Of a DNA stretch of 64,000 nucleotides, positions 1 to 64,000 are shown piece by piece. Numbering within the stretch: the stretch's first letter is position 1; every line of letters begins with the position of its first letter. Location: contig NC_047072.1 of the NCBI RefSeq assembly GCF_902459465.1, positions 10,292,001 through 10,356,000 of the forward strand. The letters run 5' to 3'. Source of the DNA: Asterias rubens. Its lineage: Eukaryota. The position numbers were made by a program, and so were the translations under genes. The notes under the pieces were generated by a model. The model did not search any database, was not told the DNA's origin, and saw only the letters and a list, made by a program, of their open reading frames with translations.

Positions 1-157
1 ATGCAGACCTTAAGATTAATCCTAAGTTAGGACGAGTTACTCCTCGAGATAAGACGAGTCCTAACTCTTTGTGAAATCGACCCCTGCTCTGGTAAGCATT
101 TTCGCTTACAGCATGTAGAGCCATACAAATAAGCCTTTAGTCTATGTTCCTACTTAC

Positions 158-3100
158 CCCAGCTAGTCTGAACTTGATGTGTATCCCAGCTGCTGCATCT
201 AAGATCTTCGCCTCCTTAGGGTTGATACATCTTAGCATCATACTAGGGTCACCACGGCAACGGAAGTTGATGAGGTCGCGGTAGTAACGGTAAACTTGTA
301 TATCCTGTATGCAAAGAATGAATTCAAAGTAGTTAGTTAAAAATTGATGTTTTGGGGGCAGATCTGGTCGTGCTGGTTTTCTAGTTCACCAAAGAATTAT
401 CAAACAATAACACCATACGTAGATAGTCAGGCGAGCGGTCAGGGTAACAAACTCAAGACACCATACGTAGATAGTTAGGCAAGCGGTCAAGGGTAACAAA
501 CTCAAGACACCATACGTAGATAGTCAGGCGAGCGGTCAAGGGTAACAAACTCAAGACACCATGTGTAGATAGTCAGGCGAGCGGTCAAGGGTAACAAACT
601 CAAGTCAGCTGAGTCATCAGAGTGGGGGTTTGAATCCCTGTTGAGACAATTGTGTCATTAGGCAAGGCACACAGTTGCTTGTCATCACCTATCCTCACTA
701 ATCGTTGCAAGCTTACTGCCCATTGATGCAACAACCATCCACTTCTCCTGGGTTGTGTGGCTGGTGCAGGGGTGATTTTGTGTCACCTAGGAGGAAATGA
801 ATTCCTGCAACATGTGCGCCCTTTTAGCTGTTGGTGCATCATGCTCCAAAGGAGACCAGAAGGAACATCTTAGTCTGGCCCCTTATTTTTATAATAAGAA
901 TTGTGCATCTATGCTTGCTACAGTTGCACACAGGGAACATGTCTACCCACAATATGTGTTCTCCATTACCTCTGTATTGACCCCTTGCACGCATGTCATA
1001 CGCGGCGACTGTGCCACGCTCACCATTTTGGTGGTCAATAGGTTTACTTGTAAATGCCGCGTCGCCTAAAATGTGCACTTCACTGAATAACGCACAGATG
1101 ACATTGCCCACCCAGTGGAAGCGGTTAAGAGCACCAAATTCAAACTCTGGTGTTTCTGATTAGCAGAGTGTGGGTTCGAATCCCCAGCCGTGACACTTGT
1201 GTCCTTAAGCAAGACACTTAACCATTGCTTCGTCCTTCAGATGGGACGTGAAGTCGTTGGTCCCATGTGTTGTGTAACGCATGTAAAAGAACCCAGTGCA
1301 CTTTTCGAAAAGAGAAGGGGTCCGCCCCGGTGTTCTTGGCTGTGGCTGCTGTATGCGCCGTAGCACCTGACCCTTATAAGGTGCTAAACAATTGGGTCTC
1401 AAAACTCATACTGCGATAACTTATCTTTCTGAAAGTTTGTATATACTCAGCGCCTTGAGTACCTTGTTTGGTAGATACGTGCGCTATATAAGACTTCAAT
1501 ATTATCATATTATATTATTAATATGGCGCATCCAAGTTAATCGATGATGACCTCAGGTGAATTGGGTCAATAACCCAAACTGAGGCCAGAAGGAACATGC
1601 TTAGTCTGGCCCCTTTTTGTATAATGATAATTCTGCATCCAAGCTTACTATTGCACATTAGGAACATGTCTACTCACAATGTGTGTCCTCCATGCTCTCT
1701 GTACAATCTTGGCAGCCTCCTTGGGGTTCAGGGGATAAGTCCTCTTCTTCTTCTTCCTCCTCTTCGTTGGTTGAACTTTGACCTTTGTCTGGCTGGGCCC
1801 GGTTGAGCTGGAGACTACAACGGACTGGACCCCTTGGTGGGATATGTTGGTGACCATCGTGGAACGCTGTCTTTTGACTCTGTGCCACCAGTTCTGAATG
1901 AAGTGGGCGCAGAATTCTCTAAACCTGTCAGTTTAAAAAGAAGAAAGAATACTTTGATTTTACGTTGACTGCCCTATGCTCAGAGGCCCTTATGTTCTAA
2001 CAAACCTTTGTTCCGAAAATCCCCTCGTGATTTACACGCTATTTCGTCTCTCCATTTTCCTCGATTAATATACAAATTTACAAATCACCAACATTATTTT
2101 CAGTATAAAATTTTTCTGTAAAATTGAAAGTACTTACGATATAACAACCGACTCCCCTTTTGACTTTTTGTAACTGCAGTATTTTTCATAGTAGCCTTCC
2201 AGTCTCTGTCTGGCGCTGGCTGTTTTAACAGCTGAAGCCTTGGACGCAACTGAATCCTTTAAACACGAGGGACAACAATAACAACTTCTTAACAAGAATT
2301 CCTCGTTCTCTTTTAGCTCAAGACAAAAGAAATGCAATCAAGTGTTCAAAAATAATAATAATGTAGAGGCACTACTACAAACAAATGCTCCAGTTTGTAC
2401 AGTAGGGCATATTTTAAACCAAGTTAAAGGAACGCGTTGCCTTGGATCAGTCGAGTTGGTCTTTGAAAAGCGTTTGTAACCGTTTGTTATAAAATGCATA
2501 TGGTTAGAAAGATGTTGTAAAAGAAGAACACAATGATCCACACAAACATGCCTCGAAATTGCACGGTTTTCCTTTTACCTCGTCGACTAACACGGTCGGC
2601 CATTTATGGGAGTCAAATTTTTGACTCCCATAAATGGCAAACCGTGTTTTTCGCAAAGTAAAAGGAAAACCACGCAATTTCGAGGCAAACTTGTGTGGAT
2701 CATTGTATTCTACTTTTAAAACATCTTTCCAAACATATGCATTTTATAACAAACGGTTACAAACGCTTTTTATAGACCAACTCGTCCGATCCAAGACAAC
2801 ATGTTCCTTTAAACACCAAGAAGAAAACATTTCGGAGACCTTGTTCCAATTCTATTAATTTTGGTTTTACCCATATTATATACACTGATGTGTGTTAGGC
2901 TCTGTATGCTCAGTACTTTCCCAAGTTCTGTGAAAAAAAAATCACAGGCATGTTACTTGGGTGGGATTTGAACCCACGACCTTTGCAATTCTAGAGCAGT
3001 GTCATACCAAGTAGACCACCGAGATTGACTGGTATTTAGAGGCAGTTTGAATCCTATTTTAGCAGCGGGTACCGCAACGATTTAATAGATGTTAAATTTG

Positions 3101-5011
3101 CAATAGCATGGCTCAGACCCTAATGTGGGGGGGCAAAAGCTCAACGCTAGCTACATACTAATACAAAATTCCAAGACAAAAAACCTGGTTCAACTACAGC
3201 CCTAAATAATACAATATTTCTCTGACACAAAATAGGGACGTCCAAATTTGCTACCTTTGATTGGGTGGTTGTGAGCTTTGACAGTGATTTGTCGGGTGAT
3301 TTTGAGGGTGTTGTTCTGACATCTCTCAGACCTTGTTCACTGTTGATGAATCTACTACCTGTTTGGTGCACCTTGGTGCTCACAGTTGGGTTTAAGATGT
3401 CAAAGAGACGACATCTGAAAAAGATGTACAGACATGACAATGGTTTAATACATGTATTATCATATAGGCCTATGAGGAAATCGCCTATCTTCAGAAGGCC
3501 AGGCGGCTACTTCAAGATGTCATGGATGAGTTGTTGAGAGCTTCAACTTCTAGTTTTGATGGTTTAGTCATAGGTGTGGGTTTGTATCCCGGTCATGATA
3601 CTTACGTGCCCTTGAGCACTACAATTGCTTCTTACCCAGAATGTCTGACTATTTGAACGTCTGGCCATTTTGTTTAACTGGACTTACGATGTATCTATCA
3701 TAAAGTCACATAATTCAAGATGGCGGCCGCCAGCAAGCTTTTGGCGGGAACAGTGCGCCATCTTGTTTTTTCTTTGTTTTCTGCCTTAAGCAAATCTTTA
3801 TCTTTTAATCTAATTCTATTGTTTTGTTTATTAATAATTATATCCTAAAAATGCATTAGCATTTATTATTTAAAAGTCATTCAAATTCTTGTAGAAGACG
3901 AGTAAACAGCTATCCTTCCTTCGTCTTCTATACTTACAGATTGAGAATAAAATAACGTAAATCACAAGAACAACCAACAGCCTGATCCTCTATCCATTAT
4001 TTGGCCTAACTACCGTGGGTCACAGGTATTTAAATGGGTATCAGCGAGGAGACATGTTATTATTGTGTTTTAAATATTCAATTCTGAGGGGATTAATATT
4101 TAACCGCCTTTCTTCGAAGTGAAATGATTTTCAAAATGCTTTATCGAAAGCTGCTGTTAGTGTTTTTATTGCCATGAATTCTAGGAGTGGTTACCAAATG
4201 TGTACATTCCCTTTGGAAACATTTGGAAACTTTTGATAACTGTCATAAGACCAGTATTCTTACTTGGTGTATCCCAACATGCATTAAATAACAAAACTGT
4301 GAAAATTTGGGCTCAATTGGTCATGAATCGAAAGTTGCAAGAGAATAGTGAAAGAAAAAACACCCTTGTTGCATAACTTTGTGTGCTTTCAGATGCATTT
4401 ATAATAAGGCTTCGACCTGAACTCATTGATTATTTGAGTGAGAAATCACTTCTAGAAACATGTTATTTCATAGGGAGACGTTTCTCTTCAATGTTTTATA
4501 CTATCAACAGCTCTCTATTACTCGTCACCAAGTAAGTTTTTTTATCTTCAAGTAAGCGCTAATCCTCAAATCCAATTCGCACCGTGGAGTGGTGATAAAA
4601 ACCTATATATTATTGCTTGCTTGCTTGAAGATAAATACGTTATCATATGCGCGCTCGTGGAAATACAGAAAATATAGCGCGTCTGCGTCTCTATGGTCCC
4701 ATATCCAACTCTGCCTTCAGCTTTGTTGGATATGGGACGCAGAAGTGCTAGAATTTTACGTATTCCACTCGCGCTTGTGTGAAAACTTATAAATAATGCT
4801 AACAACAGTTATTTTTGAGTAATTACCAATAGTGTCCAGTGCCTTTAAAGCTTTACCAACCTTGTCCAATGACCTCTCCATACTCTCTGTAGTTCAATAG
4901 CAGCTGCTGAGCTCCTCTCCTCGGATGATGCGCTCTTCTTCCGAATCAATGCTCGCCGAGATTGCTTGGAGCCCGCCGCTAACTTCAAATCTCGGACGAT
5001 GTTCTCTTCCC
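158..5011 (-). CDS. MFI: MFI/C11orf65-like IQ-motif protein, partial (3' part runs off the left edge; first exon uncertain)
   Basis: Exons 4861-5011, 3255-3414, 2138-2256, 1678-1924 and 158-304 join in phase with GT-AG sites. They give AAKIVQRAWRTHI|DIQVYRYYRDLINFRCRGDPSMMLRCINPKEAKILDAAAGIHIKFRLAG, matching my recollection of C11orf65/MFI (IQ motif, then INPKEAELLDAAAGIHVRFRLGG). Confidence 0.82.
411..605 (+). repeat. Minisatellite, about 4 copies of a 48-49 bp unit
   Basis: The unit CACCATACGTAGATAGTCAGGCGAGCGGTCAAGGGTAACAAACTCAAGA starts at 411, 459, 508 and 557. Confidence 0.95.
1111..1521 (+). mobile_element. tRNA-derived SINE, near full length
   Basis: A-box-like GGAAGCGGTTAAG, B box GGTTCGAATCC, core GTGACACTTGTGTCCTTAAGCAAGACACTTAACC and an AT-rich tail. 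Near-identical copy at about 62285-62632 (+) and a reverse copy at about 31125-31388. Confidence 0.88.
2424..2812. mobile_element. TTAA-flanked MITE (Kolobok-like termini)
   Basis: Imperfect TIRs TTAA|AGGAACGCGTTGCCTTGGATC and GATCCAAGACAACATGTTCCT|TTAA. A related copy lies at about 63205-63590. Confidence 0.75.
2855..3104 (-). mobile_element. Dispersed repeat of about 255 bp with a central tRNA-like core
   Basis: A box (GGTCTAGTTGGT-like) and B box (GGTTCGAATCC-like) lie mid-unit. Copies at about 29870-30125(-), 35535-35790(-), 56265-56485(+), 58330-58570, 61350-61470 and 62635-62820(+). Confidence 0.8.
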
Positions 5012-5333
5012 CTGTTTATTTTGGATTAAAGATAAACTCTAAGTTAGCAATCATTACAAAGAAAAGAAAATGAGCAAATAATTTTGCCATGCTTGTGGAT
5101 CTAGAATGGCTGGGGTTTGGGGGTTTGAATCCCACGTGGTCCCATGCCTCTAATTTGTCAGCAGGACTCCAAAAAGTACTGAAATTCAGTGCATCGCGTA
5201 TCAGTGTACTCCTGCTATCATCTCCATCGAGGTGACCAGAGTGGTTCAAACTTCATAGTTCTTGGGCTAGAATAGGAGTAGACAAATGAAAATAATAATC
5301 TTCATCCCATTTATATCTGCCCATACTGCGTTA

Positions 5334-5689
5334 GGCCGAGTAAAAAAAAGAAACATGTTTAGCGTCCGGGTTTCTCAAAAAAAGGATAGAGGAGGGGCTT
5401 TTTATTTTTTATTTCAAGATGGCCGCCATTCTTTTTAAAATGTCAAATATCCATTCTTTTTTCTACTGCTCAAACACACAATTACATAAATTAAATTCAA
5501 CCAAAATTAAATTTTGGTCGAGACACTCAGACAGGACGTTCAGATTGTTTTAGCTGAGATCGTTTAAAATAACCTTTCTTCAAAAAATTCAAATACAAAA
5601 TCATAAAAAAATAATAATACAAAAAAGGACGCGGCCTGTAAAAAGGAAGCGGGCGGGGACGCTAAACATGTTTCTTTATTTACTTGGCC
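5334..5689. mobile_element. MITE with TIRs of about 36 bp and a TA target duplication
   Basis: TA|GGCCGAGTAAAAAAAAGAAACATGTTTAGCGTCC ... GGACGCTAAACATGTTTCTTTATTTACTTGGCC|TA. A degenerate relative lies at about 23582-23840. Confidence 0.8.
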
Positions 5690-6455
5690 TAATTGAACCT
5701 TTCAATTTCATCCACGACAGCTTTGCATTATAACATGGTTTAATTATAGGCGTAGCCGAAGCACTTCATGTCAGATGATGTGAACAACAGTTGCCTAATT
5801 TTCTGAACTGGCCGACACGGTGTGCAGTGGAAAATTGTAACAACCGGGAAAAACTTTTTTGGAGTAACCTCAATTATTTGCTTTCAGTTTCAGTTTGACG
5901 ACTGAAGCTGAATATCGATCCGAACATTCCATCCAGTGGCAATGTGCAAAGCTTTGTTTCACCCAAACAAAGGAGGACATGCTCAATCAAACACTAAACA
6001 GTGAAAGAGGGGCCGCAGAAATCATGATCATAATAATATATCCCTTTCTCCAGGGGGTTTGTTTTTTTAAAATAACACTGCTGACTCCAGAGCTTTTTTC
6101 CTCTGACAAAATAACAAAGATACAGGTGGGAAAGAATCACACCTAGCTAGAGTCTTAGAGACTATAGTATAGATAGTTAGCTAAACAGTATCCCAGCAGT
6201 ATCTGTATCTGTTGAATACTGCAACAAACTCCTCAGAGAGGGAAGTTGCCTAATCTTACACAGTAGGCTACTGTTATGGATGGCTAGCATTGTTTGCATT
6301 TCAAAATGTTATTACGCGATTTTTTCCAGACAGAATACAGTCTATCGTAGCGTCATACGTTATCGACCCTCATTATTCGGTCCCCAACTTCGATTCACGT
6401 TTATCGCGAAATTGTGCAAGCTGCACCGGTGACAGAAGCTATGCAGTTTACTCAC

Positions 6456-6483
6456 GGTCTGTATTTTCATCAGGCTTAATCAT
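6456..6483 (-). CDS. Candidate first coding exon of the MFI-like gene (MIKPDENTD)
   Basis: ATG at 6483 and a GTGAGT donor at 6455 give the phase 1 needed by exon 4861-5011. An alternative phase 0-to-1 exon with good splice sites lies at 8089-8152 (EVLKMLTRKEAHKFLKNVHFP). Sequence alone cannot decide between them. Confidence 0.35.
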
Positions 6484-6966
6484 GCTGTTCCCTGCCGTTG
6501 GTTATGCTCAAACATTTATAAAATGATTGATTTTTGGTACTAATCACTAGTGCATTATTATGCCAACATTCAAATGAGTCAAAGAAACATCATCCATATC
6601 TGCTAGATTGAGTTTCATTCTGCTTTAGTCACTAGATGGATCACGTGAGGTGGTTACTATTTGGGATTCTATGGTGTGTAAATGTGGGGAAAATATTAAC
6701 ATATTTTAAGTGAAAATTACAACAATTTTTTTATTTATTTACTCATGCATACTGTAATAAAAAATCTCTCACAACGTAAAACCTTAACTTTAAAAATTTC
6801 AACACACCATGAAGTGAAAGTGTAATTGTTAAAAAATTGGATAGATGATTTGAAAAAAAAATATTTAGTTTTTGATTGTGAACAATTTTCCTGTTATCCT
6901 ACTGAAAACACATGACACCAGGATACAACAATCCCGGCCAAAATGCTTGGGCCACCCATTCCCAAC

Positions 6967-7763
6967 GGGTTGTTCTAAAACCCCCTCGACCCCCTCGACC
7001 CACGACTCTCCGACGTCCGCCCCGTGTTCGAAGAATGTCCCAATTCCGAATTCATAAAATGTCACTTTACGGCCGAGTAAGAATTAAGTCCCCGATTTAG
7101 AATTCACAGTGTGTGATCCGCGACGCAACTTCCTTCCACGACTAGGCTGGACTTCAAGTCTGAGACTGCGGTTATATTTATCTGCATCAGCCACACAGAA
7201 TTGGGAGTATTTACTCTCTGCTTCCGCACGACAAGTGCACACCGTCCGTGTGGCCATTCGGTCGGTCGGGCGGGTCATGGAGGTAGAATTCTACCTCCAT
7301 GGTCGGATCTACAACCTTGAGCTCCGCTTAGAGCAACTAGTAGTACCATAGTACACAGGACGAGAGCGATCGGCCGGAAATTGGTCCGCCTGATCATCAC
7401 GTAATGAATTGGCCGTAATCGTACTCGGGCGGTACACGCAGGTTCCCAGTTGGGATAATAATCTTGGATCGGCCAAGAGATACACGTGGAAATACCGCGG
7501 TTTTTTATTTGTACATCATAATTGCACAGGCCCGATCTCGGCAGCCAATCATGCGAAGTTTGCTTCGTGCATACTACGTGTCTCGTACGCTGTGTTGTTG
7601 TAATGTGCGAGGCATGGTAGTCGATGTCAGCATACACAATTTTGTGTGTGATTGGCTGAGGTTGTGAACTGTGGCAATTTCGGTGTACAAAAAAAAAGAT
7701 CGCGCAAAAGTCGATGGTCGAGGGGGTCGTGGGTCGTGGGTCGAGGGGGTTTTAGAACAACCC
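6967..7763. mobile_element. Non-autonomous Mutator/MULE-like element, 797 bp
   Basis: TIR GGGTTGTTCTAAAACCCCCTCGACCC and its inverse, flanked by the exact 9-bp duplication ATTCCCAAC (6958-6966 and 7764-7772). A 9-bp TSD with G-rich termini is typical of MULEs. Confidence 0.85.
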
Positions 7764-9560
7764 ATTCCCAACCTACCATAAAAAAAACATGATAAACATT
7801 CCGAATCCCTGTCCTTCACTTCCCCCTGAATTAACATTTAAAAATAATGTCCCCCGCTCAATGTTGACTTGAACGCAAAAGACTGTGCAATGAGAGCCAA
7901 CATTGAAAGGAGGTAGCCGTAGGGGGTGGGGCCAATGAGATATGGCCAGGATTGTAGACTGCACAACCCACACACACAGTAGATAGAGTCACACTCACAA
8001 ATCACACTGAGTGAGTACCACATTGACCATGTTGGCAGTGACAGGTGAGCTGGTGAGGGAGTGAGAACAACAACAATAAAAACATTACCTGGAAAGTGCA
8101 CATTTTTCAGGAACTTGTGAGCTTCTTTTCTTGTTAACATCTTCAAAACCTCCTAAACAAGACAGAGAATGTCATTACTTTGAGTTAGCATTCATGTCAC
8201 TAAAGTTATGCCGGGAATAGACCAACAAAAAAGTTCTACAAACTTTCACAAACACGAAGAGAAAAAAAAATGCAACATCGATCGTTGTCAAGACTGTATC
8301 CAAGGTAAACTGCACAAATATCATCAATTTACGCAATATAATAAGCTTTAAATGTCTCGCAAAATAAGTCACACTAAACATTGTTAAATTTACTTCAATA
8401 AAATCGTTAATTGATAGCTGTGTGGATATTTAAAAACTTTAAAAAACTTACACTTTTGAAAAAGTTCAGCGGCGATTTACACCAAATCTTGGGTTGTCGC
8501 TACCGACTGGAACTATCAGGCCGCTTGGTGGCAGTGTTTGAATTGGACAATCCCTATCGCGAGATGGCTCACTACACTACCAACGGTCGGCTTTTGGGGG
8601 GTGTGGTGATCGAAACAACTAATCACTGCGATTAGAATTAAAAGTAACTAATTTTTTATGAAAATTCATAGGCAAATTATGCCCCTAGGCGGGTGAACTG
8701 CCGTTTCGGGCATAGCAATAAATAACCAACGAGTGCCCCGAGACGACTCGGCACTTTTACTGGTAGATCTATTCAAAATCGGTATTTTTTTTAAATTAAT
8801 GTATACAATACAAATTCTGACAATCAACCCATATGTACCCCCTCACAAAAATGAGTCGATCCCCATTAATGTGACGGAATTTTTTTGTCGCGTGGTCCCT
8901 TTCCCACTTAAAAAACATTACATTTAATAATCTGTTCTCTTCGTCACGTACAATAGTTTTTTTTTTTCCAAATAATTATTGATTGACAATACAATCACTA
9001 AATGGTAAGTGGGAGTATGATGAACCCTAAAGTAACAGCAAAACTTGGTCTTTGAAGTCATTTTATTTAGGCGAGGGGGCCACGTGTAGGCAGGCCTATA
9101 TGCGTTTACAGCCCATACGGTAGTCGCTCTAAACACAAAACAAGTTATTTTCAAGAAAAGCTTACAAGCTTTAAATAGAATTGTGAGTGTCTTTTATGGA
9201 GACATTTTTTACAGCAGGAGAAAAGTTGAATAAATCAAAGTGAAGTTATTACTATTAGGTAGTCCGATTCGGAAGCCTTTTTTAGTATAGACATCTTAAA
9301 TCGACTCCCTCATTCAAAGTCTTATCTCAACTGAGGCAGGAACAAGTAATGTTGCTGTTTTGACAAAGAGCACCATAGCGCGTGCGTGGATCATCGCGCG
9401 ATTGTTAACTCAACACGCTGCCTTATTATACCACCTGCATGCTGCAAAATGAACAAAATCTCAAGAAACACAAACATCGTTAGGGCCAATCCTTCTCATT
9501 CATAAAAAAAGTGTCATCCATCAAGACGGTAAATTAAAAATAAATTATTTTAATCATACA

Positions 9561-11458
9561 ATGGAGAGTCACTTTGAAAAAAGTTCGATTCCAGTAACGA
9601 GTTATCCATCTTCACCGGAACCATCTACCGATGAAATACACCACCAACTAACAGATGAAGGGCTACACTACATGATCCAGGAGGTACAGTATTATGTCTC
9701 TGTGATTTTACAGCAGCAAAATTTGCTGCTACTGCTGCAAACATCAGCGCTAGCACATTGTAACGGAAGGGCAAGAACAGGCAAGTTCACACGAGGCAAA
9801 TTTACAGCGAACCAGTTACAGACAAGGAACCAAAAAGATTATTGAATAATAAATAATAAAATAAAAATCTTTTGGGATCGTCGTTAAGACACTGTTTAAA
9901 AAATTACTCGCACTGCAGTGACATGGGTTGCCTCCAAGAAAAGTTGCCTCATCTGACTGGGGAGAAAGCCATCGTATTCTTGAATTGAATTGAATTGTAT
10001 ATATTGAATCGTAAAGTACAAACACATTTTCACCACCTCGAAAGTACTTTTATTTTCACATCAGCAAGAGGAGCAGCTTCACCGAGAACGCCCTGCAGTG
10101 ACCATTGGCCGAACGGTGTCCACCCCGGAACGTATCTTCGCCAATCTCAACCTCTCTGGCCAACAGGGCTTCGACGAGGATGAAGACGAACCGGGTATAT
10201 CAAGGACACCAAGAACAAGTCCCAGTCGGACCTCCCCCATCTCAGCTGCCACGTCTCCGCCCACCGGGATTCACCCGTCAGAGATGAGACAGCCCTCAAC
10301 AGACAGAATGTACCAGGACATGGTCGGTGACCTGGATGTCATGATAGACATTGCGAGGAGCATGCATGAGGTGGCTCGCCACACCAAGTAAATAAAATAC
10401 CTCTGATCTATAATAAATATTTTTCTTGCTTTTCAGTCCTCAAATAAAAGCATTTTGTTGTAAGGTCCGATTCTAAAGAAAGCTCCATTGTGAATACCCC
10501 AAAAAGTCAAATACCACAAGTTCAATGGACTTGTGCTATTCACGAGATCTTTCTTATTATTGGACTTGTGGTATTCACAAAAGCTTTCTTTAGATCGGAA
10601 TTGAACCCCCCCCCCAAAAAAAAAAAAAAAAAAAAAAAAAAATGTCTTTCTACCATTAAATTTGCTAATTCAGAGGAAGGTTGTTGGTTCTAATTGTGCC
10701 TGACTGCTGATGAAGCCTTTTTAGTGTAGACTGTATAAGAGTCGTTTTCGCACATACTCGTCTTGGACAGCTGGGCCCAATTTCATAGAGCTGCTAAGCA
10801 TGAAAATTTGCCTAGCATGAAATTTCTTCCTTGATAACAACAGGATTACCAACCAAATTTCCACGTGATTGTAAAGATAAGTAACCAACACCTAATTACC
10901 AGTAACAAGCAATATGCAACCAATAGAAATTTTGTTGGTAATCCTGTTTTTATCAAGAAAGACATTTCATGCGGAGCACATTTTTCGTGCTTAGCAGCTC
11001 TATAAAATTGGGCCCTGGTGATGAGTCGGTCAGACGCTGGCGCCACCGAAATAATACATGGTGAAATAATACATAACGTAATGTCGGTCGATTATGACTT
11101 TTGATTCATAACTAATAATATTGATTGATTGTTTGCATTATTGTTTGTCCAAAGAACTTTAATCAGCACTGCCTACGAGCGCATCGACCTGAACGACCCC
11201 CGCGTCCGAAATCTGGGCATCGGCAGAGTCATGAAGGACCTACGGATGGAGAGCGCCCATGCCGTGGTGGACGGCCAGCGAGCCCAGGTACGCTACGAGA
11301 AAGTCATGACAGACGTCCGTCGGATGAAGAGGTGCTTGAGGAACCTCGGCTTCTGGCACGGGGGCGGTCACAGTGGCTCGCTCCCGGGAGAACGGCAGCC
11401 GAGCGTCACGGACTCGTGGGGTTTGCCGTACCATTCGTTTTTCTCGAACGGCTTATAG
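9561..11458 (+). CDS. Uncharacterised 3-exon protein of about 249 aa
   Basis: Exons 9561-9683 (Kozak ACAATGG, GT donor, phase 0), 10065-10387 (pyrimidine tract plus CAG, GTAAAT donor, phase 2) and 11155-11458 (stop TAG). The frame stays open across both junctions and the exons are GC-richer than the introns. No family recognised. Confidence 0.68.
10773..11015. mobile_element. Short MITE family with GGGCCCAATTT TIRs
   Basis: GGGCCCAATTTCATAGAGC ... GCTCTATAAAATTGGGCCC. Relatives at about 11480-11729, 25787-25985, 45967-46167, 54948-55142 and 58058-58253. Confidence 0.8.
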
Positions 11459-12010
11459 TAACACTAATTAGACCCATCTGGGCCCAATTTCATGGCTCTG
11501 CTTACCTCCGAATTCTGCGCTAACGATCACGATTCCCCGCTTACTTGCAAGCGCCGAATTTCTGCGCTAGCCTTGTAAGCGTAGAATGCCTAGTAACATG
11601 GAGTACGCACGCGCAGAAGCCACAATTCGCCGCTAACCCGTGAAATACGCTTGCCGTAAGCACAGGATTCCCTGCTTCCGTAAGCGCCGATTCTGTGCTT
11701 ACGGTAATCAGAGCCATGAGATTGGGCCCAGGCCTGTGGTATGCTTCGTTTTTGAAAGGGCAAGGACACCAAGGCATTTGCTCATTGGTTAAGGGCACCC
11801 TATGAGGAAATTGTAAATTTCACTGGAGTATTTTGAAGGGCACCAAGGCAATGACTAGGAGGCATAGGAGGCAATCGTCGCCGTTGCCTCCGTAATCACG
11901 CCTGCGCTATGGGCCCTAAGAGTTGTCACATGCTGACAAACTTGTTCCACTACTTTAAGGTCATGAGAGTTTGTTTTGCGTGGTTTTCAACGATTAAAGC
12001 TAATTGTGTT

Positions 12011-12408
12011 TTAAAGGTAGTGGACACTATTGGTAATTACTCAAAATAATTATTATCATGAAACCTTACTTGGTAATGAGTAATGGGGAGAGGTTGATAG
12101 TAAACAAAAACATTGTGAGAAACGGCTCCCTCTGGTGTGGCGCAGTTTTCGAGAAATAAGTAATTTCCACGAATTTGATTTCGAGACCTTAAATTTATGA
12201 GAATTTGCGGTCTCGAAATCAAGCATCTGGGCTGAAAGCACACAACTTCGTGTGACCATGGTGTTTTTTCTTTCATTATTATCTCGCAACTCCGATGACC
12301 AATATTGAGCTAAATTTTTCACAGGTTTGTTATTGTATGCATATGTTGAGATACACCAAGTGAGAAGACTTGTCTTTGACAATTACCAATAGTGTCCAGT
12401 GTCTTTAA
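12011..12408. mobile_element. Abundant TTAA-flanked MITE family (Kolobok-like)
   Basis: TIRs TTAA|AGG(C/T)AGTGGACACTATTGGTAATT ... AATTACCAATAGTGTCCA(G/C)TG(T/C)CT|TTAA. Full or partial copies at about 4233-4849, 27984-28349, 29459-29845, 33061-33447, 39700-40237, 41445-42075 and 58611-58800. TTAA plus purine-purine termini is characteristic of Kolobok. Confidence 0.8.
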
Positions 12409-13215
12409 CATGTCAATGTATTATCCGGGATAATTAATCGCTCATAGTACTTTAGTTTTTTTATAAACATTTTGTGTTTGTTTAATAATAAGCCCACCAC
12501 GCCCCAATATTTTAGTTGATGCTGGACAAGCAAGCTTGGCCGCATGCTAGCCCCGACCTTTTTGCTAAGATAATAAATAAATATTAGTCTGGCCCCTGTG
12601 AAATGACGTCAGAAGTTAAGTCTCGTTTTTTGACATGAGGGCGCACTTCCAGATTAACGGTGGTAAAAATATTAAGGAGTTGGTGCCTTCAAAGTTTGTG
12701 CACATGGACAATTTTATTGGCCAAAATTGTGAACACAGAGGATGCTGCCAAAGTTTGTTTGTACCCCATCTAACCAATACTGACAATGTTGTCTTACGAT
12801 GGATTTTGCTTTGTGCATGAAATCGAGCCATGTGGCTTATATCCATTTGTGTCTAGGCAGAAATTCAACGACCCTGTTGTTGTGTCAATGCACGAGATAT
12901 TTGACAGTACATGCAATATTGTGAAGGGGGTAGCTTCAGTGCAAGCTGATGCAAGGGATTGATTCCATCAAATGCTTTAATTTGCAGAAAACTACTCGAA
13001 ACAAAATAATTGTGAAACTTGTTGTACTTGCCATAATCACACATTGACCCTCTGAAAGGTGCTGGACTAAAGAACAAAAATTGAAATAGTTTCATTGACC
13101 CAGATTTATAAGATACTGCCATTGTTTTATTAATTCGAACCCCGGCACGCCAGTTGATCAGTCTCGCGGATGTATTATTAGCCAGGCCCCCACAAACACG
13201 GAATTGAAGAGAGCA

Positions 13216-13716
13216 GAGTTAAAACACTGACCTCCCTCAAAACCCCGTCCAAGAGGGGGCCTAGGGGACCTTCAACCAACCCCCATACTCGCACCCTTGA
13301 TGGGTAACAGCGGTGTGGAAGAATGATTGGTCTTCAGTCCCCCTGGCCAAAGAGACTAGAAGAAGATTGACCCCACGCCACGCCCAGGTCCATCTCATCC
13401 CGCATGCAGGACGGAGAACGAGGAGCAGCGAGAATCAGGAAAAAGTGATGCCGGTGTGCCCTTGATCTGCCCGGGTAGAGTGCGTCCGAGGCAGCCACCG
13501 GCGTCGGACTATACAATCCAGAGTCTATTGAACACTACACGTATTGAAATACGTCGTGCCGCACTGGTTGATGGAATACCCTGGGGGTGCTGGGAAGTCC
13601 GTCTCTGTCGGTGCATTTCTTGGGCCGTCTAGCATGGGCCCCGTGGCTCGGAGGCCCCGGCCCCATGTAGACGGCGACAGCGAGGGCGATGGTTGGTTTC
13701 TCAGTGCTATGAACTC
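13216..13716 (-). ncRNA. Putative structured ncRNA, type A copy 1 (core of 501 nt)
   Basis: GC-rich island downstream of TATATAAG (13760-13753), followed by AATAAA (13131-13126). The 5' GAGTT..CACTGA pairs with the 3' TCAGTG..AACTC, and there are several nested hairpins. Not matched to a known family by eye. Confidence 0.6.
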
Positions 13717-13752
13717 GATGAGACCCACTGACGAACAAGCCGTGTGAGAGCT

Positions 13753-13832
13753 CTTATATAGCCTTACTAGCCCGGGAAAGCAGATGACTCACGCACGTCA
13801 AAGGTCCAACCCGCTGGAGAAAAATCTAGAAT
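13753..13832 (-). promoter_or_regulatory. Pol II-type promoter of type A: TATA, AP-1, CRE half-site, HSE-like element (repeated in copies 2 and 3)
   Basis: TATATAAG 13760-13753, TGACTCA 13785-13791, ACGTCA 13795-13800 (ACATCA in copy 3), and aGAAa-aATCt-aGAAt 13818-13832 (one mismatch to the HSE consensus). Confidence 0.55.
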
Positions 13833-14533
13833 GTCTATGACACGTCAAGTATTAAAGCATGATGAAATAAAAAATTGTCAAAATTGAAACGTTGTTTTGT
13901 TCAATGTTCCAGACGTTTCCATGCTACATTCCAAGCCTACATCACCCCCCCCCCCACACCCACACACACAAAACAATAAATAACGAAAAGCAATGAACCT
14001 TGAAAATCAGGGCTGTGTCCTTCGGTTTTTATTGTCCCATTTTCCAAATTGAAATGAATTTTATTTTCGCATTATTCGAAATTTTGTTATACGTGTAAAA
14101 TTAAGCTTATGATAACAATGGACAGAACGGAAAGGAAATGACACAATCAAAACAACACCAAGCACTTTCAACAGAAAGCGGTAAAGTCATTGATTGGGCC
14201 TAATTTTGGTTTGAGTGTTTTCAGCGCTTCTGCATGAGTCCCCATTACTTATCGTAGTTTTTAGAATGTGCTATGTGCATGAAGAAGAAAACCTGAACAA
14301 AATACATGACGCTTTTAATAATATCTCGCAACTTCGACGACCATGAGCTCAATTTTTCACATGTTTGTTATTTTATGCATATGTTGAGATACACCAAGTG
14401 AGAAGACTGGTCTTTGACAATTACCAATAGTGTCCACTGCCTTTAACACATTTTTTTCGCAGTGAGACTGAGAACAATAAAAAACCAAAGACCCGTGGAT
14501 TTGCTTTTGCCGCGAACCATCAAACCATTTTAA

Positions 14534-14893
14534 TTAAAGGGACACACCGGCTTCGTTGGGCTATTTAGGCTACAAAATACACTAAAACATGATTCTAAAG
14601 GTCTTCCAGGAATGGAGAAGAATAGTTGCTAAAGAAACCATCAAATTTGGCCGTTTTTAACGCATTTTCAAAAAAAGAAGGTCACGTGGATTATCCGAAC
14701 CACTTTTTTGGTTCGGATAACCCACGTGACCTTCGGAGATAGTTTTACTTCCAGCCGTATAAAAATAAATTAAAAATATATTACTAAACCAAATTTTCTA
14801 ATTTTTGGTTACAAGAACCATCTATAAAAACATTATTTTTATGATTCTACACCCCTAAATTGCGTAAAACTGTGAGCCGGTGTGTCCCTTTAA
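14534..14893. mobile_element. TTAA-flanked MITE inside each triplicated unit
   Basis: TTAA|AGGGACACACCGGCT ... AGCCGGTGTGTCCCT|TTAA. Copies at about 17187-17543 and 20604-20967. Confidence 0.85.
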
Positions 14894-15824
14894 GTTCAGT
14901 TCAATATAAATTGTACAAACTACTACAAGGTTCATGATTTTGCTCGTGCTGTGAAAATAACGTGGGACATTCCTATAACTTCGGCTTGAATGCAATTTAC
15001 TTAAATTGTGTAATGTTTTTATTTTATTTTAAATGTGACCCATGTGTCACAGTGGGCTCCTCAGAGTTAACTCCAAATTGCACGCTCGGTATGTAAATAC
15101 TTTGATTCGCTAGTATAGGTAAGAAAATCTCCCTTAAAAAATGCATGAATGAGCTTGGAACATAAATTCTTGATAGGCCTTTATATACTTTACAAAACCA
15201 GGCAATAGGCTTATACATCATGTAAACCATGAATGGATGAAAAAGCCTCCCATGGTACGTGTGAACAGAAGCTTGAGTTACAAGTTTCCGGCACACTCAC
15301 GGCTGTTTCCTGTTTCACCAAGGTCAACAGCAGTGTGAATCCATACCATGCGCGACAAACTGACAAAAATGCCAGAGCCTACTAATAATACGCCATGTTG
15401 TCTTACGATGGATTTTGCTTTGTGCATGAAATCGAGCCATGTGGCTTATATCCATTTGTGTCTAGGCAGAAATTCAACGACCCTGTTGTTGTGTCAATGC
15501 ACGAGATATTTGACAGTACATGCAATATTGTGAAGGGGGTAGCTTCAGTGCAAGCTGATGCAAGGGATTGATTCCATCCAATGCTTTAATTTGCAGAATA
15601 CTACTCAAAACAAAATAATTGTGAAACTTGTTGTACTTGCCATAATCACACATTTACCCTCTGAAAGGTGCTGGACTAAAGAACACAAATTGAAATAGTT
15701 TCATTGAACCAGATGTATAAGATACTGCCATTGTTTTATTAATTCGAACCCCGGCATGCCAGTTGATCAGTCTCGCGGATGTATTATTAGCCAGGCCCCC
15801 ACAAACACGGAATTGAAGAGAGCA

Positions 15825-16325
15825 GAGTTAAAACACTGACCTCCCTCCAAACCCCGTCCAAGAGGGGGCCTAGGGGACCTTCAACCAACCCCCATACTCG
15901 CACCCTTGATGGGTAACAGCGGTGTGGAAGAATGATTGGTCTTCAGTCCCCCTGGCCAAAGAGACTAGAAGAAGATTGACCCCACGCCACGACCAGGTCC
16001 ATCTCATCCCGCATGCAGGACGGAGAACGAGGAGCAGCGAGAATCAGGAAAAAGTGATGCCGGTGTGCCCTTGATCTGCCCGGGTAGAGTGCGTCCGAGG
16101 CAGCCACCGGCGTCGGACTATACAATCCAGAGTCTATTGAACACTACACGTATTGAAATACGTCGTGCCGCACTGGTTGATGGAATACCCTGGGGGTGCT
16201 GGGAAGTCCGTCTCTGTCGGTGCATTTCTTGGGCCGTCTAGCATGGGCCCCGTGGCTCGGAGGCCCCGGCCCCATGTAGACGGCGACAGCGAGGGCGATG
16301 GTTGGTTTCTCAGTGCTATGAACTC
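15825..16325 (-). ncRNA. Putative structured ncRNA, type A copy 2
   Basis: Near-identical to copy 1. TATA 16369-16362, AATAAA 15740-15735. Confidence 0.6.
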
Positions 16326-19241
16326 GATGTGACCCACTGACGAACAAGCCGTGTGAGAGCTCTTATATAGCCTTACTAGCCGGCCGGGAAAGCAGATGAC
16401 TCACGCACGTCAAAGGTCCAACCCGCTGGAGAAAAATCTAGAATGTCTATGACACGTCAAGTATTAAAGCATGATGAAATAAAAAAAAAATCAAAATTGA
16501 AACGTTGACGTTCTGAATTTTGGTTTTGTTCAGTGTTCCAGACGTTTCCATGCTACATTCCAAGCCTACATCACACCCCCCCCCCCCCCCCCAACACACA
16601 CAAAACAATAAATAACGAAAAGCAATGAACCTTGAAAATCACTGAGTCATACTGTTTCCAGGGCTGTGTCCTTCGGTTTTTATTGTCCCATTTTCCAAAT
16701 TGAAATGAATGAAAATTTTTATTTTCGCATTATTCGAAATTTTGTTATACGTGTAAAATTAAGCTTATGATAATAATGGAAAGTAAACGGAAAGGAAATG
16801 ACACAATCAAAACAACACCAAGCACTTTCAACAGAAAGCGGTAAAGTCACTGATTAGGCCTAATTTTGGTTTGAGTGTTTTCAGCGCTTCTGCATGGGTC
16901 CCCATTACTTATCGTAGTTTTTAGAATGTGCTATGTGCATGAAGAAGAAAACCTGAACAAAATACATGACGCTTTTAATAATATCTCGCAACTTCGACGA
17001 CCATGAGCTCAAATTTTCACATGTTTGTTATTATTTTTATGCATAATGTTGAGATACACCAAGTGAGAAGACTGGTCTTTGACAATTACCAATAGTGTCC
17101 ACTGCCTTTAACACATTTAATTCGCAGTGAGACTGAAAACAAAGACCCGTGGGTTTGCTTTTGCCGCAAACCATCAAACCATTTTAATTAAAGGGACACA
17201 CCGGCTTCGTTGGGCTATTTAGGCTACAAAATACACTAAAACATGATTCTAAAGGTCTTCCAGGAATGGAGAAGAATAGTTGCTAAAGAAACCATCAATT
17301 TGGCCGTTTTAACGCATTTTCAAAAAAAGAAGGTCACGTGGGTTATCCGAACCACTTTTTTGGTTCGGATAACCCACGTGACCTTCGGAGATAGTTTTAG
17401 TTCCAGCCGTATACAAATAAATTAAAAATATATTACTAAACCAAATTTTCTAATTTTTGGTTACAACAACCATCTATAAAAACATTATTTTTATGATTCT
17501 ACACCCCTAAATTGCGTAAACTGTGAGCCGGTGTGTCCCTTTAAGTTCAGTTCAATATAAATTGTACAAACTACTACAAGGTTCATGATTTTGCTCGTGC
17601 TGTGAAAATAACGTGGGACATTCCTATAACTTCGGCTTGAATGCAATTTACTTAAATTGTTTAATGTTTTTATTTTATTTTAAAAATGTGACCCATGTGT
17701 CACATGGGGGCTCCTCAGAGTTAACTCCAAATTGCACGCTCGGTATGTAAATACTTTGATTTGCTAGTATAGGTAAGAAAATCTCCCTAAAAACAATGCA
17801 TGAATGAGCTTGGAACATAAATTCTCGATAGGACTTTATATACTTGACAAAACCAGGCAATAGGCTTATACATCATGTAAACCATGAATGGATGAAAAAG
17901 CCTCCCATGGTACGTGTGAACAGAAGCTTGAGTTACAAGTTTCCGGCACACTCACGGCTGTTTCCTGTTTCACCAAGGTCAACAGCAGTGTGAAGCCATA
18001 CCATGCGCGACAAACTGACAAAAATGCCAGAGTCGACTAATACGCCATTTCAAAACAGATTATTCGTCAACATTGTACACCAGTGGTGTTTTGTGAGCTG
18101 TTCAGCACGTATTATCCGTATTCGATACCAATTTTCAATTACATTTTCGTCCTTTCGAGGTATTCGGAGTGAGAGTCAACTCCTGCTGCATTACGACGAT
18201 ATTTCATCATGGGGATGCATACTTTGCGAGCAAGATTAACATTCAGATTGTTTCTGTTTCGAGAAAATTCTACCAGATTAAAGGCACGTAAATTTTGTTT
18301 AGTTCATTTTCTGGTTCGAGAAATTCTACAATTTCACAGCACGTCACATTAGTTTGTAAGCGGTGCCGAAACTACAACCCTTTCCTTAAAATAATGCCCT
18401 ATCAAGGGTGCACATTGTTTTGGTAGATGGCACTTTTGGCCAATGAAAACTGTAGTTTCCCTTTGCATTTCTCTTAAAGGAGCTAATTTCCAACGGGTCA
18501 TGTTCAATAAGGTAATCGGACACAAGTTAAAACAAGTAGGCCTACATGCAGGCCAGGTCTGCCGGAGATTATGTTCCCCATTAGGAAAATACTTGGGCTT
18601 TAGGTAAGGAGGATGTTTCAAAAGAGGGCGCTATCAGAAGAAGTTTGTACACAGTTCGCCGTATGGGGGACAGTAAATCAGAAGGCTCAGGGGGGGGGGG
18701 GGGGGGGGGGGGCAAAATCTCATACCCACCACACCGGGCTTTACCCGACTGCCAAAATGGTATCGATCAAAGTTTTGCTGTTATTTCGAGGTAATCTAAC
18801 CAATACTGACAATGTTGTCTTACGATGGATTTTGCTTTGTGCATGAAATCGAGCCATGTGGCTTATATCCATTTGTGTCTAGGCAGAAATTCAACGACCC
18901 TGATGTTGTGTCAATGCACGAGATATTTGACAGTACATGCAATATTGTGAAGGGGGTAGCTTCAGTGCAAGCTGATGCAAGGGATTGATTCCATCCAATG
19001 CTTTAATTTGCAGAATACTACTCAAAACAAAATAATTGTGAAACTTGTTGTACTTGCCATAATCACACATTGACCCTCTGAAAGGTGCTGGACTAAAGAA
19101 CACAAATTGAAATAGTTTCATTGAACCAGATGTATAAGATACTGCCATTGTTTTATTAATTCGAACACCGGCATGCCAGTTGATCAGTCTCGCGGATGTA
19201 TTATTAGCCAGGCCCCCACAAACACGGAATTGAAGAGAGCA

Positions 19242-19742
19242 GAGTTAAAACACTGACCTCCCTCCAAACCCCGTCCAAGAGGGGGCCTAGGGGACCTTCA
19301 ACCAACCCCCATACTCGCACCCTTGATGGGTAACAGCGGTGTGGAAGAATGATTGGTCTTCAGTCCCCCTGGCCAAAGAGACTAGAAGAAGATTGACCCC
19401 ACGCCACGACCAGGTCCATCTCATCCCGCATGCAGGACGGAGAACGAGGAGCAGCGAGAATCAGGAAAAAGTGATGCCGGTGTGCCCTTGATCTGCCCGG
19501 GTAGAGTGCGTCCGAGGCAGCCACCGGCGTCGGACTATACAATCCAGAGTCTATTGAACACTACACGTATTGAAATACGTCGTGCCGCACCGGTTGATGG
19601 AATACCCTGGGGGTGCTGGGAAGTCCGTCTCTGTCGGTGCATTTCTTGGGCCGTCTAGCATGGGCCCCGTGGCTCGGAGGCCCCGGCCCCATGTAGACGG
19701 CGACAGCGAGGGCGATGGTTGGTTTCTCAGTGCTGTGAACTC
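19242..19742 (-). ncRNA. Putative structured ncRNA, type A copy 3
   Basis: Near-identical to copies 1 and 2. TATA 19786-19779, AATAAA 19157-19152. Confidence 0.6.
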
Positions 19743-22700
19743 GATGTGACCCACTGACGAACAAGCCGTGTGAGAGCTCTTATATAGCCTTACTAGCCGG
19801 CCGGGAAAGCATATGACTCACGCACATCAAAGGTCCAACCCGCTGGAGAAAAATCTAGAATGTCTATGACACGTCAAGTATTAAAGCATGATGAAATAAA
19901 AAAAAAAAAAAAATTGAAACGTTGATGTTCTGAATTTTGGTTTTGTTCAATGTTCCAGACGTTTCCATGCTACATTCCAAGCCTACATCACACCCCCCCC
20001 CCCACACACACAAAACAATAAATAACGAAAAGCAATGAACCTTGAAAATCACTGAGTCATACTGTTTCCAGGGCTGTGTCCTTCGGTTTTTATTGTCCCA
20101 TTTTCCAAATTGAAATGAATGAAAAATTTTATTTTCGCATTATTCGAAATTTTGTTATACGTGTAAAATTAAGCTTATGATAATAATGGAAAGTAAACGG
20201 AAAGGAAATGACACAATCAAAACAACACCAAGCACTTTCAACAGAAAGCGGTAAAGTCACTGATTAGGCCTAATTTTGGTTTGAGTGTTTTCAGCGCTTC
20301 TGCATGGGTCCCCATTACTTATCGTAGTTTTTAGAATGTGCTATGTGCATGAAGAAGAAAACCTGAACAAAATACATGATGCTTTTAATAATATCTCGCA
20401 ACTTCGACGACCATGAGCTCAAATTTTCACATGTTTGTTATTTTATGCATATGTTGAGATACACCAAGTGAGAAGACTGGTCTTTGACAATTACCAATAG
20501 TGTCCACTGCCTTTAACACATTTTTTTTCGCAGTGAGACTGAGAACAATAAAAAACCAAAGACCCGTGGATTTGCTTTTGCCGCGAACCATCAAACCATT
20601 TTAATTAAAGGGACACACCGGCTTCGTTGGGCTATTTAGGTTAAACAATACACTAAAACATGGTTCTAAAGGTCTTCCAGGAATGGAGAAGAATAGTTGC
20701 TAAAAGAAACCACCAAATTTGGCCGTTTTAACGCATTTTCAAAAAAAGAAGGTCACGTGGGTTATCCGAACCACTTTTTTGGTTCGGATAACCCACGTGA
20801 CCTTCGGAGATAGTTTTACTTCCAGCCGTATAAAAATAAATTAAAAAAATATTACTAAACCAAATTTTCTAATTTTTGGTTACAACAACCATCTATAAAA
20901 ATTAATATTATTTTTATGATTCTACACCCCTAAATTGCGTAAACTGTGAGCCGGTGTGTCCCTTTAAGTTCAGTTCAATATAAATTGTACAAACTACTAC
21001 AAGGTTCATGATTTTGCTCGTGCTGTGAAAATAACGTGGGACATTCCTATAACTTCGGCTTGAATGCAATTTACTTAAATTGTTTAATGTTTTTATTTTA
21101 TTTTAAAAATGTGACCCATGTGTCACATGGGGGCTCCTCAGAGTTAACTCCAAATTGCACGCTCGGTATGTAAATACTTTGATTCGCTAGTATAGGTAAG
21201 AAAATCTCCCTAAAAAAAATGCATGAATGAGCTTGGAACATAAATTCTTGATAGGCCTTTATATACTTTACAAAACCAGGCAATAGGCCTCCCATGGTGT
21301 GAACAGAAGCTTGAGTTACAAGTTTCCGGCACACTCACGGTTGTTTCCTGTTTCACCAAGGTCAACAGCAGTGTGAATCCATATACTGTACCATGCGCGA
21401 CAAACTGACAAAAATGCCAGAGTCGACTAATACGCCATTTCAAAACCGATTATTCGTCAACATTGTACACCAGTGGTGTTTTGTGAGCGGTTCGGCACGT
21501 ATTATTCGTATTCGATACCAATTTTCAATTACATTTTCGTCCTTTCGAGGTATTCGGAGTGAGAGTCAACTCCTGCTGCATTACGACGATGTTTCATCAT
21601 GGGGATGCATACTTTGCGAGCAAGATTAACATTCAGATTGTTTCTGTTTCGAGAAAATTCTACCAGATTAAAGGCACGTCAATTTTGTTTAGTTCATTTT
21701 CTGGTTCGAGAAAATTATACAATTTCACAGCACGTCACATTAGTTTGTAAGCTGTGCCGAAACTACAACCCTTTCCTTAAAATAATGCCCTATCAAGGGT
21801 GCACATTTTTTTGGTAGATGGCACTTTTGGCAAATGAAAACTGTAGTTTCCTTTTGCATTTCTCTTAAAGGAGCTAATTTCCAACGGGTCATGTTAAATA
21901 AGGTAATCTGACACAAGTTAAAACAAGTAGGCCTACATGCAGGCCAGGTCTGCCGGAGATTATGTTCCCCATTAGGAAAATACTTGGGCTTTAGGTAAGG
22001 AGGATGTTTCAAAAGAGGGCGCTATCAGAAGAAGTTTGTACACAGTTCGCCGTATGGGGGACAGTAAATCAGAAGGCTCAGGGGGGGGGGGGGGGGGGGG
22101 GGCAAAATCTCATACCCACCACACCGGGCTTTACCCGACTGCCAAAATGGTATCGATCAAAGTTTTGCTGTTATTTCTATTCGCTTATATATATAAGCGT
22201 GCAGGGGCCAATTTCATAGAGCTGCTTTAGCAAAGAATTTGTCTAAGCACGAAAACAGCTCGCTTATTCTACACATGTTATTGGCCAAAATTGTATGCTA
22301 TATATATAGCATGAGTCTGATATAGGGGGAGGGCACCAGAATCTCCTGCCACACCGGAGCTGCACCATGTTCTTGGAAAAAAAAAATCGATCCAACCCCA
22401 AACCTGTAGATAATGTAAAACATGCAACAAGAGAAATTGTTACGTTTTACATTGCTATTTTGTTGCTATTATAAAGTTACTGTTGTTTGCTTTTGGTATT
22501 GGAAAGGCAGAGCCGAGACTGGGATCATTCTTAGATGTAATTTTATGACGTGCACGTAGAAGCGTTACTTTCCAAATCAAAGTAAAGATCAATTTCGCAA
22601 TTTTCATGAAAATTAGGAAAATATGTTTCATTATTTTTGTTTTGTTATGAAAATATGCGTATAGTCCAGGACTCGTGTCTGATGTCAGTTTCGTTTTAAA

Positions 22701-22859
22701 TTGACAGAAATTGACTCTGAATTAATTGTTAACTTAAAAAAAAAACAAGTAAAACATATAATAGGCCTAGCATTCGATTCAATATATTTATATTTTAGTG
22801 TATAAGGAAATGGTCTAAGTGAGGCAGCCCGGCGATTGCACAACCAGTAGTAACCAATA

Positions 22860-23147
22860 AGTGCATATATACGTCATGACGCGTCAGCTTATCCTCCTAC
22901 CACAGATAGCTTGCACACTCAGCAATTCCATTGCCAAACGTAGTCTTTGTGCGGGCGTTAAAAAATGACCCACGGTCCTCTAACACTAACAAAACATTCA
23001 TAATACACGACTGACAACACGACGTGAGACTACAAGTACATGACGTCACCCTTTCTGCATAGATACGACATCAAACAATAGACTGTTTACATGCGTAAAA
23101 ATAGACTCGTTACGTGGGTGTTTTTCAGGAGGAGGCGCCTATATAAA
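22860..23147 (+). promoter_or_regulatory. Promoter of type B with TATA box and clustered CRE/bZIP sites
   Basis: TATATAAA 23140-23147, perfect CRE TGACGTCA 23041-23048, ACGTCATGACGCGTCA near 22871-22886, TTACGT near 23110, and CCAAT near 22854. Confidence 0.6.
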
Positions 23148-23162
23148 CCCCTGCCACACTGA

Positions 23163-23510
23163 GCAGAGTTAGGTTTTCTCAGCGGTGCGTTGAAATGCGT
23201 AACAATGGGGACTCCTCACTTCGTCTACATCGCAACCTACATCCCAAGCGACGACGTATGGAAATAATACTTCGCTCCGGGGCTGCTTTTGAGTAGCCCC
23301 ATTGCTCGCCATCTTGATGGCAAACCTTAAGGACAGACTCGGCCCGGGCTCGGCAACCTCCCATAGACGGCCGCGCAGTCACCCTTTAAGGGTGCTAGCG
23401 GTGGGAGGGCGTCGGGGATACCCCGGCCCCACTTGTACAGTCTCTGGTGCGCTTTTGTTGTGCGTTCTGACTTAAGGCGTACTTCATTTAAATATTCGCA
23501 CCGATTCTGT
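23163..23510 (+). ncRNA. Putative structured ncRNA, type B (diverged paralog of type A, core of 348 nt)
   Basis: End pairing GCAGAGT/ATTCTGT and CGGTGCG/CGCACCG. Stems GGGGCT/AGCCCC, GCCAT/ATGGC, CCTTAAG/CTTAAGG, CCTCCCA/TGGGAGG, CACCCT/AGGGTG and GTCGGGG/CCCCGGC. Four motifs are shared with type A. Confidence 0.6.
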
Positions 23511-24189
23511 ATTTGCGGGGGAAAACACAATCATCTGCATCCAGCAAGTCAGCATGTCTTCTGTCGTCACTTCCACGGCAAGGCCAGATAAAATAAAAAC
23601 TTGAAGCTTTATACATGTATGTATTTTTTATTTCTGACGTAAAAAAGGGAATGTTTTAAGGATCTCAGATGAAGAAAAAAAAGAACAGCCGGTTCTCTTT
23701 TTAAATATGTCGGGCGGCCATTTTGGGAAACAAATTAGAGAAAAAAGGCCGCCCTCCCCTTTTTCCAAAAAGCAGGACACTAGATAATTATGTTTTGGGG
23801 CCAACCTGCACGTTATAAAAGGTTTTATTTTTTTTCCCCTGTAAGATGAGACTAAGAGGAGCCACAAGGCTCATCGAGTCCCGATTTCACGAAGAGCTAT
23901 GATAATGGAATGATTTGTGTATCTTTATGCAATCAATTGATTGGAAAAGAGAGTTTTTGGTTATTGAAGAACAATCTCCAGTCACAGTATATGTACAAAA
24001 TACTTATATGCCAGAAGACAAGATCATTATGTAAAATATCCTGAGAGTTTTATTAATACAGTATTGAGTATTCTACAATAAAATTTGACTCGGTCAAATA
24101 AAAAGGATACATGACACTGACAGCACGAAAAATATGAATACTCGTCAAAAAGTGGAAACTGCCAAGTTTGTACCCCCCCCCAACCCATT

Positions 24190-25200
24190 TTATTTCGTCA
24201 GGAACTGCATTACCATGTGTACGCAGACGACACTCAGCTATACATCACGTTTAAATCTTCTCAAGAAAACGCCAATGCATCTATTGCAAGACTTGAGAAA
24301 TGCATCCAAGAGATTCGACGTTGGACACAACAAAACTTCCTGAAGTTAAATGATGATAAGACAGAGTTCCTTCTATTTGGGTCACGTCAACAGTTAACTA
24401 AGGTTTCAGTGCCATACATCTCCATCGGTGATGCTCGGATAGCTCCCTCGCTGAAAGCTCGGAACTTAGGGGTTATTTTTGATTCATCAATGACACTTCA
24501 GCCACACATCAACAACATTGTTCGTTTATCATCATATCACATCAGGAATATAGGTAAGATTCGCAAGTACTTGGACAAAAGTGCCACTGAAAAGGTCATT
24601 CACGCATTTGTTACTTCTCGTCTTGACAACGGCAATGCTCTTCTCTACAGTCTTCCTAACAACCAGATTTCCAGACTTCAACGGCTCCAAAATACTGCTG
24701 CCCGCATTGTGACACTGTCTAGAAAATCGTGTTCTATCACCCCCATTCTGAAACAACTACACTGGCTCCCTATCTCTCAACGAATCATCTTCAAGCTGAT
24801 GCTCATTGTCCACAAAGCTCTTAATGGCAAGGCTCCCCACTATATTTCTGAACTGCTTCAAGTTTACACTCCATCAAGGAATCTTCGATCAAGTTCTATG
24901 CTTCTCCTCATTGAACCCAAGTCTCGACACTCATGGGGTGACAGGTCTTTTTCTTCAGCCGCGCCACGCATCTGGAACTCTCTACCACTTAATCTTCGAT
25001 CTTGTCTTTGTACTGCAAAATTCAAGTCTCTTCTCAAAACTTATCTTATGTCACAGGTTTTCAATGACTAATTTTGTTGTGTCTGTTTTTTCTTTGTGTT
25101 GTGTATTGTTTTTGTTTTGTTTTTGGTTTTACTGCGCCTTGAACACCCAGCAGGGTGGATATGTGCGCATTACAAGTCTTATTATTATTATTATTATTAT
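24190..25200 (+). mobile_element. 5'-truncated L2/CR1-group non-LTR retrotransposon (RT C-terminus plus 3' tail)
   Basis: ORF 24217-25071 has YADDTQLY, KLNDDKTE, RNLGVIFD, LQRLQNTAARIV, LHWLP and RIWNSLP, all typical of L2/CR1-group ORF2. It ends in a (TAT)n tail at 25181-25200. Confidence 0.93.
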
Positions 25201-25349
25201 AACAAAACTATTGTTTTTTGGTTTTTACTTCCTCCATCGTTTAAGAATTTATTATGCGTGTCGATACGATCCACTTTACACCTAAATATTGCGAGAGGGT
25301 TGTGCAATTCTACCTCCATGGTTGTGCAATAAAGGCAGAATTATCGCCG

Positions 25350-25570
25350 CAGGCTGTTTACAACCCGACTGCTTTTTAGAACCCGACTGCTGTTTACAGT
25401 CCGACCTCTCTTTGCGCGGCCCTACTTCTTGCTGTTCACAACCGACTGCTGTTTATAATCCTACGGCCTCTTCTTTACGGCCGGCCCGACTGCTCTTTGC
25501 GGCCCGACTGCTGTTTTACAACCGACCACTGTTTACAACCAACTGCTGTTTACAACCTGACGGCTGTTCA
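25350..25570 (+). repeat. Degenerate minisatellite (CCGACTGCTGTTTACAA-like)
   Basis: Recurrent GACTGCTGTTT / TACAACC motifs. Confidence 0.75.
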
Positions 25571-27322
25571 ATGTTTAAACAAAATAAAATAAAGGCTTGA
25601 GACTAATGCAACTGTTTCTGTGAGCATAGAAACATGATGAACGATTAAACCAGGTTGGGATTAATCAGTAAATCTGGAGAACCTTTCATTTTCAAGAATG
25701 TTGTTCTACAAAACTCCAGATATGCAAATATTTTCATCAATCAGTTCGTTTCCCTCACATTGATTGTATTCTTTCCTTGAAATCAGGGCCCAATTTCATA
25801 AAGCTGTAGTAAGCAGTAAATACTGCTTGAAAAGTTTCTTTGCTAAACTCATGTTGATTGGGGCACCAGTCACAACAACAATGTAAATATAATGGAATTT
25901 TGGCTGGTAACCTATTTCATTTTAGCAATACTTTTCACTGCTTAGTAAGTTTTTTGTTGTTACAGGCTTTATGAAATTTGGCCCTGGTATCCTAGGTCGG
26001 TTTATAGAGACAAGCAAAGTTTTCTCAATTTAATATTTCTTATTAGAAATACACAAAGGTCATACATCACTTGACTGTCAAAAAAGCTCAAGCCTGGTTT
26101 TACATTATGAATAAAAATTATGGTGGATAACCCCAAAACTTAGAAATAATTATTCACATTATCCTTAAAAAAGACAGCGTCCCATATTGAACTATCTCTT
26201 GGGATGCCTAGCACCAGTGAAAATGTCATACCAAGCAAATTTGACAATAATATGCAAGCTAGAATACCCCCTTCTGATTGGTTTAAATATCTATGATAAG
26301 TAGTCTCTTTAGGCCCTGGGTTTCAAAGGGAGCGAATAAATCTGAGCAAGTCTTCATTTTTGAAATTCTTGCATGCCGCCATTTCGGCAGTTTGGATGAT
26401 GCAGCTTTGCTTAATCTGGTACATTCTTGCATGCAGCCATTTCGGCAGTTTGGATGATGCAGCTTTGCTTAATCTGGTACCGTTAGGCCCTAATACATCA
26501 GTATGTATTATAACACATCTCTTGCTTGTTCTGTGTTCTGGTTGGCTGAAACACGGTCACGTTGGATGAACCAATATATTCTAATGATCGCGCGCGCGTG
26601 CTTTGCAGGAACTAGTACTCGAGCGGGCACTAGTCTTTGAAAATAGTGCCCGGTTACAGTGCCCTCTCTTGACTTGAACCGTGAATAGCAACTACAAAAA
26701 TTCCTTTCTGTTCCAGATTTCTGTTCTTATTTGACAATTTAGACCGAGCTGTGTTATAAAAACACATATTGACTGGCATAATTCGGTAACTAGCGTATGT
26801 CTATTCCCCCTCGGGCCTATGAGTGACCAGAAGAGAGGCCTATTTCCCTCGGCCAAAGTCACTCAAAGTCCCTCGGGGGAAAAGAAGTACACTAGTTACC
26901 TCATTGCCAGTCAATATGTGTATAACGTGGTATAGATATTTGTGGTCATTGCTAACGTAGAGGCCGTAACAGGTACAAGATTCATGGATTTTATGGATTC
27001 ATGTATACATGGATTCATGTATACACCAACAAAGTCTTCCCAAAAAAAGAAAACCAAGTAAGGCTGTGACAATATGTGTAAGTGAGCAATAGGAATGAAG
27101 GTATGTAGGCCTAATAACCATGTGATGTCCCAAGTTTACAAAAAGGAAAATAAAATAAAAAATAATACAAAAAAACAGACAGTAACTTAGGGAGGAGGGG
27201 TCCATACCCAGCAAACCCATCCCTGGTTCTGTGACTGTGTTACACAGGTAAAGATTAGACACATCGCCCTCTTGGTTGTATTTCTGAGGCTCCAATGTCC
27301 AACATTGTCTGGTTTTACACCT

Positions 27323-30300
27323 TCAATATGTAAAGAGTTGCTTGAGAGTATCCAGAGTAAGTGCACCAGTCTCTCCTTCCAGGTTGTCTAGGCTGGCACT
27401 AAAAGGGTCAGAAACCATTTGAAAAAAATGTTTATTTTTTATATATTTTTTAAAATTATATTCTTACAGATAAACATTTTTATGGTAATGAAATTTCAGA
27501 AGAAAATATCTGTAATTATTATTTACTTTATCATTTTGAAGGTTGAATATTGGTGATGACATTTAAAGGAGGTAATATTAATTTAAACTTTGGATAAAAA
27601 ACATGCTACACTAATATGGGACAGCAACTAATATTCAAATAAATTTGAATACAAGTATTTCATAGCAAATTAGTTATGAATTAATGACTACAATACAGAG
27701 AAAATTATATCATTTCATCGAAAGAACACAAATAAAAGACCACATCAATTTGTCTTTGTTATTATACAAAGCAGTACATAACTTGTAAACTCAACACAAT
27801 GACATGGGGACTACATTGCATTTGTGTTCCATATCTATTCATAAAGGCACTTGCCCCGATGCCCCTGTTCATTACCTTCGTGCCCCTAGAAATGCTACAC
27901 AAATGGAGGGAAACAATTATTAAACATTTGATCTCATCAAAAACAGCCAAAGCCATTCAACACTGAAACCCAGCCAACCAAAGTTAAAGGCACTGGACAC
28001 TATTGGTAATTACTAAAAATAGTTACGAGCAAAGAAAACCTTACTTGGTAACAAGCAACGGGGAGCTGTAAAACGTTGTGAGAAACAGCTCCCTCTGAGG
28101 TAATGTAGTTTTTGAGAAAGGTGTAACTTCTCACTCAAATGTTAAAAGACTTCAGGTCTTTTTTAGGCATCTGAAAGCACACAAATGTGTGCAACAGTTT
28201 TGTTTTTTCTTTCATTACTCTCTTGCAACTTCGATGATCAATTGCGTCCCAAATTTTCACAGATTTGTTATTTTATGCATTGATACGCTGGGATACACCA
28301 AGTGAGAATGCTGGTCTTTGACAATTACCAAAGGTGTGCAGTGCCTTCAGACTCACAATGATAACCAATAAATATAATGACAGATAAACTGAAGATGAAA
28401 CTATAACAGTCGCAGCATAAAAACATTTCAATAAATTAGAAACGTCTCTCTCCCTCTCTATTGACTTACCTTGTGTGCTTAGCTTGTAGAAACGCATGTA
28501 ACCGTTCCTCTATAGTGTCTCTTACTAGAAAGCGATGAACTACAGTTGGCCTAAACGAATCAATAAAACAAAATACTGGGTGATCAACTTTGATGTTGGT
28601 TTAGTGACAGGTTGCAAACTATATTACACTCGTCAACTATTTAACATGATATATTTACACATAGATTCTTGTCAGTTGATTGGTGGAAAACATATCATAT
28701 GTCAAGCTTTATTTAGGCATGCATTTACTGCCGCGACGCTCCAAACTTCCTTTTGGGCGTCCTATACTGATAAATATAGGACAATTGGGACACTTCACAG
28801 CGAAGCTACATATTTATATGCAGCATTGTTATTAACTTCAATACCGTGGAGTTTCTTAATTGGTCTCAACGTTTCGACTAGCTTGCTCTCACTCACTCAC
28901 TCACCCACTCGGTCACCCACTAGCTTGATTTATAACACACCTGTTGCTTTTTCTGAATTCTGGTTGGATGAACTAATATAGTCTAGTGATGGCGCGATCA
29001 TGTTTTGCGGAAACTCGTTACAGCGCCCTCTTTTGACTTGAACCGTGAACAGCAACTAAAAAACTTCCTTTCTTTTCCAGATTTCTGTTCTTATTTCACA
29101 TTTAAGACCGAGCTGTGTTATAAAACATGTTATGTATAGTAGTCATCCTCAGAAGACTGAAGAGTGTGAGAGATGTGGGCCTATTTATAGGGGTTCAGAG
29201 TTTTCATAAATGTTTGTCTCACCTCGTTTGGCCGATACGATGAACTCTCCCCACAGCTTGTAACTCACTGGCTGGATTGAGAATAGGCTCAACGAGTAGT
29301 ACATGAGTAGCTTCCATGATATTCAGACCCTTGCTTCCGCTGTGTACGGGCATCAGGAGTGCCGTCACACACTCCTCTTGCTTGAAATCCATCAAGTTTT
29401 CCTAGGAAGGAAACAAATTTTCTACACTTGAATTTGCATGTTCACGGCACATCAAATATTAAAGGCAGTGGACACTATTGGTAGTTACTCAAAATAATTA
29501 TTAGCATAAAACCTTTCTTGGTGACGAGTAATGGGGAGAGGTTGATAGTATAAAACATTGTGAGAAACGGCTCCCTATGAAGTGCCATAGTTTTCGAGAA
29601 AGAAGTAATTTTCCATGAATTTGATTTCGAGACCTCAGATTTAGAAATTGAGGTCTCGAAATCAACCATCTAAACGCATACAACTTCATGTGACAAGGTA
29701 GTTTTTTCCTTTCAATATTACCTCGCAAGGTCGAAGACCATTTGAGCTCAAATTTTCACAGGTTGGTTATTTTGTGCATATGTTGAGATACACCAACTGT
29801 GAAGGCTAGTCTTTGACAATTACCAATAGTGTCCACTGCCTTTAATAGAGGGAAATTTGCATGAGAGATTAAGAATATTATTTTCGTTTTTTTTTTACCC
29901 ATATACACCGATGTGTGTTAACACTGTCTACTCAGTACTTTCCTGAGCTCTGTGAACAAAAATCATAGGTATATAACTCGGTTGGGATTCAAACCCACAA
30001 CCTTTGCAATTCTGGAGCAGTGTCTTACTAACTAGACCACCGAGATTGCCTGGCAGCTAGAGGCAGTTCAAATCCTACATGTGTTTACTTTAGCAGCGGG
30101 TACCGCAAAGATTTAACAGATGGAAATTTATTGTAATTATTATACATTTCTGGTAATGAAACCAAGCAGTGTGTGGTATCACCATGTGTGTTTCTACTTG
30201 CCACGTAGATTGTGTTCCTTTTGAAAACTCGTCTTGACCCATTTCACCTGACGTCATCATCAGAAAAATCTTGAATGCGCCATACTGGTGGGCAATTTCA

Positions 30301-33300
30301 TTGTGCGTTTTTATATGTAACTCTATGCTGTGCGTGATGCAGTGAAGTGTGCATTTTAGGTGACACGGCGTTAATAATGTAACCTAGCTGCCCACCAACA
30401 TGGTGAGCGTGGCATCAGTCGCCGCGTTTGACGCGCGTGCAAGGGGTCAACACTTTGGTATTTGGGAGACTTCTTAGTTCTGCAAAGGAATGTCCTGCTT
30501 ATAAATTATTAACAAATAACTGGGTGGAAGATAGGAAATCAAGCTAATGCTACCTTGAAATGGCGGTCTCCAAACAGTCCAATGCTACGGTACTCTATAT
30601 CATTGTCCTTCAACGACTTGGCGATGACAGTCAAAACGTCAATCCACTGAAAAGTGAAGATGATAAATTATGAACAAGCAACCAAACTAAATGTAGACTA
30701 AAGGTTAAGTTGTTTTAAAAGGGACGCCTATTATTTTACACTACACTGCATTACACATGGGACATTGTCCCAAATGGCGCAACCAACAGGATTATGATTA
30801 TGGCATCAGGTGAAATAATAATTTGAGGTTCTTATATACCCATGCCTACATCCGTATGGACTGTAAAAGGGGTAACCCTGTTTCAGCCCTAGGAGTAGGT
30901 GGCAACGGCCTCTGGAAATAAATAAATGTAGCCCACACCTGGAAGTGGCCTTCAGGCCTTGTGTGTCTGGCGACTTGCATACAAAAAAAATTAAAAAACG
31001 CTTTATCACACCCCTAAGGGGCATACCAAAGTGCTCAGTATTTTTTCCTGCACGGTAAGTGGAGCTACGTTTTGAAGTATGAGACATATTCCTTAAAGGC
31101 ACTGCGTAATGGTTTTATACAAGGTGCTGTGGCGCAATATACTGCCAATCAATCCAGGAACACCGGGCGAACCATGTCTTTTTTCGATAAGTGCACTGGT
31201 TTTTTGTACGTGCGTTACACAACACATGGGACCAACAGCTGTACGCCCATCCGAAGGTTGAAGCATCATGGCTATGTGTCTTGCTTTAGGACAAAGGTGT
31301 CACGACTGGGACTCAAACACACACTCTGCTGATCAGAAACACCAGAGCTCGAGTCCGGTGCTCTTAACCGCTTGGCCATGTCACGCCATACGGACTGGCA
31401 TCATAATGAACTTTTCAAAGAGCCTGCTTAGCTTGTTCAGGGATGATCTTTCTGAATTATGCACTGAGCAATCTGTCTAGGTCTTTCTTTAATAATAATA
31501 ATGGAGTCTTATAAAGCGCCGGTATCTGGCAAAAAAAGCGCTCATCACGATACAAATAGAACAGTTAAAAAAAAAAAGGAACAGAAATAAGTATGTTGAA
31601 AATCACTGGTCAACATTTACTTTAAAAAGGTGAATGTTTAAAGCAGTTTCAATTGAAGATGTCCTGATGTGGTCAGGAAAACTATTCCACACTTTTCATT
31701 TCTTTCTTTATTGATAACTTACGGTTGAAAAAATTAGGGCCTTGACGTGTGGGTCCTGGTTCCTGAGCTGAAGAAGGATTCGAACCACGGCTTCTACTTT
31801 AGTTGAATAGCCTCCCTGGATAGGAGATCAAGAAACTAATGAGTGATTTTATAGTGATGTGGATTAAATTTTGTAGAATATATCCAGCAAACCAGAAATA
31901 TCTATAAATTTGCATCGGGGATAAAGAATATTAATTTTATTAATATCTAGGTTCAAAATGTTAGTGAGGGTTTAACTTTTCAAAGTACAAAGTAGGGTCA
32001 GCGCTACACAGTCATCATTAACAATTTCAATTTGTAGTTAAGCTTCATTTTTGTAACGGCTTTAAACCGGGAAAATAAAGTCAAACACCACAAATAAATG
32101 TGTTCACAAAAGATTTATTTTTTATTTTTACCAACTTCCCCTAGCAAAGTTGTTAAATGGCCACACATTTCAACCCTCCCGGATTCTTTTAAAAAGCTTA
32201 GTAACAACACAACACAAACATAAAAGTAAAATATTAGTCAGATATTAGTACATATGTAGTACAGCAGAAGAAGTCAAGTGGACAAGGAGTGAATTGAAAG
32301 GAGCAAAATACAAAAAGTCAATTGTTTGGTCTCAGAAAAGATCGCCTGTAGCAGGTTTACTCACCCTCACATTAATGGAACAGTCCTCCTCCTCATTGGT
32401 CAGGTCAGTGCTGACAAATGATATTTCAAAGGTGGATGAGACCGACCGACAGATTGCACAACGGATGGTCTTACGTCTTGAACTGTTATGAACGCGCATC
32501 ATCTCCATGCAGTTATTGCAGAAAGAGTGGCCGCATGGCAGAACAGACCACTGGTGGGGGACGGAAAAAAGGGTTAATTTGAGTTCAACAAAGAAAAATT
32601 TACTTGAGCAGGATTTGATCCAATGACCTCCGGATTGTCGGTGTCACAGAGAATTCTGTCCGCCGGAGATTCTGTCCCCCATACAAGAAATTAACATGAG
32701 CTGAGGAGGATGATTCAAAAGAGGGCGCTATCAGAAGTAGTTTGTACACAGTTTGCCGTGTGGGAAGGACAGAATCTCCTGACACATCGGCACTCTACCA
32801 ACTGAACTATTTTGGGGTGTCGTGGCCGAGCGGATAAGAGCACCGAATTCAAGCTCTGGTGATTCTGTTCAGCAGAGTGTGGGTTGGAATCCCAGTCGTG
32901 ACACTTGTGTCCCTGAGCAAGACACTTCAATATACCCAGGGGTAAATGGGTACCTGTGAGGGCAGAGTTGGTTCTTGTGATGGATTAGCTTTGATGCGCT
33001 ACATATTTGGCGGCACATGCTATATACTCCCCAGGGAGCTGAGATGGTTTAAGGAATGATTTAAAGGCAGTGGATACTACTGGTAATTACTCAAAATAAT
33101 TATTGGCATAAAACCTCACTTTGTACAGAGTAATGGGGAGAGGTTGGTAGTATAAAACATTGTGAAAAAACGGCTCCCTCTGAAGTAGAGTAGTTTTCGA
33201 GAAAGAAGTTATTTTCCATAAACTTGATTTCAAGACCTCAAGTTTAGAAATTGAGGTCGCGAAATCAAGCATCTGAAAGCACAAAACTTCGTGTGACAAG

Positions 33301-36300
33301 GGTGTTTTTTCTTTCATTATTATCTCACAACTTTGACAACCAATTGAGCTCAAATTTTCACAGGTTTGTTATTTTATGCATATGTTGAGATACACCAAGA
33401 GAGAAGACTGGTCTTTGACAATTACCAATAGTGTCCACTGTCTTTAATGAAATTATCAAGCCCTATGTTGGCTGTCTCCCTATGCTGTAAATATCTTTGT
33501 TATGGTGTGCCAGTCAGAAGCCATACAACCGTTAACTGCCGTGTAGCCAGGGATCACACCCAAGTTTACCATACAACCAGGGAAGCGGCAGCCATGGATC
33601 ACCTTAAGGGGATGCGACAACAGTTTTTTTTAAAAGGATGTATGGTTTCTGACTGGTACCCCTGAAAAAAGATGTTGACAAAATTGGGAGACTGCCAACA
33701 TAAGGCTAGATAGCTAGAGCGCAGGTCTGCTAATCCGTAGGTCGTTGGTTCAAATCTCCCTTGATTAACTTTTTCTTTTTTTCAGCCCCAAATTATTTAA
33801 AATTTTCCAAGTTAGTTTCCCATGTGGTTTGGTACTTGATAGTTTATATTTAATCAATTTTGGCAACTCACTTCAAAGTTTTGTTAATAAAATGCCTTCT
33901 TCTACATACCTGTTTTCCGAGTTCCCGCACACAGATCGGGCAAGGTTCTGGATTGATGCCACCTGGTAGGTCACTCTGCGCACTAGAGAGGCTTCTCAGG
34001 TAGACCAACTGACCAAGCTTCTTCTTCAACTCACTCTGTGCCAGGACCCTGTCGTTAAGAAGCTTATATCGCTGCTGATCCAACTACAAAAACAATTTTT
34101 AAAAACCAAAGATTTTAGTAGCAGAAGGCGTAGTAGAAACAGTTGAGTTTGTGGCAAGTGCTTTCAGTAGCAGTCTTTTGAAAATGAAACACTTGATGTC
34201 ATCTTAAAAAAAAAAAGGTTCACACCATTTGTATCGATGGAAATAATGTCAAAGGGTTTGGGTACTTTTTGTACGACACAAAACACAATGTCATCAGATT
34301 TACATTAACTTTACATGATTTGAAGATAATGTTTGTAGAAAGCTTAATTCCCTTCAAATATTACTTGCTGAGGTGCTGTAGTTTTTGAAAAAGGAGTAAA
34401 GCAATGTCAAAGAAACATTTTTCGTCTCGGGAGACGAACATTATTTTAGCATGTACAACGTTTTTACGAGACTCTCCTGAAACTATTGCTCTGTGATTTG
34501 CACTTTTTTTCCCTCAAATTATTGACGACTAATGAAGCTGAAACTTCTACAAGTAAATTACATTACATACATCTTTATTCACTGTGAGTAGAAATTCATG
34601 TCATGGTTAAAAATATGATCTACAAAGGCATCAAAACCCTTTAAGGAAGTTGGGTCATTACTTGATTTGGTTCGATGACGTTTGGCTGAGAGGTGACATC
34701 GTCTGGCTCATGAGCTTCTCTCAGGCGTAGACGCATGGTGGCCATCTTTAACTCATCCCAAGCTGCAACTCGCTCAGACAGCATGGTCCAGGTGACACGC
34801 AGACTCTGCAGGGGTAAATTATTGGTGAAAATTTTGCCATTCTCTACTTACTATAGACATTGTATAGTGTTGGTAACCAATGGATGAAAAGATTTAGCTT
34901 TTGAAGCAAAAAAAAAAGGCTTGGTGTCAAGTTTGTGTCAGGCTTGTACGTTATGCTCTGTTTTTGAAAGGGCAATGACACCAAGGCATTTTCTACTTGG
35001 TAAAGGGCACCCTATGAGGAAATTGTACATTTCTATTGTAGCATTTCAAGGGCACCAAGGCAATGACCAGGGGGCATGGAAGCAATCGCTCACATCAAAA
35101 TGAAAATACAAAGACGTCATTTGTGGGATACAATCTGAAGCCCCAATAACATCAACAATTGAGTGATGACATCAAACGGCTTTTACACAATATTACTGAA
35201 ATAATAATAATAACAACCGCATTTCTATAGCGCCTAACACCTCTAATAAAGAGCAGTAGAAGTGCTCAAAATGATCAGTTTTTGCAATAATTTAAGAACC
35301 ATCTAATCTTGTGTGAACTAAATTTCTAATTGGATTGACCACTTGTTGAATGACTGTCAGCAAAGATTATTATTTGCCATTACATTCAAGCTGGCCTTTA
35401 CCTGTTTCAGTGTCCACTCTTTTGTGTTGTGAACCTAAATTGCCCAGCTAAAAAAAGCTACCACCTCTTGCAATGAAATTTCGACAGGTTAGTTTGTTTG
35501 TGTATCTGGGAATAACAATCAGAACAGTCTTTAGAAGAATGTTAATTTTGGTTTTTACCCATACACCGATGTGTGTTAGCACTGTATACTCAGTACTTTC
35601 CCGAGTCCTGTGAAAAAATATCACAGGCATGTTACTCGAAGGGGGATTCGAACCAATGACCCTTGCAGTTCTAGAGCAGTGTCTTACCAACTAGACTACC
35701 GAGATACCCGGTAGCTAGAGGCAGTTCGAATCCTATTTTTCTGGCAGCTGGTGCTGCAACGATATAATAGATGTTAAATTTGCATCAGGGATGTGTTAGC
35801 ACTGTATATAATCTTTAGAAGCTTCTGTGACTGTTTCGTTAGTTTTTTACCTTAAACTCTTTCTTCTGTGTGTCCACCATCTCCACATAATCGTTGCCTT
35901 CCTGCAAGACATCTTCATCAGCGCCGTGATGCTTCAGGAACGCCAGGAGAGATCGAAGGATTCTCTCTGTCTCGCTAGCAGCCCAGGAACCTAGGAGTTT
36001 AGGTCCTGTCACATTGCTATCATCATCCTCTGGATCCGGATCCGCCATGTTGTCCCTTCGTGATGTGGAAAAAATCATTAGAATTTACATTTTTTATTTG
36101 TAAAGGAAACCAAAACAGTGATGAATCAGAGCAGTGCAGACTCTACACTGAGTTCTCTAAAACCCTATCAAGAAACCAGCATCTCAAACACTCTTCAGTC
36201 TTCGCAGCCGGTCCAATGTCATGGCTCTGATAACCATAAGCAAAGTGTCAGCGCTTACGCAAGCAGGGAACTACGCGCTTATGTCAAGTGCTATTAAAAG

Positions 36301-39300
36301 ATTAGGAGGGCATTCTTCGTTTACACATCTAGAACAGAATCTCAGCGCTTGCACAGTATTAGTGCCGAATGTGATGTTAAGAAGAGCCATGAACTTGGGC
36401 ACTAATTATGAATAGAGCAGACTCGTCAAAAGCTCCAAAACATTTGACAGACTAGTCCAAACAGCGCCCTCCTTTGACAACCAAGGATGGGTATAAAAGG
36501 CAGTTGAATATTGGACACGGTTGCCAGTCTTGGGAAGCTCATAACTTGGGAAATATTATAAGCAAGTAATATAACTACAATTATTTGGATTTGAAAAAAA
36601 CAACCTCTTAATCCATAAAAAAAACTACTACTTGTCTTACCTTTGCTTGATGGAAAACAAACATGTTTCATACTCTGTGAACAACGTATGCACTCTACAG
36701 AATGGACACCTGATAAAAAATATAAAAAAACAAAAGATTTTAAATTTTGTTTTAGAGTCACCTGGAAATAGAACTTTTTTTTTCTTCAAACATTAGAGTA
36801 CAATTATGTTTCTGAACAATAAAATAATTTTTTAGTAATTGTTTTTAACGATTTATATGAAAGAAAAAAAAAAAAAAAGTTGTGTGGGGGTGAATCCGCC
36901 TACCCCTTTTGTGACATCAATCGAGGCAGACTTTGCCTCGATCGAACATCGAAGACACGTACGTGCAAGTACATTCAAGTCCTAGTCGTGAGTTTGTACG
37001 TTTCGAAAAAAGGTTTTTTCTTGCATTTTCCCGGCAATGGCGACCAGGTGTAACAACTAAAGATGACGTCTTTTCAACCGCAGTGCAGCAAACACTTTGA
37101 GCCGTCGTGCTTTGAGAATCAGGAAAACACTACACATTTTGACATGAAGAGAAAAGTTCTTTTCTAAAACATGACGCCATCCCTAACAATTTTTCCAGAT
37201 AGTGGGGAAGTCGAAGAAGGTACCTGAAAGACGTAACAAACCTAAAGAAGCATTTGCCTAATGTGTACAAAATCAGGTATTGTTTCAACTTTAAAGGCAT
37301 GTTTTTAGCTTGCGCCAAGCATCACTATCTTGTGTTGGCACTGTCCAGCAAACACTTTGAGCCGTCGTGCTTTGAGAATCAGGAAAACACTACACATTTT
37401 GACATGAAGAGAAAAGTTCTTTTCTAAAACATGACGCCATCCCTAACAATTTTTCCAGATAGTGGGGAAGTCGAAGAAGGTACCTGAAAGACGTAACAAA
37501 CCTAAAGAAGCATTTGCCTAATGTGTACAAAATCAGGTATTGTTTCAACTTTGAGGGCATGTTTTTAGCTTGCGCCAAGCATCACTATCTTGTGTTGGCA
37601 CTGCATGCGATTCATTGCGCCTCCGTTGACGTCACGAACAGCGCCCTCTCGGGTCGGACTTTTTTTCAAATTTGTTAATAACATGGAAACTAATTTTTTT
37701 AAACCTTAGTTAATTGTTTATTCATATTCCACTCATCAAAACACATATTTTAATGACAAAAGCTTTATTTTGACAAAATACCACTTCCATGTGACTTTAA
37801 TTAATTGGTTTATTGCATAGAAGGAACACTACAGAACTGGTAAGAAAAAAAACCCCAGTGAAGATCACACATTTACATAAAACTTTACACGGTCTAATGA
37901 TGATGATAGTAGAAAACATCCCTTGACATAATGTCATGGGTCAGAGCCCCTTAATGTCATAGCAGTACATACTCAACCAATTGAAATGGAAACTATACCT
38001 GTTCTTTGGTTTCCCTCCGAAAGGTCTCAGATGGCAGTCTGTTGCCTCGGATACCAGTTCCTGATTGACCTCAACATTGAGTCTCATCATGCCAGATTGA
38101 AGACGTTGGTACGCAGCGGTCAAATCATCCATCTTGGTGACTAAAACCATCTGTAGGCCTCGGATGGTAGAAAAACTTGGAAGGAAAATCAAGAGGAGTT
38201 TTAATTCATCAAGAGAATTTGAAACGTATCTGAAAAATGTGTGTTAAATTCTATTGATTAGTTTACAGAACAGCCTGTTTTACAGCAATACATGAAAACT
38301 CAACATGATGAACCCTCCTACTGTTTGACCATTAAGTTTTGTCCAGTTAAATTTTGAATGATAGATAAACTTAGCCAGCCTGCAACTTGACACCACGTGG
38401 TGGCTACATCTACACAGTTATTTCTATGCACACAGTACACAACCCATACAGTAGAATGACTGCTTCTTCCACATGGTCGGTCGACTCGCTGTAAATGGCA
38501 CCAAGAGTAGGAGGGTTAATGAGAAAACATCCTACATGAAAACACCAAAGGTTTCTTACTGGTTGACAACGCTCAGGGTATCGTTCCTTGTTGTAGACTG
38601 CAAGGCGTTCTTAACCTTGTCAATGAACTCTTCATCAAATCCCAAATACTGTATGTATTGCAGACCTTCCACCCACCAAGGGCCAGCAGAAGAAGGCTTT
38701 GGGGAAAAACAAATTGGGAATTAGTTTTTAGAATTAGTTTTGTTACTTCTGTTTTGTTCCTTTTATTGCCTTGTATTGTACATGTTGTGTTTGTATTGTT
38801 GATGTCAAATAATTAATCATATTTATTATAATAAGAGTAATAAAAAATAATAACAATAACTAGATATATGTATTGCATAATTTCCATACTAATTATCAAA
38901 CTTTTTAACAAATTTTCTAGCGTCACAATTTGAAAAAAACTTTCCATGCCAATGATTGCCTCACTAACAAGTATGAACTGGGTTTAGTTTAGTTTCTGTC
39001 TGGGGTTTCAGGTCTGGAATGACATTTGGTGCCCCTTCAAACGTTTCCCATTGACTTGAAGATTTTACAATGGAAGTTTCCTTTGCAAAATGAAAATGGC
39101 CTTGCCCTTTCAACATGTTCCAAGATGAATTTCCAGGCCTGTGGTTTTGTGAATGTTTGTTTTTCATTTTGGACTGATTTACCTGGTCTTTGAGGTCAGT
39201 TATCTTCTCTTGGAGTGGGCGTAGACTGGTCAAGCTGGACTGCACAGCTGCCTCTGCCTTAGCCAGGTAAGCATCTCGANNNNNNNNNNNNNNNNNNNNN

Positions 39301-42300
39301 NNNNNNNNNNNNNNNNNNNNNNNNNNNNNNNNNNNNNNNNNNNNNNNNNNNNNNNNNNNNNNNNNNNNNNNNNNNNNNNNNNNNNNNNNNNNNNNNNNNN
39401 NNNNNNNNNNNNNNNNNNNNNNNNNNNNNNNNNNNNNNNNNNNNNNNNNNNNNNNNNNNNNNNNNNNNNNNNTTGAGTATTACACTAAAAGAAATCTAGA
39501 AAACAAGTTAAAGAGCAGCCTTGGGTTTGGTCTCGGACAGTCTGGATGATGAAGCCAAACAAACTCTTTGATGTTATACTTCTTAGGATTTACAGCCTCT
39601 CTTGTCAAAATTAATCCAGGACAGATAGTCGGATAACAAATCTCATTTTTTGTTGGGTTTCCGTCGGAATTTATTTTTAATGAGAGAATTGGTTTAAAGC
39701 CATTGGACACTTTCGGTAAACGGTATTGTCCAAAGGCCCACACTTTGTGTATCACAACTTATATATAAAATAACAAACCTGTGAAAATTTAGGAAAACCC
39801 ACCCTTTCCACACGTTTCACCGTGTCAGGACATGTGTTTTAAATAAATCTGTTATTCTCGATATCGAGAATTGATAATTGTTTTAATGTTTTCTCAAAAA
39901 GTAAAGCATTTCATGGAATAATATTTCAAGAGAAGTCTTTCACCATTACCATTTTTAAACCCTGTAATCTATTTGTAAGTCTGTGAAAAAGGCACACAGT
40001 TCCCTGATGCACTAAAGACATGCTCTATGCTGATGCACCAAACTGAGCGCTGCAGGCTTGACTGGGTGTAGTAGAACACACCTGCGGTTTTAGAGTCAAT
40101 CTCAAAGGTTTTGAGGTCATTATATTTCACTAATACACTGGTTTTTTCACCCATTTGGTATTGTATGCATATGTTTAGATACACCAGGTGAGTATACTGC
40201 TCTTTGACAATTACAAAACATGTCCAGTGCCTTTAAAAAGCAATATTCAGTTACAGGATATTTTTCTGGCTTTACCTGCTTGTCTAGTTCCCCGTCTCTC
40301 AGCGTAGGGATTAAACCTTCTGGCTTGAGTTTGAGCAGTTGATGTAGATTATGCATGGCGTGCAGCCTCTGTAGAGAATCCGTCTTCAATCTGTCTTTGT
40401 GCTCCTCAGCAGACAGCAGAACATCGCGATAATGCTGTATTGCATCAAGTGTCTGGCGAGGCAAAATGGTGGAAAGATTTTCAAAATAACTAAACATGGG
40501 ATGAGAGAAGTGGTGTTTTACTCAAAAGTCATGATTGTTATGAACATTTGTATTGTCACTATTTGAACTGCAAATACATTCATCTTTCACTAAACCTAAT
40601 CTCAATCCTCAATTATGTTTATAAAGTGAACAACTTCTCATAAAATCTAAGTAAGCTGCCGTTTTTTTTTCGTTTTCACAAAGTGACATTTTGCATATGG
40701 TAATCTAGCATATGAGTATGTGTGCTTAAATGAAGGTTCAATGCAAGACGACCCTCTGACGCTTTCAGTTTTCACGAAGTGACAGTTTTGATACGGGCAA
40801 TTTGCACAATGTGTGCTGTGTATTTGTTAGTTTTCACAAAATGTTCTGTCTATTTTTTTGAACAGTTGTTCATTAAAAATGATTTTATTTGTAAGAAGTA
40901 ATTGGCTAGAACACTTCAGGTATCAACTTTCATTCACAAATTTTTGGGGAATTTCCCCGTTATACAAATTCGCCCAAGAACGATATAAAAAGATCACCAA
41001 CTTCAAATGCGATTATTTCTAAACCCAGCTTTTCCTCTGTGGAGTCTGTTGTGTCAGTTTGTGAAACCTGAGACAAATTTAGTCTTTGTCTTCTCTCCAT
41101 TGGGTTCTTGGCTAGTATAGTGATTAAGTTCACTTTTCTTAGAGTCCATGGCTTCACAACCAGTATGAATCAATCAAAAAATGCCGTGCAAATCAGACTC
41201 ACCTCCCCTTTGATGACGCAAACTGCAGCCAGGCCGTTGAGGGCGCACACCAGCTGCCTGTGCGCTTCTTCAGACTCCACCTTGGCTTTGAGAGTCAGTG
41301 ATTGGAGAAGCTCAGCCATGGTCAGCCTGTTACGTTGCATGCTGACAAACTCACCGCGGACGGCCTGGGGATGGCAGCAGGCTTGGCGGAGCCTCAGCAA
41401 GGGGTTCATCAACTGGTCAGGAGGAACACAAAGAAAAAAGAAATGAAGTGCCATAGTTTTTGAGAAAGAAGTAATTTTCCACGAATTTGACTTCAAGACC
41501 TCAGATTTAGAACTTGAGGTCTCAAAATCAACCATCTAAACGCACACACCTTCGTGTGACAATGGTGTTTTTTTTCTTTCACTATTATCTCGCAAGTTTG
41601 ACGACCAATTGAGCTCAAATTTTCACAGGTTTCTTATTTTATGCATATGTTGAGATACACTAACTGTGCAGGCTAGACTTTGACAATGACCAATAGTGTA
41701 CACGGCCTTTAAAGGGTCTGTATACGTTTGGTAATTGCCAAAGACCCGTATTCTCACTTGGTGTGTCCCAACATATGCATAAAATAACAAACCTGTGAAC
41801 ATATGGGCTCAATTGGTCTTCGAATTTGCAAGAGAATAATAACAGAAAAAACACCCTGTTGTTGCTAAGCTTACTTGTTGCATTACTTTGTGTGCTTTCA
41901 GAAGCATAAAAAAAGGCTTCAGCTGAACTATTGTACTATTTGAGTGAGAAATAACCTCTTTCTCAAAAACTGAGTTACTTCAGAGGGAGCCGTTTCTCAC
42001 AATGTTTTATACTATCAACAGCTCTCCAAGTAAGTTTTTATGCTAACAATTATTTTTAGTAATTTCCAATAGTTTTTATCAGAGCCTCTAGGTTCTGTAT
42101 ACTTTTGGTAACGACTCTGAAAATTAATGACAATAAAAATCTCACAGCAGCTTTGGATAGTAAAATGCTTTTTGAGAAACATTTCACTTCGCAGAACTGG
42201 GTTATGGACTAAGATATCACTTTTTATCCCCCAAAATTTGAAAATAAGAAGCATTACTGCGGTAACGCTTCTCAGATTGTGTATTCCAATGTGGATTATT

Positions 42301-45300
42301 CTTCCTACATGGACATTATTGCTTCACAGTTTCAGCGCTACCACTTGTTTTCACAAAGTTTCCTGCATGAGGATCACCCTAAACTGAAATCCTACCTTTT
42401 GAACTGTAGCTCTATCGAGAGTGCTGAGTTTGGTTTGGACGTCAAACGTCAGACGCCCGGTCACCTGGAGGAAATTATTGGAGCAGTCTTCGTGTTTGCG
42501 TTTGTAGAAGTGTGTCTCGATTGGTGAGAAATTCAGCCAATGGGTTTCCTCTGTTTGGGCTGGAATATTAATCTGGCAAACAGGAAAAACATATATTTTG
42601 TTTAAAGAATAGTTATTGGCAAAGACAAAATTGTCTTTAGAGTTTTGTTGTCCCCAAGCTTAGTGCCAAAATCTGCGCTAGAAGACTGAGGTTTGCAGGG
42701 CACTGCTATCGCCACCCTGAGCTTCCAGCCAGCAAGCTTGTGGTCTGGGAGCCCAAGCAAGGTCAAGCCCAAAGAGGTCGAGGCCATCTGACCTATGTCG
42801 ATCTGCTGAAAAAGGACACTGGATTTGTGACAGCTGGGGAAGTGTCCACGTGCATGGGGGACAGGAAGACCTGGAGAAACCTCAGCCGTAATATCATTGA
42901 GCGAGGACACCACTTGAAATAGAAGAAGATGAGCCGGTCTGGTGCACTGGACTGACATTCTAGTAACATCTTCAGAACATTGATTTGGGTCCCAGTCATG
43001 GGATTTGTTGCCTTAATAAGGAAGACCTCTAACATTTTCTTCTTGAAGCCCTTTGCCAGGAGTGGCGTTTAGCTTTGAAACACCCGTAGAATAAGTGTGC
43101 TCAAACATCTGCTTAAAAATCTGCTAATACTAAATTGTAATACAACCCCCGTGCTAAAGAACTAGTGAGCAATCAAACTTGCATAAGTGTTCAATTTTTA
43201 AGCATAAATCTGCATTCACACTTTATGGTATAAGAAAAATAATACTTTTCAGCTGAATAAGGTGGAATATTTGGGTTATGCAACTCAAAATTAATGGGAA
43301 TTTAAACAAAACAACAATTGTTTACAATGGGCGACCACACATGTCTGATATTATGATCCTACATTTACAATTTGGAATTTATATTTTTATGAACATGATC
43401 CACACCTGATTGATAACGTCTTTCTTGGCACTGCGCCAAAGCACTTTTGCCAGAGCCTCTTCCATTGGTTCCTGGTTGCCACGGAGATAGGGCTTGTAGA
43501 GGATGTTGTCCCACCAGCATTTGACCCAATATGGCTCCATGCCAAGGAAGAGGATTAATCCATACAAATCTATGTAGAGTGGAATTCAAAACATGGTATC
43601 GTGATTGTTAGAAAAACTTAAAACTACTTCTTCTTCTTTAAAGGTTAATTACATTATCGGTAAAAAACAAACTTGTCTTAGATCACAGATTTACATAAAA
43701 CTTACACGGTCTAATGATAATGATAGAAGAAAACATCCCTTGAAATATTTCTGTCTGAAATGTCATAATTTGATGAGAAATAAAAACAATTAATTTCCCG
43801 TTTGGAATTTTAATCATTTCTTTATAATCGATGTCATGCAAATTGTATTATTGGTCTTTCACTATGAGTTTCTTGTGACCCAAATGGTCGATCAAACTTC
43901 TACAGGTTTGTCATTTTATGTACAATGTATCTGTAATATTCGTTTAAAAATGTTGCTTGTTCTTGAAGTCGAGCTCTATGAAATTGGTCCCTGGTAATAG
44001 ATATTAAGGTTCGAATTGATGAGATTAAAGTTGATTGGAATGCTGTCCACTCCAGCGCTTTCTTGGTGTGACCACGTGGAAGAACACCTTCTTTTTGCCA
44101 CCTTCCATCTCTCATGGATGTACTAATGCCGATTTATTCTGCCCAATCTGGCCCATTCTCAACACCAAAAGAAAAACATATCTTATGCAACGGATGAGCA
44201 GTAAATTTCATTTCTTTCTCTGAGTCTAAAAGAATCAACATGAAAAAACATGTGAGCAATAAACTTACTGGACAAGTCTCTCTGCACAGGAGTACCAGTG
44301 ACACACCACCGGTTCACAGCAGTTAGCTGCAGAGCCATCTCAGCTGTCTGTATAAACAAACATAAACATTACACTGAACTCTTAAAAGCACACATATCTA
44401 ACCTGACATGAAGGACAAACAAACAAAGTCCATGCTGAGAACATTAAAGCCTGGTTCGTACTTCCTGCGAATGCGATACAAATTTTGACACACATTCACA
44501 ACAAATAATTTGAAGGTTGAACTCTCTGCAACTCCAGTGAATGTTGGGATACACCAAATGAGAATTCTGGTCTTTGACAATACCCAAGGTGTCAAGTTCC
44601 TTTAAAACGCACAAATTTAGTAAGAAATTTGCTCTTGAACAAGAAGCCAGTGAAGAGAGTTTAATACAGGCGTGTGGTTTAAGGGGCGTTTACCTTAGCT
44701 GTGGGGCACTCTACCATTTGAGCCTCATCCAAGCAGACTCTCCACCATTCCACTGCTGGGAGGGGACTAGGGACTGCCATGTAGCGCTTGGCGTAGCGTA
44801 ATCGCCGTCCTTTCTGACCTATGTACAAGAAGCGTTTGGGCATAGAACTTTTTGTAATTGCTAATTCTTCACCTTTGTTTATATTAATTATTACATCATT
44901 TTTTTGGAGAGCGAATTAATTTTGACAGTATTATTTCAGAAGGAAATACTCTCCATAAAAAAATTGCACTGGTACATATAACACAGTTTTTACGTTTTTA
45001 TGTAACTGAATAGAAGAGACATTAAAGCAGCTCACTGTTTGTTTGAAGTAGACCTACATAGTTGAGTTCTGATCTCAGCGTGTCATAGGTTGTGATGACA
45101 ATGTCATGTTGGGCAAGAGAACGAGGGTGCAGAAAACCTTGCTTTTTCACACCATCATAGACCTGGGGGAAAAAAAGTATTCTCAGTAAGAGACTTTCTG
45201 GGATGATAGGTGGCAGCAGACTTACTGGGTAAAGCCAGAACTATGCGCATGTTCAGAACTATGTAAACAATGGAAATTTACCCGGTAAGTCTGCTGCCAC

Positions 45301-48300
45301 CTAGCATTGGAAAGTCAGTGTTCCCAGTGGAACACTCAAGATTGCTCCTAATGGAACACACAGTGTTCCCGATAAACAGCCAGTGTTCCAATTGGGACAG
45401 TCAGTGTTTCCAATGCAAACACTCAGAACACTCAGTAAATTCCTAATGAAACAGAAATGTTTCCCAATGAAACTGTCAGTGTTCCCAAAGTAACAGTCAG
45501 TGCAGTGTTTCCAATGGAACAGTCAAGAATCCACACGCAGTGTTCCAACCATTCCCTAGTATTAAATTGCTCTTTTGCTGCCACCATACACAAACATGCA
45601 CTTCTCTAACTTAGCACCCCCAAAAAAGGGGAAAAAGTAGCCGGTCACACTTAACTTTTGTTCAGTGTTTTTTCAGTTTTCTAAGGGTCTTTTTTCTAAG
45701 AGAAAATCAGCTGATCAGCTGAAAAGTTTTATGCCTGCATATATCCTTCTTTAACAGTTAAGTGGAACTTACGAGTACTTTAAGTGTCCGTGCACAAACA
45801 TGTCTATTGATCTCATCAATCCATTGGTGGCAGATTGGTTTGGGGGAGACTATCAGGGTGGCTCCAGATGACACTGCAGGCTGAGGGAGAACAAATATTC
45901 AAAACAGTTCACACATTTTTTAGGGTACACTGTAGATAATAATGTGTTTGACATTGCAATGAAGCCAGGACCCAATATCATAGAGCTGCTTTAAAGCAGA
46001 CAATTTTGCTTACAAATTGTGTGCTTAGCAAAAATAAGCAGGATACCAATCAGAAATGAAACATGTCACATAGGATGTTGGCTGGTAACCTTAATCTGGT
46101 TAGCATGGTTTTGTAATGTTTTTAAAACTACTTTTTCTGCTTAAGCAGCGCTATGAAACTTGGCCTTTGTCACATTCCCAACTAAACTGTTGCCATGGAA
46201 CTTTATGATCATCAGATAAAAGGCTGGAAATTATTTAGAGGGCACAGAGGCCCCTTCAAAAGTTCCCAATATACTGACAGAACGGTTGATTTGATTGGAG
46301 GTAAAATACTGCACAAATACTTAGTGGGATGATGTGGCCTAGCGGATAAGAGCACCAAACTGAAGCTCTGGTGTTTCTGTTCAGCAGAGTTTGGGTTTGG
46401 GTTCCAGTTGTGACACTTATGTCCCTGAGCAAGACACTTAACTATTATTGCTTCTCTCTACCCAGGGGTAAATGGGTACCTGTGAGGACAGAAATGGTTC
46501 TTGTGATTGGTTTAGCTTTACAGTAGCCTATATTTGTTGCACCATCGTTGCACAGGCTGTATACTCCCCAGGGAGCTGAGATGGTTTAAGGAATGACCCA
46601 ATGGCCCAGTGGCTAGGGGTTATGATGTTGGAAGCACTTGGGTGTGAAAAGCGCGATATAATTTTGTATTTTTTATTAATTATTATTATTACCTGATCCA
46701 CACAGCACATTGGGCACAGACTGCATTCACTCTCTGGTACTCCTCTGTAATCGACGCACTTCCTATGCTGCCATCCATTGCACTGCCTGCACTCATAGAA
46801 CAGCTCTCGGTCAAGCTCTTCTTCATACACACCGCAGATACAATGGAACTTAAAGTTAGGGTCTTCCTTGCTCTTCCGCCTGGATATACTGACGGGGAGC
46901 TTTTTGCTCCGCTTCTTTGTCTTTTTGACTTTGAGTTCACAATCCTTCTCTAGTCCTTTCCCCTTTTTGGCAGTTTCTGATGTACTTGGACATTGTTTTG
47001 AGGTCTGGAGAGGAGATTCTCGTCCAGATCTTGATACCTCCCTCAGATCTGTTGAATCTGTACATTTATTTAATACATTACCCGTTTGATATTGGTTTGC
47101 AGAAGTAGTTAAAGCCCCGTCTGTATCATTGCACATTTTATCCTTCCGCTCGTTGGATATAAAAGAAACGGTTTCTTGCCCTGTTAATTCAGCTTTGATC
47201 AGTTCCTTGCTTTCCTGAGGAGGGTGTCTAGACCCTTGACTCTTTAGACCAATGCCAAGTCCAGAGTCAACTGAATCTAGCTTTGTAGGTTTGCACGGGA
47301 TGAGAAGCTCACATGAGGTAATTGGGTGGGAGTTTTCAACATACATTGCCTCTGCTTTAACTTTGGAAGTATTCTCCGGAACAGTTTGATGAAATTCTTT
47401 TCCTGGTGGTTCTAGATCACAGCTTGTGGAAGTCTGAGCCGCGAAAATAGTTTTTGAACCATTGATTACTGAGTTAGATGGCTCTGTGTCCATGGTAATG
47501 TTATTGTGATACTGTATGTGTATGTGGTCTACTTCTAAAGACTTGCCTTGCGATGATGCCTCTGGAGTTGGGTTTTCCAATACTTGATCAGTTTTAATTC
47601 CTGATTCAGGAAACTGAGGGAGGTTTGCCTTAGAGACTCCTTGATGACAGTTTGAGCGGCTTGTACTTGCAACAGTATTTAACTCAGATTTAGAAGAATG
47701 AATCTTACCAGTTTCGCTGTTAGAATCTACAATGCCAGTGGTACAGCTGAGTTGGTCTATGTCGATGATAGTGTCAATACTTCCAATAAGTGGGTCCGAG
47801 TCCACTTCAGAGATCTTTGCTTCAATCGATTCTCGCCCAGGAAGTACTTTCAACAAGGCTTTCCCAGAAGGAACTTCCATCAATGCTTCTCCAGGAGGTA
47901 CTTCCAAAGATTCTTTCCCAGGAGGTACTTCAAACAATGCTTCCCTAGGAGGTACTTCCAACGCTTCCCCAGGAGAGACTTCCAACGATGCTCCTCCAGC
48001 AGATACTTCCAACATCTGTTTTGAATTATTGACTCCTGATCCTGGTATTAAAGAAGACTCTTTATTGTCATCTTCTTGATGGGAGAACTCAGAACTTGTA
48101 CTCCTGACAGTATCAATATCAGATGAAGGATTCTCGGCAGTGTCGTTGTTGGAATCCAAGACGCTACCAGGGTACCTAGGATGGGCAAGGATGCAGGCAA
48201 TGACCTCTACTGTCTTGCCCAAACCCATCTCATCCGCTAGGATTCCACCAGGAAATGATGGCTTCTGAGTGAAACGCTGCCTGGTGAATCTGTATTAAAA

Positions 48301-51300
48301 TAAAGAGACAATTTCATTTTCCAAGAGACAAAGAGACATAGAGTTTATCAACAGAATATTACAAGAAAAATGCAAAAAATTTTAAAACACAAATCTCACA
48401 CTAAAATCAAAGAGAATATTACAATCAGTCTGATTGAGGAAGCCCTCCATCAAATTTGTCCCTCCCGATGGAAATATATTCTTGAAGGGGTCAATTAACT
48501 CCCGTACAGGAACGTATTTCAAAGTCACATTTTAGACTACAAAGTACATAGGATGGAAATACTCAGGAGGAAATTGAAACTAATGTATTCAATGAAATTT
48601 CATGTTTGTTTTATTGACCCAATTCACCTGCTGTCATCATCAGAATAATCTTGGATGCACCATACTGGTGGGCAATGTCACTGTGCGTTATTCAGTGAAG
48701 GGCAAATTTTAGGTGACGCCGTGTTTACACGTTAACCTATGTGCCCACCAACATGGTGAGCGTGGCACAGTCGCCGTGTGTGACGGACGTGCAAGGGGTC
48801 AATACTTGACGCATAAACAATTCAATTCAATTCAATAATCAGTTCGAAGAGGATTCAAGTCAGATAGTTCCGTCAACAAAAGAGATGTCAACCACTCTCA
48901 CTGGATATTATTTGAGCTTACATTTTCAAGACAAGGAAGGTCTAAATTTTGTTTTGTTCCTAATTTTTGTTTTTACTGTCGACCTCGTTTCACCATTAGG
49001 GCAATTTGGAAATAGCTTTTAACATTCTTTTACATTTTAATACCCTACTTGCGTCTCAAGTTTGACCCTACATTTAAGGTAACTGAAGCAAATTTTTACT
49101 TACTGTCCACTGTGTACATTGTAATACAATGTCTCCTCACCCAGTCTGACCTTTGACCAGAGGCAATGCAGCTTCCCTTCTACACTCTCCTCCTCCTCCT
49201 CTTCCTCCCGTCTCTTAATCCCGTAGCCCTCCTTCTGCAGCATCCAGGCCACTGCCTGACGCTGGTACTCTCGGAGGGTCGGCACGAGGTACGGACTCTG
49301 CAATTGGACGTCCAGGGTAATGGAGTCGTCTCCATTTATAGCATGCCGAAGGCGTATTGCGTCAAAGAGTTTGTTGAAATCGTGCCGTTTGGAAGTAACA
49401 TCGTGGAGCAGTGGTGCTATCAGGAAGGAAGATATTGTGTTTGTTATTTTCTTCAACATGTTGTGCTATAAAATATGAAAGACAAATAGTCAATGTTGAA
49501 TGTTTCTACATAAACTAGACTACCCCTGCTCGAGCACATAGTCCGGTAGTTTTACTATTGTTGTAATGTTATGGGGTCGACTAGAGGGAAATAACTAACA
49601 CTAAGAAGTTTATTTATATTATATAACATATAGATGACCTTATGTAGTCGCCAATTGGAAAGTGGGTGTATTCATGCAAAATCAGGAAAGAATTAATGAA
49701 CGATTGAATGAATTCATATTGGACTTATTGCTGTTATTGTTTATAAACTAACCTGGGAGTGGGTAGCCATGGAACCAGTGCATGATCCTCTGTATATGAT
49801 GGGAATAGACATCTGCTCTAGTGACGAATTCTGCGGCAAACGCTGGTGTGGATATTCCTTGATGGGGAATGCAGACAGACAGCGACAGATGACCCGTCTT
49901 GGAATTGTAATCGTGGTGAATGAGTTTCAGCTGTGGGTGATTAAGTGATTAGGTTGTGCTTTGAATTTATACAAACAAAGAGACCAAAAAACAGTAAGTT
50001 CAGAACAACAGTGGAAAAAACAAATCCTAGTCAGGTTTCACAAAATGGATCTTTTTTGGGTCTTCCTTCTCATGAATGGGAGTGAAAACAATGCAGGGAA
50101 TCCAAAACACCTTTACTATTCCACTTGGCGAGTAAAACAAAGGTTCCTTTTCACAATAAACATAACAGATAAGAGGCCCGGTGGTAAACCAATGATGAAA
50201 TCGCATTTATATTGCAACAGCCCAATGTGTCAACTAAATTTTCCTTCATGCACAAGCCCCTTGTCTCTATTTTCTTACTACTGTATAACTCAAGAGTAGT
50301 TCATAATTATTATTATTACTTTGATTAAGATCCCAAAGAGATTGATATTTGCTAGATATTTTGACACAATAGACAACAATAAATATGACGTCACCATTCA
50401 AATACCTGCCCTACAACATGGCAACTTTCATAACAAGAAAGGGGTTATTCAATACAAAATTAACTAAAATAGCCAGTGGCTGTGAGGGTTAAATTTACCT
50501 TAGTTTTTAATGTCTGTTGATGGCAAATGTACTGCAGGGAGTCCAAGCATACATCTTTTGGCTCATTAACAATCTCAGCTACAAGGCACATGTACACAGA
50601 TGGAGAGTACCCCGTTGGCGCATTCTCTGCATTGCCCATCGTGTAATCAAACACCAGGTAGTGTGGTCTCGGCGCGCAGATAAACAGGGAACAGCGCCCT
50701 CTTGGGAATTGTTTTGGTAAAGTCTGATCTCGGAGTGGGCTTTCCGAAAGGGTCTCTGGAAAGGGGTTGCGAATCTTGGACGGGCTGTGTGCCTTGAGGA
50801 TCAGGGTGATTTGCCCGAGTTGGCACATGGAGGACTCCTTCGGGGTCTGTTCGTTAAGAGTGATGCTATAGCTAGCTCGTTCCCACAGGGTATTGTATTC
50901 AGCCTTTGTGATATGATTGGGAGGTGCCTGTTATTTGTATATAAAACAAAGAAAACAAAAGTAACTATACAAAGAGAGTACACATTTGTAATAAAAGGAA
51001 CTTTAGAAGATCAAACGACTTAGAACAAGAGGTCTTGCAAGAGGTCTTGCATAAATGCACAGATTTCCTGAACAGCAAAATGGAGGTTGAACAACCACAA
51101 TTTTGGAACACCTGTGCAGGCCTGTATGCTTCGTTTTTAAAAGGGCAGGGGGTACAACGGCGTTTCCTTCTAGCTTAGTTAAGGGCACCCTTTGAGGAAA
51201 TTGTAAATTTCTACTGGAGCATTTCAAGGGCAGGCAGGCGTTGACCAGGGGGCATAAAGCCAATCGCCTTTGTTGCCTCCGTGAAGTATCAGGCCTGGAA

Positions 51301-51571
51301 TCTGCCTCTATGCTCTAGTCTAACTTACCAGGCAAACAGTTTCCTTAACTGTGGATTCCACCAGTCCCCCGTCGGTGTGTGACGAGGATGTTGGACTGAA
51401 CGGAGATAGATCTGATTCTACGGTCAACTCCACATCATCTACTTCAGCACCAGGTGGGACGGCACTGCAGCTAGTTGAAGCTCCCTGGTTCTCATCATTC
51501 ATGTTCCACGTCAGGAGCCATCGTTTAGCAGGGTTGAGCTGTGTGGGACCTTTTCCTTTTCTCTTAGGCAT
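27323..51571 (-). CDS. SHPRH: E3 ubiquitin-protein ligase SHPRH (SNF2 ATPase, PHD, RING, helicase C-terminus)
   Basis: 26 coding exons in phase: 51329-51571, 50499-50927, 49753-49930, 49104-49416, 46693-48289, 45773-45880, 45036-45162, 44694-44818, 44269-44347, 43406-43569, 42396-42572, 41203-41412, 40276-40452, 39183-(gap), 38560-38696, 37999-38175, 36641-36709, 35851-36055, 34662-34805, 33910-34083, 32365-32550, 31723-31815, 30554-30646, 29223-29401, 28470-28550, 27323-27398. Motifs: [28 protein letters not shown] ([13 protein letters not shown]), [29 protein letters not shown] ([18 protein letters not shown]), [13 protein letters not shown]. Confidence 0.97.
31125..31388 (-). mobile_element. 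tRNA-derived SINE
   Basis: Reverse-complement of the 1111-1521 family (head and core). Confidence 0.85.
32814..33060 (+). mobile_element. tRNA-derived SINE, second subfamily
   Basis: GTGGCCGAGCGGATAAG head, CTTGTGTCCCTGAGCAAGACAC core and ACCCAGGGGTAAATGGGTACC body. A fuller copy with an AT tail lies at about 46325-46690. Confidence 0.85.
36753..37800. mobile_element. Kolobok-like non-autonomous element with a THAP-domain relic and an internal 260-bp tandem duplication
   Basis: Imperfect TIRs TTAGAGTCACCTGGAA and TTCCATGTGACTTTAA. From 37085 it reads [11 protein letters not shown], then, after frameshifts, LKHDAIP/TIFP. The duplication is 37086-37345 / 37346-37603. Confidence 0.72.
39280..39472. 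other. Assembly gap (193 N) hiding the 5' end of a SHPRH exon
   Basis: Run of N immediately upstream (minus sense) of [15 protein letters not shown]. Confidence 0.99.
45300..45545 (+). repeat. Degenerate minisatellite with a unit of about 20 bp (CAGTGTTCCCAATGGAAC-like)
   Basis: Repeated CAGTGTT(T/C)CC..GGAACA motifs in a SHPRH intron. Confidence 0.75.
47820..48010 (-). repeat. Coding tandem repeat of about 27 nt (9 aa) in the large SHPRH exon
   Basis: [62 protein letters not shown]. Confidence 0.9.
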
Positions 51572-52563
51572 TTTGTTTGGTTGTCTTCTAGATGTAGCTC
51601 CTAAAAACAAAAAGGCTGTCTACAGGTTCACAGGCATTCCAAACTGCAACCAAACAACAAAACTTTATAACTTAATTTTCTTTGTTGTTTTGTATGTTAA
51701 AATGCTCTGTTCTTCTTTACATGAATCTAAACACCCTTTACAACAATTGTAACTAGCTCGACGGCAGTAAAATTCAATCACTACTTTTTCACACAAGTGA
51801 CATTTGGTTTATATTACTTGCTTCCAAATCCATTTTCTTGTCTAATTATTACAATTTGACTCAGACAAAAGAATGGATAGCTTTATATATATAAAACCTT
51901 TTCTTTCTCTTTCTTTGTCTCTGTAGTGTAATAATTGTGGCCCACAAGGACTTTTTGTAGAGGGAATTAGGGTCCGAAAATGTTGTACACTCGTACAACA
52001 TTTTCGGACCCTAATTTGACCGTCTTACCGTCTTACCGTCCCACTTTTTCATTCAGTTCACTACCGAAAAGGGGAGAAAAGTTCAAAGTATGCATCAAAA
52101 TGTCTGATCATTTCGGACCATGGCCTTGGCAGGGGAAAGGCATAAAATAAATGCTAAAACAACAGAATAATAACAATACTCGGTATTTCCTTTGGATACT
52201 TTCAGTATCCTGCCACCACTTGTTCACTCATTTTTACAAAAAGGGATATCTCCCATCTCATTGAGACATTGGGGTAACTTTAGACTTAGAGTAGATACTT
52301 TCCACACTGAAAAAATAATAATAACAAAATAAAAAATCAGGTAAAAAAAACCTGAACAGATTCACCCAAGCGCAGCATGAATCACCAAGGTCATCAGCCT
52401 TTTTCTTCTTCCATGTACTAACACGGAATACGAAGAAGGACCAGCGGGTTAGGAATAGGATGTATTGTCAGTATTTTGTTCGACAAAATGAGAAAATTAA
52501 GCACAAACTAAACTTTTGTGTTCTAAAAAAAAAATACAATTTGGATTTGAAGTTTTTACTTAC

Positions 52564-52750
52564 CGGCATCAGCGATCACATGCACAATTCACTGCAGACT
52601 GCAGTTTGGGGTGTGTATATCGTGTACAGATTTTCATTGAGCTTTCAACGTTACTTTTTACTGAAGAAGATGCAAAATTTAACAAAAAGCGACCTGTCAG
52701 TGTCAGTGTCACCGTGTCCTCCACTGCGTGTTATGAACTCACACATGTTT
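52564..52750 (-). other. Probable non-coding first exon of SHPRH
   Basis: Consensus donor CCG|GTAAGT at 52564/52563 and a matching acceptor TTTTTAG|G at 51600, upstream of the ATG at 51571. The 5' boundary is a guess. Confidence 0.5.
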
Positions 52751-52821
52751 TCATACCACCACACCACTTGCATGGATCCTAGAAACAACCAATATAAATC
52801 AATATGGCCGTTTTTCTTAGC

Positions 52822-54060
52822 GAGGAGCACCAGTCTAAACAGTCGTCTGTTTCAACAATTTGAATAGACGGCTGTTTTATGAACCAATTCGTAGTGAGGA
52901 GAGCACCACTTTAAAAAGTCGTCTGTTTCATTGAACGGCTGTTTTGTGTATCATTATTTTGTCTATTCTGTAAGTGAGGAGCACCACTTTAAACAGTCGT
53001 CTGTTTCTTAGAACGGCTGTTTTGTGTATCATTATATACTTCTCAATTCTTAGTGTGGAACACCACTTTAAACAGTCGTCTGTTTCATTGAACGGTTGTT
53101 TTATGTACCATTAAATACTTGACAATTCTTAGTGAGGAGTACCACTTTAAACAGTCGTCTGTTTCATTATACGGCTGTTTTGTGTATCATTCTCAATTCT
53201 TAGTGATGAGCACCACTTTAAACAGTCGTCTGTTTTATTAAACGGCTGTTTTATGTATCATTATATACTTCTCAATTCTTAGTGATGAGCACCACTTTAA
53301 ACAGTCGTCTGTTTCATTTAACGGCTGTTTTGTGTATCATTATATACTTCTCAATTCTTAGCGCGGATATCCAGTTTAAACAGTCGTCTGTTTCATTGAA
53401 CGGTTGTTTTATGTATCATTATATACTTCTCAATTCTTCGTGATGAGCACCACTTTAAACAGCCGTCTGTTTCTAAAAACGGCTGTTTTATGTATCATTA
53501 TATACTTTTCAATTCTTAGCATGGAGCACCAGTTTAAACAGTCGTCTGTTTTATTATACGGCTGTTTTGTGTATTATTATATATTTCTCAATTCTTCGTG
53601 ATGAGCACCACTTTAAACAGCCGTCTGTTTCTAAAAACGACTATTTTATGTATCGTTAGATACTTTTCAATTCTTAGCATGGAGCACCAGTTTAAACAGT
53701 CGTCTGTTTCATTAAACGGCTGTTTTGTGTTTCATTATGTACTTCTCAATTCTTAGTGCGGAGCACCACTTTAAACAGTCGTCTGTTTCATTGAACGGTT
53801 GTTTTGTGTATCATTATATACTTCTCAATTCTTAGAATGGAGCACCAGTTTGAACAGTCGTCTGTTTCATCGAACGGCTGTTGTCTGATCATTATATACT
53901 TCTCAATTCCTAGTGAGGAGCACCACATTTAACAGTCGTCGGTTTTCATTGAACGGCTGTTTTATGTATCATTATATACTTGTCAATTCTTAGCATGGAG
54001 CATCACTATAAACAGACATCTGTTTCATTGTGTATGGACATTTATCGACAGCTGTTTTGT
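52822..54060. repeat. 79-bp tandem satellite, about 15-16 copies, each with an internal inverted repeat
   Basis: GAGCACCAC..AAACAGTCGTCTGTTT unit starts at 52979, 53058, 53137, 53208, 53287, 53366, 53445, 53524, 53603, 53682, 53761, 53840, 53919 and 53998. Confidence 0.95.
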
Positions 54061-54701
54061 GTATCATTTTTGTACTAAACTTTTTAAACTCATTTATTTT
54101 CTTCAATGCACATTAGTACTTTCTAAACATGGCCTACATCTGATTTCTTGTGCATGATGCCCCACAGATAAGGTCTAATTTCTTAAGATTGTGTATGCTG
54201 AGCACAACTAAGCAGAATACCAATTACACTTTGTGTAAATAAAATGTTAGCTGGTATCTCTTTCTGGTGAGCATAATTTTGTAGTGCTAAGCAGTTTTTT
54301 TATGCTTAGCTGTATTGCGGCCCAGGGGTTGTCTCGATCCATCTGTATCAACAGGAGCCCTCATGCTGCTCCCCCATCCCAATAGTGTCAAAAATGCCCC
54401 CAGCTGTTAGTATTGGAATAATATTACTGTCTTAAAAACAAAACAAACAACTGTAAAGCCCCCCCCTCCACAAAAACACCCCAAAACATCCTCTAAATTG
54501 TTTCATCCCATCCTTCTTACTTTTATAATCTTCTTCTTATTGTTACATGTGTTTGCCTAGTTGGTATTATTAAAACTATTTCTTTTTATGGAGCTGCCCA
54601 ATCTTTTGTATGCCTTATCTGGGATAATAAAGTTTGTTTAACTGAATAGGATTGAATTACGAAGTACTTCTGTGAGATTCCACTTGGGTGATTCACACAA
54701 T

Positions 54702-54739
54702 GAAAACAAAACAAAACAAAACAAAACAAAACAAAACAA
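54702..54739 (+). repeat. (CAAAA)n microsatellite
   Basis: Direct reading. Confidence 0.9.
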
Positions 54740-56028
54740 GACAGTTGCAAATAACTTCTGATCTGATAAAGATAAACTTTATTTTTCAAAAATGTAAGAA
54801 TTATTCAACATAGAAGTCAAATCTTTTCAGGATGAGATTGCATGAAGGTAGAACTTAACAGAAAAATGTTGAACGTCAATCCACGCTGTCTTTTGACATT
54901 TCGTTCAAATTTGTTGTGCAATGTATTTGGTACCTGTAGAGTGACCAGGGCCCAATTTCATAAAGCAAGTAAGCACAAAAACCTGCTAAGCACAAGAAAA
55001 TCTTGCTTAGCAAAAACAGGTTGCCAGCCAACATTCCATGAAGTTTACACTGTTGTGTCTGGTGCCCCACTCAATTTGTGCTTTACAGAGAAATTTGTCA
55101 AGCATTACTTTCTGCCAAACAGCAGTTATGAAATTTGGCCCTTGCCGGCTAGGCACGGATCCAGGAATTGTACGAGGGAGGGGGGGGGGGGGGAAATAAA
55201 CAAAATTAGAGAAGTAACTAGAAGGTTGCCATTATTATTTGGAGGGCAGTAGCCAACCTGGTAATAAATTTATGACATGTTATGCATCCGATAACACAAG
55301 CAAGGATCTTTGTGTGAGTGAGTTATTTAACAGCCAATGCAGTTTGACTTAAAACTTTAACCACAGAGGTATGTAGCTATAGATTAAAGTCTTCTTATGG
55401 GATGGTGTAAGTTTAAAGTTTACAAAATATTTGTTTTTTTAAGTCGCCAAGAGCAGGGGCTGATTTCATAAAGAGCTAAGATTGATTTTAACTGCAAATC
55501 AATCGCTGCTGCTATTGTAAAGTGTGATGTCACAATACAAATCCCTCTGGCGATACTGACACTGTGTCTCGCAATGAATTTTATTGCTTTGTGAAAACGG
55601 CTCAAGGGTTCCCCTGCAAATTGGCCTCCCGCTTGCACCACCTAGATCGGTGCCTGAGTGACATCCAAAGACCAAACCAAGACCTCCTGGTAATCTAAAA
55701 CTGAGACAGGATGGCTGAGAGATGCAGCATGGGCTAATAATGACTCCCAAGAAGAAGAAAAACAAGTTTGCGTGGGGGGGGGGGGGTGCGTTTATTCAGG
55801 TATTCAAATATCAAACACTCCAAGGTTTTGGCCTGAGAACTAGAGTTGTAGAAGTCCATCTATGAGTATTTTTTTACAGGATGTATGTCTGTGTTTTTTA
55901 CATTTTAAGTTTGCTCAAGTTTGCATGGGGGGGGGGGAGAGGTCCATTTATTCTGGTATTCGAATATCAACACTCCAAGGTTGTAGCCAAAGAATTAGAG
56001 TTGTCAAAGTCCATCTGTGAGCATATTT

Positions 56029-59000
56029 CTACAGGATGCATATTTGTGTTTTTACAATGTCAAGTTCGCTCTTTGTCCAATAGTGCTCTTCTGTTGGGAT
56101 ATCATCCTCTGCCATGGGTTCTGGTTGGTTGGTTTCGGGTTCTAGTTGCTTGGTTCCGGGTTTCGGTTGATTGGTCTCGGGTTCTGGTTGGCTGGTTTGA
56201 GCTGCTGGTGATTTTAACCTTTGCAATCTGAGGATGAAAGTATTGACAGGGTAAGAACATTTGTAAGTTGCGGTACCCGCTGCTTAAATATCGGATTCGA
56301 ACTACCTCTAGCTACCGGGCAATCTCAATGGTCTAGTTGGTAAGACACTGCTCTAGCATTGCAAAGGTTGTGGGTTTGAATCACACCTAAGTATTATGCA
56401 CCTGTGATTTTTTTCACATAGCTCGGGAAAGTACTGAGTATACAGTGCTTACACAAATGGGTGTAAATGGGTAAAACCAAAATAGACAGGGTAAGAGTTA
56501 AAAATAAGATTTTAAATAGCTTAAGAAATCAAAATTGGTTTATATATTTAATAATATTAATCTACATTATTTGACTCACTTTGTAGATCTTTCCAGTCTT
56601 TTTCTATTCTCGCTTGGTGGGGTGTCAAGCAACAGGAAATTGGGGTCATCTGGCTGACCTGGTATTGACCCGATTGGACATTTGGACCAGTTGACCTCAG
56701 CTATAACAAAACATGTCATCAATAAAACATCACAAATGTGTTTTCCTATTATATCCTGATTCATTAAACCACAGAGACTACAATATTGCTTATAAATTCA
56801 GATCAATGTCAGGTTTGTTCCACACACACAAATCTCTGTCATTTGATAGTGGGAACAAGCTTCACGTGGCATTCTTTAGTTTGCCATGTACATGTACTTG
56901 TTTACTATTGCGACGCCCCAAATGTTAATGTAGGAGTCCTGTATGAATAATTATATCAAATAATTTGTGGCATGGTTTCAAAAATAATTGTCTTCTGCCT
57001 GTTTGTCCAAACCAGGCAATGTTATGTCACGATCAAGTTGGTCACGATGGACAAGGCAGGTGGATGAGTTTCCATGTCTACTATATAAATATTGTGATTC
57101 CCGAGGATCTATGTGTGAGATCTATGCATAAACAGATACTGACGATAGCCCCAAAATACAATATAGGAGTCCTATATTTATATTTCTCTGTCTGTTTGTC
57201 CAAACGAGGCAAGGCTTTGTCACGACGGATATGGTTGGTGCATTGTCACAGAATTTAATCACTCAATGACATCTGTTTCCATTTCCCATGGCTTCACCTT
57301 GCGAAATGAAGAGTCCAAATTTCACCATGTTGTCCATGTTGTCACCTTGTTGTTAAACAGCCGTTTAACGATAATTGTTAATAAATCGGTTTATTTCTTC
57401 ATGTAGACAACTCTTGCAAAAACAACTTTTGTACAATCCCATTGAAAGTTTATGAAGGCCGTATCCGAATTGGTGTCTACAGCTACGGCTACGGCTGTTG
57501 CTAAGAGTGTTGCTAAGGACATCCTATTACTCAATCAACATATGATGATGCTGAAGTCTAGCTTAAGCCCTAGCTGTAACCACCAATCCGGACACGGCCT
57601 TAGATCATGGTCTCTAGCTCTTAAAAATGACTAACCTGTACTTAATGACCATGGTTTAAAACCGTCTTGTTCTTTTAACACCCCTGTCTCCACATAGCTT
57701 TCCTCAACACCTTCCATTTTCTCCTCAACAACCAATGACGACTCTGAAGATTTGTTTCCCTGTGATAAATTTTCACCCACTGTTTCCAGAATGTCCTCTG
57801 ACGTGTAAATCCTCAGTGCTTTAGTGCCATCTTCGGATGTTAGTGATGCAGGCTGTTGAGTTTCCAGAGCGTTGCAGTAGACGGATAATAGATGTTTCAC
57901 TTTGGTTTGTGTTTGCTCTGATGGCTTTGGGACTACATTTGGCAAAATGCTGAAACAAATTTCACAAATGAATTGTAAATTTTACTGTGTCTGAACATAT
58001 TTAATAAAATATTTTATATGGGGGATTCATGTTTGTACCCCCTTCCCTTTCAGATCAGGGCCCAATTTCATAAACCCTATAAGCACAAAAACTTGCTAAG
58101 CACAGATATTTCTTGCTTACCAGAAACAGGTTACCAGCCAAAATGCCATAAAGTTTACATTGTTGGGACTGGTGCCCCACTCATTTTTTTGCTGAGCAAA
58201 GTAATGTGTTTAGCAGTATTTTTGGCTAAACAGCTTTATCAAACTGGGCTCTAGACCTTTAATATGATACTAAAAATAGTCAGAATGAAATTGTAAGTTA
58301 CAGAGGATCCCAAGTACAGAGGATCCAATAGATGTTAAATTTGCATCGGAGATAAAGAAAATAATTTTTTTTTTATCGTAACACCAATGAGTGTTAGCAC
58401 TGCAAACTCAGTACTTTCCCCCGAGTTCTGTGGGAAAAACAAATCACAGGCATATTACTCAGGTGGGATTCGGTCGCGGGTTCGAATCCAACCCTTGTAA
58501 TTTGCCTGTGATTTGCGTCACAGAAGTTAGGAAAGTTTACAGTGCTCACACACATCGGTGAAAGTATGAACAGAATCAATGCAGAGGATCCAGTTGTTTT
58601 TAAATAACGGCACTGGACACTATGGGTAATTGTCAAAGACCAGTGTTCTCACTTGGTGTATCTCAACGTGTGCATAAAATAACAAACCTGTAATAATTTG
58701 GGCTCAATTGGTTATCTAAGTTGCATGAGAATGAATAATGAAAGAAAGCACCCATGTTGCACAAAGTTGTGTGCTTTCAGTTGCATAACAAAAGACTTCG
58801 GGTGAAGTGATTATCATTTTGTATCAGAATCTTTCGACTTACAACTTTAGGAGGCGGAGGGTAAATGCATTAGGGCATCGGATGCAATCTTCATAAACCT
58901 CATTCCAGGGAAGTTTCAAAATGTTTCTGTACAGCATTGAGTACTCTCTAAAGGGCCTCCTATCTGTAGCTATAAAAGGAAAGAAACAAACCAATCATTC

Positions 59001-62000
59001 AAACTCCTGCTTATTTGATTGTTGCGCCAAAGATGTGCAGACAAGCACATTAAACTTGAGTCAATGGAATGTGGGTTCCAATCCTAAAGCAAGCTGGTAT
59101 AACTCTAATTGATCCTCACCAACCAATCAAGATTAAACGTGCACCTGTTTTTTACTTCATTTTATTTCATTTCTTGTATTACTTCTGGTTGTGAGGTCAA
59201 GGACTCCAAGAAAAGGGAACTTAATCATTGTACTAGCCAGTAACCTCATGGAGAGGTGACAAAGAAGGTTTTTTTCAGCTTTAGATGTGAGAGGTAAACC
59301 CCGGGGAATTATTCCAGGGAACGTACACAGTCAGAGAGGGACTGGAAACCCAATCTAAGTAGTGCCCCAGGCATACTTCGAACCAGGGTGCTACAATTCT
59401 GACCTTATCTCGTTGGGCCCCACCTACCCCCTTTCAATGTTGGCTCTCATCGCACGGTCTTTTGCGTTCAAGTCAACATTGAGCGGGGGACGGGGGAACA
59501 TAATGTTAATTGTCAGGGGGAAGTGGACAGGGAATGTTTATTGTAAAGTTGGGAATGGGTGGCCCACACATTTTGTTCTGGATTGTTGGGTGGAAGGCGA
59601 GGAAACATACAGCCACATAATTACCTGTTTATATTGAGCTTTTAAAACCAACAATGTTTCCAAGAACAGGACTAGAGTTTGCCAACACACAGAGGGAAGT
59701 GGAGGATAGAAAAAACATGGAAAAAGCCTTTTGCATCATCAAATGCCCCCTTTCCCAATAACCTCTCCCATGCCTGGGATAAAGGGCTGGGTGACGAAGA
59801 GCGTGAACAGACACCAGTAGATTTGATCCCCCCTTTCACAAATAAATCTTGTACCACCCTTTTCAAAACAATACTTACTTCCGGCCATTATAATCTGCAG
59901 CGCCCATCCCATGAGATACTGGGCTGGTTTAGCTCCGACAAGCCTAAATCTACCCAGCTCCTTGACGATACACTGCAGCAACAGAGGGGTGAACCCCAGT
60001 GAATCTAACAGCAAAACCAGAGGCTTCCAGAAGCGGCAGAGGCCTTTGTGAATCATGGTGATATTTCCGATAGTTGATACACCTGAAAATAATGGAAAAC
60101 ATAATTATTTATATTTATTTCATTTCTCTGGTAGATAAAAAGGTACAATAATGCACATTTATTTAGGTACAAATATTAAAAGAAACAATTAAAATACAGA
60201 GGAAGGAAAAAGAAACAGCTGGAGCAAGAAGGATTGCTGTAAAGAAACACAGTTCCTGTATAGAGCTTCTCCTCTCCAGCTGGCCCTAAACAGCACAACT
60301 AATATAAAAATATTTAAATACATAAATTTATAAACAGCAGTCAAAATGTGAAAAATTTGCATAAAAATACACATACAAGGGCATAAAAGTAAGGTAACAT
60401 ACATGTATGTAACATAGATGAAAAATATCTAAAAAATTTGATGATAACGAAGTAAAATTAATTTTAAAAACAGATTAAAAAACACAGCAATTAGTTATAT
60501 AGAAAAGCTAAAAAGCTTGGGTAATGGGAATTCCCAAGGAGCACGACATGATGGAGGATCTTCACAAACTTTTACAGTTTGTCTTAAGAGTAAACTCATA
60601 ACAAGGGGCTGTAATAGTGAAAGTGAGAATTTTTCTTGCTATTTATTCTACTGCCGTGGAGTAGGTTTCAGAATTCGGGAGACTACTAGGTTCTGAAAGC
60701 ATACTGCTTATTAAGTACTTCCGAGGCGGAAGCCGGAATTACAGTTTTTGCTCTTCAGTGGATCGAGGGGACTTCTCATTATTAAACTACACTGCCGCAG
60801 AGTGAGTTAGTATTTTGGTCTCAAGGTTTCGACTAGCTTGCTCTAGTCAATGATACCCAGCTAACACGAAAAACAAGCCCTCAACAGGTAGGCTAAAACG
60901 GTTATCAACTTTCCTAGAGTAAAATACAATTATGGTAAGAACTCGTCCAGTTAATAAGTTGGTTCCCATCTTACCTTGGTAGATATTCAATGCCTCTAAT
61001 TGCTCTGTGGTGGGTACCAGGTAGCCATCTTGCAGTAGAAGCGGTATAACTAGGTATCTGTGTTGAGTCAAAGAGAATACAATTTGTCTTAAAGAAATAG
61101 TTTTATAACATAACCCAATAAGATATCTATTTGTTAGCAAAACAATTTCCAACCTGGTGTTTTAAAAAAGGCAGATGTTCACATTTACTTTCAGAACAGT
61201 GTTTTAAATAATCACTTACTGCCAAATTTCTTCTCTTTTGGGAGGAAAAGGAGTCAATAAGAGCCAACACTCCTCCCTAGTTTAACCTACTTCATAAGTT
61301 TCCAATATCAACTTCTTGTAGCTTGTCAGTGGTATAGTGGTAATATTCACACAGGTCATGGGTTTGAATGCCACCTGAGGCCAAATCCCATCCAACTAAT
61401 AAACCCAGAGATATTTGTTTTTCTTCCACAGAATTTGTGAAAAGTACTATTGAGTCTACAGTGCTTAAAAATTGTATGGTGGGTATCCCCCAAAAATAAC
61501 ATCCTTGATTCAAAATTCTTCAAACTCAACAACATTCAGTACCCTTACCTGGCTTCAGGATCTGCCAGGCAGTGTTCCAAGCCAGACATTACTGTTGTGA
61601 CCTTTCCACCGTCACTGTGGGCCCCATTAACAATAACCTGTGGAAGTCAAAACGTTTTTGATAAGAAGATTTTAGCGGGCATAAATGCATCTCAGTACAG
61701 ATGGATTGCATAAGTGACAAAACGTCATTGGCCACCATCATTGATATCGGTAGTTAGCAATGGTTTATTTTATTTTAATTTAAAAAAAAACCCAAAAGGT
61801 TGCGTTATTCAAGTTTAAAAGGTTTTTTACAAAACTAAGAAAACAGAAAATAACAAAAAACGGATTGATGAAAACGTGTACAGTGTTGGAGCACAACTCT
61901 CAGCCAGTGACATCATACATGCACGTATCATCAACACAACTGTATGGAGTCTGTTGGTGGAAAACACTGGATAAAAGAAATTGACCTAAAATGGAATGGT

Positions 62001-63752
62001 CAGTATAAACATTCTTATTCATTACCTTAAACTGTACTTGTTGGTAAGCAATGATCAGTCTTGTAATATCACCTGCAAAAAAAACACACAAAAAAAACCA
62101 CACACACAAATAAAATACAGATCCGGACTCGGGAGAGGTGGGGGACTCTAACCTTCTGGAAAGTATCCTTTTTAAAATGACAATACTCTTGGGGAAAAGG
62201 TCACCTGTCTAAAAGAATATAAAACTACAATGTTTCAAAAATATGTGTTGATGTTGCAAAGCCATAATTTTCTGGGACAGTTATGCAGGTTCGAATCTCG
62301 AGCTGTGACACTTGTGTTCTTAAGCAAAACACTGAACCATTGCTTCGTCCTTCGGATGGGACGTAAAGCCATTGGTCCCATGTGTTGTGTAACGCATGTA
62401 AAAGAACCCAGTGCACTTATCGAAAAGAGAAGGGGTTTGTCCCGGTGTTCCTGGCTGTGGCTGCTGTATGCACCATAGCAACTTGTAAACCCTTATACGG
62501 TGCTACATAATTGGGTCGCAGAATTCATCACTGCAATAACCTATCTTTCTGAAAACTTGTATATACTCAGCGCCTTGTGTACCTTGTTTGGTAGATACGT
62601 GCGCTATATAAGACTTTGATATCTTTATTCATCATTAGTTGGTTATACACTGCTCTAGAATTGCAAGGGTCGTGGGTTCGAATCCCACCTGAGTAATATG
62701 CCTGTGATATTTGTTCACAGGACTCGGGAAAGTACTGAGTATACAATGCTAACACACATCGGTGTATGGGTAAACCAAAAAGTTAATATTCTTTATCCCC
62801 GATGCAAACTTAACATCTCTTATATCATTGTTATTATTATTATTATGAAACATAAACAAAAACAAGGCGAGGAAGTTTTTCATGCAGTACCTCCGACACC
62901 ATCAATGTTTGGTGCCCAGACTACCTCCTCCACCACTTTCTTCTGTGCGGGTGCTGGTGCTGGAACCTTTATGCACTGCTGGATCCAGAAGTATTCACGC
63001 AGCCACACCAGGCCAATCTTAGCTGCTGCTTTCAAGATGGCTAGGGGTGGCATGTGCTTGTGACTCGCTTCATGACGGAGCTCTACAATCCACTCAGGAA
63101 GACCAATCTGTGAAAATTGACAAGGGTTACCTTTTTGTTTAGACAAAATTGAGCTATTTGCAGTACCTGTTGCTTATTTTTACATAATCAAACTGGCTTC
63201 TTATTACGGGGCTCTGTGGTCTTGGTTCGGTCAAGTTGGTCTTTGAAAAGCATTTGAAACCATTTGTTATGAAATGCAAATAGTTAGATGGATAATTTGA
63301 AAGTAGACAATCATGATCCACACAAACATGCCTCGAAAATGCACGGTTTTCCCTTTAAGTCGCGAAGAAACACAGTCGTCCATTTTGTGGGGTCAAAATT
63401 TTGACTCAAAAACTGGCTGACCGTGTCAGTTCGCTACATAAAAGGTAAACCATGCAGTTTCCAGTGATACTTGTGTGGATCATTATATTATACTTTTAAA
63501 ATATCTTTCTAACCATATGCATTTCATAACAAACGGTTTCAAACGCTTTACACAGACCAACTCAACCGATCCAAGGCAACGTGTTCCTTTTTTTTGAGTA
63601 ATGACCAATAGTGTCCAGTGCCTTTACATTTAAGTGCATCTCTGGCTCGACTGCGAACCCTTTTCGCTGTCAATCTCACCTCTTTGGCAAGAGACACAAC
63701 CGGCTGAGCTTGTCCCTTGGTCTGCAAGTATCCAGTCAGGAGATTTACAAAT
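56029..63752 (-). CDS. LAS1L: Ribosomal biogenesis protein LAS1L, partial (5' exons beyond the window)
   Basis: Exons in phase: 63680-63752, 62891-63107, 62026-62072, 61549-61637, 60975-61057, 59879-60082, 58843-58969, 57636-57949, 56580-56700, 56029-56227. Las1 motif FVNLL..LAKE|IGLPEWIVELRHEASH..WLREYFW, also DGYLVPTTEQLEAL, FWKPL, and the C-terminal WSKCPIGSIPGQ. Confidence 0.93.
62285..62632 (+). mobile_element. tRNA-derived SINE, 5'-truncated
   Basis: Near-identical body and tail to the 1111-1521 copy. Confidence 0.88.
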
Positions 63753-64000
63753 CTGTTTTAATGAGAAGAAGAAAAAAAAAACATGAACAATACACAACAA
63801 ATTTAAGTCTTATAGACGAAATTTCAAATTCAAGATTGTTTTCTTAATAATGAAATCCACTACCAATAACATAGGACTGACTCTTCAGAGGAAATTGCCT
63901 TCATGCCAGCCTTGATGCCCCTAGAAATGTTCAAATACAAGTTTACATTACTCAAATATGCCCTTGCCATTGAAAAAACTTTCAAAAGAATGAAGTACCA

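What the first reader, a model, noticed from the sequence alone, without database searches (positions are those of the whole stretch)
13100..13760. Type A: TATA-driven, end-paired RNA of about 500 nt with a likely pseudoknot
Seen on the minus strand: closing helix GAGTT..CACTGA / TCAGTG..AACTC; long hairpin CTGTCG-GCCGTCTA-CATGGG / CCCATG-TAGACGGC-CGACAG; ACGTAT/ATACGT; GCCGGTG/CACCGGC. A perfect 8-bp long-range pair AACCAACC (13698-13691) with GGTTGGTT (13281-13274) crosses the CCCTC/GAGGG helix. There is no long ORF. TATA lies 5' and AATAAA 3'. Inference: an independently transcribed structured ncRNA with no family I can name.
Basis: partly seen in the sequence, partly recalled or inferred. 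Interest (0 to 1): 0.8.

Follow-up and report, generated by a model that had tools for sequence, protein, structure and literature searches.

The report
Conserved sea-star non-coding RNA gene

Summary
The element is real and lies on the minus strand. It occurs three times (13100-13780, 15709-16392, 19126-19809; 98-99% identical) and nowhere else in this 417.6-Mb genome, which is probably a sea star's.

An orthologue from another organism (L039) shows a conserved island covering the promoter and RNA body (about 13140-13930). The body is 94% identical, and the flanks are at random level. The TATA box and the upstream TGAGTCA, TGACGTGT and heat-shock-like sites are kept. AATAAA is not kept.

Indels are not multiples of three and ORF start codons are lost, so it is non-coding. 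One run holds a 437-nt RNA contig with the copy-1 haplotype; two deep RNA-seq runs hold almost nothing, so expression is switched on and off between samples.

Local hairpins are robust. Covariation is not demonstrable with one orthologue.

It matches no Rfam family and is not telomerase RNA, RNase P/MRP or 7SK. It is not an snRNA-type or Pol III gene, and not a transposon.

Best reading: a lineage-restricted Pol II non-coding RNA whose invariant 3' two-hairpin domain (13348-13182) is the functional core. The same scan had also noted a weakly similar "type B" at 23.1-23.5 kb; I found that similarity marginal.

The parts
13765..13930 (-). Promoter region, conserved with the orthologue. It holds TGACGTGT (13847-13840), a heat-shock-element-like TTCtaGATttTTC (13831-13819), TGACGTG (13800-13794; not kept in the orthologue) and an AP-1/MARE-like TGAGTCA (13791-13785).
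   Evidence: Alignments with L039 give 60-90% identity here, against random level beyond 13930. The motifs were read from the sequence. Which factors bind them is inferred, not tested.
13753..13760 (-). TATA box TATATAAG. The start of transcription is inferred about 25-30 nt downstream, near 13733-13728.
   Evidence: Identical in all three copies and in L039. The RNA contig starts at 13700. The start site was not mapped.
13701..13731 (-). 5' local hairpin, UCAGUG...CACUGA.
   Evidence: Present in the single-sequence MFE and in the alignment consensus. The only orthologue change (13714) lies in its loop.
13605..13680 (-). Hairpin H1. The core GCCGUCUA-CAUGGG / CCCAUG-UAGACGGC lies at 13675-13624.
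   Evidence: Pair probabilities are 0.97-1.0, with z -3.4. The orthologue keeps a hairpin here (-45.9 kcal/mol, z -2.4), but in a shifted register: one compensatory pair (U-A to C-G), one A-U to G-U, three pairs broken.
13450..13554 (-). Central part, with the small hairpin ACGUAU/AUACGU (13554-13539) and the hairpin GCCGGUG...CACCGGC (13502-13450).
   Evidence: Pair probabilities are 0.76-0.94 and 0.97-1.0. Taken alone, these hairpins fold no better than shuffles (z -0.9 and -0.7).
13368..13437 (-). Hairpin H2, with a pyrimidine-rich 5' arm, a purine-rich 3' arm and many G-U pairs. A T5 run lies just upstream at 13447-13443.
   Evidence: -33.5 kcal/mol, z -2.6. The orthologue has indels and broken pairs here. 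The RNA contig reads through the T5 run.
13240..13343 (-). Invariant core: 104 nt identical between the window and the orthologue.
   Evidence: Longest identical run. Its size and place match the roughly 105-nt part that small runs of organisms C and E and of 'starfish metagenome' hold.
13258..13348 (-). Long hairpin hp-X of about 33 bp, with a symmetric GAA/GAA internal loop. Its base overlaps the base of H3, so the two bases exclude each other.
   Evidence: -47.1 kcal/mol, z -3.7 in the window; -44 kcal/mol, z -3.5 in L039. It is part of the alignment consensus.
13182..13264 (-). Hairpin H3 of about 35 bp, the size of a microRNA precursor. It is the last strongly conserved element of the RNA.
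   Evidence: -44.1 kcal/mol, z -3.9 in the window; -48.4 kcal/mol, z -6.4 in L039. Both stem substitutions keep pairing (G-U to G-C, G-C to G-U), and the loop has a 2-nt deletion. The Rfam mir-2012 match (19.6 bits against a gathering score of 90) is a match of shape only.
13126..13131 (-). AATAAA. The orthologue does not conserve it, and it is probably not the defining 3' signal.
   Evidence: L039 reads AGACAA(A) at this place, and identity falls to random level below about 13122. The X1 RNA contig stops at 13264.
15709..16392 (-). Copy 2 of the gene, 99% identical.
19126..19809 (-). Copy 3 of the gene, 98% identical.
   Evidence: The reads were laid on this copy.

Best explanation
The finding is copy 1 of a tandemly triplicated, lineage-restricted gene for an unspliced non-coding RNA of about 0.5-0.6 kb. 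The host is probably a sea star.

Shown:
- The promoter and RNA body are kept as an island in a second organism, while the flanking DNA is not alignable.
- The RNA exists in at least one run and is nearly absent from two deep RNA-seq runs.
- No reading frame is conserved.
- A 104-nt stretch is invariant.

Inferred:
- RNA polymerase II transcribes it from an mRNA-type TATA promoter. The conserved CRE-like, AP-1/MARE-like and heat-shock-element-like sites make it an on/off gene, possibly stress- or tissue-induced.
- The RNA ends near 13145-13185, at or just after hairpin H3, rather than at the unconserved AATAAA.
- The RNA acts as RNA. Its 3' domain of two long hairpins (13348-13182) is the working part, most likely a platform that binds a protein or another RNA. 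The less strictly conserved 5' 380 nt fold into a chain of local hairpins.
For: - Copies: three at 98-99% identity and none elsewhere in the genome, inside a 2.6-3.4-kb tandem unit. The core 13218-13667 has 3 variable columns in 450, against about 70 in 2100 for the rest of the unit.
- Orthologue L039: the body 13173-13764 has 549 identical positions, 35 mismatches and 16 gap columns; the flanks are at random level. The TATA box and three upstream motifs are kept.
- Invariant run of 104 nt at 13343-13240.
- Non-coding: the indels are of 1, 2 and 3 nt, mostly not multiples of three. The ATGs of the 43-aa and 36-aa ORFs are lost and the 35-aa ORF is truncated. There are no protein homologues, no Pfam match and no exact record.
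- Transcription: in run X1 (57 million letters) a 437-nt contig at depth 12 with the copy-1 alleles covers 13264-13700, and the flanks have zero depth. In X23 the few reads have the first mate on +, which fits an RNA on the minus strand.
- Hairpins hp-X and H3 are stable in both organisms, with z -3.5 to -6.4.
Against: - No covariation. There is only one double compensatory change. On the structure predicted from copy 1 alone, 6 changed pairs are kept and 11 are broken, and changes are not significantly depleted in stems (odds ratio 0.55, p 0.09). The stronger depletion seen on the alignment consensus (p 0.0003) is circular.
- The ends of the RNA are not mapped. Contigs cannot show them.
- Two deep RNA-seq runs show essentially no expression, so abundance and inducibility are inferred from coded, unnamed samples.
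- Gene conversion could explain the low divergence among the three copies. It cannot explain the conservation between organisms.
- The function is entirely inferred.
Confidence: 0.7

Rival explanations
1. It is a primary microRNA or small-RNA precursor. The adjacent hairpins hp-X (13348-13258) and H3 (13264-13182) are cut out, and the 5' remainder is a by-product.
For: - H3 has about 35 bp, -44 to -48 kcal/mol and z -3.9 to -6.4.
- Its 5' arm is invariant, both 3'-arm changes keep pairing, and the loop carries the indel. That is the usual pattern for a microRNA precursor.
- The X1 contig ends at 13264, the base of H3.
- Both hairpins lie in the best-conserved part of the gene.
Against: - The 5' 380 nt are also 90-94% conserved while the flanks are unalignable. 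That is unusual for the flanks of a microRNA precursor.
- There is no sequence match to any Rfam microRNA family; mir-2012 scores 19.6 bits against a gathering score of 90.
- Runs X16, X17 and X20 hold words that reach into H3, so unprocessed RNA accumulates.
- No small-RNA data could be examined.
Confidence: 0.18
2. It is an mRNA for a micropeptide, most plausibly the 45-aa ORF at 13398-13264. That ORF is kept as 44 aa in the orthologue.
For: - The ORF is open in both organisms. A -2 and a -1 indel restore the frame, and one AGG to CGG change is synonymous.
- The promoter is of the mRNA type.
Against: - Four AUGs lie upstream of it. The first-AUG ORF (43 aa) loses its start codon in the orthologue.
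- Its last 27 codons and its stop lie inside the 104-nt invariant run, which has no synonymous change and continues about 20 nt past the stop. That pattern points to constraint on the RNA.
- The N-terminal eight residues are scrambled by the frameshift, and a V to D change breaks the only hydrophobic stretch.
- The language-model recognition score of 1554 is below the level of known families. The exact sequence is not on record.
Confidence: 0.06
3. One reading: an RNA of about 500 nt closed by GAGTT..CACTGA/TCAGTG..AACTC, with a pseudoknot AACCAACC/GGTTGGTT across CCCTC/GAGGG.
For: The complementary words exist. AACCAACC and GGTTGGTT are both unchanged in the orthologue, and forcing that pairing costs only 2.3 kcal/mol.
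Against: - The closing helix has probability 0.000 and costs 8.4 kcal/mol to force.
- The orthologue changes G13714 and C13218, partners in that helix, to U and U.
- An 8-bp perfect complement is expected by chance: 2.4 per shuffle.
- Each strand of these helices has a better local partner.
Confidence: 0.03
4. It is a non-functional relic: a transposon, LTR or viral fragment, or a promoter firing into junk DNA.
For: - The neighbourhood is rich in repeats: a SINE-like 135-bp repeat and a reverse-transcriptase fragment at 24217-25071.
- TATA followed by AATAAA resembles an LTR.
Against: - There are only three copies, all in one tandem array, with no extra terminal copy.
- The unit has no ORF with a viral or transposon domain.
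- The island conserved between organisms has edges that coincide with the promoter and the RNA.
Confidence: 0.03

Closest known systems
Inducible RNA polymerase II long non-coding RNAs, such as Drosophila hsr-omega or mammalian stress-induced lncRNAs
   Same: An mRNA-type promoter (TATA plus AP-1/CRE/heat-shock-like sites), no conserved ORF, strong on/off expression between samples, and an RNA body conserved as RNA.
   Different: There is no sequence relation. This RNA is much shorter, unspliced and tandemly triplicated. Its inducibility is inferred from motifs and from coded samples, not tested.
Primary microRNA transcripts / microRNA clusters
   Same: A Pol II unit with two adjacent 33-35-bp hairpins in which the arms are better conserved than the loop.
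   Different: The non-hairpin part is also conserved. No small RNAs were shown, and there is no match to known microRNA families.
Echinoderm telomerase RNA (427-563 nt, Pol II, pseudoknot, H/ACA domain; PMC4712671, PMC8480181)
   Different: There is no template: no stretch of 6 or more nt of the CCCTAA repeat occurs in type A. No ACA end motif is evident by eye. There are three copies. Starfish telomerase RNAs with the conserved pseudoknot and box H/ACA domains are already described (PMC8480181).
snRNA-type and Pol III type-3 small RNA genes of this same genome (U1, U2, U3, RNase P, MRP)
   Same: Tandem arrays of small RNA genes are usual in this genome (U1 and U3 arrays). RNase P and MRP also have a TATA box.
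   Different: This genome's proximal element (ACMAYCRTRG at about -55 to -65) and its 3' box (CAAAARTAGA) are absent from type A. An internal T5 run is read through.

Membership tests
Any Rfam 15 family | Covariance-model score at or above the gathering score | tested here: not met
   There is no match at gathering level in the window apart from two tRNA-like hits elsewhere. At E up to 10, the only match is mir-2012 at 19.6 bits against 90.
Telomerase RNA | A template of about 1.5 telomere repeats (CCCUAA permutation of 8 nt or more) | tested here: not met
   Neither strand of type A holds 6 or more nt of the repeat. The vertebrate model finds nothing in the genome. Starfish telomerase RNAs with conserved domains are published.
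Telomerase RNA | A 3' H/ACA domain with ACA three nt from the end | tested here: inconclusive
   No hairpin-ANANNA-hairpin-ACA arrangement is seen by eye in 13365-13182. The 3' end is not mapped.
RNase P / RNase MRP / 7SK | Being the genome's copy of that RNA | tested here: not met
   MRP lies on C1 (131.7 bits) and RNase P on C19 (132.9 bits). A full-length 7SK candidate lies on C1 (32.5 bits, just under the cut-off).
snRNA-type Pol II gene | Proximal sequence element at about -55 to -65, and a 3' box | tested here: not met
   The consensus ACMAYCRTRG was derived from 11 snRNA, RNase P and MRP genes of this genome. The best type A site, ACGTGCGTGA, matches 7 of 10 but lacks the invariant A at position 4 and the C at position 5. 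No CAAAARTAGA box follows the RNA.
Pol III type-3 gene | Termination at the first run of four or more T | tested here: not met
   T5 lies at 13447-13443, and the 437-nt RNA contig spans 13700-13264 across it.
Primary microRNA | A hairpin of about 33 bp or more, better than shuffles | tested here: met
   H3 and hp-X.
Primary microRNA | Defined 20-24-nt products from the hairpin arms | not testable with these tools
Protein-coding mRNA | An ORF conserved between organisms, with indels in threes and synonymous bias | tested here: not met
   The indels are of 1, 2 and 3 nt. Two ORF starts are lost and one ORF is truncated. The only retained ORF lies in a stretch with no synonymous change at all.
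Transposon (MITE or LTR) | Dispersed copies | tested here: not met
   Three copies in one array, none elsewhere.
Structured RNA with a conserved fold | Compensatory changes supporting the helices | tested here: inconclusive
   One double change in 173 consensus pairs, and a covariation term of +0.94. 6 changed pairs are kept and 11 broken on the copy-1 structure. With one orthologue, the test has little power.

The most novel reading that the evidence does not exclude
Type A is the founding member of an asteroid-specific family of abundant, non-polyadenylated structured RNAs. Its invariant 104-nt two-hairpin core would be the binding platform of an unknown ribonucleoprotein. Type B (23135-23475, + strand) would be an old, diverged paralogue that keeps only that core and the TATA/CRE promoter. 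Two things would fit this: the core is present in very small libraries of several organisms, and the gene has no conserved poly(A) signal.
Probability: 0.18. Interest if true: 0.65.

Novelty: new member of a known kind. Interest (0 to 1): 0.45.

Why it matters
Few echinoderm non-coding RNA genes are defined by more than a transcript model. This one has four things that make it a clean candidate for functional work: its own conserved promoter, a body conserved between organisms, an invariant 104-nt core, and on/off expression. Reporter assays, knock-down and pull-down of the core are all feasible. It could also serve as a test case for how lineage-specific structured RNAs arise by local duplication. 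If the promoter motifs mean what they suggest, it may be a marker of stress or tissue state in sea stars.

Tried and rejected
- Telomerase RNA: no template, and starfish telomerase RNAs are already described.
- RNase P, MRP and 7SK: found elsewhere in the genome.
- snRNA-type promoter: a shared CGTGAGT 7-mer with the MRP and one U2 proximal element looked promising, but the site fails the invariant positions, and no 3' box follows the RNA.
- Pol III: the internal T5 run is read through.
- tRNA-like 3' processing: ARAGORN found nothing.
- Selenoprotein or read-through frames: nothing convincing, and no SECIS match.
- Densovirus or other viral relic, LTR, MITE: no ORFs or domains in the unit and no dispersed copies.
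- Protein route to orthologues: three ORF frames found no candidates. A fourth gave only low-complexity hits. Exact look-ups were empty. The Atlas gave no usable hit.
- Type A and type B as one family: the local alignment was reached by 2 of 200 shuffles, and the global alignment has z 2.2 with 10 of 300 shuffles reaching it. That is marginal. A motif taken from both types is exact only at these four loci, which is not independent evidence.
- Two of the three metagenome hits (L038, L040) are chance 20-22-mers in unrelated contigs.
- The viral-contig scan was empty.
- Literature searches for the orthologue's accession prefix and for Asterias lncRNAs found nothing relevant.

Full report
**What is there**

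The region read on the minus strand shows TATATAAG at 13760-13753. A G+C-rich body (57% against about 40% around it) follows, and AATAAA lies at 13131-13126. No ATG ORF is longer than 45 aa.

The genome has 417.6 Mb in 150 contigs. Runs labelled "starfish metagenome" hold parts of the element, so the host is probably a sea star.

**Copies**

The element occurs three times, at 13100-13780, 15709-16392 and 19126-19809, at 98-99% identity. It occurs nowhere else in the genome. The copies sit in a tandem unit of 2.6-3.4 kb.

Within that unit, the stretch 13218-13667 has 3 variable columns in 450. The rest of the unit has about 70 in 2100. Tandem arrays of small RNA genes are common in this genome (U1 and U3 arrays).

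**Known families**

- Rfam finds nothing at gathering level. At E up to 10 it gives only a shape-level match of hairpin 13263-13183 to mir-2012, at 19.6 bits against a gathering score of 90.
- RNase MRP, RNase P and a near-threshold 7SK lie on other chromosomes.
- Telomerase RNA would fit the size and the promoter type. But no telomere template is present, and starfish telomerase RNAs with the conserved pseudoknot and box H/ACA domains are already published (PMC4712671, PMC8480181).
- I derived this genome's own proximal sequence element (ACMAYCRTRG at about -55 to -65) and 3' box (CAAAARTAGA) from its U1, U2, U3, RNase P and MRP genes. Type A has neither. Its promoter is therefore of the mRNA type.
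- An internal T5 run (13447-13443) is read through by the RNA contig, which argues against Pol III.

**Transcription**

I laid reads on copy 3 and its surroundings.

- Run X1 has only 57 million letters, yet it contains a 20-kb contig, and its depth on this stretch is patchy. It is therefore RNA-like. It holds a 437-nt contig at depth 12 that lies wholly inside the element, at copy-1 coordinates 13264-13700. The contig carries the copy-1 alleles at both diagnostic sites, and the flanks have zero depth.
- Two deep RNA-seq runs of another organism label (X22, X23; about 1.7-1.9 thousand million letters read from each) hold almost nothing. The few X23 reads have the first mate on +, as expected for an RNA on the minus strand.
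- Expression is therefore strongly dependent on the sample. Contigs cannot show the ends of the RNA.
- When I searched only 13178-13365, shares rose to 0.25-0.50 for small runs of organisms C, D and E and of "starfish metagenome". The same runs had held 5-13% of the words of the whole element. What they hold is thus a part of about 105 nt in that stretch.
- Runs X16, X17 and X20 hold words that reach further into hairpin H3.

**An orthologue**

A 20-mer from that stretch fetched three metagenome-collection records. Two are chance matches. The third, L039 (1460 nt), aligns over 13134-13764 at 91% identity.

- In a global alignment the body 13173-13764 has 549 identical positions, 35 mismatches and 16 gap columns (94%). 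The promoter 13765-13926 is 60-90% identical. DNA beyond 13930 and below 13122 is at random level. The edges of the conserved island coincide with the promoter and the RNA.
- Kept in L039: the TATA box, TGAGTCA (13791-13785), TGACGTGT (13847-13840) and TTCtaGATttTTC (13831-13819).
- Not kept: AATAAA, and the second TGACGTG (13800-13794).
- The longest identical run is 104 nt, at 13343-13240. This matches the part that the small runs hold.

**Coding or not**

- The indels between the two organisms are of 1, 2 and 3 nt, mostly not multiples of three.
- The ATG of the first-AUG ORF (43 aa) becomes CTG. The ATG of a 36-aa ORF becomes GTG. A 35-aa ORF is cut to 21 aa.
- The 45-aa ORF at 13398-13264 survives only through a -2 and a -1 indel. 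Its N-terminus is scrambled and its hydrophobic stretch is interrupted. Its last 27 codons and its stop lie in the invariant run, which has no synonymous change and continues past the stop.
- No homologue, family or record exists for any frame.
- The gene is best read as non-coding.

**Structure**

For a 552-nt RNA spanning 13733-13182:

- CCCTC/GAGGG has probability 0.000.
- The 8-bp AACCAACC/GGTTGGTT pairing has probability 0.012.
- Perfect 8-bp complements are expected by chance: 2 are seen, and shuffles give 2.4.

The local hairpins do hold up:

- H1 core, probability 0.97-1.0.
- GCCGGUG/CACCGGC, 0.97-1.0.
- ACGUAU/AUACGU, 0.76-0.94.
- The long hairpins hp-X (13348-13258) and H3 (13264-13182), with z -3.5 to -6.4 in both organisms.

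A different closing helix, 13692-13680 with 13193-13182, is predicted at probability 0.7-0.8.

Evidence from substitutions is weak:

- There is one double compensatory change in 173 consensus pairs.
- On the structure predicted from copy 1 alone, 6 changed pairs are kept and 11 are broken. Changes are not significantly depleted in stems (odds ratio 0.55, p 0.09).
- The stronger depletion on the alignment consensus (p 0.0003) is circular, because that structure was fitted to the same alignment.
- In H3, both stem changes keep pairing and the loop carries the indel.
- H1 is kept as a hairpin in a shifted register.

**Reading**

This is a conserved, lineage-restricted non-coding RNA gene with an mRNA-type TATA promoter. 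Pol II transcription is inferred. It is switched on in some samples and off in others. Its invariant 3' two-hairpin domain is the likely working part.

Whether that domain binds a partner or is cut into small RNAs cannot be decided here. I favour the first, because the 5' 380 nt are conserved too. The 3' end probably lies at or shortly after H3 (about 13145-13185), because conservation stops there and AATAAA is not kept. This is inferred.

**Type B**

Read on the + strand, it has its own TATATAAA and a perfect TGACGTCA upstream. Its best similarity to type A falls inside type A's invariant core.

The similarity is only marginal against shuffles. No RNA run that I laid covers type B.

Noticed in passing
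window 23135-23475 (+ strand): 'Type B' is more plausibly read on the + strand. It has TATATAAA at 23140-23147, with a perfect CRE (TGACGTCA) roughly 65 nt upstream of it, and a T4 run at 23453-23456. Its best similarity to type A (67 nt, 67% identity, E 0.007) lies inside type A's invariant core. Depth is zero in the three RNA-like runs laid. In organism F the region differs by about 0.5%.
   Followed up: partly
window 12270-12410, 14312-14446, 16972-17111, 20382-20516, 29709-29845, 33311-33447, 41576-41712 and others: A SINE-like repeat of about 135 bp is scattered through the window, once per tandem unit. It has very high depth in RNA-seq (thousands of reads, with many different flanking sequences).
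   Followed up: no
window 24205-25071 (+ strand): An ORF of 284 aa has a partial reverse-transcriptase domain (RVT_1, E 9e-6). It is transcribed in all the runs, and reads carry unmatched sequence immediately upstream of 24205. It is probably a 5'-truncated retroelement.
   Followed up: partly
L020-L037, L004, L005 (other chromosomes of the same genome): snRNA genes of this genome form tandem arrays: U1 on C21 spaced mostly about 1.1-1.2 kb, and U3 on C11 spaced mostly about 0.93 kb. They share a proximal element, ACMAYCRTRG, at about -55 to -65. Only RNase P and MRP add a TATA-like box about 30 nt downstream of it. U1, U2 and U3 are followed by a CAAAARTAGA-like 3' box.
   Followed up: partly
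L019 (G000:C1:10331754-10332010, - strand): A full-length 7SK candidate scores 32.5 bits, just under Rfam's cut-off of 35, and is followed by T runs. It is probably this genome's 7SK gene.
   Followed up: no
window 19227-19380 (= copy-1 coordinates 13201-13354): In run X15 (organism F, DNA-like coverage) a variant of this part, with 3 substitutions and 3 deleted letters at two places, has depth 268 against about 31 in the flanks. That organism may carry more, slightly different copies of the core.
   Followed up: no
window 2953-3025 and 29974-30046 (- strand): Two tRNA matches score low (38 and 37 bits). The second lies next to a copy of the SINE-like repeat. They may be tRNA-derived repeat heads rather than tRNA genes.
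   Followed up: no
window 13940-13980: A (TG)n/(G)n microsatellite lies about 200 nt upstream of the TATA box, at the edge of the conserved promoter island. Its length varies between the three copies.
   Followed up: no

What the first reader, a model, noticed from the sequence alone, without database searches (positions are those of the whole stretch)
13216..23510. Types A and B form one RNA family with four collinear conserved blocks: candidate novel ncRNA system
Seen in the same 5'-to-3' order in both: (1) CGTCTACAT; (2) ACGACGTAT-loop-AATAC hairpin; (3) CCGG(T)GGCTGC; (4) A GTTACCCATCAAGGGTGCGAG (13308-13288) versus B GTCACCCTTTAAGGGTGCTAG (23378-23398). Block 4 is 17/21 identical, with two changes in the loop and a C:G to U:G change in the stem. 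It is enclosed by homologous helices (A CTTCCA/TGGGGG, B CCTCCCA/TGGGAGG). Both types also contain TAGACGGCC and a closing helix of different sequence. Conserved motifs and topology with divergent spacers are the pattern expected of an RNP-forming or catalytic RNA (inference). The locus has four copies, with A3 and B head-to-head.
Basis: partly seen in the sequence, partly recalled or inferred. Interest (0 to 1): 0.88.

Follow-up and report, generated by a model that had tools for sequence, protein, structure and literature searches.

The report
Conserved starfish hairpin RNA gene, triplicated
Type A is a non-coding RNA gene of the starfish Asterias rubens, copied three times in tandem and kept by selection in one other genome, with three stable hairpins at its core; its claimed kinship with the neighbouring type B unit is only weakly supported.

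Summary
The window is Asterias rubens chromosome LR699102.1. All four blocks and TAGACGGCC exist exactly where stated, but they are statistically marginal. Three shared 9-mers occur in about 2-3% of shuffles or unrelated real windows. The reverse complement of B chains as well as B itself. Whole-length alignment is no better than shuffles. TAGACGGCC is not collinear.

One outside homolog of type A was found, the GenBank contig JACSEG010023350.1. Identity rises from about 50-68% in the flank to 84-96% in the RNA body and 98-100% in a roughly 150-nt core. Indels break every reading frame, so A is non-coding and under selection. Block 1 and TAGACGGCC are not conserved there; blocks 3 and 4 are.

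The 3' half of A forms three consecutive hairpins that are stable mainly on the minus strand. The homolog's changes preserve them.

B is a separate TATA/CRE unit with an 88-nt hairpin. That hairpin resembles A's invariant 91-nt hairpin (p about 0.001; 0.02 with block 4 held fixed), which is suggestive rather than proof.

No Rfam family, telomerase template or ribozyme matches. The three A copies come from a recent segmental triplication. An annotated plus-strand gene ends in an exon antisense to A1.

Verdict: a real lineage-specific non-coding RNA gene, possibly a hairpin or small-RNA precursor. The "one RNA family" claim is unproven.

The parts
12768..22178 (.). Tandem array of three units (2609, 3417 and about 3390 bp), each carrying one type A gene. 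Unit 1 lacks a 770-bp segment that units 2 and 3 have.
   Evidence: the repeat finder families D2-D13; unit-to-unit identity 95-97%.
13736..13900 (-). Type A1 promoter-like region. TATATAAG at 13760-13753, AP-1-like TGAGTCA at 13791-13785, CRE-like TGACGTG at 13800-13794 and TGACGTGTCA at 13847-13838, heat-shock-element-like TTCTAGATTTTTC at 13831-13819.
   Evidence: Read from the sequence. The TATA box and the AP-1-like, distal CRE-like and heat-shock-like motifs are invariant in homolog L002; the proximal CRE-like TGACGTG differs at one base there and in copy A3. The spacers between the motifs carry indels. Function is inferred.
13141..13735 (-). Type A1 conserved non-coding RNA body, about 595 nt. 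The start is inferred from the TATA box. AATAAA lies at 13131-13126, just past the conserved part. A T5 run lies at 13446-13442.
   Evidence: 91% identity to L002 with several indels not divisible by 3. The ATG of the only sense ORF is lost in L002. No protein hit.
13624..13675 (-). Block 1/TAGACGGCC hairpin of A (GCCGUCUACAUGGG...CCCAUGcUAGACGGC).
   Evidence: Folds at -37.3 kcal/mol. L002 differs at 11 positions and still folds at -36.7 in a shifted register. 99/1000 random mutants were as stable, which is not significant.
13365..13439 (-). Hairpin H1, 75 nt.
   Evidence: -33.5 kcal/mol, z -2.9 on the minus strand; -15.7, z +0.5 on the plus strand. L002's 7 changes give -36.0. Only 4-6/1000 random mutants were as stable on the minus strand, against 594/1000 on the plus strand.
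13258..13348 (-). Hairpin H2, 91 nt. Its apex is block 4 (13308-13288). It is the most conserved element.
   Evidence: -46.3 kcal/mol, z -4.6; the MFE structure is 35% of the ensemble. It is identical in A1-A3. L002 differs only at the 1-nt bulge.
13180..13266 (-). Hairpin H3, about 87 nt. It shares the GGCC base with H2.
   Evidence: -44.1 kcal/mol, z -4.6; -32.8 on the plus strand. L002 folds at -48.5, z -5.9. L002's changes are a 2-nt deletion in the apical loop, a C-G to U.G change in the small apical helix and a U.G to C-G change in the main stem. Weak Rfam mir-2012 match: 19.6 bits against a gathering score of 90.
15750..16347 (-). Type A2 RNA body (H2 at 15957-15867).
   Evidence: 99.1% identical to A1.
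19167..19764 (-). Type A3 RNA body (H2 at 19374-19284).
   Evidence: 98.5% identical to A1.
23041..23146 (+). Type B promoter-like region. Perfect CRE TGACGTCA at 23041-23048, TTACGTGG near -50, CTATATAA at 23139-23146.
   Evidence: Read from the sequence. Alignment with the A promoter is not significant (z 1.4).
23165..23600 (+). Type B unit. 5' hairpin at 23165-23222, blocks 1-3 at 23222-23287, 88-nt hairpin at 23341-23428, 3' hairpin at 23434-23512, AATAAA at 23592-23597.
   Evidence: MFE z -2.8 for 23165-23510. The 5' and 3' hairpins are strand-specific: -18.9 against -6.8, and -25.5 against -15.1. No Rfam match. No homolog found.
23341..23428 (+). B hairpin, 88 nt. Its apex is block 4 (23378-23398). 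It is the only part of B with measurable likeness to A (to H2).
   Evidence: -50.2 kcal/mol, z -2.8. Needleman-Wunsch against H2 beat all but 5/5000 structure-preserving shuffles, or 109/5000 with block 4 fixed. CM R1 scored it 24.2 bits over its full length.
13311..13465 (+). Annotated last coding exon of LOC117296691, antisense inside A1. Its 3' splice site AG at 13309-13310 abuts block 4.
   Evidence: tblastn of P0005 places exons at 9561-9683, 10023-10388, 11153-11425 and 13310-13462. The peptide is not kept in length or frame in L002.

Best explanation
Type A is a lineage-specific non-coding RNA gene of Asterias rubens, read from the minus strand.

Inferred steps. A TATA box with AP-1-like, CRE-like and heat-shock-like sites drives a transcript of about 0.6 kb, probably made by RNA polymerase II and ending near the AATAAA at 13131-13126.

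Shown from sequence and one cross-species comparison. The working part is the 3' half, which folds into three consecutive hairpins of 75-91 nt rich in G.U pairs (H1, H2, H3). H2 is essentially invariant.

Inferred function. The hairpins most likely serve as a processing or protein-binding platform. My best guesses are a cluster of small-RNA (miRNA-like) precursors at about 30%, and a protein scaffold at about 25%.

The three copies arose by a recent tandem triplication of a 2.6-3.4 kb segment, not by transposition. Type B is a second, independently promoted multi-hairpin unit. Its 88-nt hairpin may be an old paralog of H2 (about 35%). The rest of the A/B resemblance is at chance level.
For: - Outside homolog L002 shows graded identity: about 50-68% in the upstream flank, 88% across the promoter motifs, 84-96% in the body, 98-100% in the core and 86-92% in the tail.
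- The sequence is non-coding. The ATG is lost, several indels are not divisible by 3, and no protein homologs were found.
- Structure is strand-specific. The 3' half folds at -128.8 kcal/mol on the minus strand against -90.7 on the plus strand. H1 folds at -33.5 (z -2.9) against -15.7 (z +0.5).
- Evolution preserves the structure. For H1, 4-6/1000 random mutants are as stable as L002 on the sense strand, against 594/1000 on the antisense strand. In the 260-nt 3' half, 9 of 14 changed positions are unpaired where 34% is expected. In H2 and H3 the two paired changes keep pairing.
- Hairpin z-scores are -4.6, -4.6 and -2.9.
- The array is one repeated segment, and the repeated unit includes its AT-rich spacers and transposon remnants.
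- A Gnomon gene model places an exon here, which implies that RNA-seq reads cover the region (the implication is inferred).
Against: - There is only one outside homolog, from an unidentified organism.
- RNAalifold finds 1 compensatory pair, 8 one-sided changes and 11 broken pairs over the whole RNA. Classical covariation is therefore absent.
- The whole-RNA MFE z-score is only -1.8.
- The 5' half folds slightly better on the plus strand.
- No expression data were available and the transcript ends are inferred. The minus-strand AATAAA is not conserved in L002, while a plus-strand AATAAA near 13866 is.
- The only annotated transcript here runs on the opposite strand.
- Against the miRNA reading: terminal loops are only 4-8 nt, H2 carries a 5-nt bulge, H1's arms vary, and A and B share the apex rather than an arm.
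Confidence: 0.55

Rival explanations
1. A and B are two members of one structured RNA family with four collinear conserved blocks and a shared topology. They would act as an RNP-forming or catalytic RNA.
For: - All blocks exist.
- The two roughly 90-nt hairpins are alike beyond structure-preserving shuffles: 5/5000, or 109/5000 with block 4 fixed.
- CM R1 aligns B over the full length of the model.
- The TATA-to-block-1 distance is 88 nt in A and 83 nt in B. The 115 nt after the TATA box align with z 2.1, p 0.03.
- Both units have TATA and CRE-type promoters and several strand-specific hairpins.
Against: - Block statistics are marginal and were chosen after looking at the data.
- The reverse-complement control does as well.
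- Whole-length alignment gives z below 0.7.
- TAGACGGCC is not collinear.
- Block 1 and TAGACGGCC vary within type A itself.
- CM R1 scores unrelated palindromes at 23-26 bits.
- No ribozyme or RNP family matches in Rfam.
Confidence: 0.25
2. The conservation belongs to the plus strand. Type A would then be the terminal exon and 3' UTR of LOC117296691. The ultra-conserved core would straddle a regulated 3' splice site (AG at 13309-13310), and the 'promoter' motifs would be 3' UTR sequence next to a plus-strand poly(A) signal.
For: - The annotated CDS ends in 13311-13465 on the plus strand.
- The invariant core is centred on that splice site.
- The plus-strand AATAAA near 13866 is conserved in L002 and sits at the edge of the conserved block.
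- H2 also folds on the plus strand (-40.3 kcal/mol, z -3.5).
Against: - The exon's peptide changes frame and length in L002.
- About 170 nt of supposed intron are 86-100% conserved.
- H1 and H3 lose 11-18 kcal/mol on the plus strand, and H1's substitutions preserve structure only on the minus strand.
- A perfect TATA box with AP-1, CRE and heat-shock-like sites at promoter spacing is conserved.
- B has the same layout without any such gene.
Confidence: 0.15
3. A (and B) are pieces of a repeat or transposable element, such as a solo LTR or a non-autonomous element carrying its own promoter.
For: - The unit is compact, about 0.75-1 kb, with a TATA box and a poly(A) signal.
- It is multi-copy in the window.
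- It lies in repeat-rich DNA next to a LINE fragment and MITEs.
Against: - The three copies sit inside one triplicated segment and do not bound it.
- Divergence from L002 is graded rather than uniform, and homology fades gradually into the flank.
- No other copy occurs in the 64 kb.
- No TE protein or TE-type RNA match was found.
Confidence: 0.07

Closest known systems
Polycistronic pri-miRNA genes (RNA polymerase II transcripts carrying several roughly 60-90-nt hairpins)
   Same: - A TATA-type promoter and a poly(A) signal around a non-coding RNA of about 0.6 kb.
- Three consecutive hairpins with stems of about 30-33 bp.
- Conservation peaks on the hairpins.
- In H3 the main arms are kept while the apical loop and its small helix change.
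- A weak mir-2012 hit lies on H3.
   Different: - No Rfam miRNA family reaches threshold (19.6 bits against 90).
- Terminal loops are small.
- H2 carries a 5-nt bulge and a 3x3 internal loop.
- H1's arms vary between species.
- A and B share the hairpin apex, not a mature-arm or seed region.
- No small-RNA data were available.
Lineage-specific structured long non-coding RNAs driven by stress-type promoters (such as hsr-omega or satellite III transcripts). This comparison is from general knowledge.
   Same: Non-coding, locally repeated, and with a promoter carrying heat-shock-like, AP-1 and CRE motifs.
   Different: There is no sequence relation. Inducibility is untested. Type A is much shorter and dominated by three discrete hairpins.
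Type-3 RNA polymerase III small RNA genes (7SK, RNase MRP, RNase P, U6)
   Same: - A TATA box about 25-30 nt upstream of the inferred start.
- A T5 run at +290 in A (T4 in L002) and a T4 run at +291 in B.
- A hairpin lies just before A's T run.
   Different: - No Rfam match even at E up to 10 on a 700-nt search.
- The most conserved part of A lies downstream of the T run.
- No CR-I/CR-V, GAUC or other family motifs.

Membership tests
miRNA precursor cluster | Hairpins of about 60-90 nt with stems of about 30-35 bp and an MFE well below shuffles | tested here: met
   H1 -33.5 kcal/mol (z -2.9), H2 -46.3 (z -4.6), H3 -44.1 (z -4.6).
miRNA precursor cluster | Arms more conserved than the loop between species | tested here: inconclusive
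   H3 largely fits: its main arms are kept and the changes cluster at the apex. H2 is invariant throughout. H1 has changes in both arms. Only one other species was available.
miRNA precursor cluster | Match to a described miRNA family | tested here: not met
   The best match is mir-2012 at 19.6 bits, E 0.53, against a gathering score of 90.
miRNA precursor cluster | Discrete 21-23-nt reads from both arms with 2-nt overhangs | not testable with these tools
   No small-RNA data were available.
Pol III type-3 RNAs (7SK, RNase MRP/P, U6) | Covariance-model match to the family | tested here: not met
   No hit at the gathering score or at E up to 10.
Pol III type-3 RNAs (7SK, RNase MRP/P, U6) | The functional RNA ends at the first T run after a TATA-type promoter | tested here: inconclusive
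   A has T5 at 13446-13442, which is T4 in L002. The invariant hairpins lie beyond it.
Telomerase RNA | A template complementary to the (TTAGGG)n repeat | tested here: not met
   No 7-mer of (CCCTAA)n occurs on either strand of A or B.
Self-cleaving ribozymes (hammerhead, HDV-like, twister and others) | Match to the family's covariance model | tested here: not met
   No Rfam hit. Pseudoknotted HDV-like folds may escape cmscan.
Transposable element (SINE, LTR or MITE) | Sharp ends, uniform divergence between copies, unrelated flanks | tested here: not met
   Identity is graded from 50-68% to 100%, with homology fading into the flank. The copies are internal to one triplicated segment.
Transposable element (SINE, LTR or MITE) | Many dispersed copies with target-site duplications | not testable with these tools
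   The whole A. rubens genome could not be searched. No further copy occurs in the 64-kb window.
   p is about 0.02-0.24 depending on the measure. The reverse-complement control does as well. The hairpin alone reaches p 0.001, or 0.02 with block 4 fixed.
   In L002, block 1 and TAGACGGCC are changed, block 2 differs at 2 positions, and blocks 3 and 4 are kept. No B ortholog was available.

The most novel reading that the evidence does not exclude
A and B are the founding members of an asteroid-specific structured RNA family. The family would be defined by a roughly 90-nt hairpin that is closed by GGCC(N)GGG...CCC(N)GGCC and capped by a GUYACCC-loop-GGGUGC stem-loop. That cap would be recognised by a dedicated protein, with the rest of each RNA free to diverge.
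Probability: 0.2. Interest if true: 0.6.

Novelty: new member of a known kind. Interest (0 to 1): 0.4.

Why it matters
Echinoderm non-coding RNAs are poorly catalogued. Type A is a compact RNA gene with its own promoter. It carries an essentially invariant 91-nt hairpin inside a near-invariant core of about 150 nt, and it was triplicated recently. It matches none of the 4227 Rfam families.

If it is a small-RNA precursor or a protein scaffold, it adds a lineage-specific regulator that is easy to test, because the promoter, strand and hairpins are now defined.

The case also shows two annotation hazards. A protein-coding gene model is probably borrowing antisense non-coding RNA sequence as its last exon. 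Metagenome gene callers also turned host non-coding DNA into a 181-aa 'protein' by reading TGA as Trp.

The broader claim of a new RNA family uniting A and B would be more interesting, but present evidence does not carry it.

Tried and rejected
- **Rfam.** Searched at gathering score and at E up to 10, on the 11-kb region and on A and B alone. Nothing matched except a weak mir-2012 hit and an irrelevant 21-nt viral pseudoknot.
- **tRNA or tmRNA.** None in A or B.
- **Coding potential.** There is no A/B similarity in any frame. Sense and antisense ORFs have no homologs. The 45-aa ORF over the core keeps its frame in L002, but in B the same frame carries stops.
- **Telomerase RNA.** No template.
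- **H/ACA, C/D, Sm-site, SECIS and k-turn readings.** Rejected by eye: there are no H or ACA boxes at the right places, the U run GUUUUGA is not conserved, and B has no AUGA/GA core.
- **LTR model of the array.** Rejected because the A copies are internal to the units.
- **The LINE reverse-transcriptase tail at 24217-25071.** It is an unrelated, 5'-truncated insertion.
- **Metagenome hits L001, L003 and L004.** These are chance 21-mers with no further likeness.
- **Two viral-contig scans.** Empty.
- **P0003 from ENA contigs.** It looked like a new homolog, but it is the A2/A3 antisense frame read with TGA as Trp.
- **Paper searches.** Searches for the JACSEG accession, its assembly and A. rubens ncRNA or miRNA gave nothing usable.

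Full report
**Where the window comes from.** The window is identical to Asterias rubens chromosome LR699102.1 (GCA_902459465.3) from record position 10,292,001. Locus L006 positions 441-23905 match window 1-23465 at 100%.

Genes around the finding:
- An MFI_C-domain gene on the minus strand lies to the left.
- LOC117296691 lies on the plus strand, with exons at 9561-9683, 10023-10388, 11153-11425 and 13310-13462.
- A 5'-truncated LINE reverse-transcriptase tail lies at 24217-25071.
- An SNF2/SHPRH-type helicase-C exon lies at 29219-29395 on the minus strand.

**Checking the observation.** Three type A copies, 98-99% identical, lie on the minus strand. B lies on the plus strand.

The copies are not independent insertions. 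They sit inside a three-unit tandem array, 12768-22178, with units of 2609, 3417 and about 3390 bp. The units are 95-97% identical and include their AT-rich spacers and transposon remnants.

**Is the A/B likeness more than chance?** The results are mixed and mostly weak:
- Shared 9-mers: 3 observed against 0.6 expected. This was reached in 19/1000 dinucleotide shuffles and in 2-3% of 1050 unrelated real windows.
- Collinear chains: p about 0.05 at k=8 and 0.24 at k=7. The reverse complement of B chains as well or better.
- Local and global alignments: z of -0.1 to 0.7.
- blastn: only block 4.
- TAGACGGCC is not collinear in the two types.
- The 115 nt after the TATA box align slightly better than shuffles (z 2.1, p 0.03). 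The TATA-to-block-1 distance is 88 against 83 nt. The promoters do not align significantly.

The one part that stands out is the hairpin around block 4. A's H2 (13348-13258, 91 nt) and B's hairpin (23341-23428, 88 nt) have the same length class. Both are closed by GGCC(N)GGG...CCC(N)GGCC, and both have the same apex. Their global alignment beats structure-preserving shuffles: 5/5000, or 109/5000 when block 4 is held fixed.

A covariance model of H2 aligns B over its full length at 24.2 bits. It gives 23-26 bits to unrelated perfect palindromes in the array, however, and 22 bits to A's own antisense strand. The kinship is therefore suggestive and limited to one hairpin.

**An outside homolog of type A.** A scan of metagenome contigs with a degenerate block-4 pattern gave four hits, about the number expected by chance. 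Three are chance matches. The fourth, L002 (JACSEG010023350.1, 1460 bp, GCA_014845345.1, organism not identified), aligns with A over about 1 kb.

Identity is graded along the alignment:

| Region | Identity to L002 |
|---|---|
| Far upstream flank | about 50-68% |
| Block with CRE-like and heat-shock-like motifs | 88% |
| TATA box and start | 88% |
| RNA body | 84-96% |
| Core of about 150 nt (13370-13220) | 98-100% |
| Tail | 86-92% |
| Beyond about 13141 | none |

This gradient is the mark of selection on a gene, not of neutrally decaying repeat copies.

Several indels are not divisible by 3, and the ATG of the only sense ORF is lost, so A is non-coding. Block 1 and TAGACGGCC are changed in L002. 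Block 2 differs at two bases. Blocks 3 and 4 are intact.

**Anatomy and strand.** The promoter-like region upstream of the minus-strand start carries:
- TATATAAG (13760-13753)
- TGAGTCA (13791-13785)
- TGACGTG (13800-13794)
- TGACGTGTCA (13847-13838)
- TTCTAGATTTTTC (13831-13819)

The TATA box and the AP-1-like, distal CRE-like and heat-shock-like motifs are invariant in L002. The proximal TGACGTG differs at one base there and in copy A3. The spacers between the motifs carry indels. That these act as a promoter is inferred.

The 3' half of the RNA forms three consecutive hairpins:

| Hairpin | Coordinates | Minus strand (kcal/mol, z) | Plus strand (kcal/mol) |
|---|---|---|---|
| H1 | 13439-13365 | -33.5, z -2.9 | -15.7 (z +0.5) |
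| H2 | 13348-13258 | -46.3, z -4.6 | -40.3 |
| H3 | 13266-13180 | -44.1, z -4.6 | -32.8 |

For the whole 3' half the energies are -128.8 on the minus strand and -90.7 on the plus strand.

L002's seven changes in H1 raise its stability to -36.0. Only 4-6 of 1000 mutants with the same changes placed at random do as well on the minus strand, against 594/1000 on the plus strand.

Over the 260-nt 3' half, 9 of 14 changed positions are unpaired where 34% is expected. In H2 and H3 the two paired changes keep pairing.

Classical covariation is nevertheless nearly absent: 1 compensatory pair in 185. The whole-RNA z-score is only -1.8. With one homolog this cannot be improved.

**Type B.** B has a perfect CRE (23041-23048), a TATA box (23139-23146) and an AATAAA (23592-23597). 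It also has strand-specific 5' and 3' hairpins in addition to the 88-nt hairpin. No homolog could be retrieved, so its conservation is unknown.

**What it is not.**
- No Rfam family matches.
- No telomerase template is present.
- A and B show no protein similarity in any frame.
- No ribozyme model matches.

The closest known kind is a multi-hairpin RNA polymerase II transcript such as a pri-miRNA cluster. The weak mir-2012 hit on H3 (19.6 bits against 90) is not membership. Small loops, large bulges and the variable arms of H1 all speak against canonical miRNAs.

**The main rival.** The annotated last exon of LOC117296691 lies antisense in A1, and its 3' splice site touches block 4. A plus-strand AATAAA is conserved at the far edge of the conserved block.

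That could explain the conservation from the other strand. It does not explain three things: the strand-specific hairpins, the structure-preserving changes in H1, and the frame-shifting of the exon's peptide in L002.

More likely, the gene model absorbed reads from the non-coding RNA, or the two transcripts overlap.

**Verdict.** Type A is a genuine, selected, structured non-coding gene (confidence about 0.55-0.65), recently triplicated. The A/B 'family' rests on one hairpin (about 0.25-0.35).

Noticed in passing
window 13311-13465 (+); also 15919-16071 and 19336-19488: The NCBI model LOC117296691 ('uncharacterized protein', 288 aa) takes its last 50 residues from the antisense strand of type A1. 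The same ORF exists in A2 and A3. The peptide is not conserved in frame or length in the outside homolog, so this exon is probably not truly coding.
   Followed up: partly
ENA contigs of ERZ23498370 and ERZ23498428 (protein P0003): Metagenome assemblies carry A. rubens type A DNA. A 181-aa 'protein' was called on its antisense strand by reading TGA as Trp: each window TGA inside the frame appears as W. This is host DNA in metagenomes producing spurious proteins.
   Followed up: partly
window 14680-14731, 17332-17383, 20751-20802: Each array unit holds a perfect inverted repeat of about 23-25 bp (AAGGTCACGTGGGTTATCCGAACCA...), probably a MITE. It draws weak plant-miRNA Rfam hits (about 33 bits, far below gathering scores) and scores like B with the H2 covariance model.
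   Followed up: partly
window 18043-18811 and 21389-22178: Units 2 and 3 of the array carry a segment of about 770 bp, including a G run of more than 20, that is missing from unit 1.
   Followed up: no
window 13831-13819 (-): A heat-shock-element-like TTCTAGATTTTTC (one mismatch to TTCnnGAAnnTTC) lies in the type A promoter region and is invariant in L002. It may mean stress inducibility.
   Followed up: no
window 2953-3025 (-), 29974-30046 (-), 31296-31387 (-): Two tRNA-like sequences (Rfam tRNA, 38 and 37 bits) have mispaired acceptor stems and are likely tRNA-derived SINE heads. ARAGORN also calls a 92-nt tRNA-Ser(CGA).
   Followed up: no
window 24217-25071 (+): A 5'-truncated LINE: the C-terminal part of a reverse transcriptase (YADDTQLY..., weak RVT_1 match) lies about 0.6 kb downstream of B. 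It is unrelated to B.
   Followed up: partly
window 52877-54037 and 37083-37602: A 79-bp tandem array of about 11 or more units, and a 260-bp tandem duplication at 99% identity.
   Followed up: no
window 46528-48228 (-): An intronless 566-aa ATG ORF with no Pfam match.
   Followed up: no
window 12010-12415: A MITE-like element has terminal inverted repeats (GGTAGTGGACACTATTGGTAATTAC ... GACAATTACCAATAGTGTCCAG). One terminal repeat recurs in each array unit, for example near 14420.
   Followed up: no

What the first reader, a model, noticed from the sequence alone, without database searches (positions are those of the whole stretch)
23140..23600. Type B: compact 350-nt structured unit, single copy in this window
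Seen: a two-part end-closing helix with at least six further stems. Alternative partners exist for CAATGGGG (23203-23210): CCCCATTG at 23297-23304 or CCCCACTTGT at 23427-23436, the latter crossing the CCTTAAG/CTTAAGG helix, which suggests a pseudoknot or switch. The downstream AATAAA (23592-23597) lies in a degenerate MITE end, so the 3' end may be TE-donated or defined by another mechanism.
Basis: partly seen in the sequence, partly recalled or inferred. Interest (0 to 1): 0.75.

Follow-up and report, generated by a model that had tools for sequence, protein, structure and literature searches.

The report
Small conserved sea-star transcript gene
This stretch is most likely a small intronless gene of a sea star, with its own TATA promoter and poly(A) signal and an RNA of about 445 bases without a real protein frame; it is kept in related sea stars, but the elaborate RNA fold proposed for it is no better than chance.

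Summary
As helices they are at chance level. Perfect inverted pairs of 7-8 nt are as frequent in shuffles. The fold z-score is about -2 on both strands. No Rfam family matches. A related species shows no compensatory change, and one of its substitutions breaks the CCTTAAG/CTTAAGG helix.

What holds is a conserved single-copy block. Against that species (organism D), 23072-23359 has 1 substitution in 288 nt, while the flanks have about 7%. The + strand TATA (23140-47), a perfect CRE (23041-48) and AATAAA (23592-97) are unchanged in D. A rival minus-strand TATA is destroyed there. A library guessed to be RNA, from D, holds a 159-nt contig (23189-23347) and nothing on the neighbouring single-copy DNA.

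Best reading: a compact intronless Pol II unit on the + strand, about 23171-23615, non-coding or encoding a micropeptide. The constraint lies on the promoter and the first 190 nt, not on the GC-rich hairpin part.

Type B is not detectably related to Type A, which this scan noted earlier on this same window. A 7SK-like motif fails the 7SK criteria. A TE-donated 3' end is not supported. The scan holds no look-alike of Type B on other DNA.

The parts
23041..23048 (.). Perfect CRE palindrome TGACGTCA, about 125 nt upstream of the predicted start
   Evidence: Read. Unchanged in organism D although the flanking positions 23039 (substitution plus 5-nt insertion) and 23052 differ.
23072..23139 (+). 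Proximal promoter block: AATAGACT twice (23077-84, 23100-07) and an ACGTG core (23112-16)
   Evidence: 0 substitutions in 68 nt against organism D. Only length changes, in the T-run and the AGG repeat at 23120-23136.
23140..23147 (+). TATA box TATATAAA
   Evidence: No difference in organisms B, C or D.
23171..23615 (+). Predicted intronless transcript of about 445 nt (start inferred 31 nt after the first T of the TATA box; end inferred at the CA 17 nt after AATAAA)
   Evidence: Inference from the conserved TATA and AATAAA and from the conservation boundary at 23600. The ends are not mapped.
23189..23347 (.). Stretch seen as a contig in an RNA-type library of organism D
   Evidence: X20 record 9: 159 nt, depth 17.3, 1 mismatch. 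X20 depth is 0 on the single-copy flanks 22300-23109, 23353-23595 and 23758-24162. Contigs carry no strand.
23195..23296 (+). First AUG open frame, 33 aa and basic; a 20-aa frame (23205-23267) with a strong Kozak context overlaps it
   Evidence: Both lie inside the most conserved block. The single D substitution (23236) is synonymous in the 33-aa frame and T>I in the 20-aa frame, by my own reading of the codons. No Pfam hit.
23270..23480 (+). GC-rich hairpin region: hairpins 23279-23300 and 23309-23322, and a long imperfect hairpin at about 23325-23477
   Evidence: z -2.7 to -3.1 on +, -2.6 on -. Evolves at 4.1% against 7.4% in the flanks, not significant.
23592..23597 (+). Poly(A) signal AATAAA
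   Evidence: Unchanged in organism D, while 7 of the next 17 positions (23601-23617) differ.
23616..23633 (+). GU/U-rich stretch downstream of the predicted cleavage site (CA at 23614-15)
   Evidence: Read. The role is inferred from the canonical metazoan poly(A) site layout.

Best explanation
This is a compact, intronless RNA polymerase II transcription unit on the + strand. It has a CRE (23041-48), further upstream motifs and a TATA box (23140-47), and starts near 23171. It ends by cleavage and polyadenylation about 17 nt after a conserved AAUAAA (23592-97), which gives an RNA of about 445 nt. The RNA has no real protein frame. It is either a lineage-specific non-coding RNA or the carrier of a micropeptide (33-aa or 20-aa frame near its 5' end). 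Selection acts on the promoter-proximal 100 bp and the first 190 nt or so of the RNA. It does not act on the GC-rich hairpins further 3', so the function is carried by primary sequence, or a short ORF, in the 5' part rather than by the proposed global fold.

Shown: conservation pattern, motif conservation, absence of ORF and of family matches, one RNA-library contig. Inferred: strand, both ends, polymerase, inducibility through the CRE.
For: Conservation against organism D (counted):
- 23072-23139: 0 substitutions in 68 nt.
- 23140-23359: 1 in 220 nt.
- Flanks: 25 in 340 nt (p = 4e-5 for 23140-23359 against the flanks).
- The drop in conservation begins at 23601, directly after AATAAA.

Strand:
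- The + strand TATA, the CRE and AATAAA are unchanged in D.
- The only minus-strand TATA-like box (23608-13) has 4 of 6 positions changed in D.

RNA:
- The RNA-type run X20 holds 23189-23347 at depth 17 and nothing on the neighbouring single-copy DNA.
- That contig starts 18 nt after the predicted start, with no loose upstream letters.

No coding or family signal:
- No stop-free frame above 74 aa.
- No Pfam hit, no protein homologue, no Rfam hit even at E<=10.
- Three internal T4 runs on the + strand argue against Pol III.
Against: - RNA evidence is one short, unstranded contig in a library whose type is only guessed. It covers 159 of the predicted 445 nt.
- Three RNA runs of organism C hold none of the words.
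- Neither end is mapped.
- The comparison species are close (at most about 8% neutral divergence), so constraint rests on few substitutions.
- The list of differences was truncated. I inferred that the hidden ones lie right of 23837. The word shares fit that inference, but it is not proven.
Confidence: 0.45

Rival explanations
1. A conserved cis-regulatory module (promoter or enhancer-like conserved non-coding element) at 23041-23359. Its low-level transcription is incidental, and the RNA itself has no function.
For: The tightest conservation (1 substitution in 288 nt) covers 100 bp upstream of the TATA as much as the transcribed part, and holds dense factor-type motifs: a CRE, AATAGACT twice and ACGTG. 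Expression is low and absent from three RNA runs of organism C.
Against: A perfect TATA box and a canonical AATAAA plus GU-rich site are both conserved at a sensible distance. The edge of the conserved region coincides with the poly(A) signal. No neighbouring protein gene for it to regulate is visible nearby; the only ORF of at least 130 aa within about 12 kb is a reverse-transcriptase fragment.
Confidence: 0.2
2. The last exon and 3' UTR of a longer spliced + strand gene. It would enter through the acceptor-like site TGTTTTTCAG|G at 23119-23129 and end at the same poly(A) signal. The TATA box would be coincidental.
For: A good polypyrimidine-AG acceptor lies 12 nt upstream of the TATA box. 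All three frames stop within 5 to 13 codons after it, by my reading, as expected of a terminal exon that is mostly 3' UTR. AATAAA is conserved.
Against: The X20 contig starts at 23189 with no loose upstream letters, rather than reaching 23129 and an upstream exon. The T-run and AGG repeat at the supposed acceptor vary in length in organisms B and D. Conservation continues upstream of the acceptor to 23072. Upstream lies the minus-strand Type A array, and no + strand coding exon is seen.
Confidence: 0.13
3. One reading: a structured non-coding RNA of about 350 nt (23170-23500) that works through its fold, with an end-closing helix, several stems and an alternative pairing of CAATGGGG that makes a pseudoknot or switch.
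For: The complementary segments exist. The GC-rich part 23270-23480 folds better than shuffles, z about -3. Three substitutions in D keep pairing as G-U. In organisms B and D, the change at 23424 with the extra C after 23426 makes the GGCCCGGG/CCCGGGCC helix perfect.
Against: Perfect inverted pairs are at chance frequency. The z-score is the same on both strands. The conserved half does not fold better than shuffles. The structured half is not significantly conserved. There is no compensatory change, and one substitution breaks the CCTTAAG/CTTAAGG helix. No Rfam family matches.
Confidence: 0.12
4. A minus-strand transcript, either Pol II from the TATAAA at 23613-08 or a Pol III-type unit from TATTTAAA at 23496-89 ending at the T5 run at 23101-23097.
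For: The minus strand is free of T4 runs from 23521 to 23102 and then has T5. The 784-nt contig of X3 ends at 23588, near the start that the first minus-strand TATA would predict.
Against: The TATAAA at 23608-13 has 4 of 6 positions changed in D, and 23489 within the second box is also changed. X3 behaves as a DNA run: it has 11.8 million contigs, its ratio of repeat depth to single-copy depth is like the DNA run X10 and unlike the RNA run X20, and the depth at 22300-22380 is similar. Its contig ends therefore say nothing about RNA.
Confidence: 0.05

Closest known systems
Short intronless, TATA-driven, polyadenylated Pol II transcripts without a long ORF (lineage-specific lncRNA or micropeptide genes)
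   Same: TATA box, upstream CRE, AAUAAA with a GU-rich element, no intron seen across 23189-23347, no frame above 74 aa, low and patchy expression, and conservation only traceable among close relatives.
   Different: Unusually small (about 445 nt) and unusually well conserved in its promoter and first 190 nt. Function, strand and ends have not been determined by experiment.
'Type A' sea-star non-coding RNA gene of the same window
   Same: Same neighbourhood. TATA box with TGACGT-type motifs upstream, AATAAA at the far end, GC-rich body, unspliced, no protein frame.
   Different: Opposite strand: Type A's TATA and AATAAA read on the minus strand. Type A is tandemly triplicated. No significant sequence similarity in body or promoter: best blastn E is 0.06, and 86 of 200 shuffles score as well in + orientation with a chain-friendly alignment.
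7SK snRNA (Rfam RF00100 and RF01052)
   Same: Size class, and a TATA box at about -30. One stretch (23297-23318) matches CCCCATTG-TCGCCA...TTGAT of the human 7SK 5' hairpin, whose sequence is printed in PMC11351768.
   Different: The GAUC motif is GCUC here, and no GATC occurs anywhere in the unit. The motif sits about 127 nt from the start, not about 35. There are three internal T4 runs. No covariance-model hit at E<=10. The end is a poly(A) signal rather than a 3' hairpin with a U-run.
Echinoderm or vertebrate-type telomerase RNA
   Same: A Pol II, TATA-driven, unspliced RNA of a few hundred nt, with a proposed pseudoknot.
   Different: No template for TTAGGG. The only near match in the window, CTAACACTAAC at 22980-90, is at chance level and lies outside the unit. 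No H/ACA layout was seen by eye, and there is no Rfam hit.

Membership tests
Any described RNA family (Rfam 15) | Covariance-model score at or near the family's gathering threshold | tested here: not met
   The whole window at gathering thresholds gives only two tRNA-like hits elsewhere. For 23000-23800 at E<=10, the only four hits are chance-level and lie at 23557-23764. None lies in 23140-23556.
7SK snRNA | 5' hairpin carrying paired GAUC motifs (HEXIM site), stated as the hallmark in PMC10083321 | tested here: not met
   No GATC in 23171-23615. The 7SK-like stretch reads GCUC.
7SK snRNA | Pol III transcript: no internal terminator, ends in a U-run after a 3' hairpin | tested here: not met
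   T4 runs start at 23174, 23287 and 23453 on the + strand. No hairpin lies directly before any of them.
7SK snRNA | Type-3 promoter with a PSE upstream of the TATA box | not testable with these tools
   The TATA box is present. No sea-star U6 or 7SK promoter is available here from which to define the PSE.
   Best blastn E is 0.06, and short matches occur on both strands. Chain-friendly local alignment in + orientation is equalled by 86 of 200 shuffles. Promoters are no more alike than shuffles, at 44 of 300.
Structured non-coding RNA in general | Folding energy beyond shuffles on one strand, and base pairs kept by compensatory change | tested here: inconclusive
   z is -2 for the unit and about -3 for 23270-23480, on both strands alike. 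There are 0 compensatory pairs among 8 substitutions, and 1 broken pair. The species compared are too close to be decisive.
Pol II polyadenylated transcription unit | TATA or Inr at the 5' end, AAUAAA plus a GU-rich element at the 3' end, both conserved, and RNA between them | tested here: inconclusive
   The motifs are present and conserved. RNA was seen for only 159 nt, unstranded, and the ends are not mapped.
MITE/TE-derived 3' end | The AATAAA lies in a sequence that is repeated elsewhere | tested here: not met
   No second copy of 23590-23900 in the window. Repeat-like depth occurs only at about 23686-23729. AATAAA lies in the conserved single-copy block.
Telomerase RNA | Template complementary to about 1.5 telomere repeats (CTAACCCTAAC-type) | tested here: not met
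   No match in the unit. The single 1-mismatch match, at 22980-90, is at chance frequency: 54 of 100 shuffles have at least one.

The most novel reading that the evidence does not exclude
Type B is an asteroid-specific, stimulus-inducible (CRE/TATA) small RNA gene. Its invariant first 190 nt are the working part, either as a sequence-specific regulatory RNA or as the message for a 33-aa basic micropeptide. Together with the adjacent triplicated Type A genes it would form a lineage-specific cluster of small non-coding genes that arose independently but share a promoter logic.
Probability: 0.15. Interest if true: 0.55.

Novelty: new member of a known kind. Interest (0 to 1): 0.3.

Why it matters
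If the unit is real, it adds a compact and strongly conserved orphan gene to the echinoderm non-coding or micropeptide repertoire. It sits next to another orphan RNA gene array, and its promoter and ends are clear enough to test directly.

The result is also a caution. The many stems that can be read from a GC-rich stretch by eye are at chance level here, and the part under selection is not the part that folds. It does not open a long-standing question, and it looks like an ordinary lineage-specific transcript.

Tried and rejected
- **Rfam.** Searched at gathering thresholds and at E<=10: nothing in the unit.
- **7SK.** Pursued because 23297-23318 resembles the human 7SK 5' hairpin (sequence checked in PMC11351768). 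Rejected: no GAUC, wrong position, internal T4 runs, no CM hit. I did not align the full human 7SK, because that would have meant typing a long sequence. The papers on invertebrate 7SK (PMC2755741, PMC5798955) are not held.
- **Telomerase RNA.** No template.
- **Kinship with Type A.** None, in body or promoter.
- **Protein coding.** No frame above 74 aa, no Pfam hit, no homologue, and no exact ORF on record.
- **Relatives elsewhere.** Two metagenome scans, one viral scan and a phage blastn all came back empty. The scan's own index has no look-alike.
- **X3's 784-nt contig (22807-23588).** First read as a long transcript. Rejected as RNA evidence because X3 behaves like a DNA run.
- **Minus-strand promoters.** Not conserved.

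Full report
**What is in the sequence**

Upstream lie a perfect CRE palindrome (23041-48), two copies of AATAGACT (23077-84, 23100-07) and an ACGTG core (23112-16).

Downstream comes a stretch that is 53% G+C to 23359 and 61% to 23480. It is followed by AATAAA at 23592-97, a CA at 23614-15 and a GU/U-rich run at 23616-33.

The unit is single copy in the window. The scan's index holds no look-alike.

**Is the structure more than chance?** No.

- Perfect inverted pairs of 7 nt or more number 4 in 23140-23500, against 3.6 in dinucleotide shuffles. Pairs of 8 nt number 1, against 0.8.
- The minimum free energy of 23165-23500 has z = -2.0 on the + strand and -2.1 on the - strand.
- By parts, 23170-23360 gives z = -0.3 (+) and 23072-23359 gives -0.4. 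Only the GC-rich 23270-23480 reaches -2.7 to -3.1 (+) and -2.6 (-).
- Equal signal on both strands is what DNA-level inverted repeats in GC-rich sequence give.
- No Rfam family matches the unit at gathering thresholds or at E<=10.

**Related genomes and RNA**

- Organisms B and C are almost identical to the window. B shows 2 substitutions and 2 one-base indels in 784 nt.
- Organism D is about 8% diverged in neutral-looking DNA. Its DNA contig (X10) spans 22969-24157.
- Counting the listed substitutions:

| Stretch | Substitutions / length | Rate |
|---|---|---|
| 22969-23071 | 7 / 103 | 6.8% |
| 23072-23139 | 0 / 68 | 0% |
| 23140-23359 | 1 / 220 | 0.5% |
| 23360-23600 | 10 / 241 | 4.1% |
| 23601-23837 | 18 / 237 | 7.6% |

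- 23140-23359 differs from the flanks at p = 4e-5. 23360-23600 does not (p = 0.12).
- The table of differences was truncated. I take the hidden ones to lie right of 23837, because the contig has 70 mismatches and 36 are listed up to there. The 31-mer shares also fit the listed positions: I expected 0.29 for X20 and 0.27 was observed.
- The run X20, guessed to be RNA and from organism D, holds one 159-nt contig at 23189-23347 (depth 17.3, 1 mismatch). It holds nothing on the single-copy DNA on either side.
- Three RNA runs of organism C hold none of the words.
- X3's 784-nt contig (22807-23588) is not RNA evidence. The run has 11.8 million contigs. Its depth ratio of repeat to single copy (about 180-3500) is like the DNA run X10 (170-1090) and unlike X20 (7-38). 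Unrelated single-copy DNA at 22300-22380 has a similar depth.

**Strand and ends**

- The + strand TATA, the CRE and the AATAAA carry no difference in D. The conservation boundary falls at 23600-23601, right after the poly(A) signal.
- The competing minus-strand TATAAA (23613-08) has 4 of 6 positions changed in D. The second minus-strand TATA-like box is hit at 23489.
- The X20 contig begins 18 nt after the start predicted from the + strand TATA, with no loose upstream letters.
- I therefore read a + strand unit from about 23171 to about 23615 (about 445 nt), made by Pol II. Three internal T4 runs (23174, 23287, 23453) speak against Pol III.
- Strand, ends and polymerase are inferences and have not been measured.

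**Coding**

- No stop-free frame exceeds 74 aa. There is no Pfam match, no homologue among 5.8 billion proteins and no exact ORF on record.
- The first AUG (23195) opens a 33-aa basic frame. The second (23205, strong Kozak context) opens a 20-aa frame.
- Both lie in the invariant block. The one substitution in D (23236) is synonymous in the first frame and T>I in the second, which is far too little to decide.

**Substitutions against the fold**

- Of the 8 substitutions in 23170-23500, three are C>U opposite G, so pairing is kept trivially.
- Four are unpaired.
- One (23475 A>U) puts a U-U mismatch in the middle of the CCTTAAG/CTTAAGG helix.
- None is compensatory.
- In B and D the change at 23424 together with the extra C after 23426 makes GGCCCGGG/CCCGGGCC pair perfectly. 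That is mildly in favour of the long hairpin at 23341-23430.

**Comparison with known things**

- *Type A.* This scan noted it on the same window (s1-150278) as a conserved, unspliced RNA gene of about 550 nt in three tandem copies. It has its TATA box and AATAAA on the minus strand. It shares with Type B the general design but no detectable sequence. Best blastn E is 0.06, with hits on both strands. A chain-friendly alignment is equalled by 86 of 200 shuffles, and the promoters by 44 of 300. The note that A and B form one family (s1-150120) is therefore not supported.
- *7SK.* One stretch (23297-23318) resembles the human 7SK 5' hairpin (sequence in PMC11351768). However, the hallmark GAUC (PMC10083321) is absent, the position is wrong, T4 runs are internal, and the covariance models do not score.
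- *Telomerase RNA.* Excluded by the lack of a template.

**Verdict**

There is a real, conserved, probably transcribed small gene, but it is not shown to be a structured RNA. Selection sits on the promoter and the first 190 nt. The hairpin-rich 3' part evolves almost like the flanks.

Probabilities for the readings:

| Reading | Probability |
|---|---|
| Small lineage-specific Pol II transcript, non-coding or micropeptide-coding | 0.45 |
| Conserved regulatory module with incidental transcription | 0.20 |
| Terminal exon entered at 23129 | 0.13 |
| Minus-strand unit | 0.05 |

Interest is modest.

Noticed in passing
window 12300-22220: Three tandem units (start-to-start spacing about 2.6 and 3.4 kb, 95-100% alike), each carrying a Type A gene on the minus strand. 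The array ends about 900 bp before the Type B promoter, so the last Type A gene and Type B are divergently oriented.
   Followed up: partly
window 22376-22968: Organism D's contig joins 22375 to 22969. These 593 bases are absent or replaced in D. Organism B has at least 22807-22968.
   Followed up: no
window 23686-23729: A short stretch with repeat-like depth in all runs, and very high depth (about 1190) in the RNA-type run X20, with loose ends on both sides. It looks like a piece of an abundant, expressed short repeat (the GGGCGGCC...GGCCGCCC hairpin region). It lies downstream of the Type B poly(A) site.
   Followed up: partly
window 24217-25071 (+): A 284-aa frame with the C-terminal part of a reverse transcriptase domain (RVT_1, E 9e-6, below Pfam's cut-off). 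Depth is 10^3-10^5 in the DNA runs, so it is a high-copy retroelement fragment.
   Followed up: partly
window 2953-3025 (-) and 29974-30046 (-): Two tRNA-like sequences (38 and 37 bits) with mismatched acceptor stems. They are probably SINE heads rather than tRNA genes.
   Followed up: no
window 23424-23426: The window differs from both organisms B and D by C>G at 23424 and a missing C after 23426, inside a GC-rich palindrome. This is either a change derived in this individual or an assembly error in a hard-to-sequence stretch. Contigs of X4 and X20 both end at 23343-23347, just before that palindrome.
   Followed up: no
window 46528-48228 (-): A 566-aa open frame with no Pfam match, the only long ORF in the window.
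   Followed up: no
window 18691-18712 and 22081-22102: Runs of 22 G at the same place in two tandem units.
   Followed up: no
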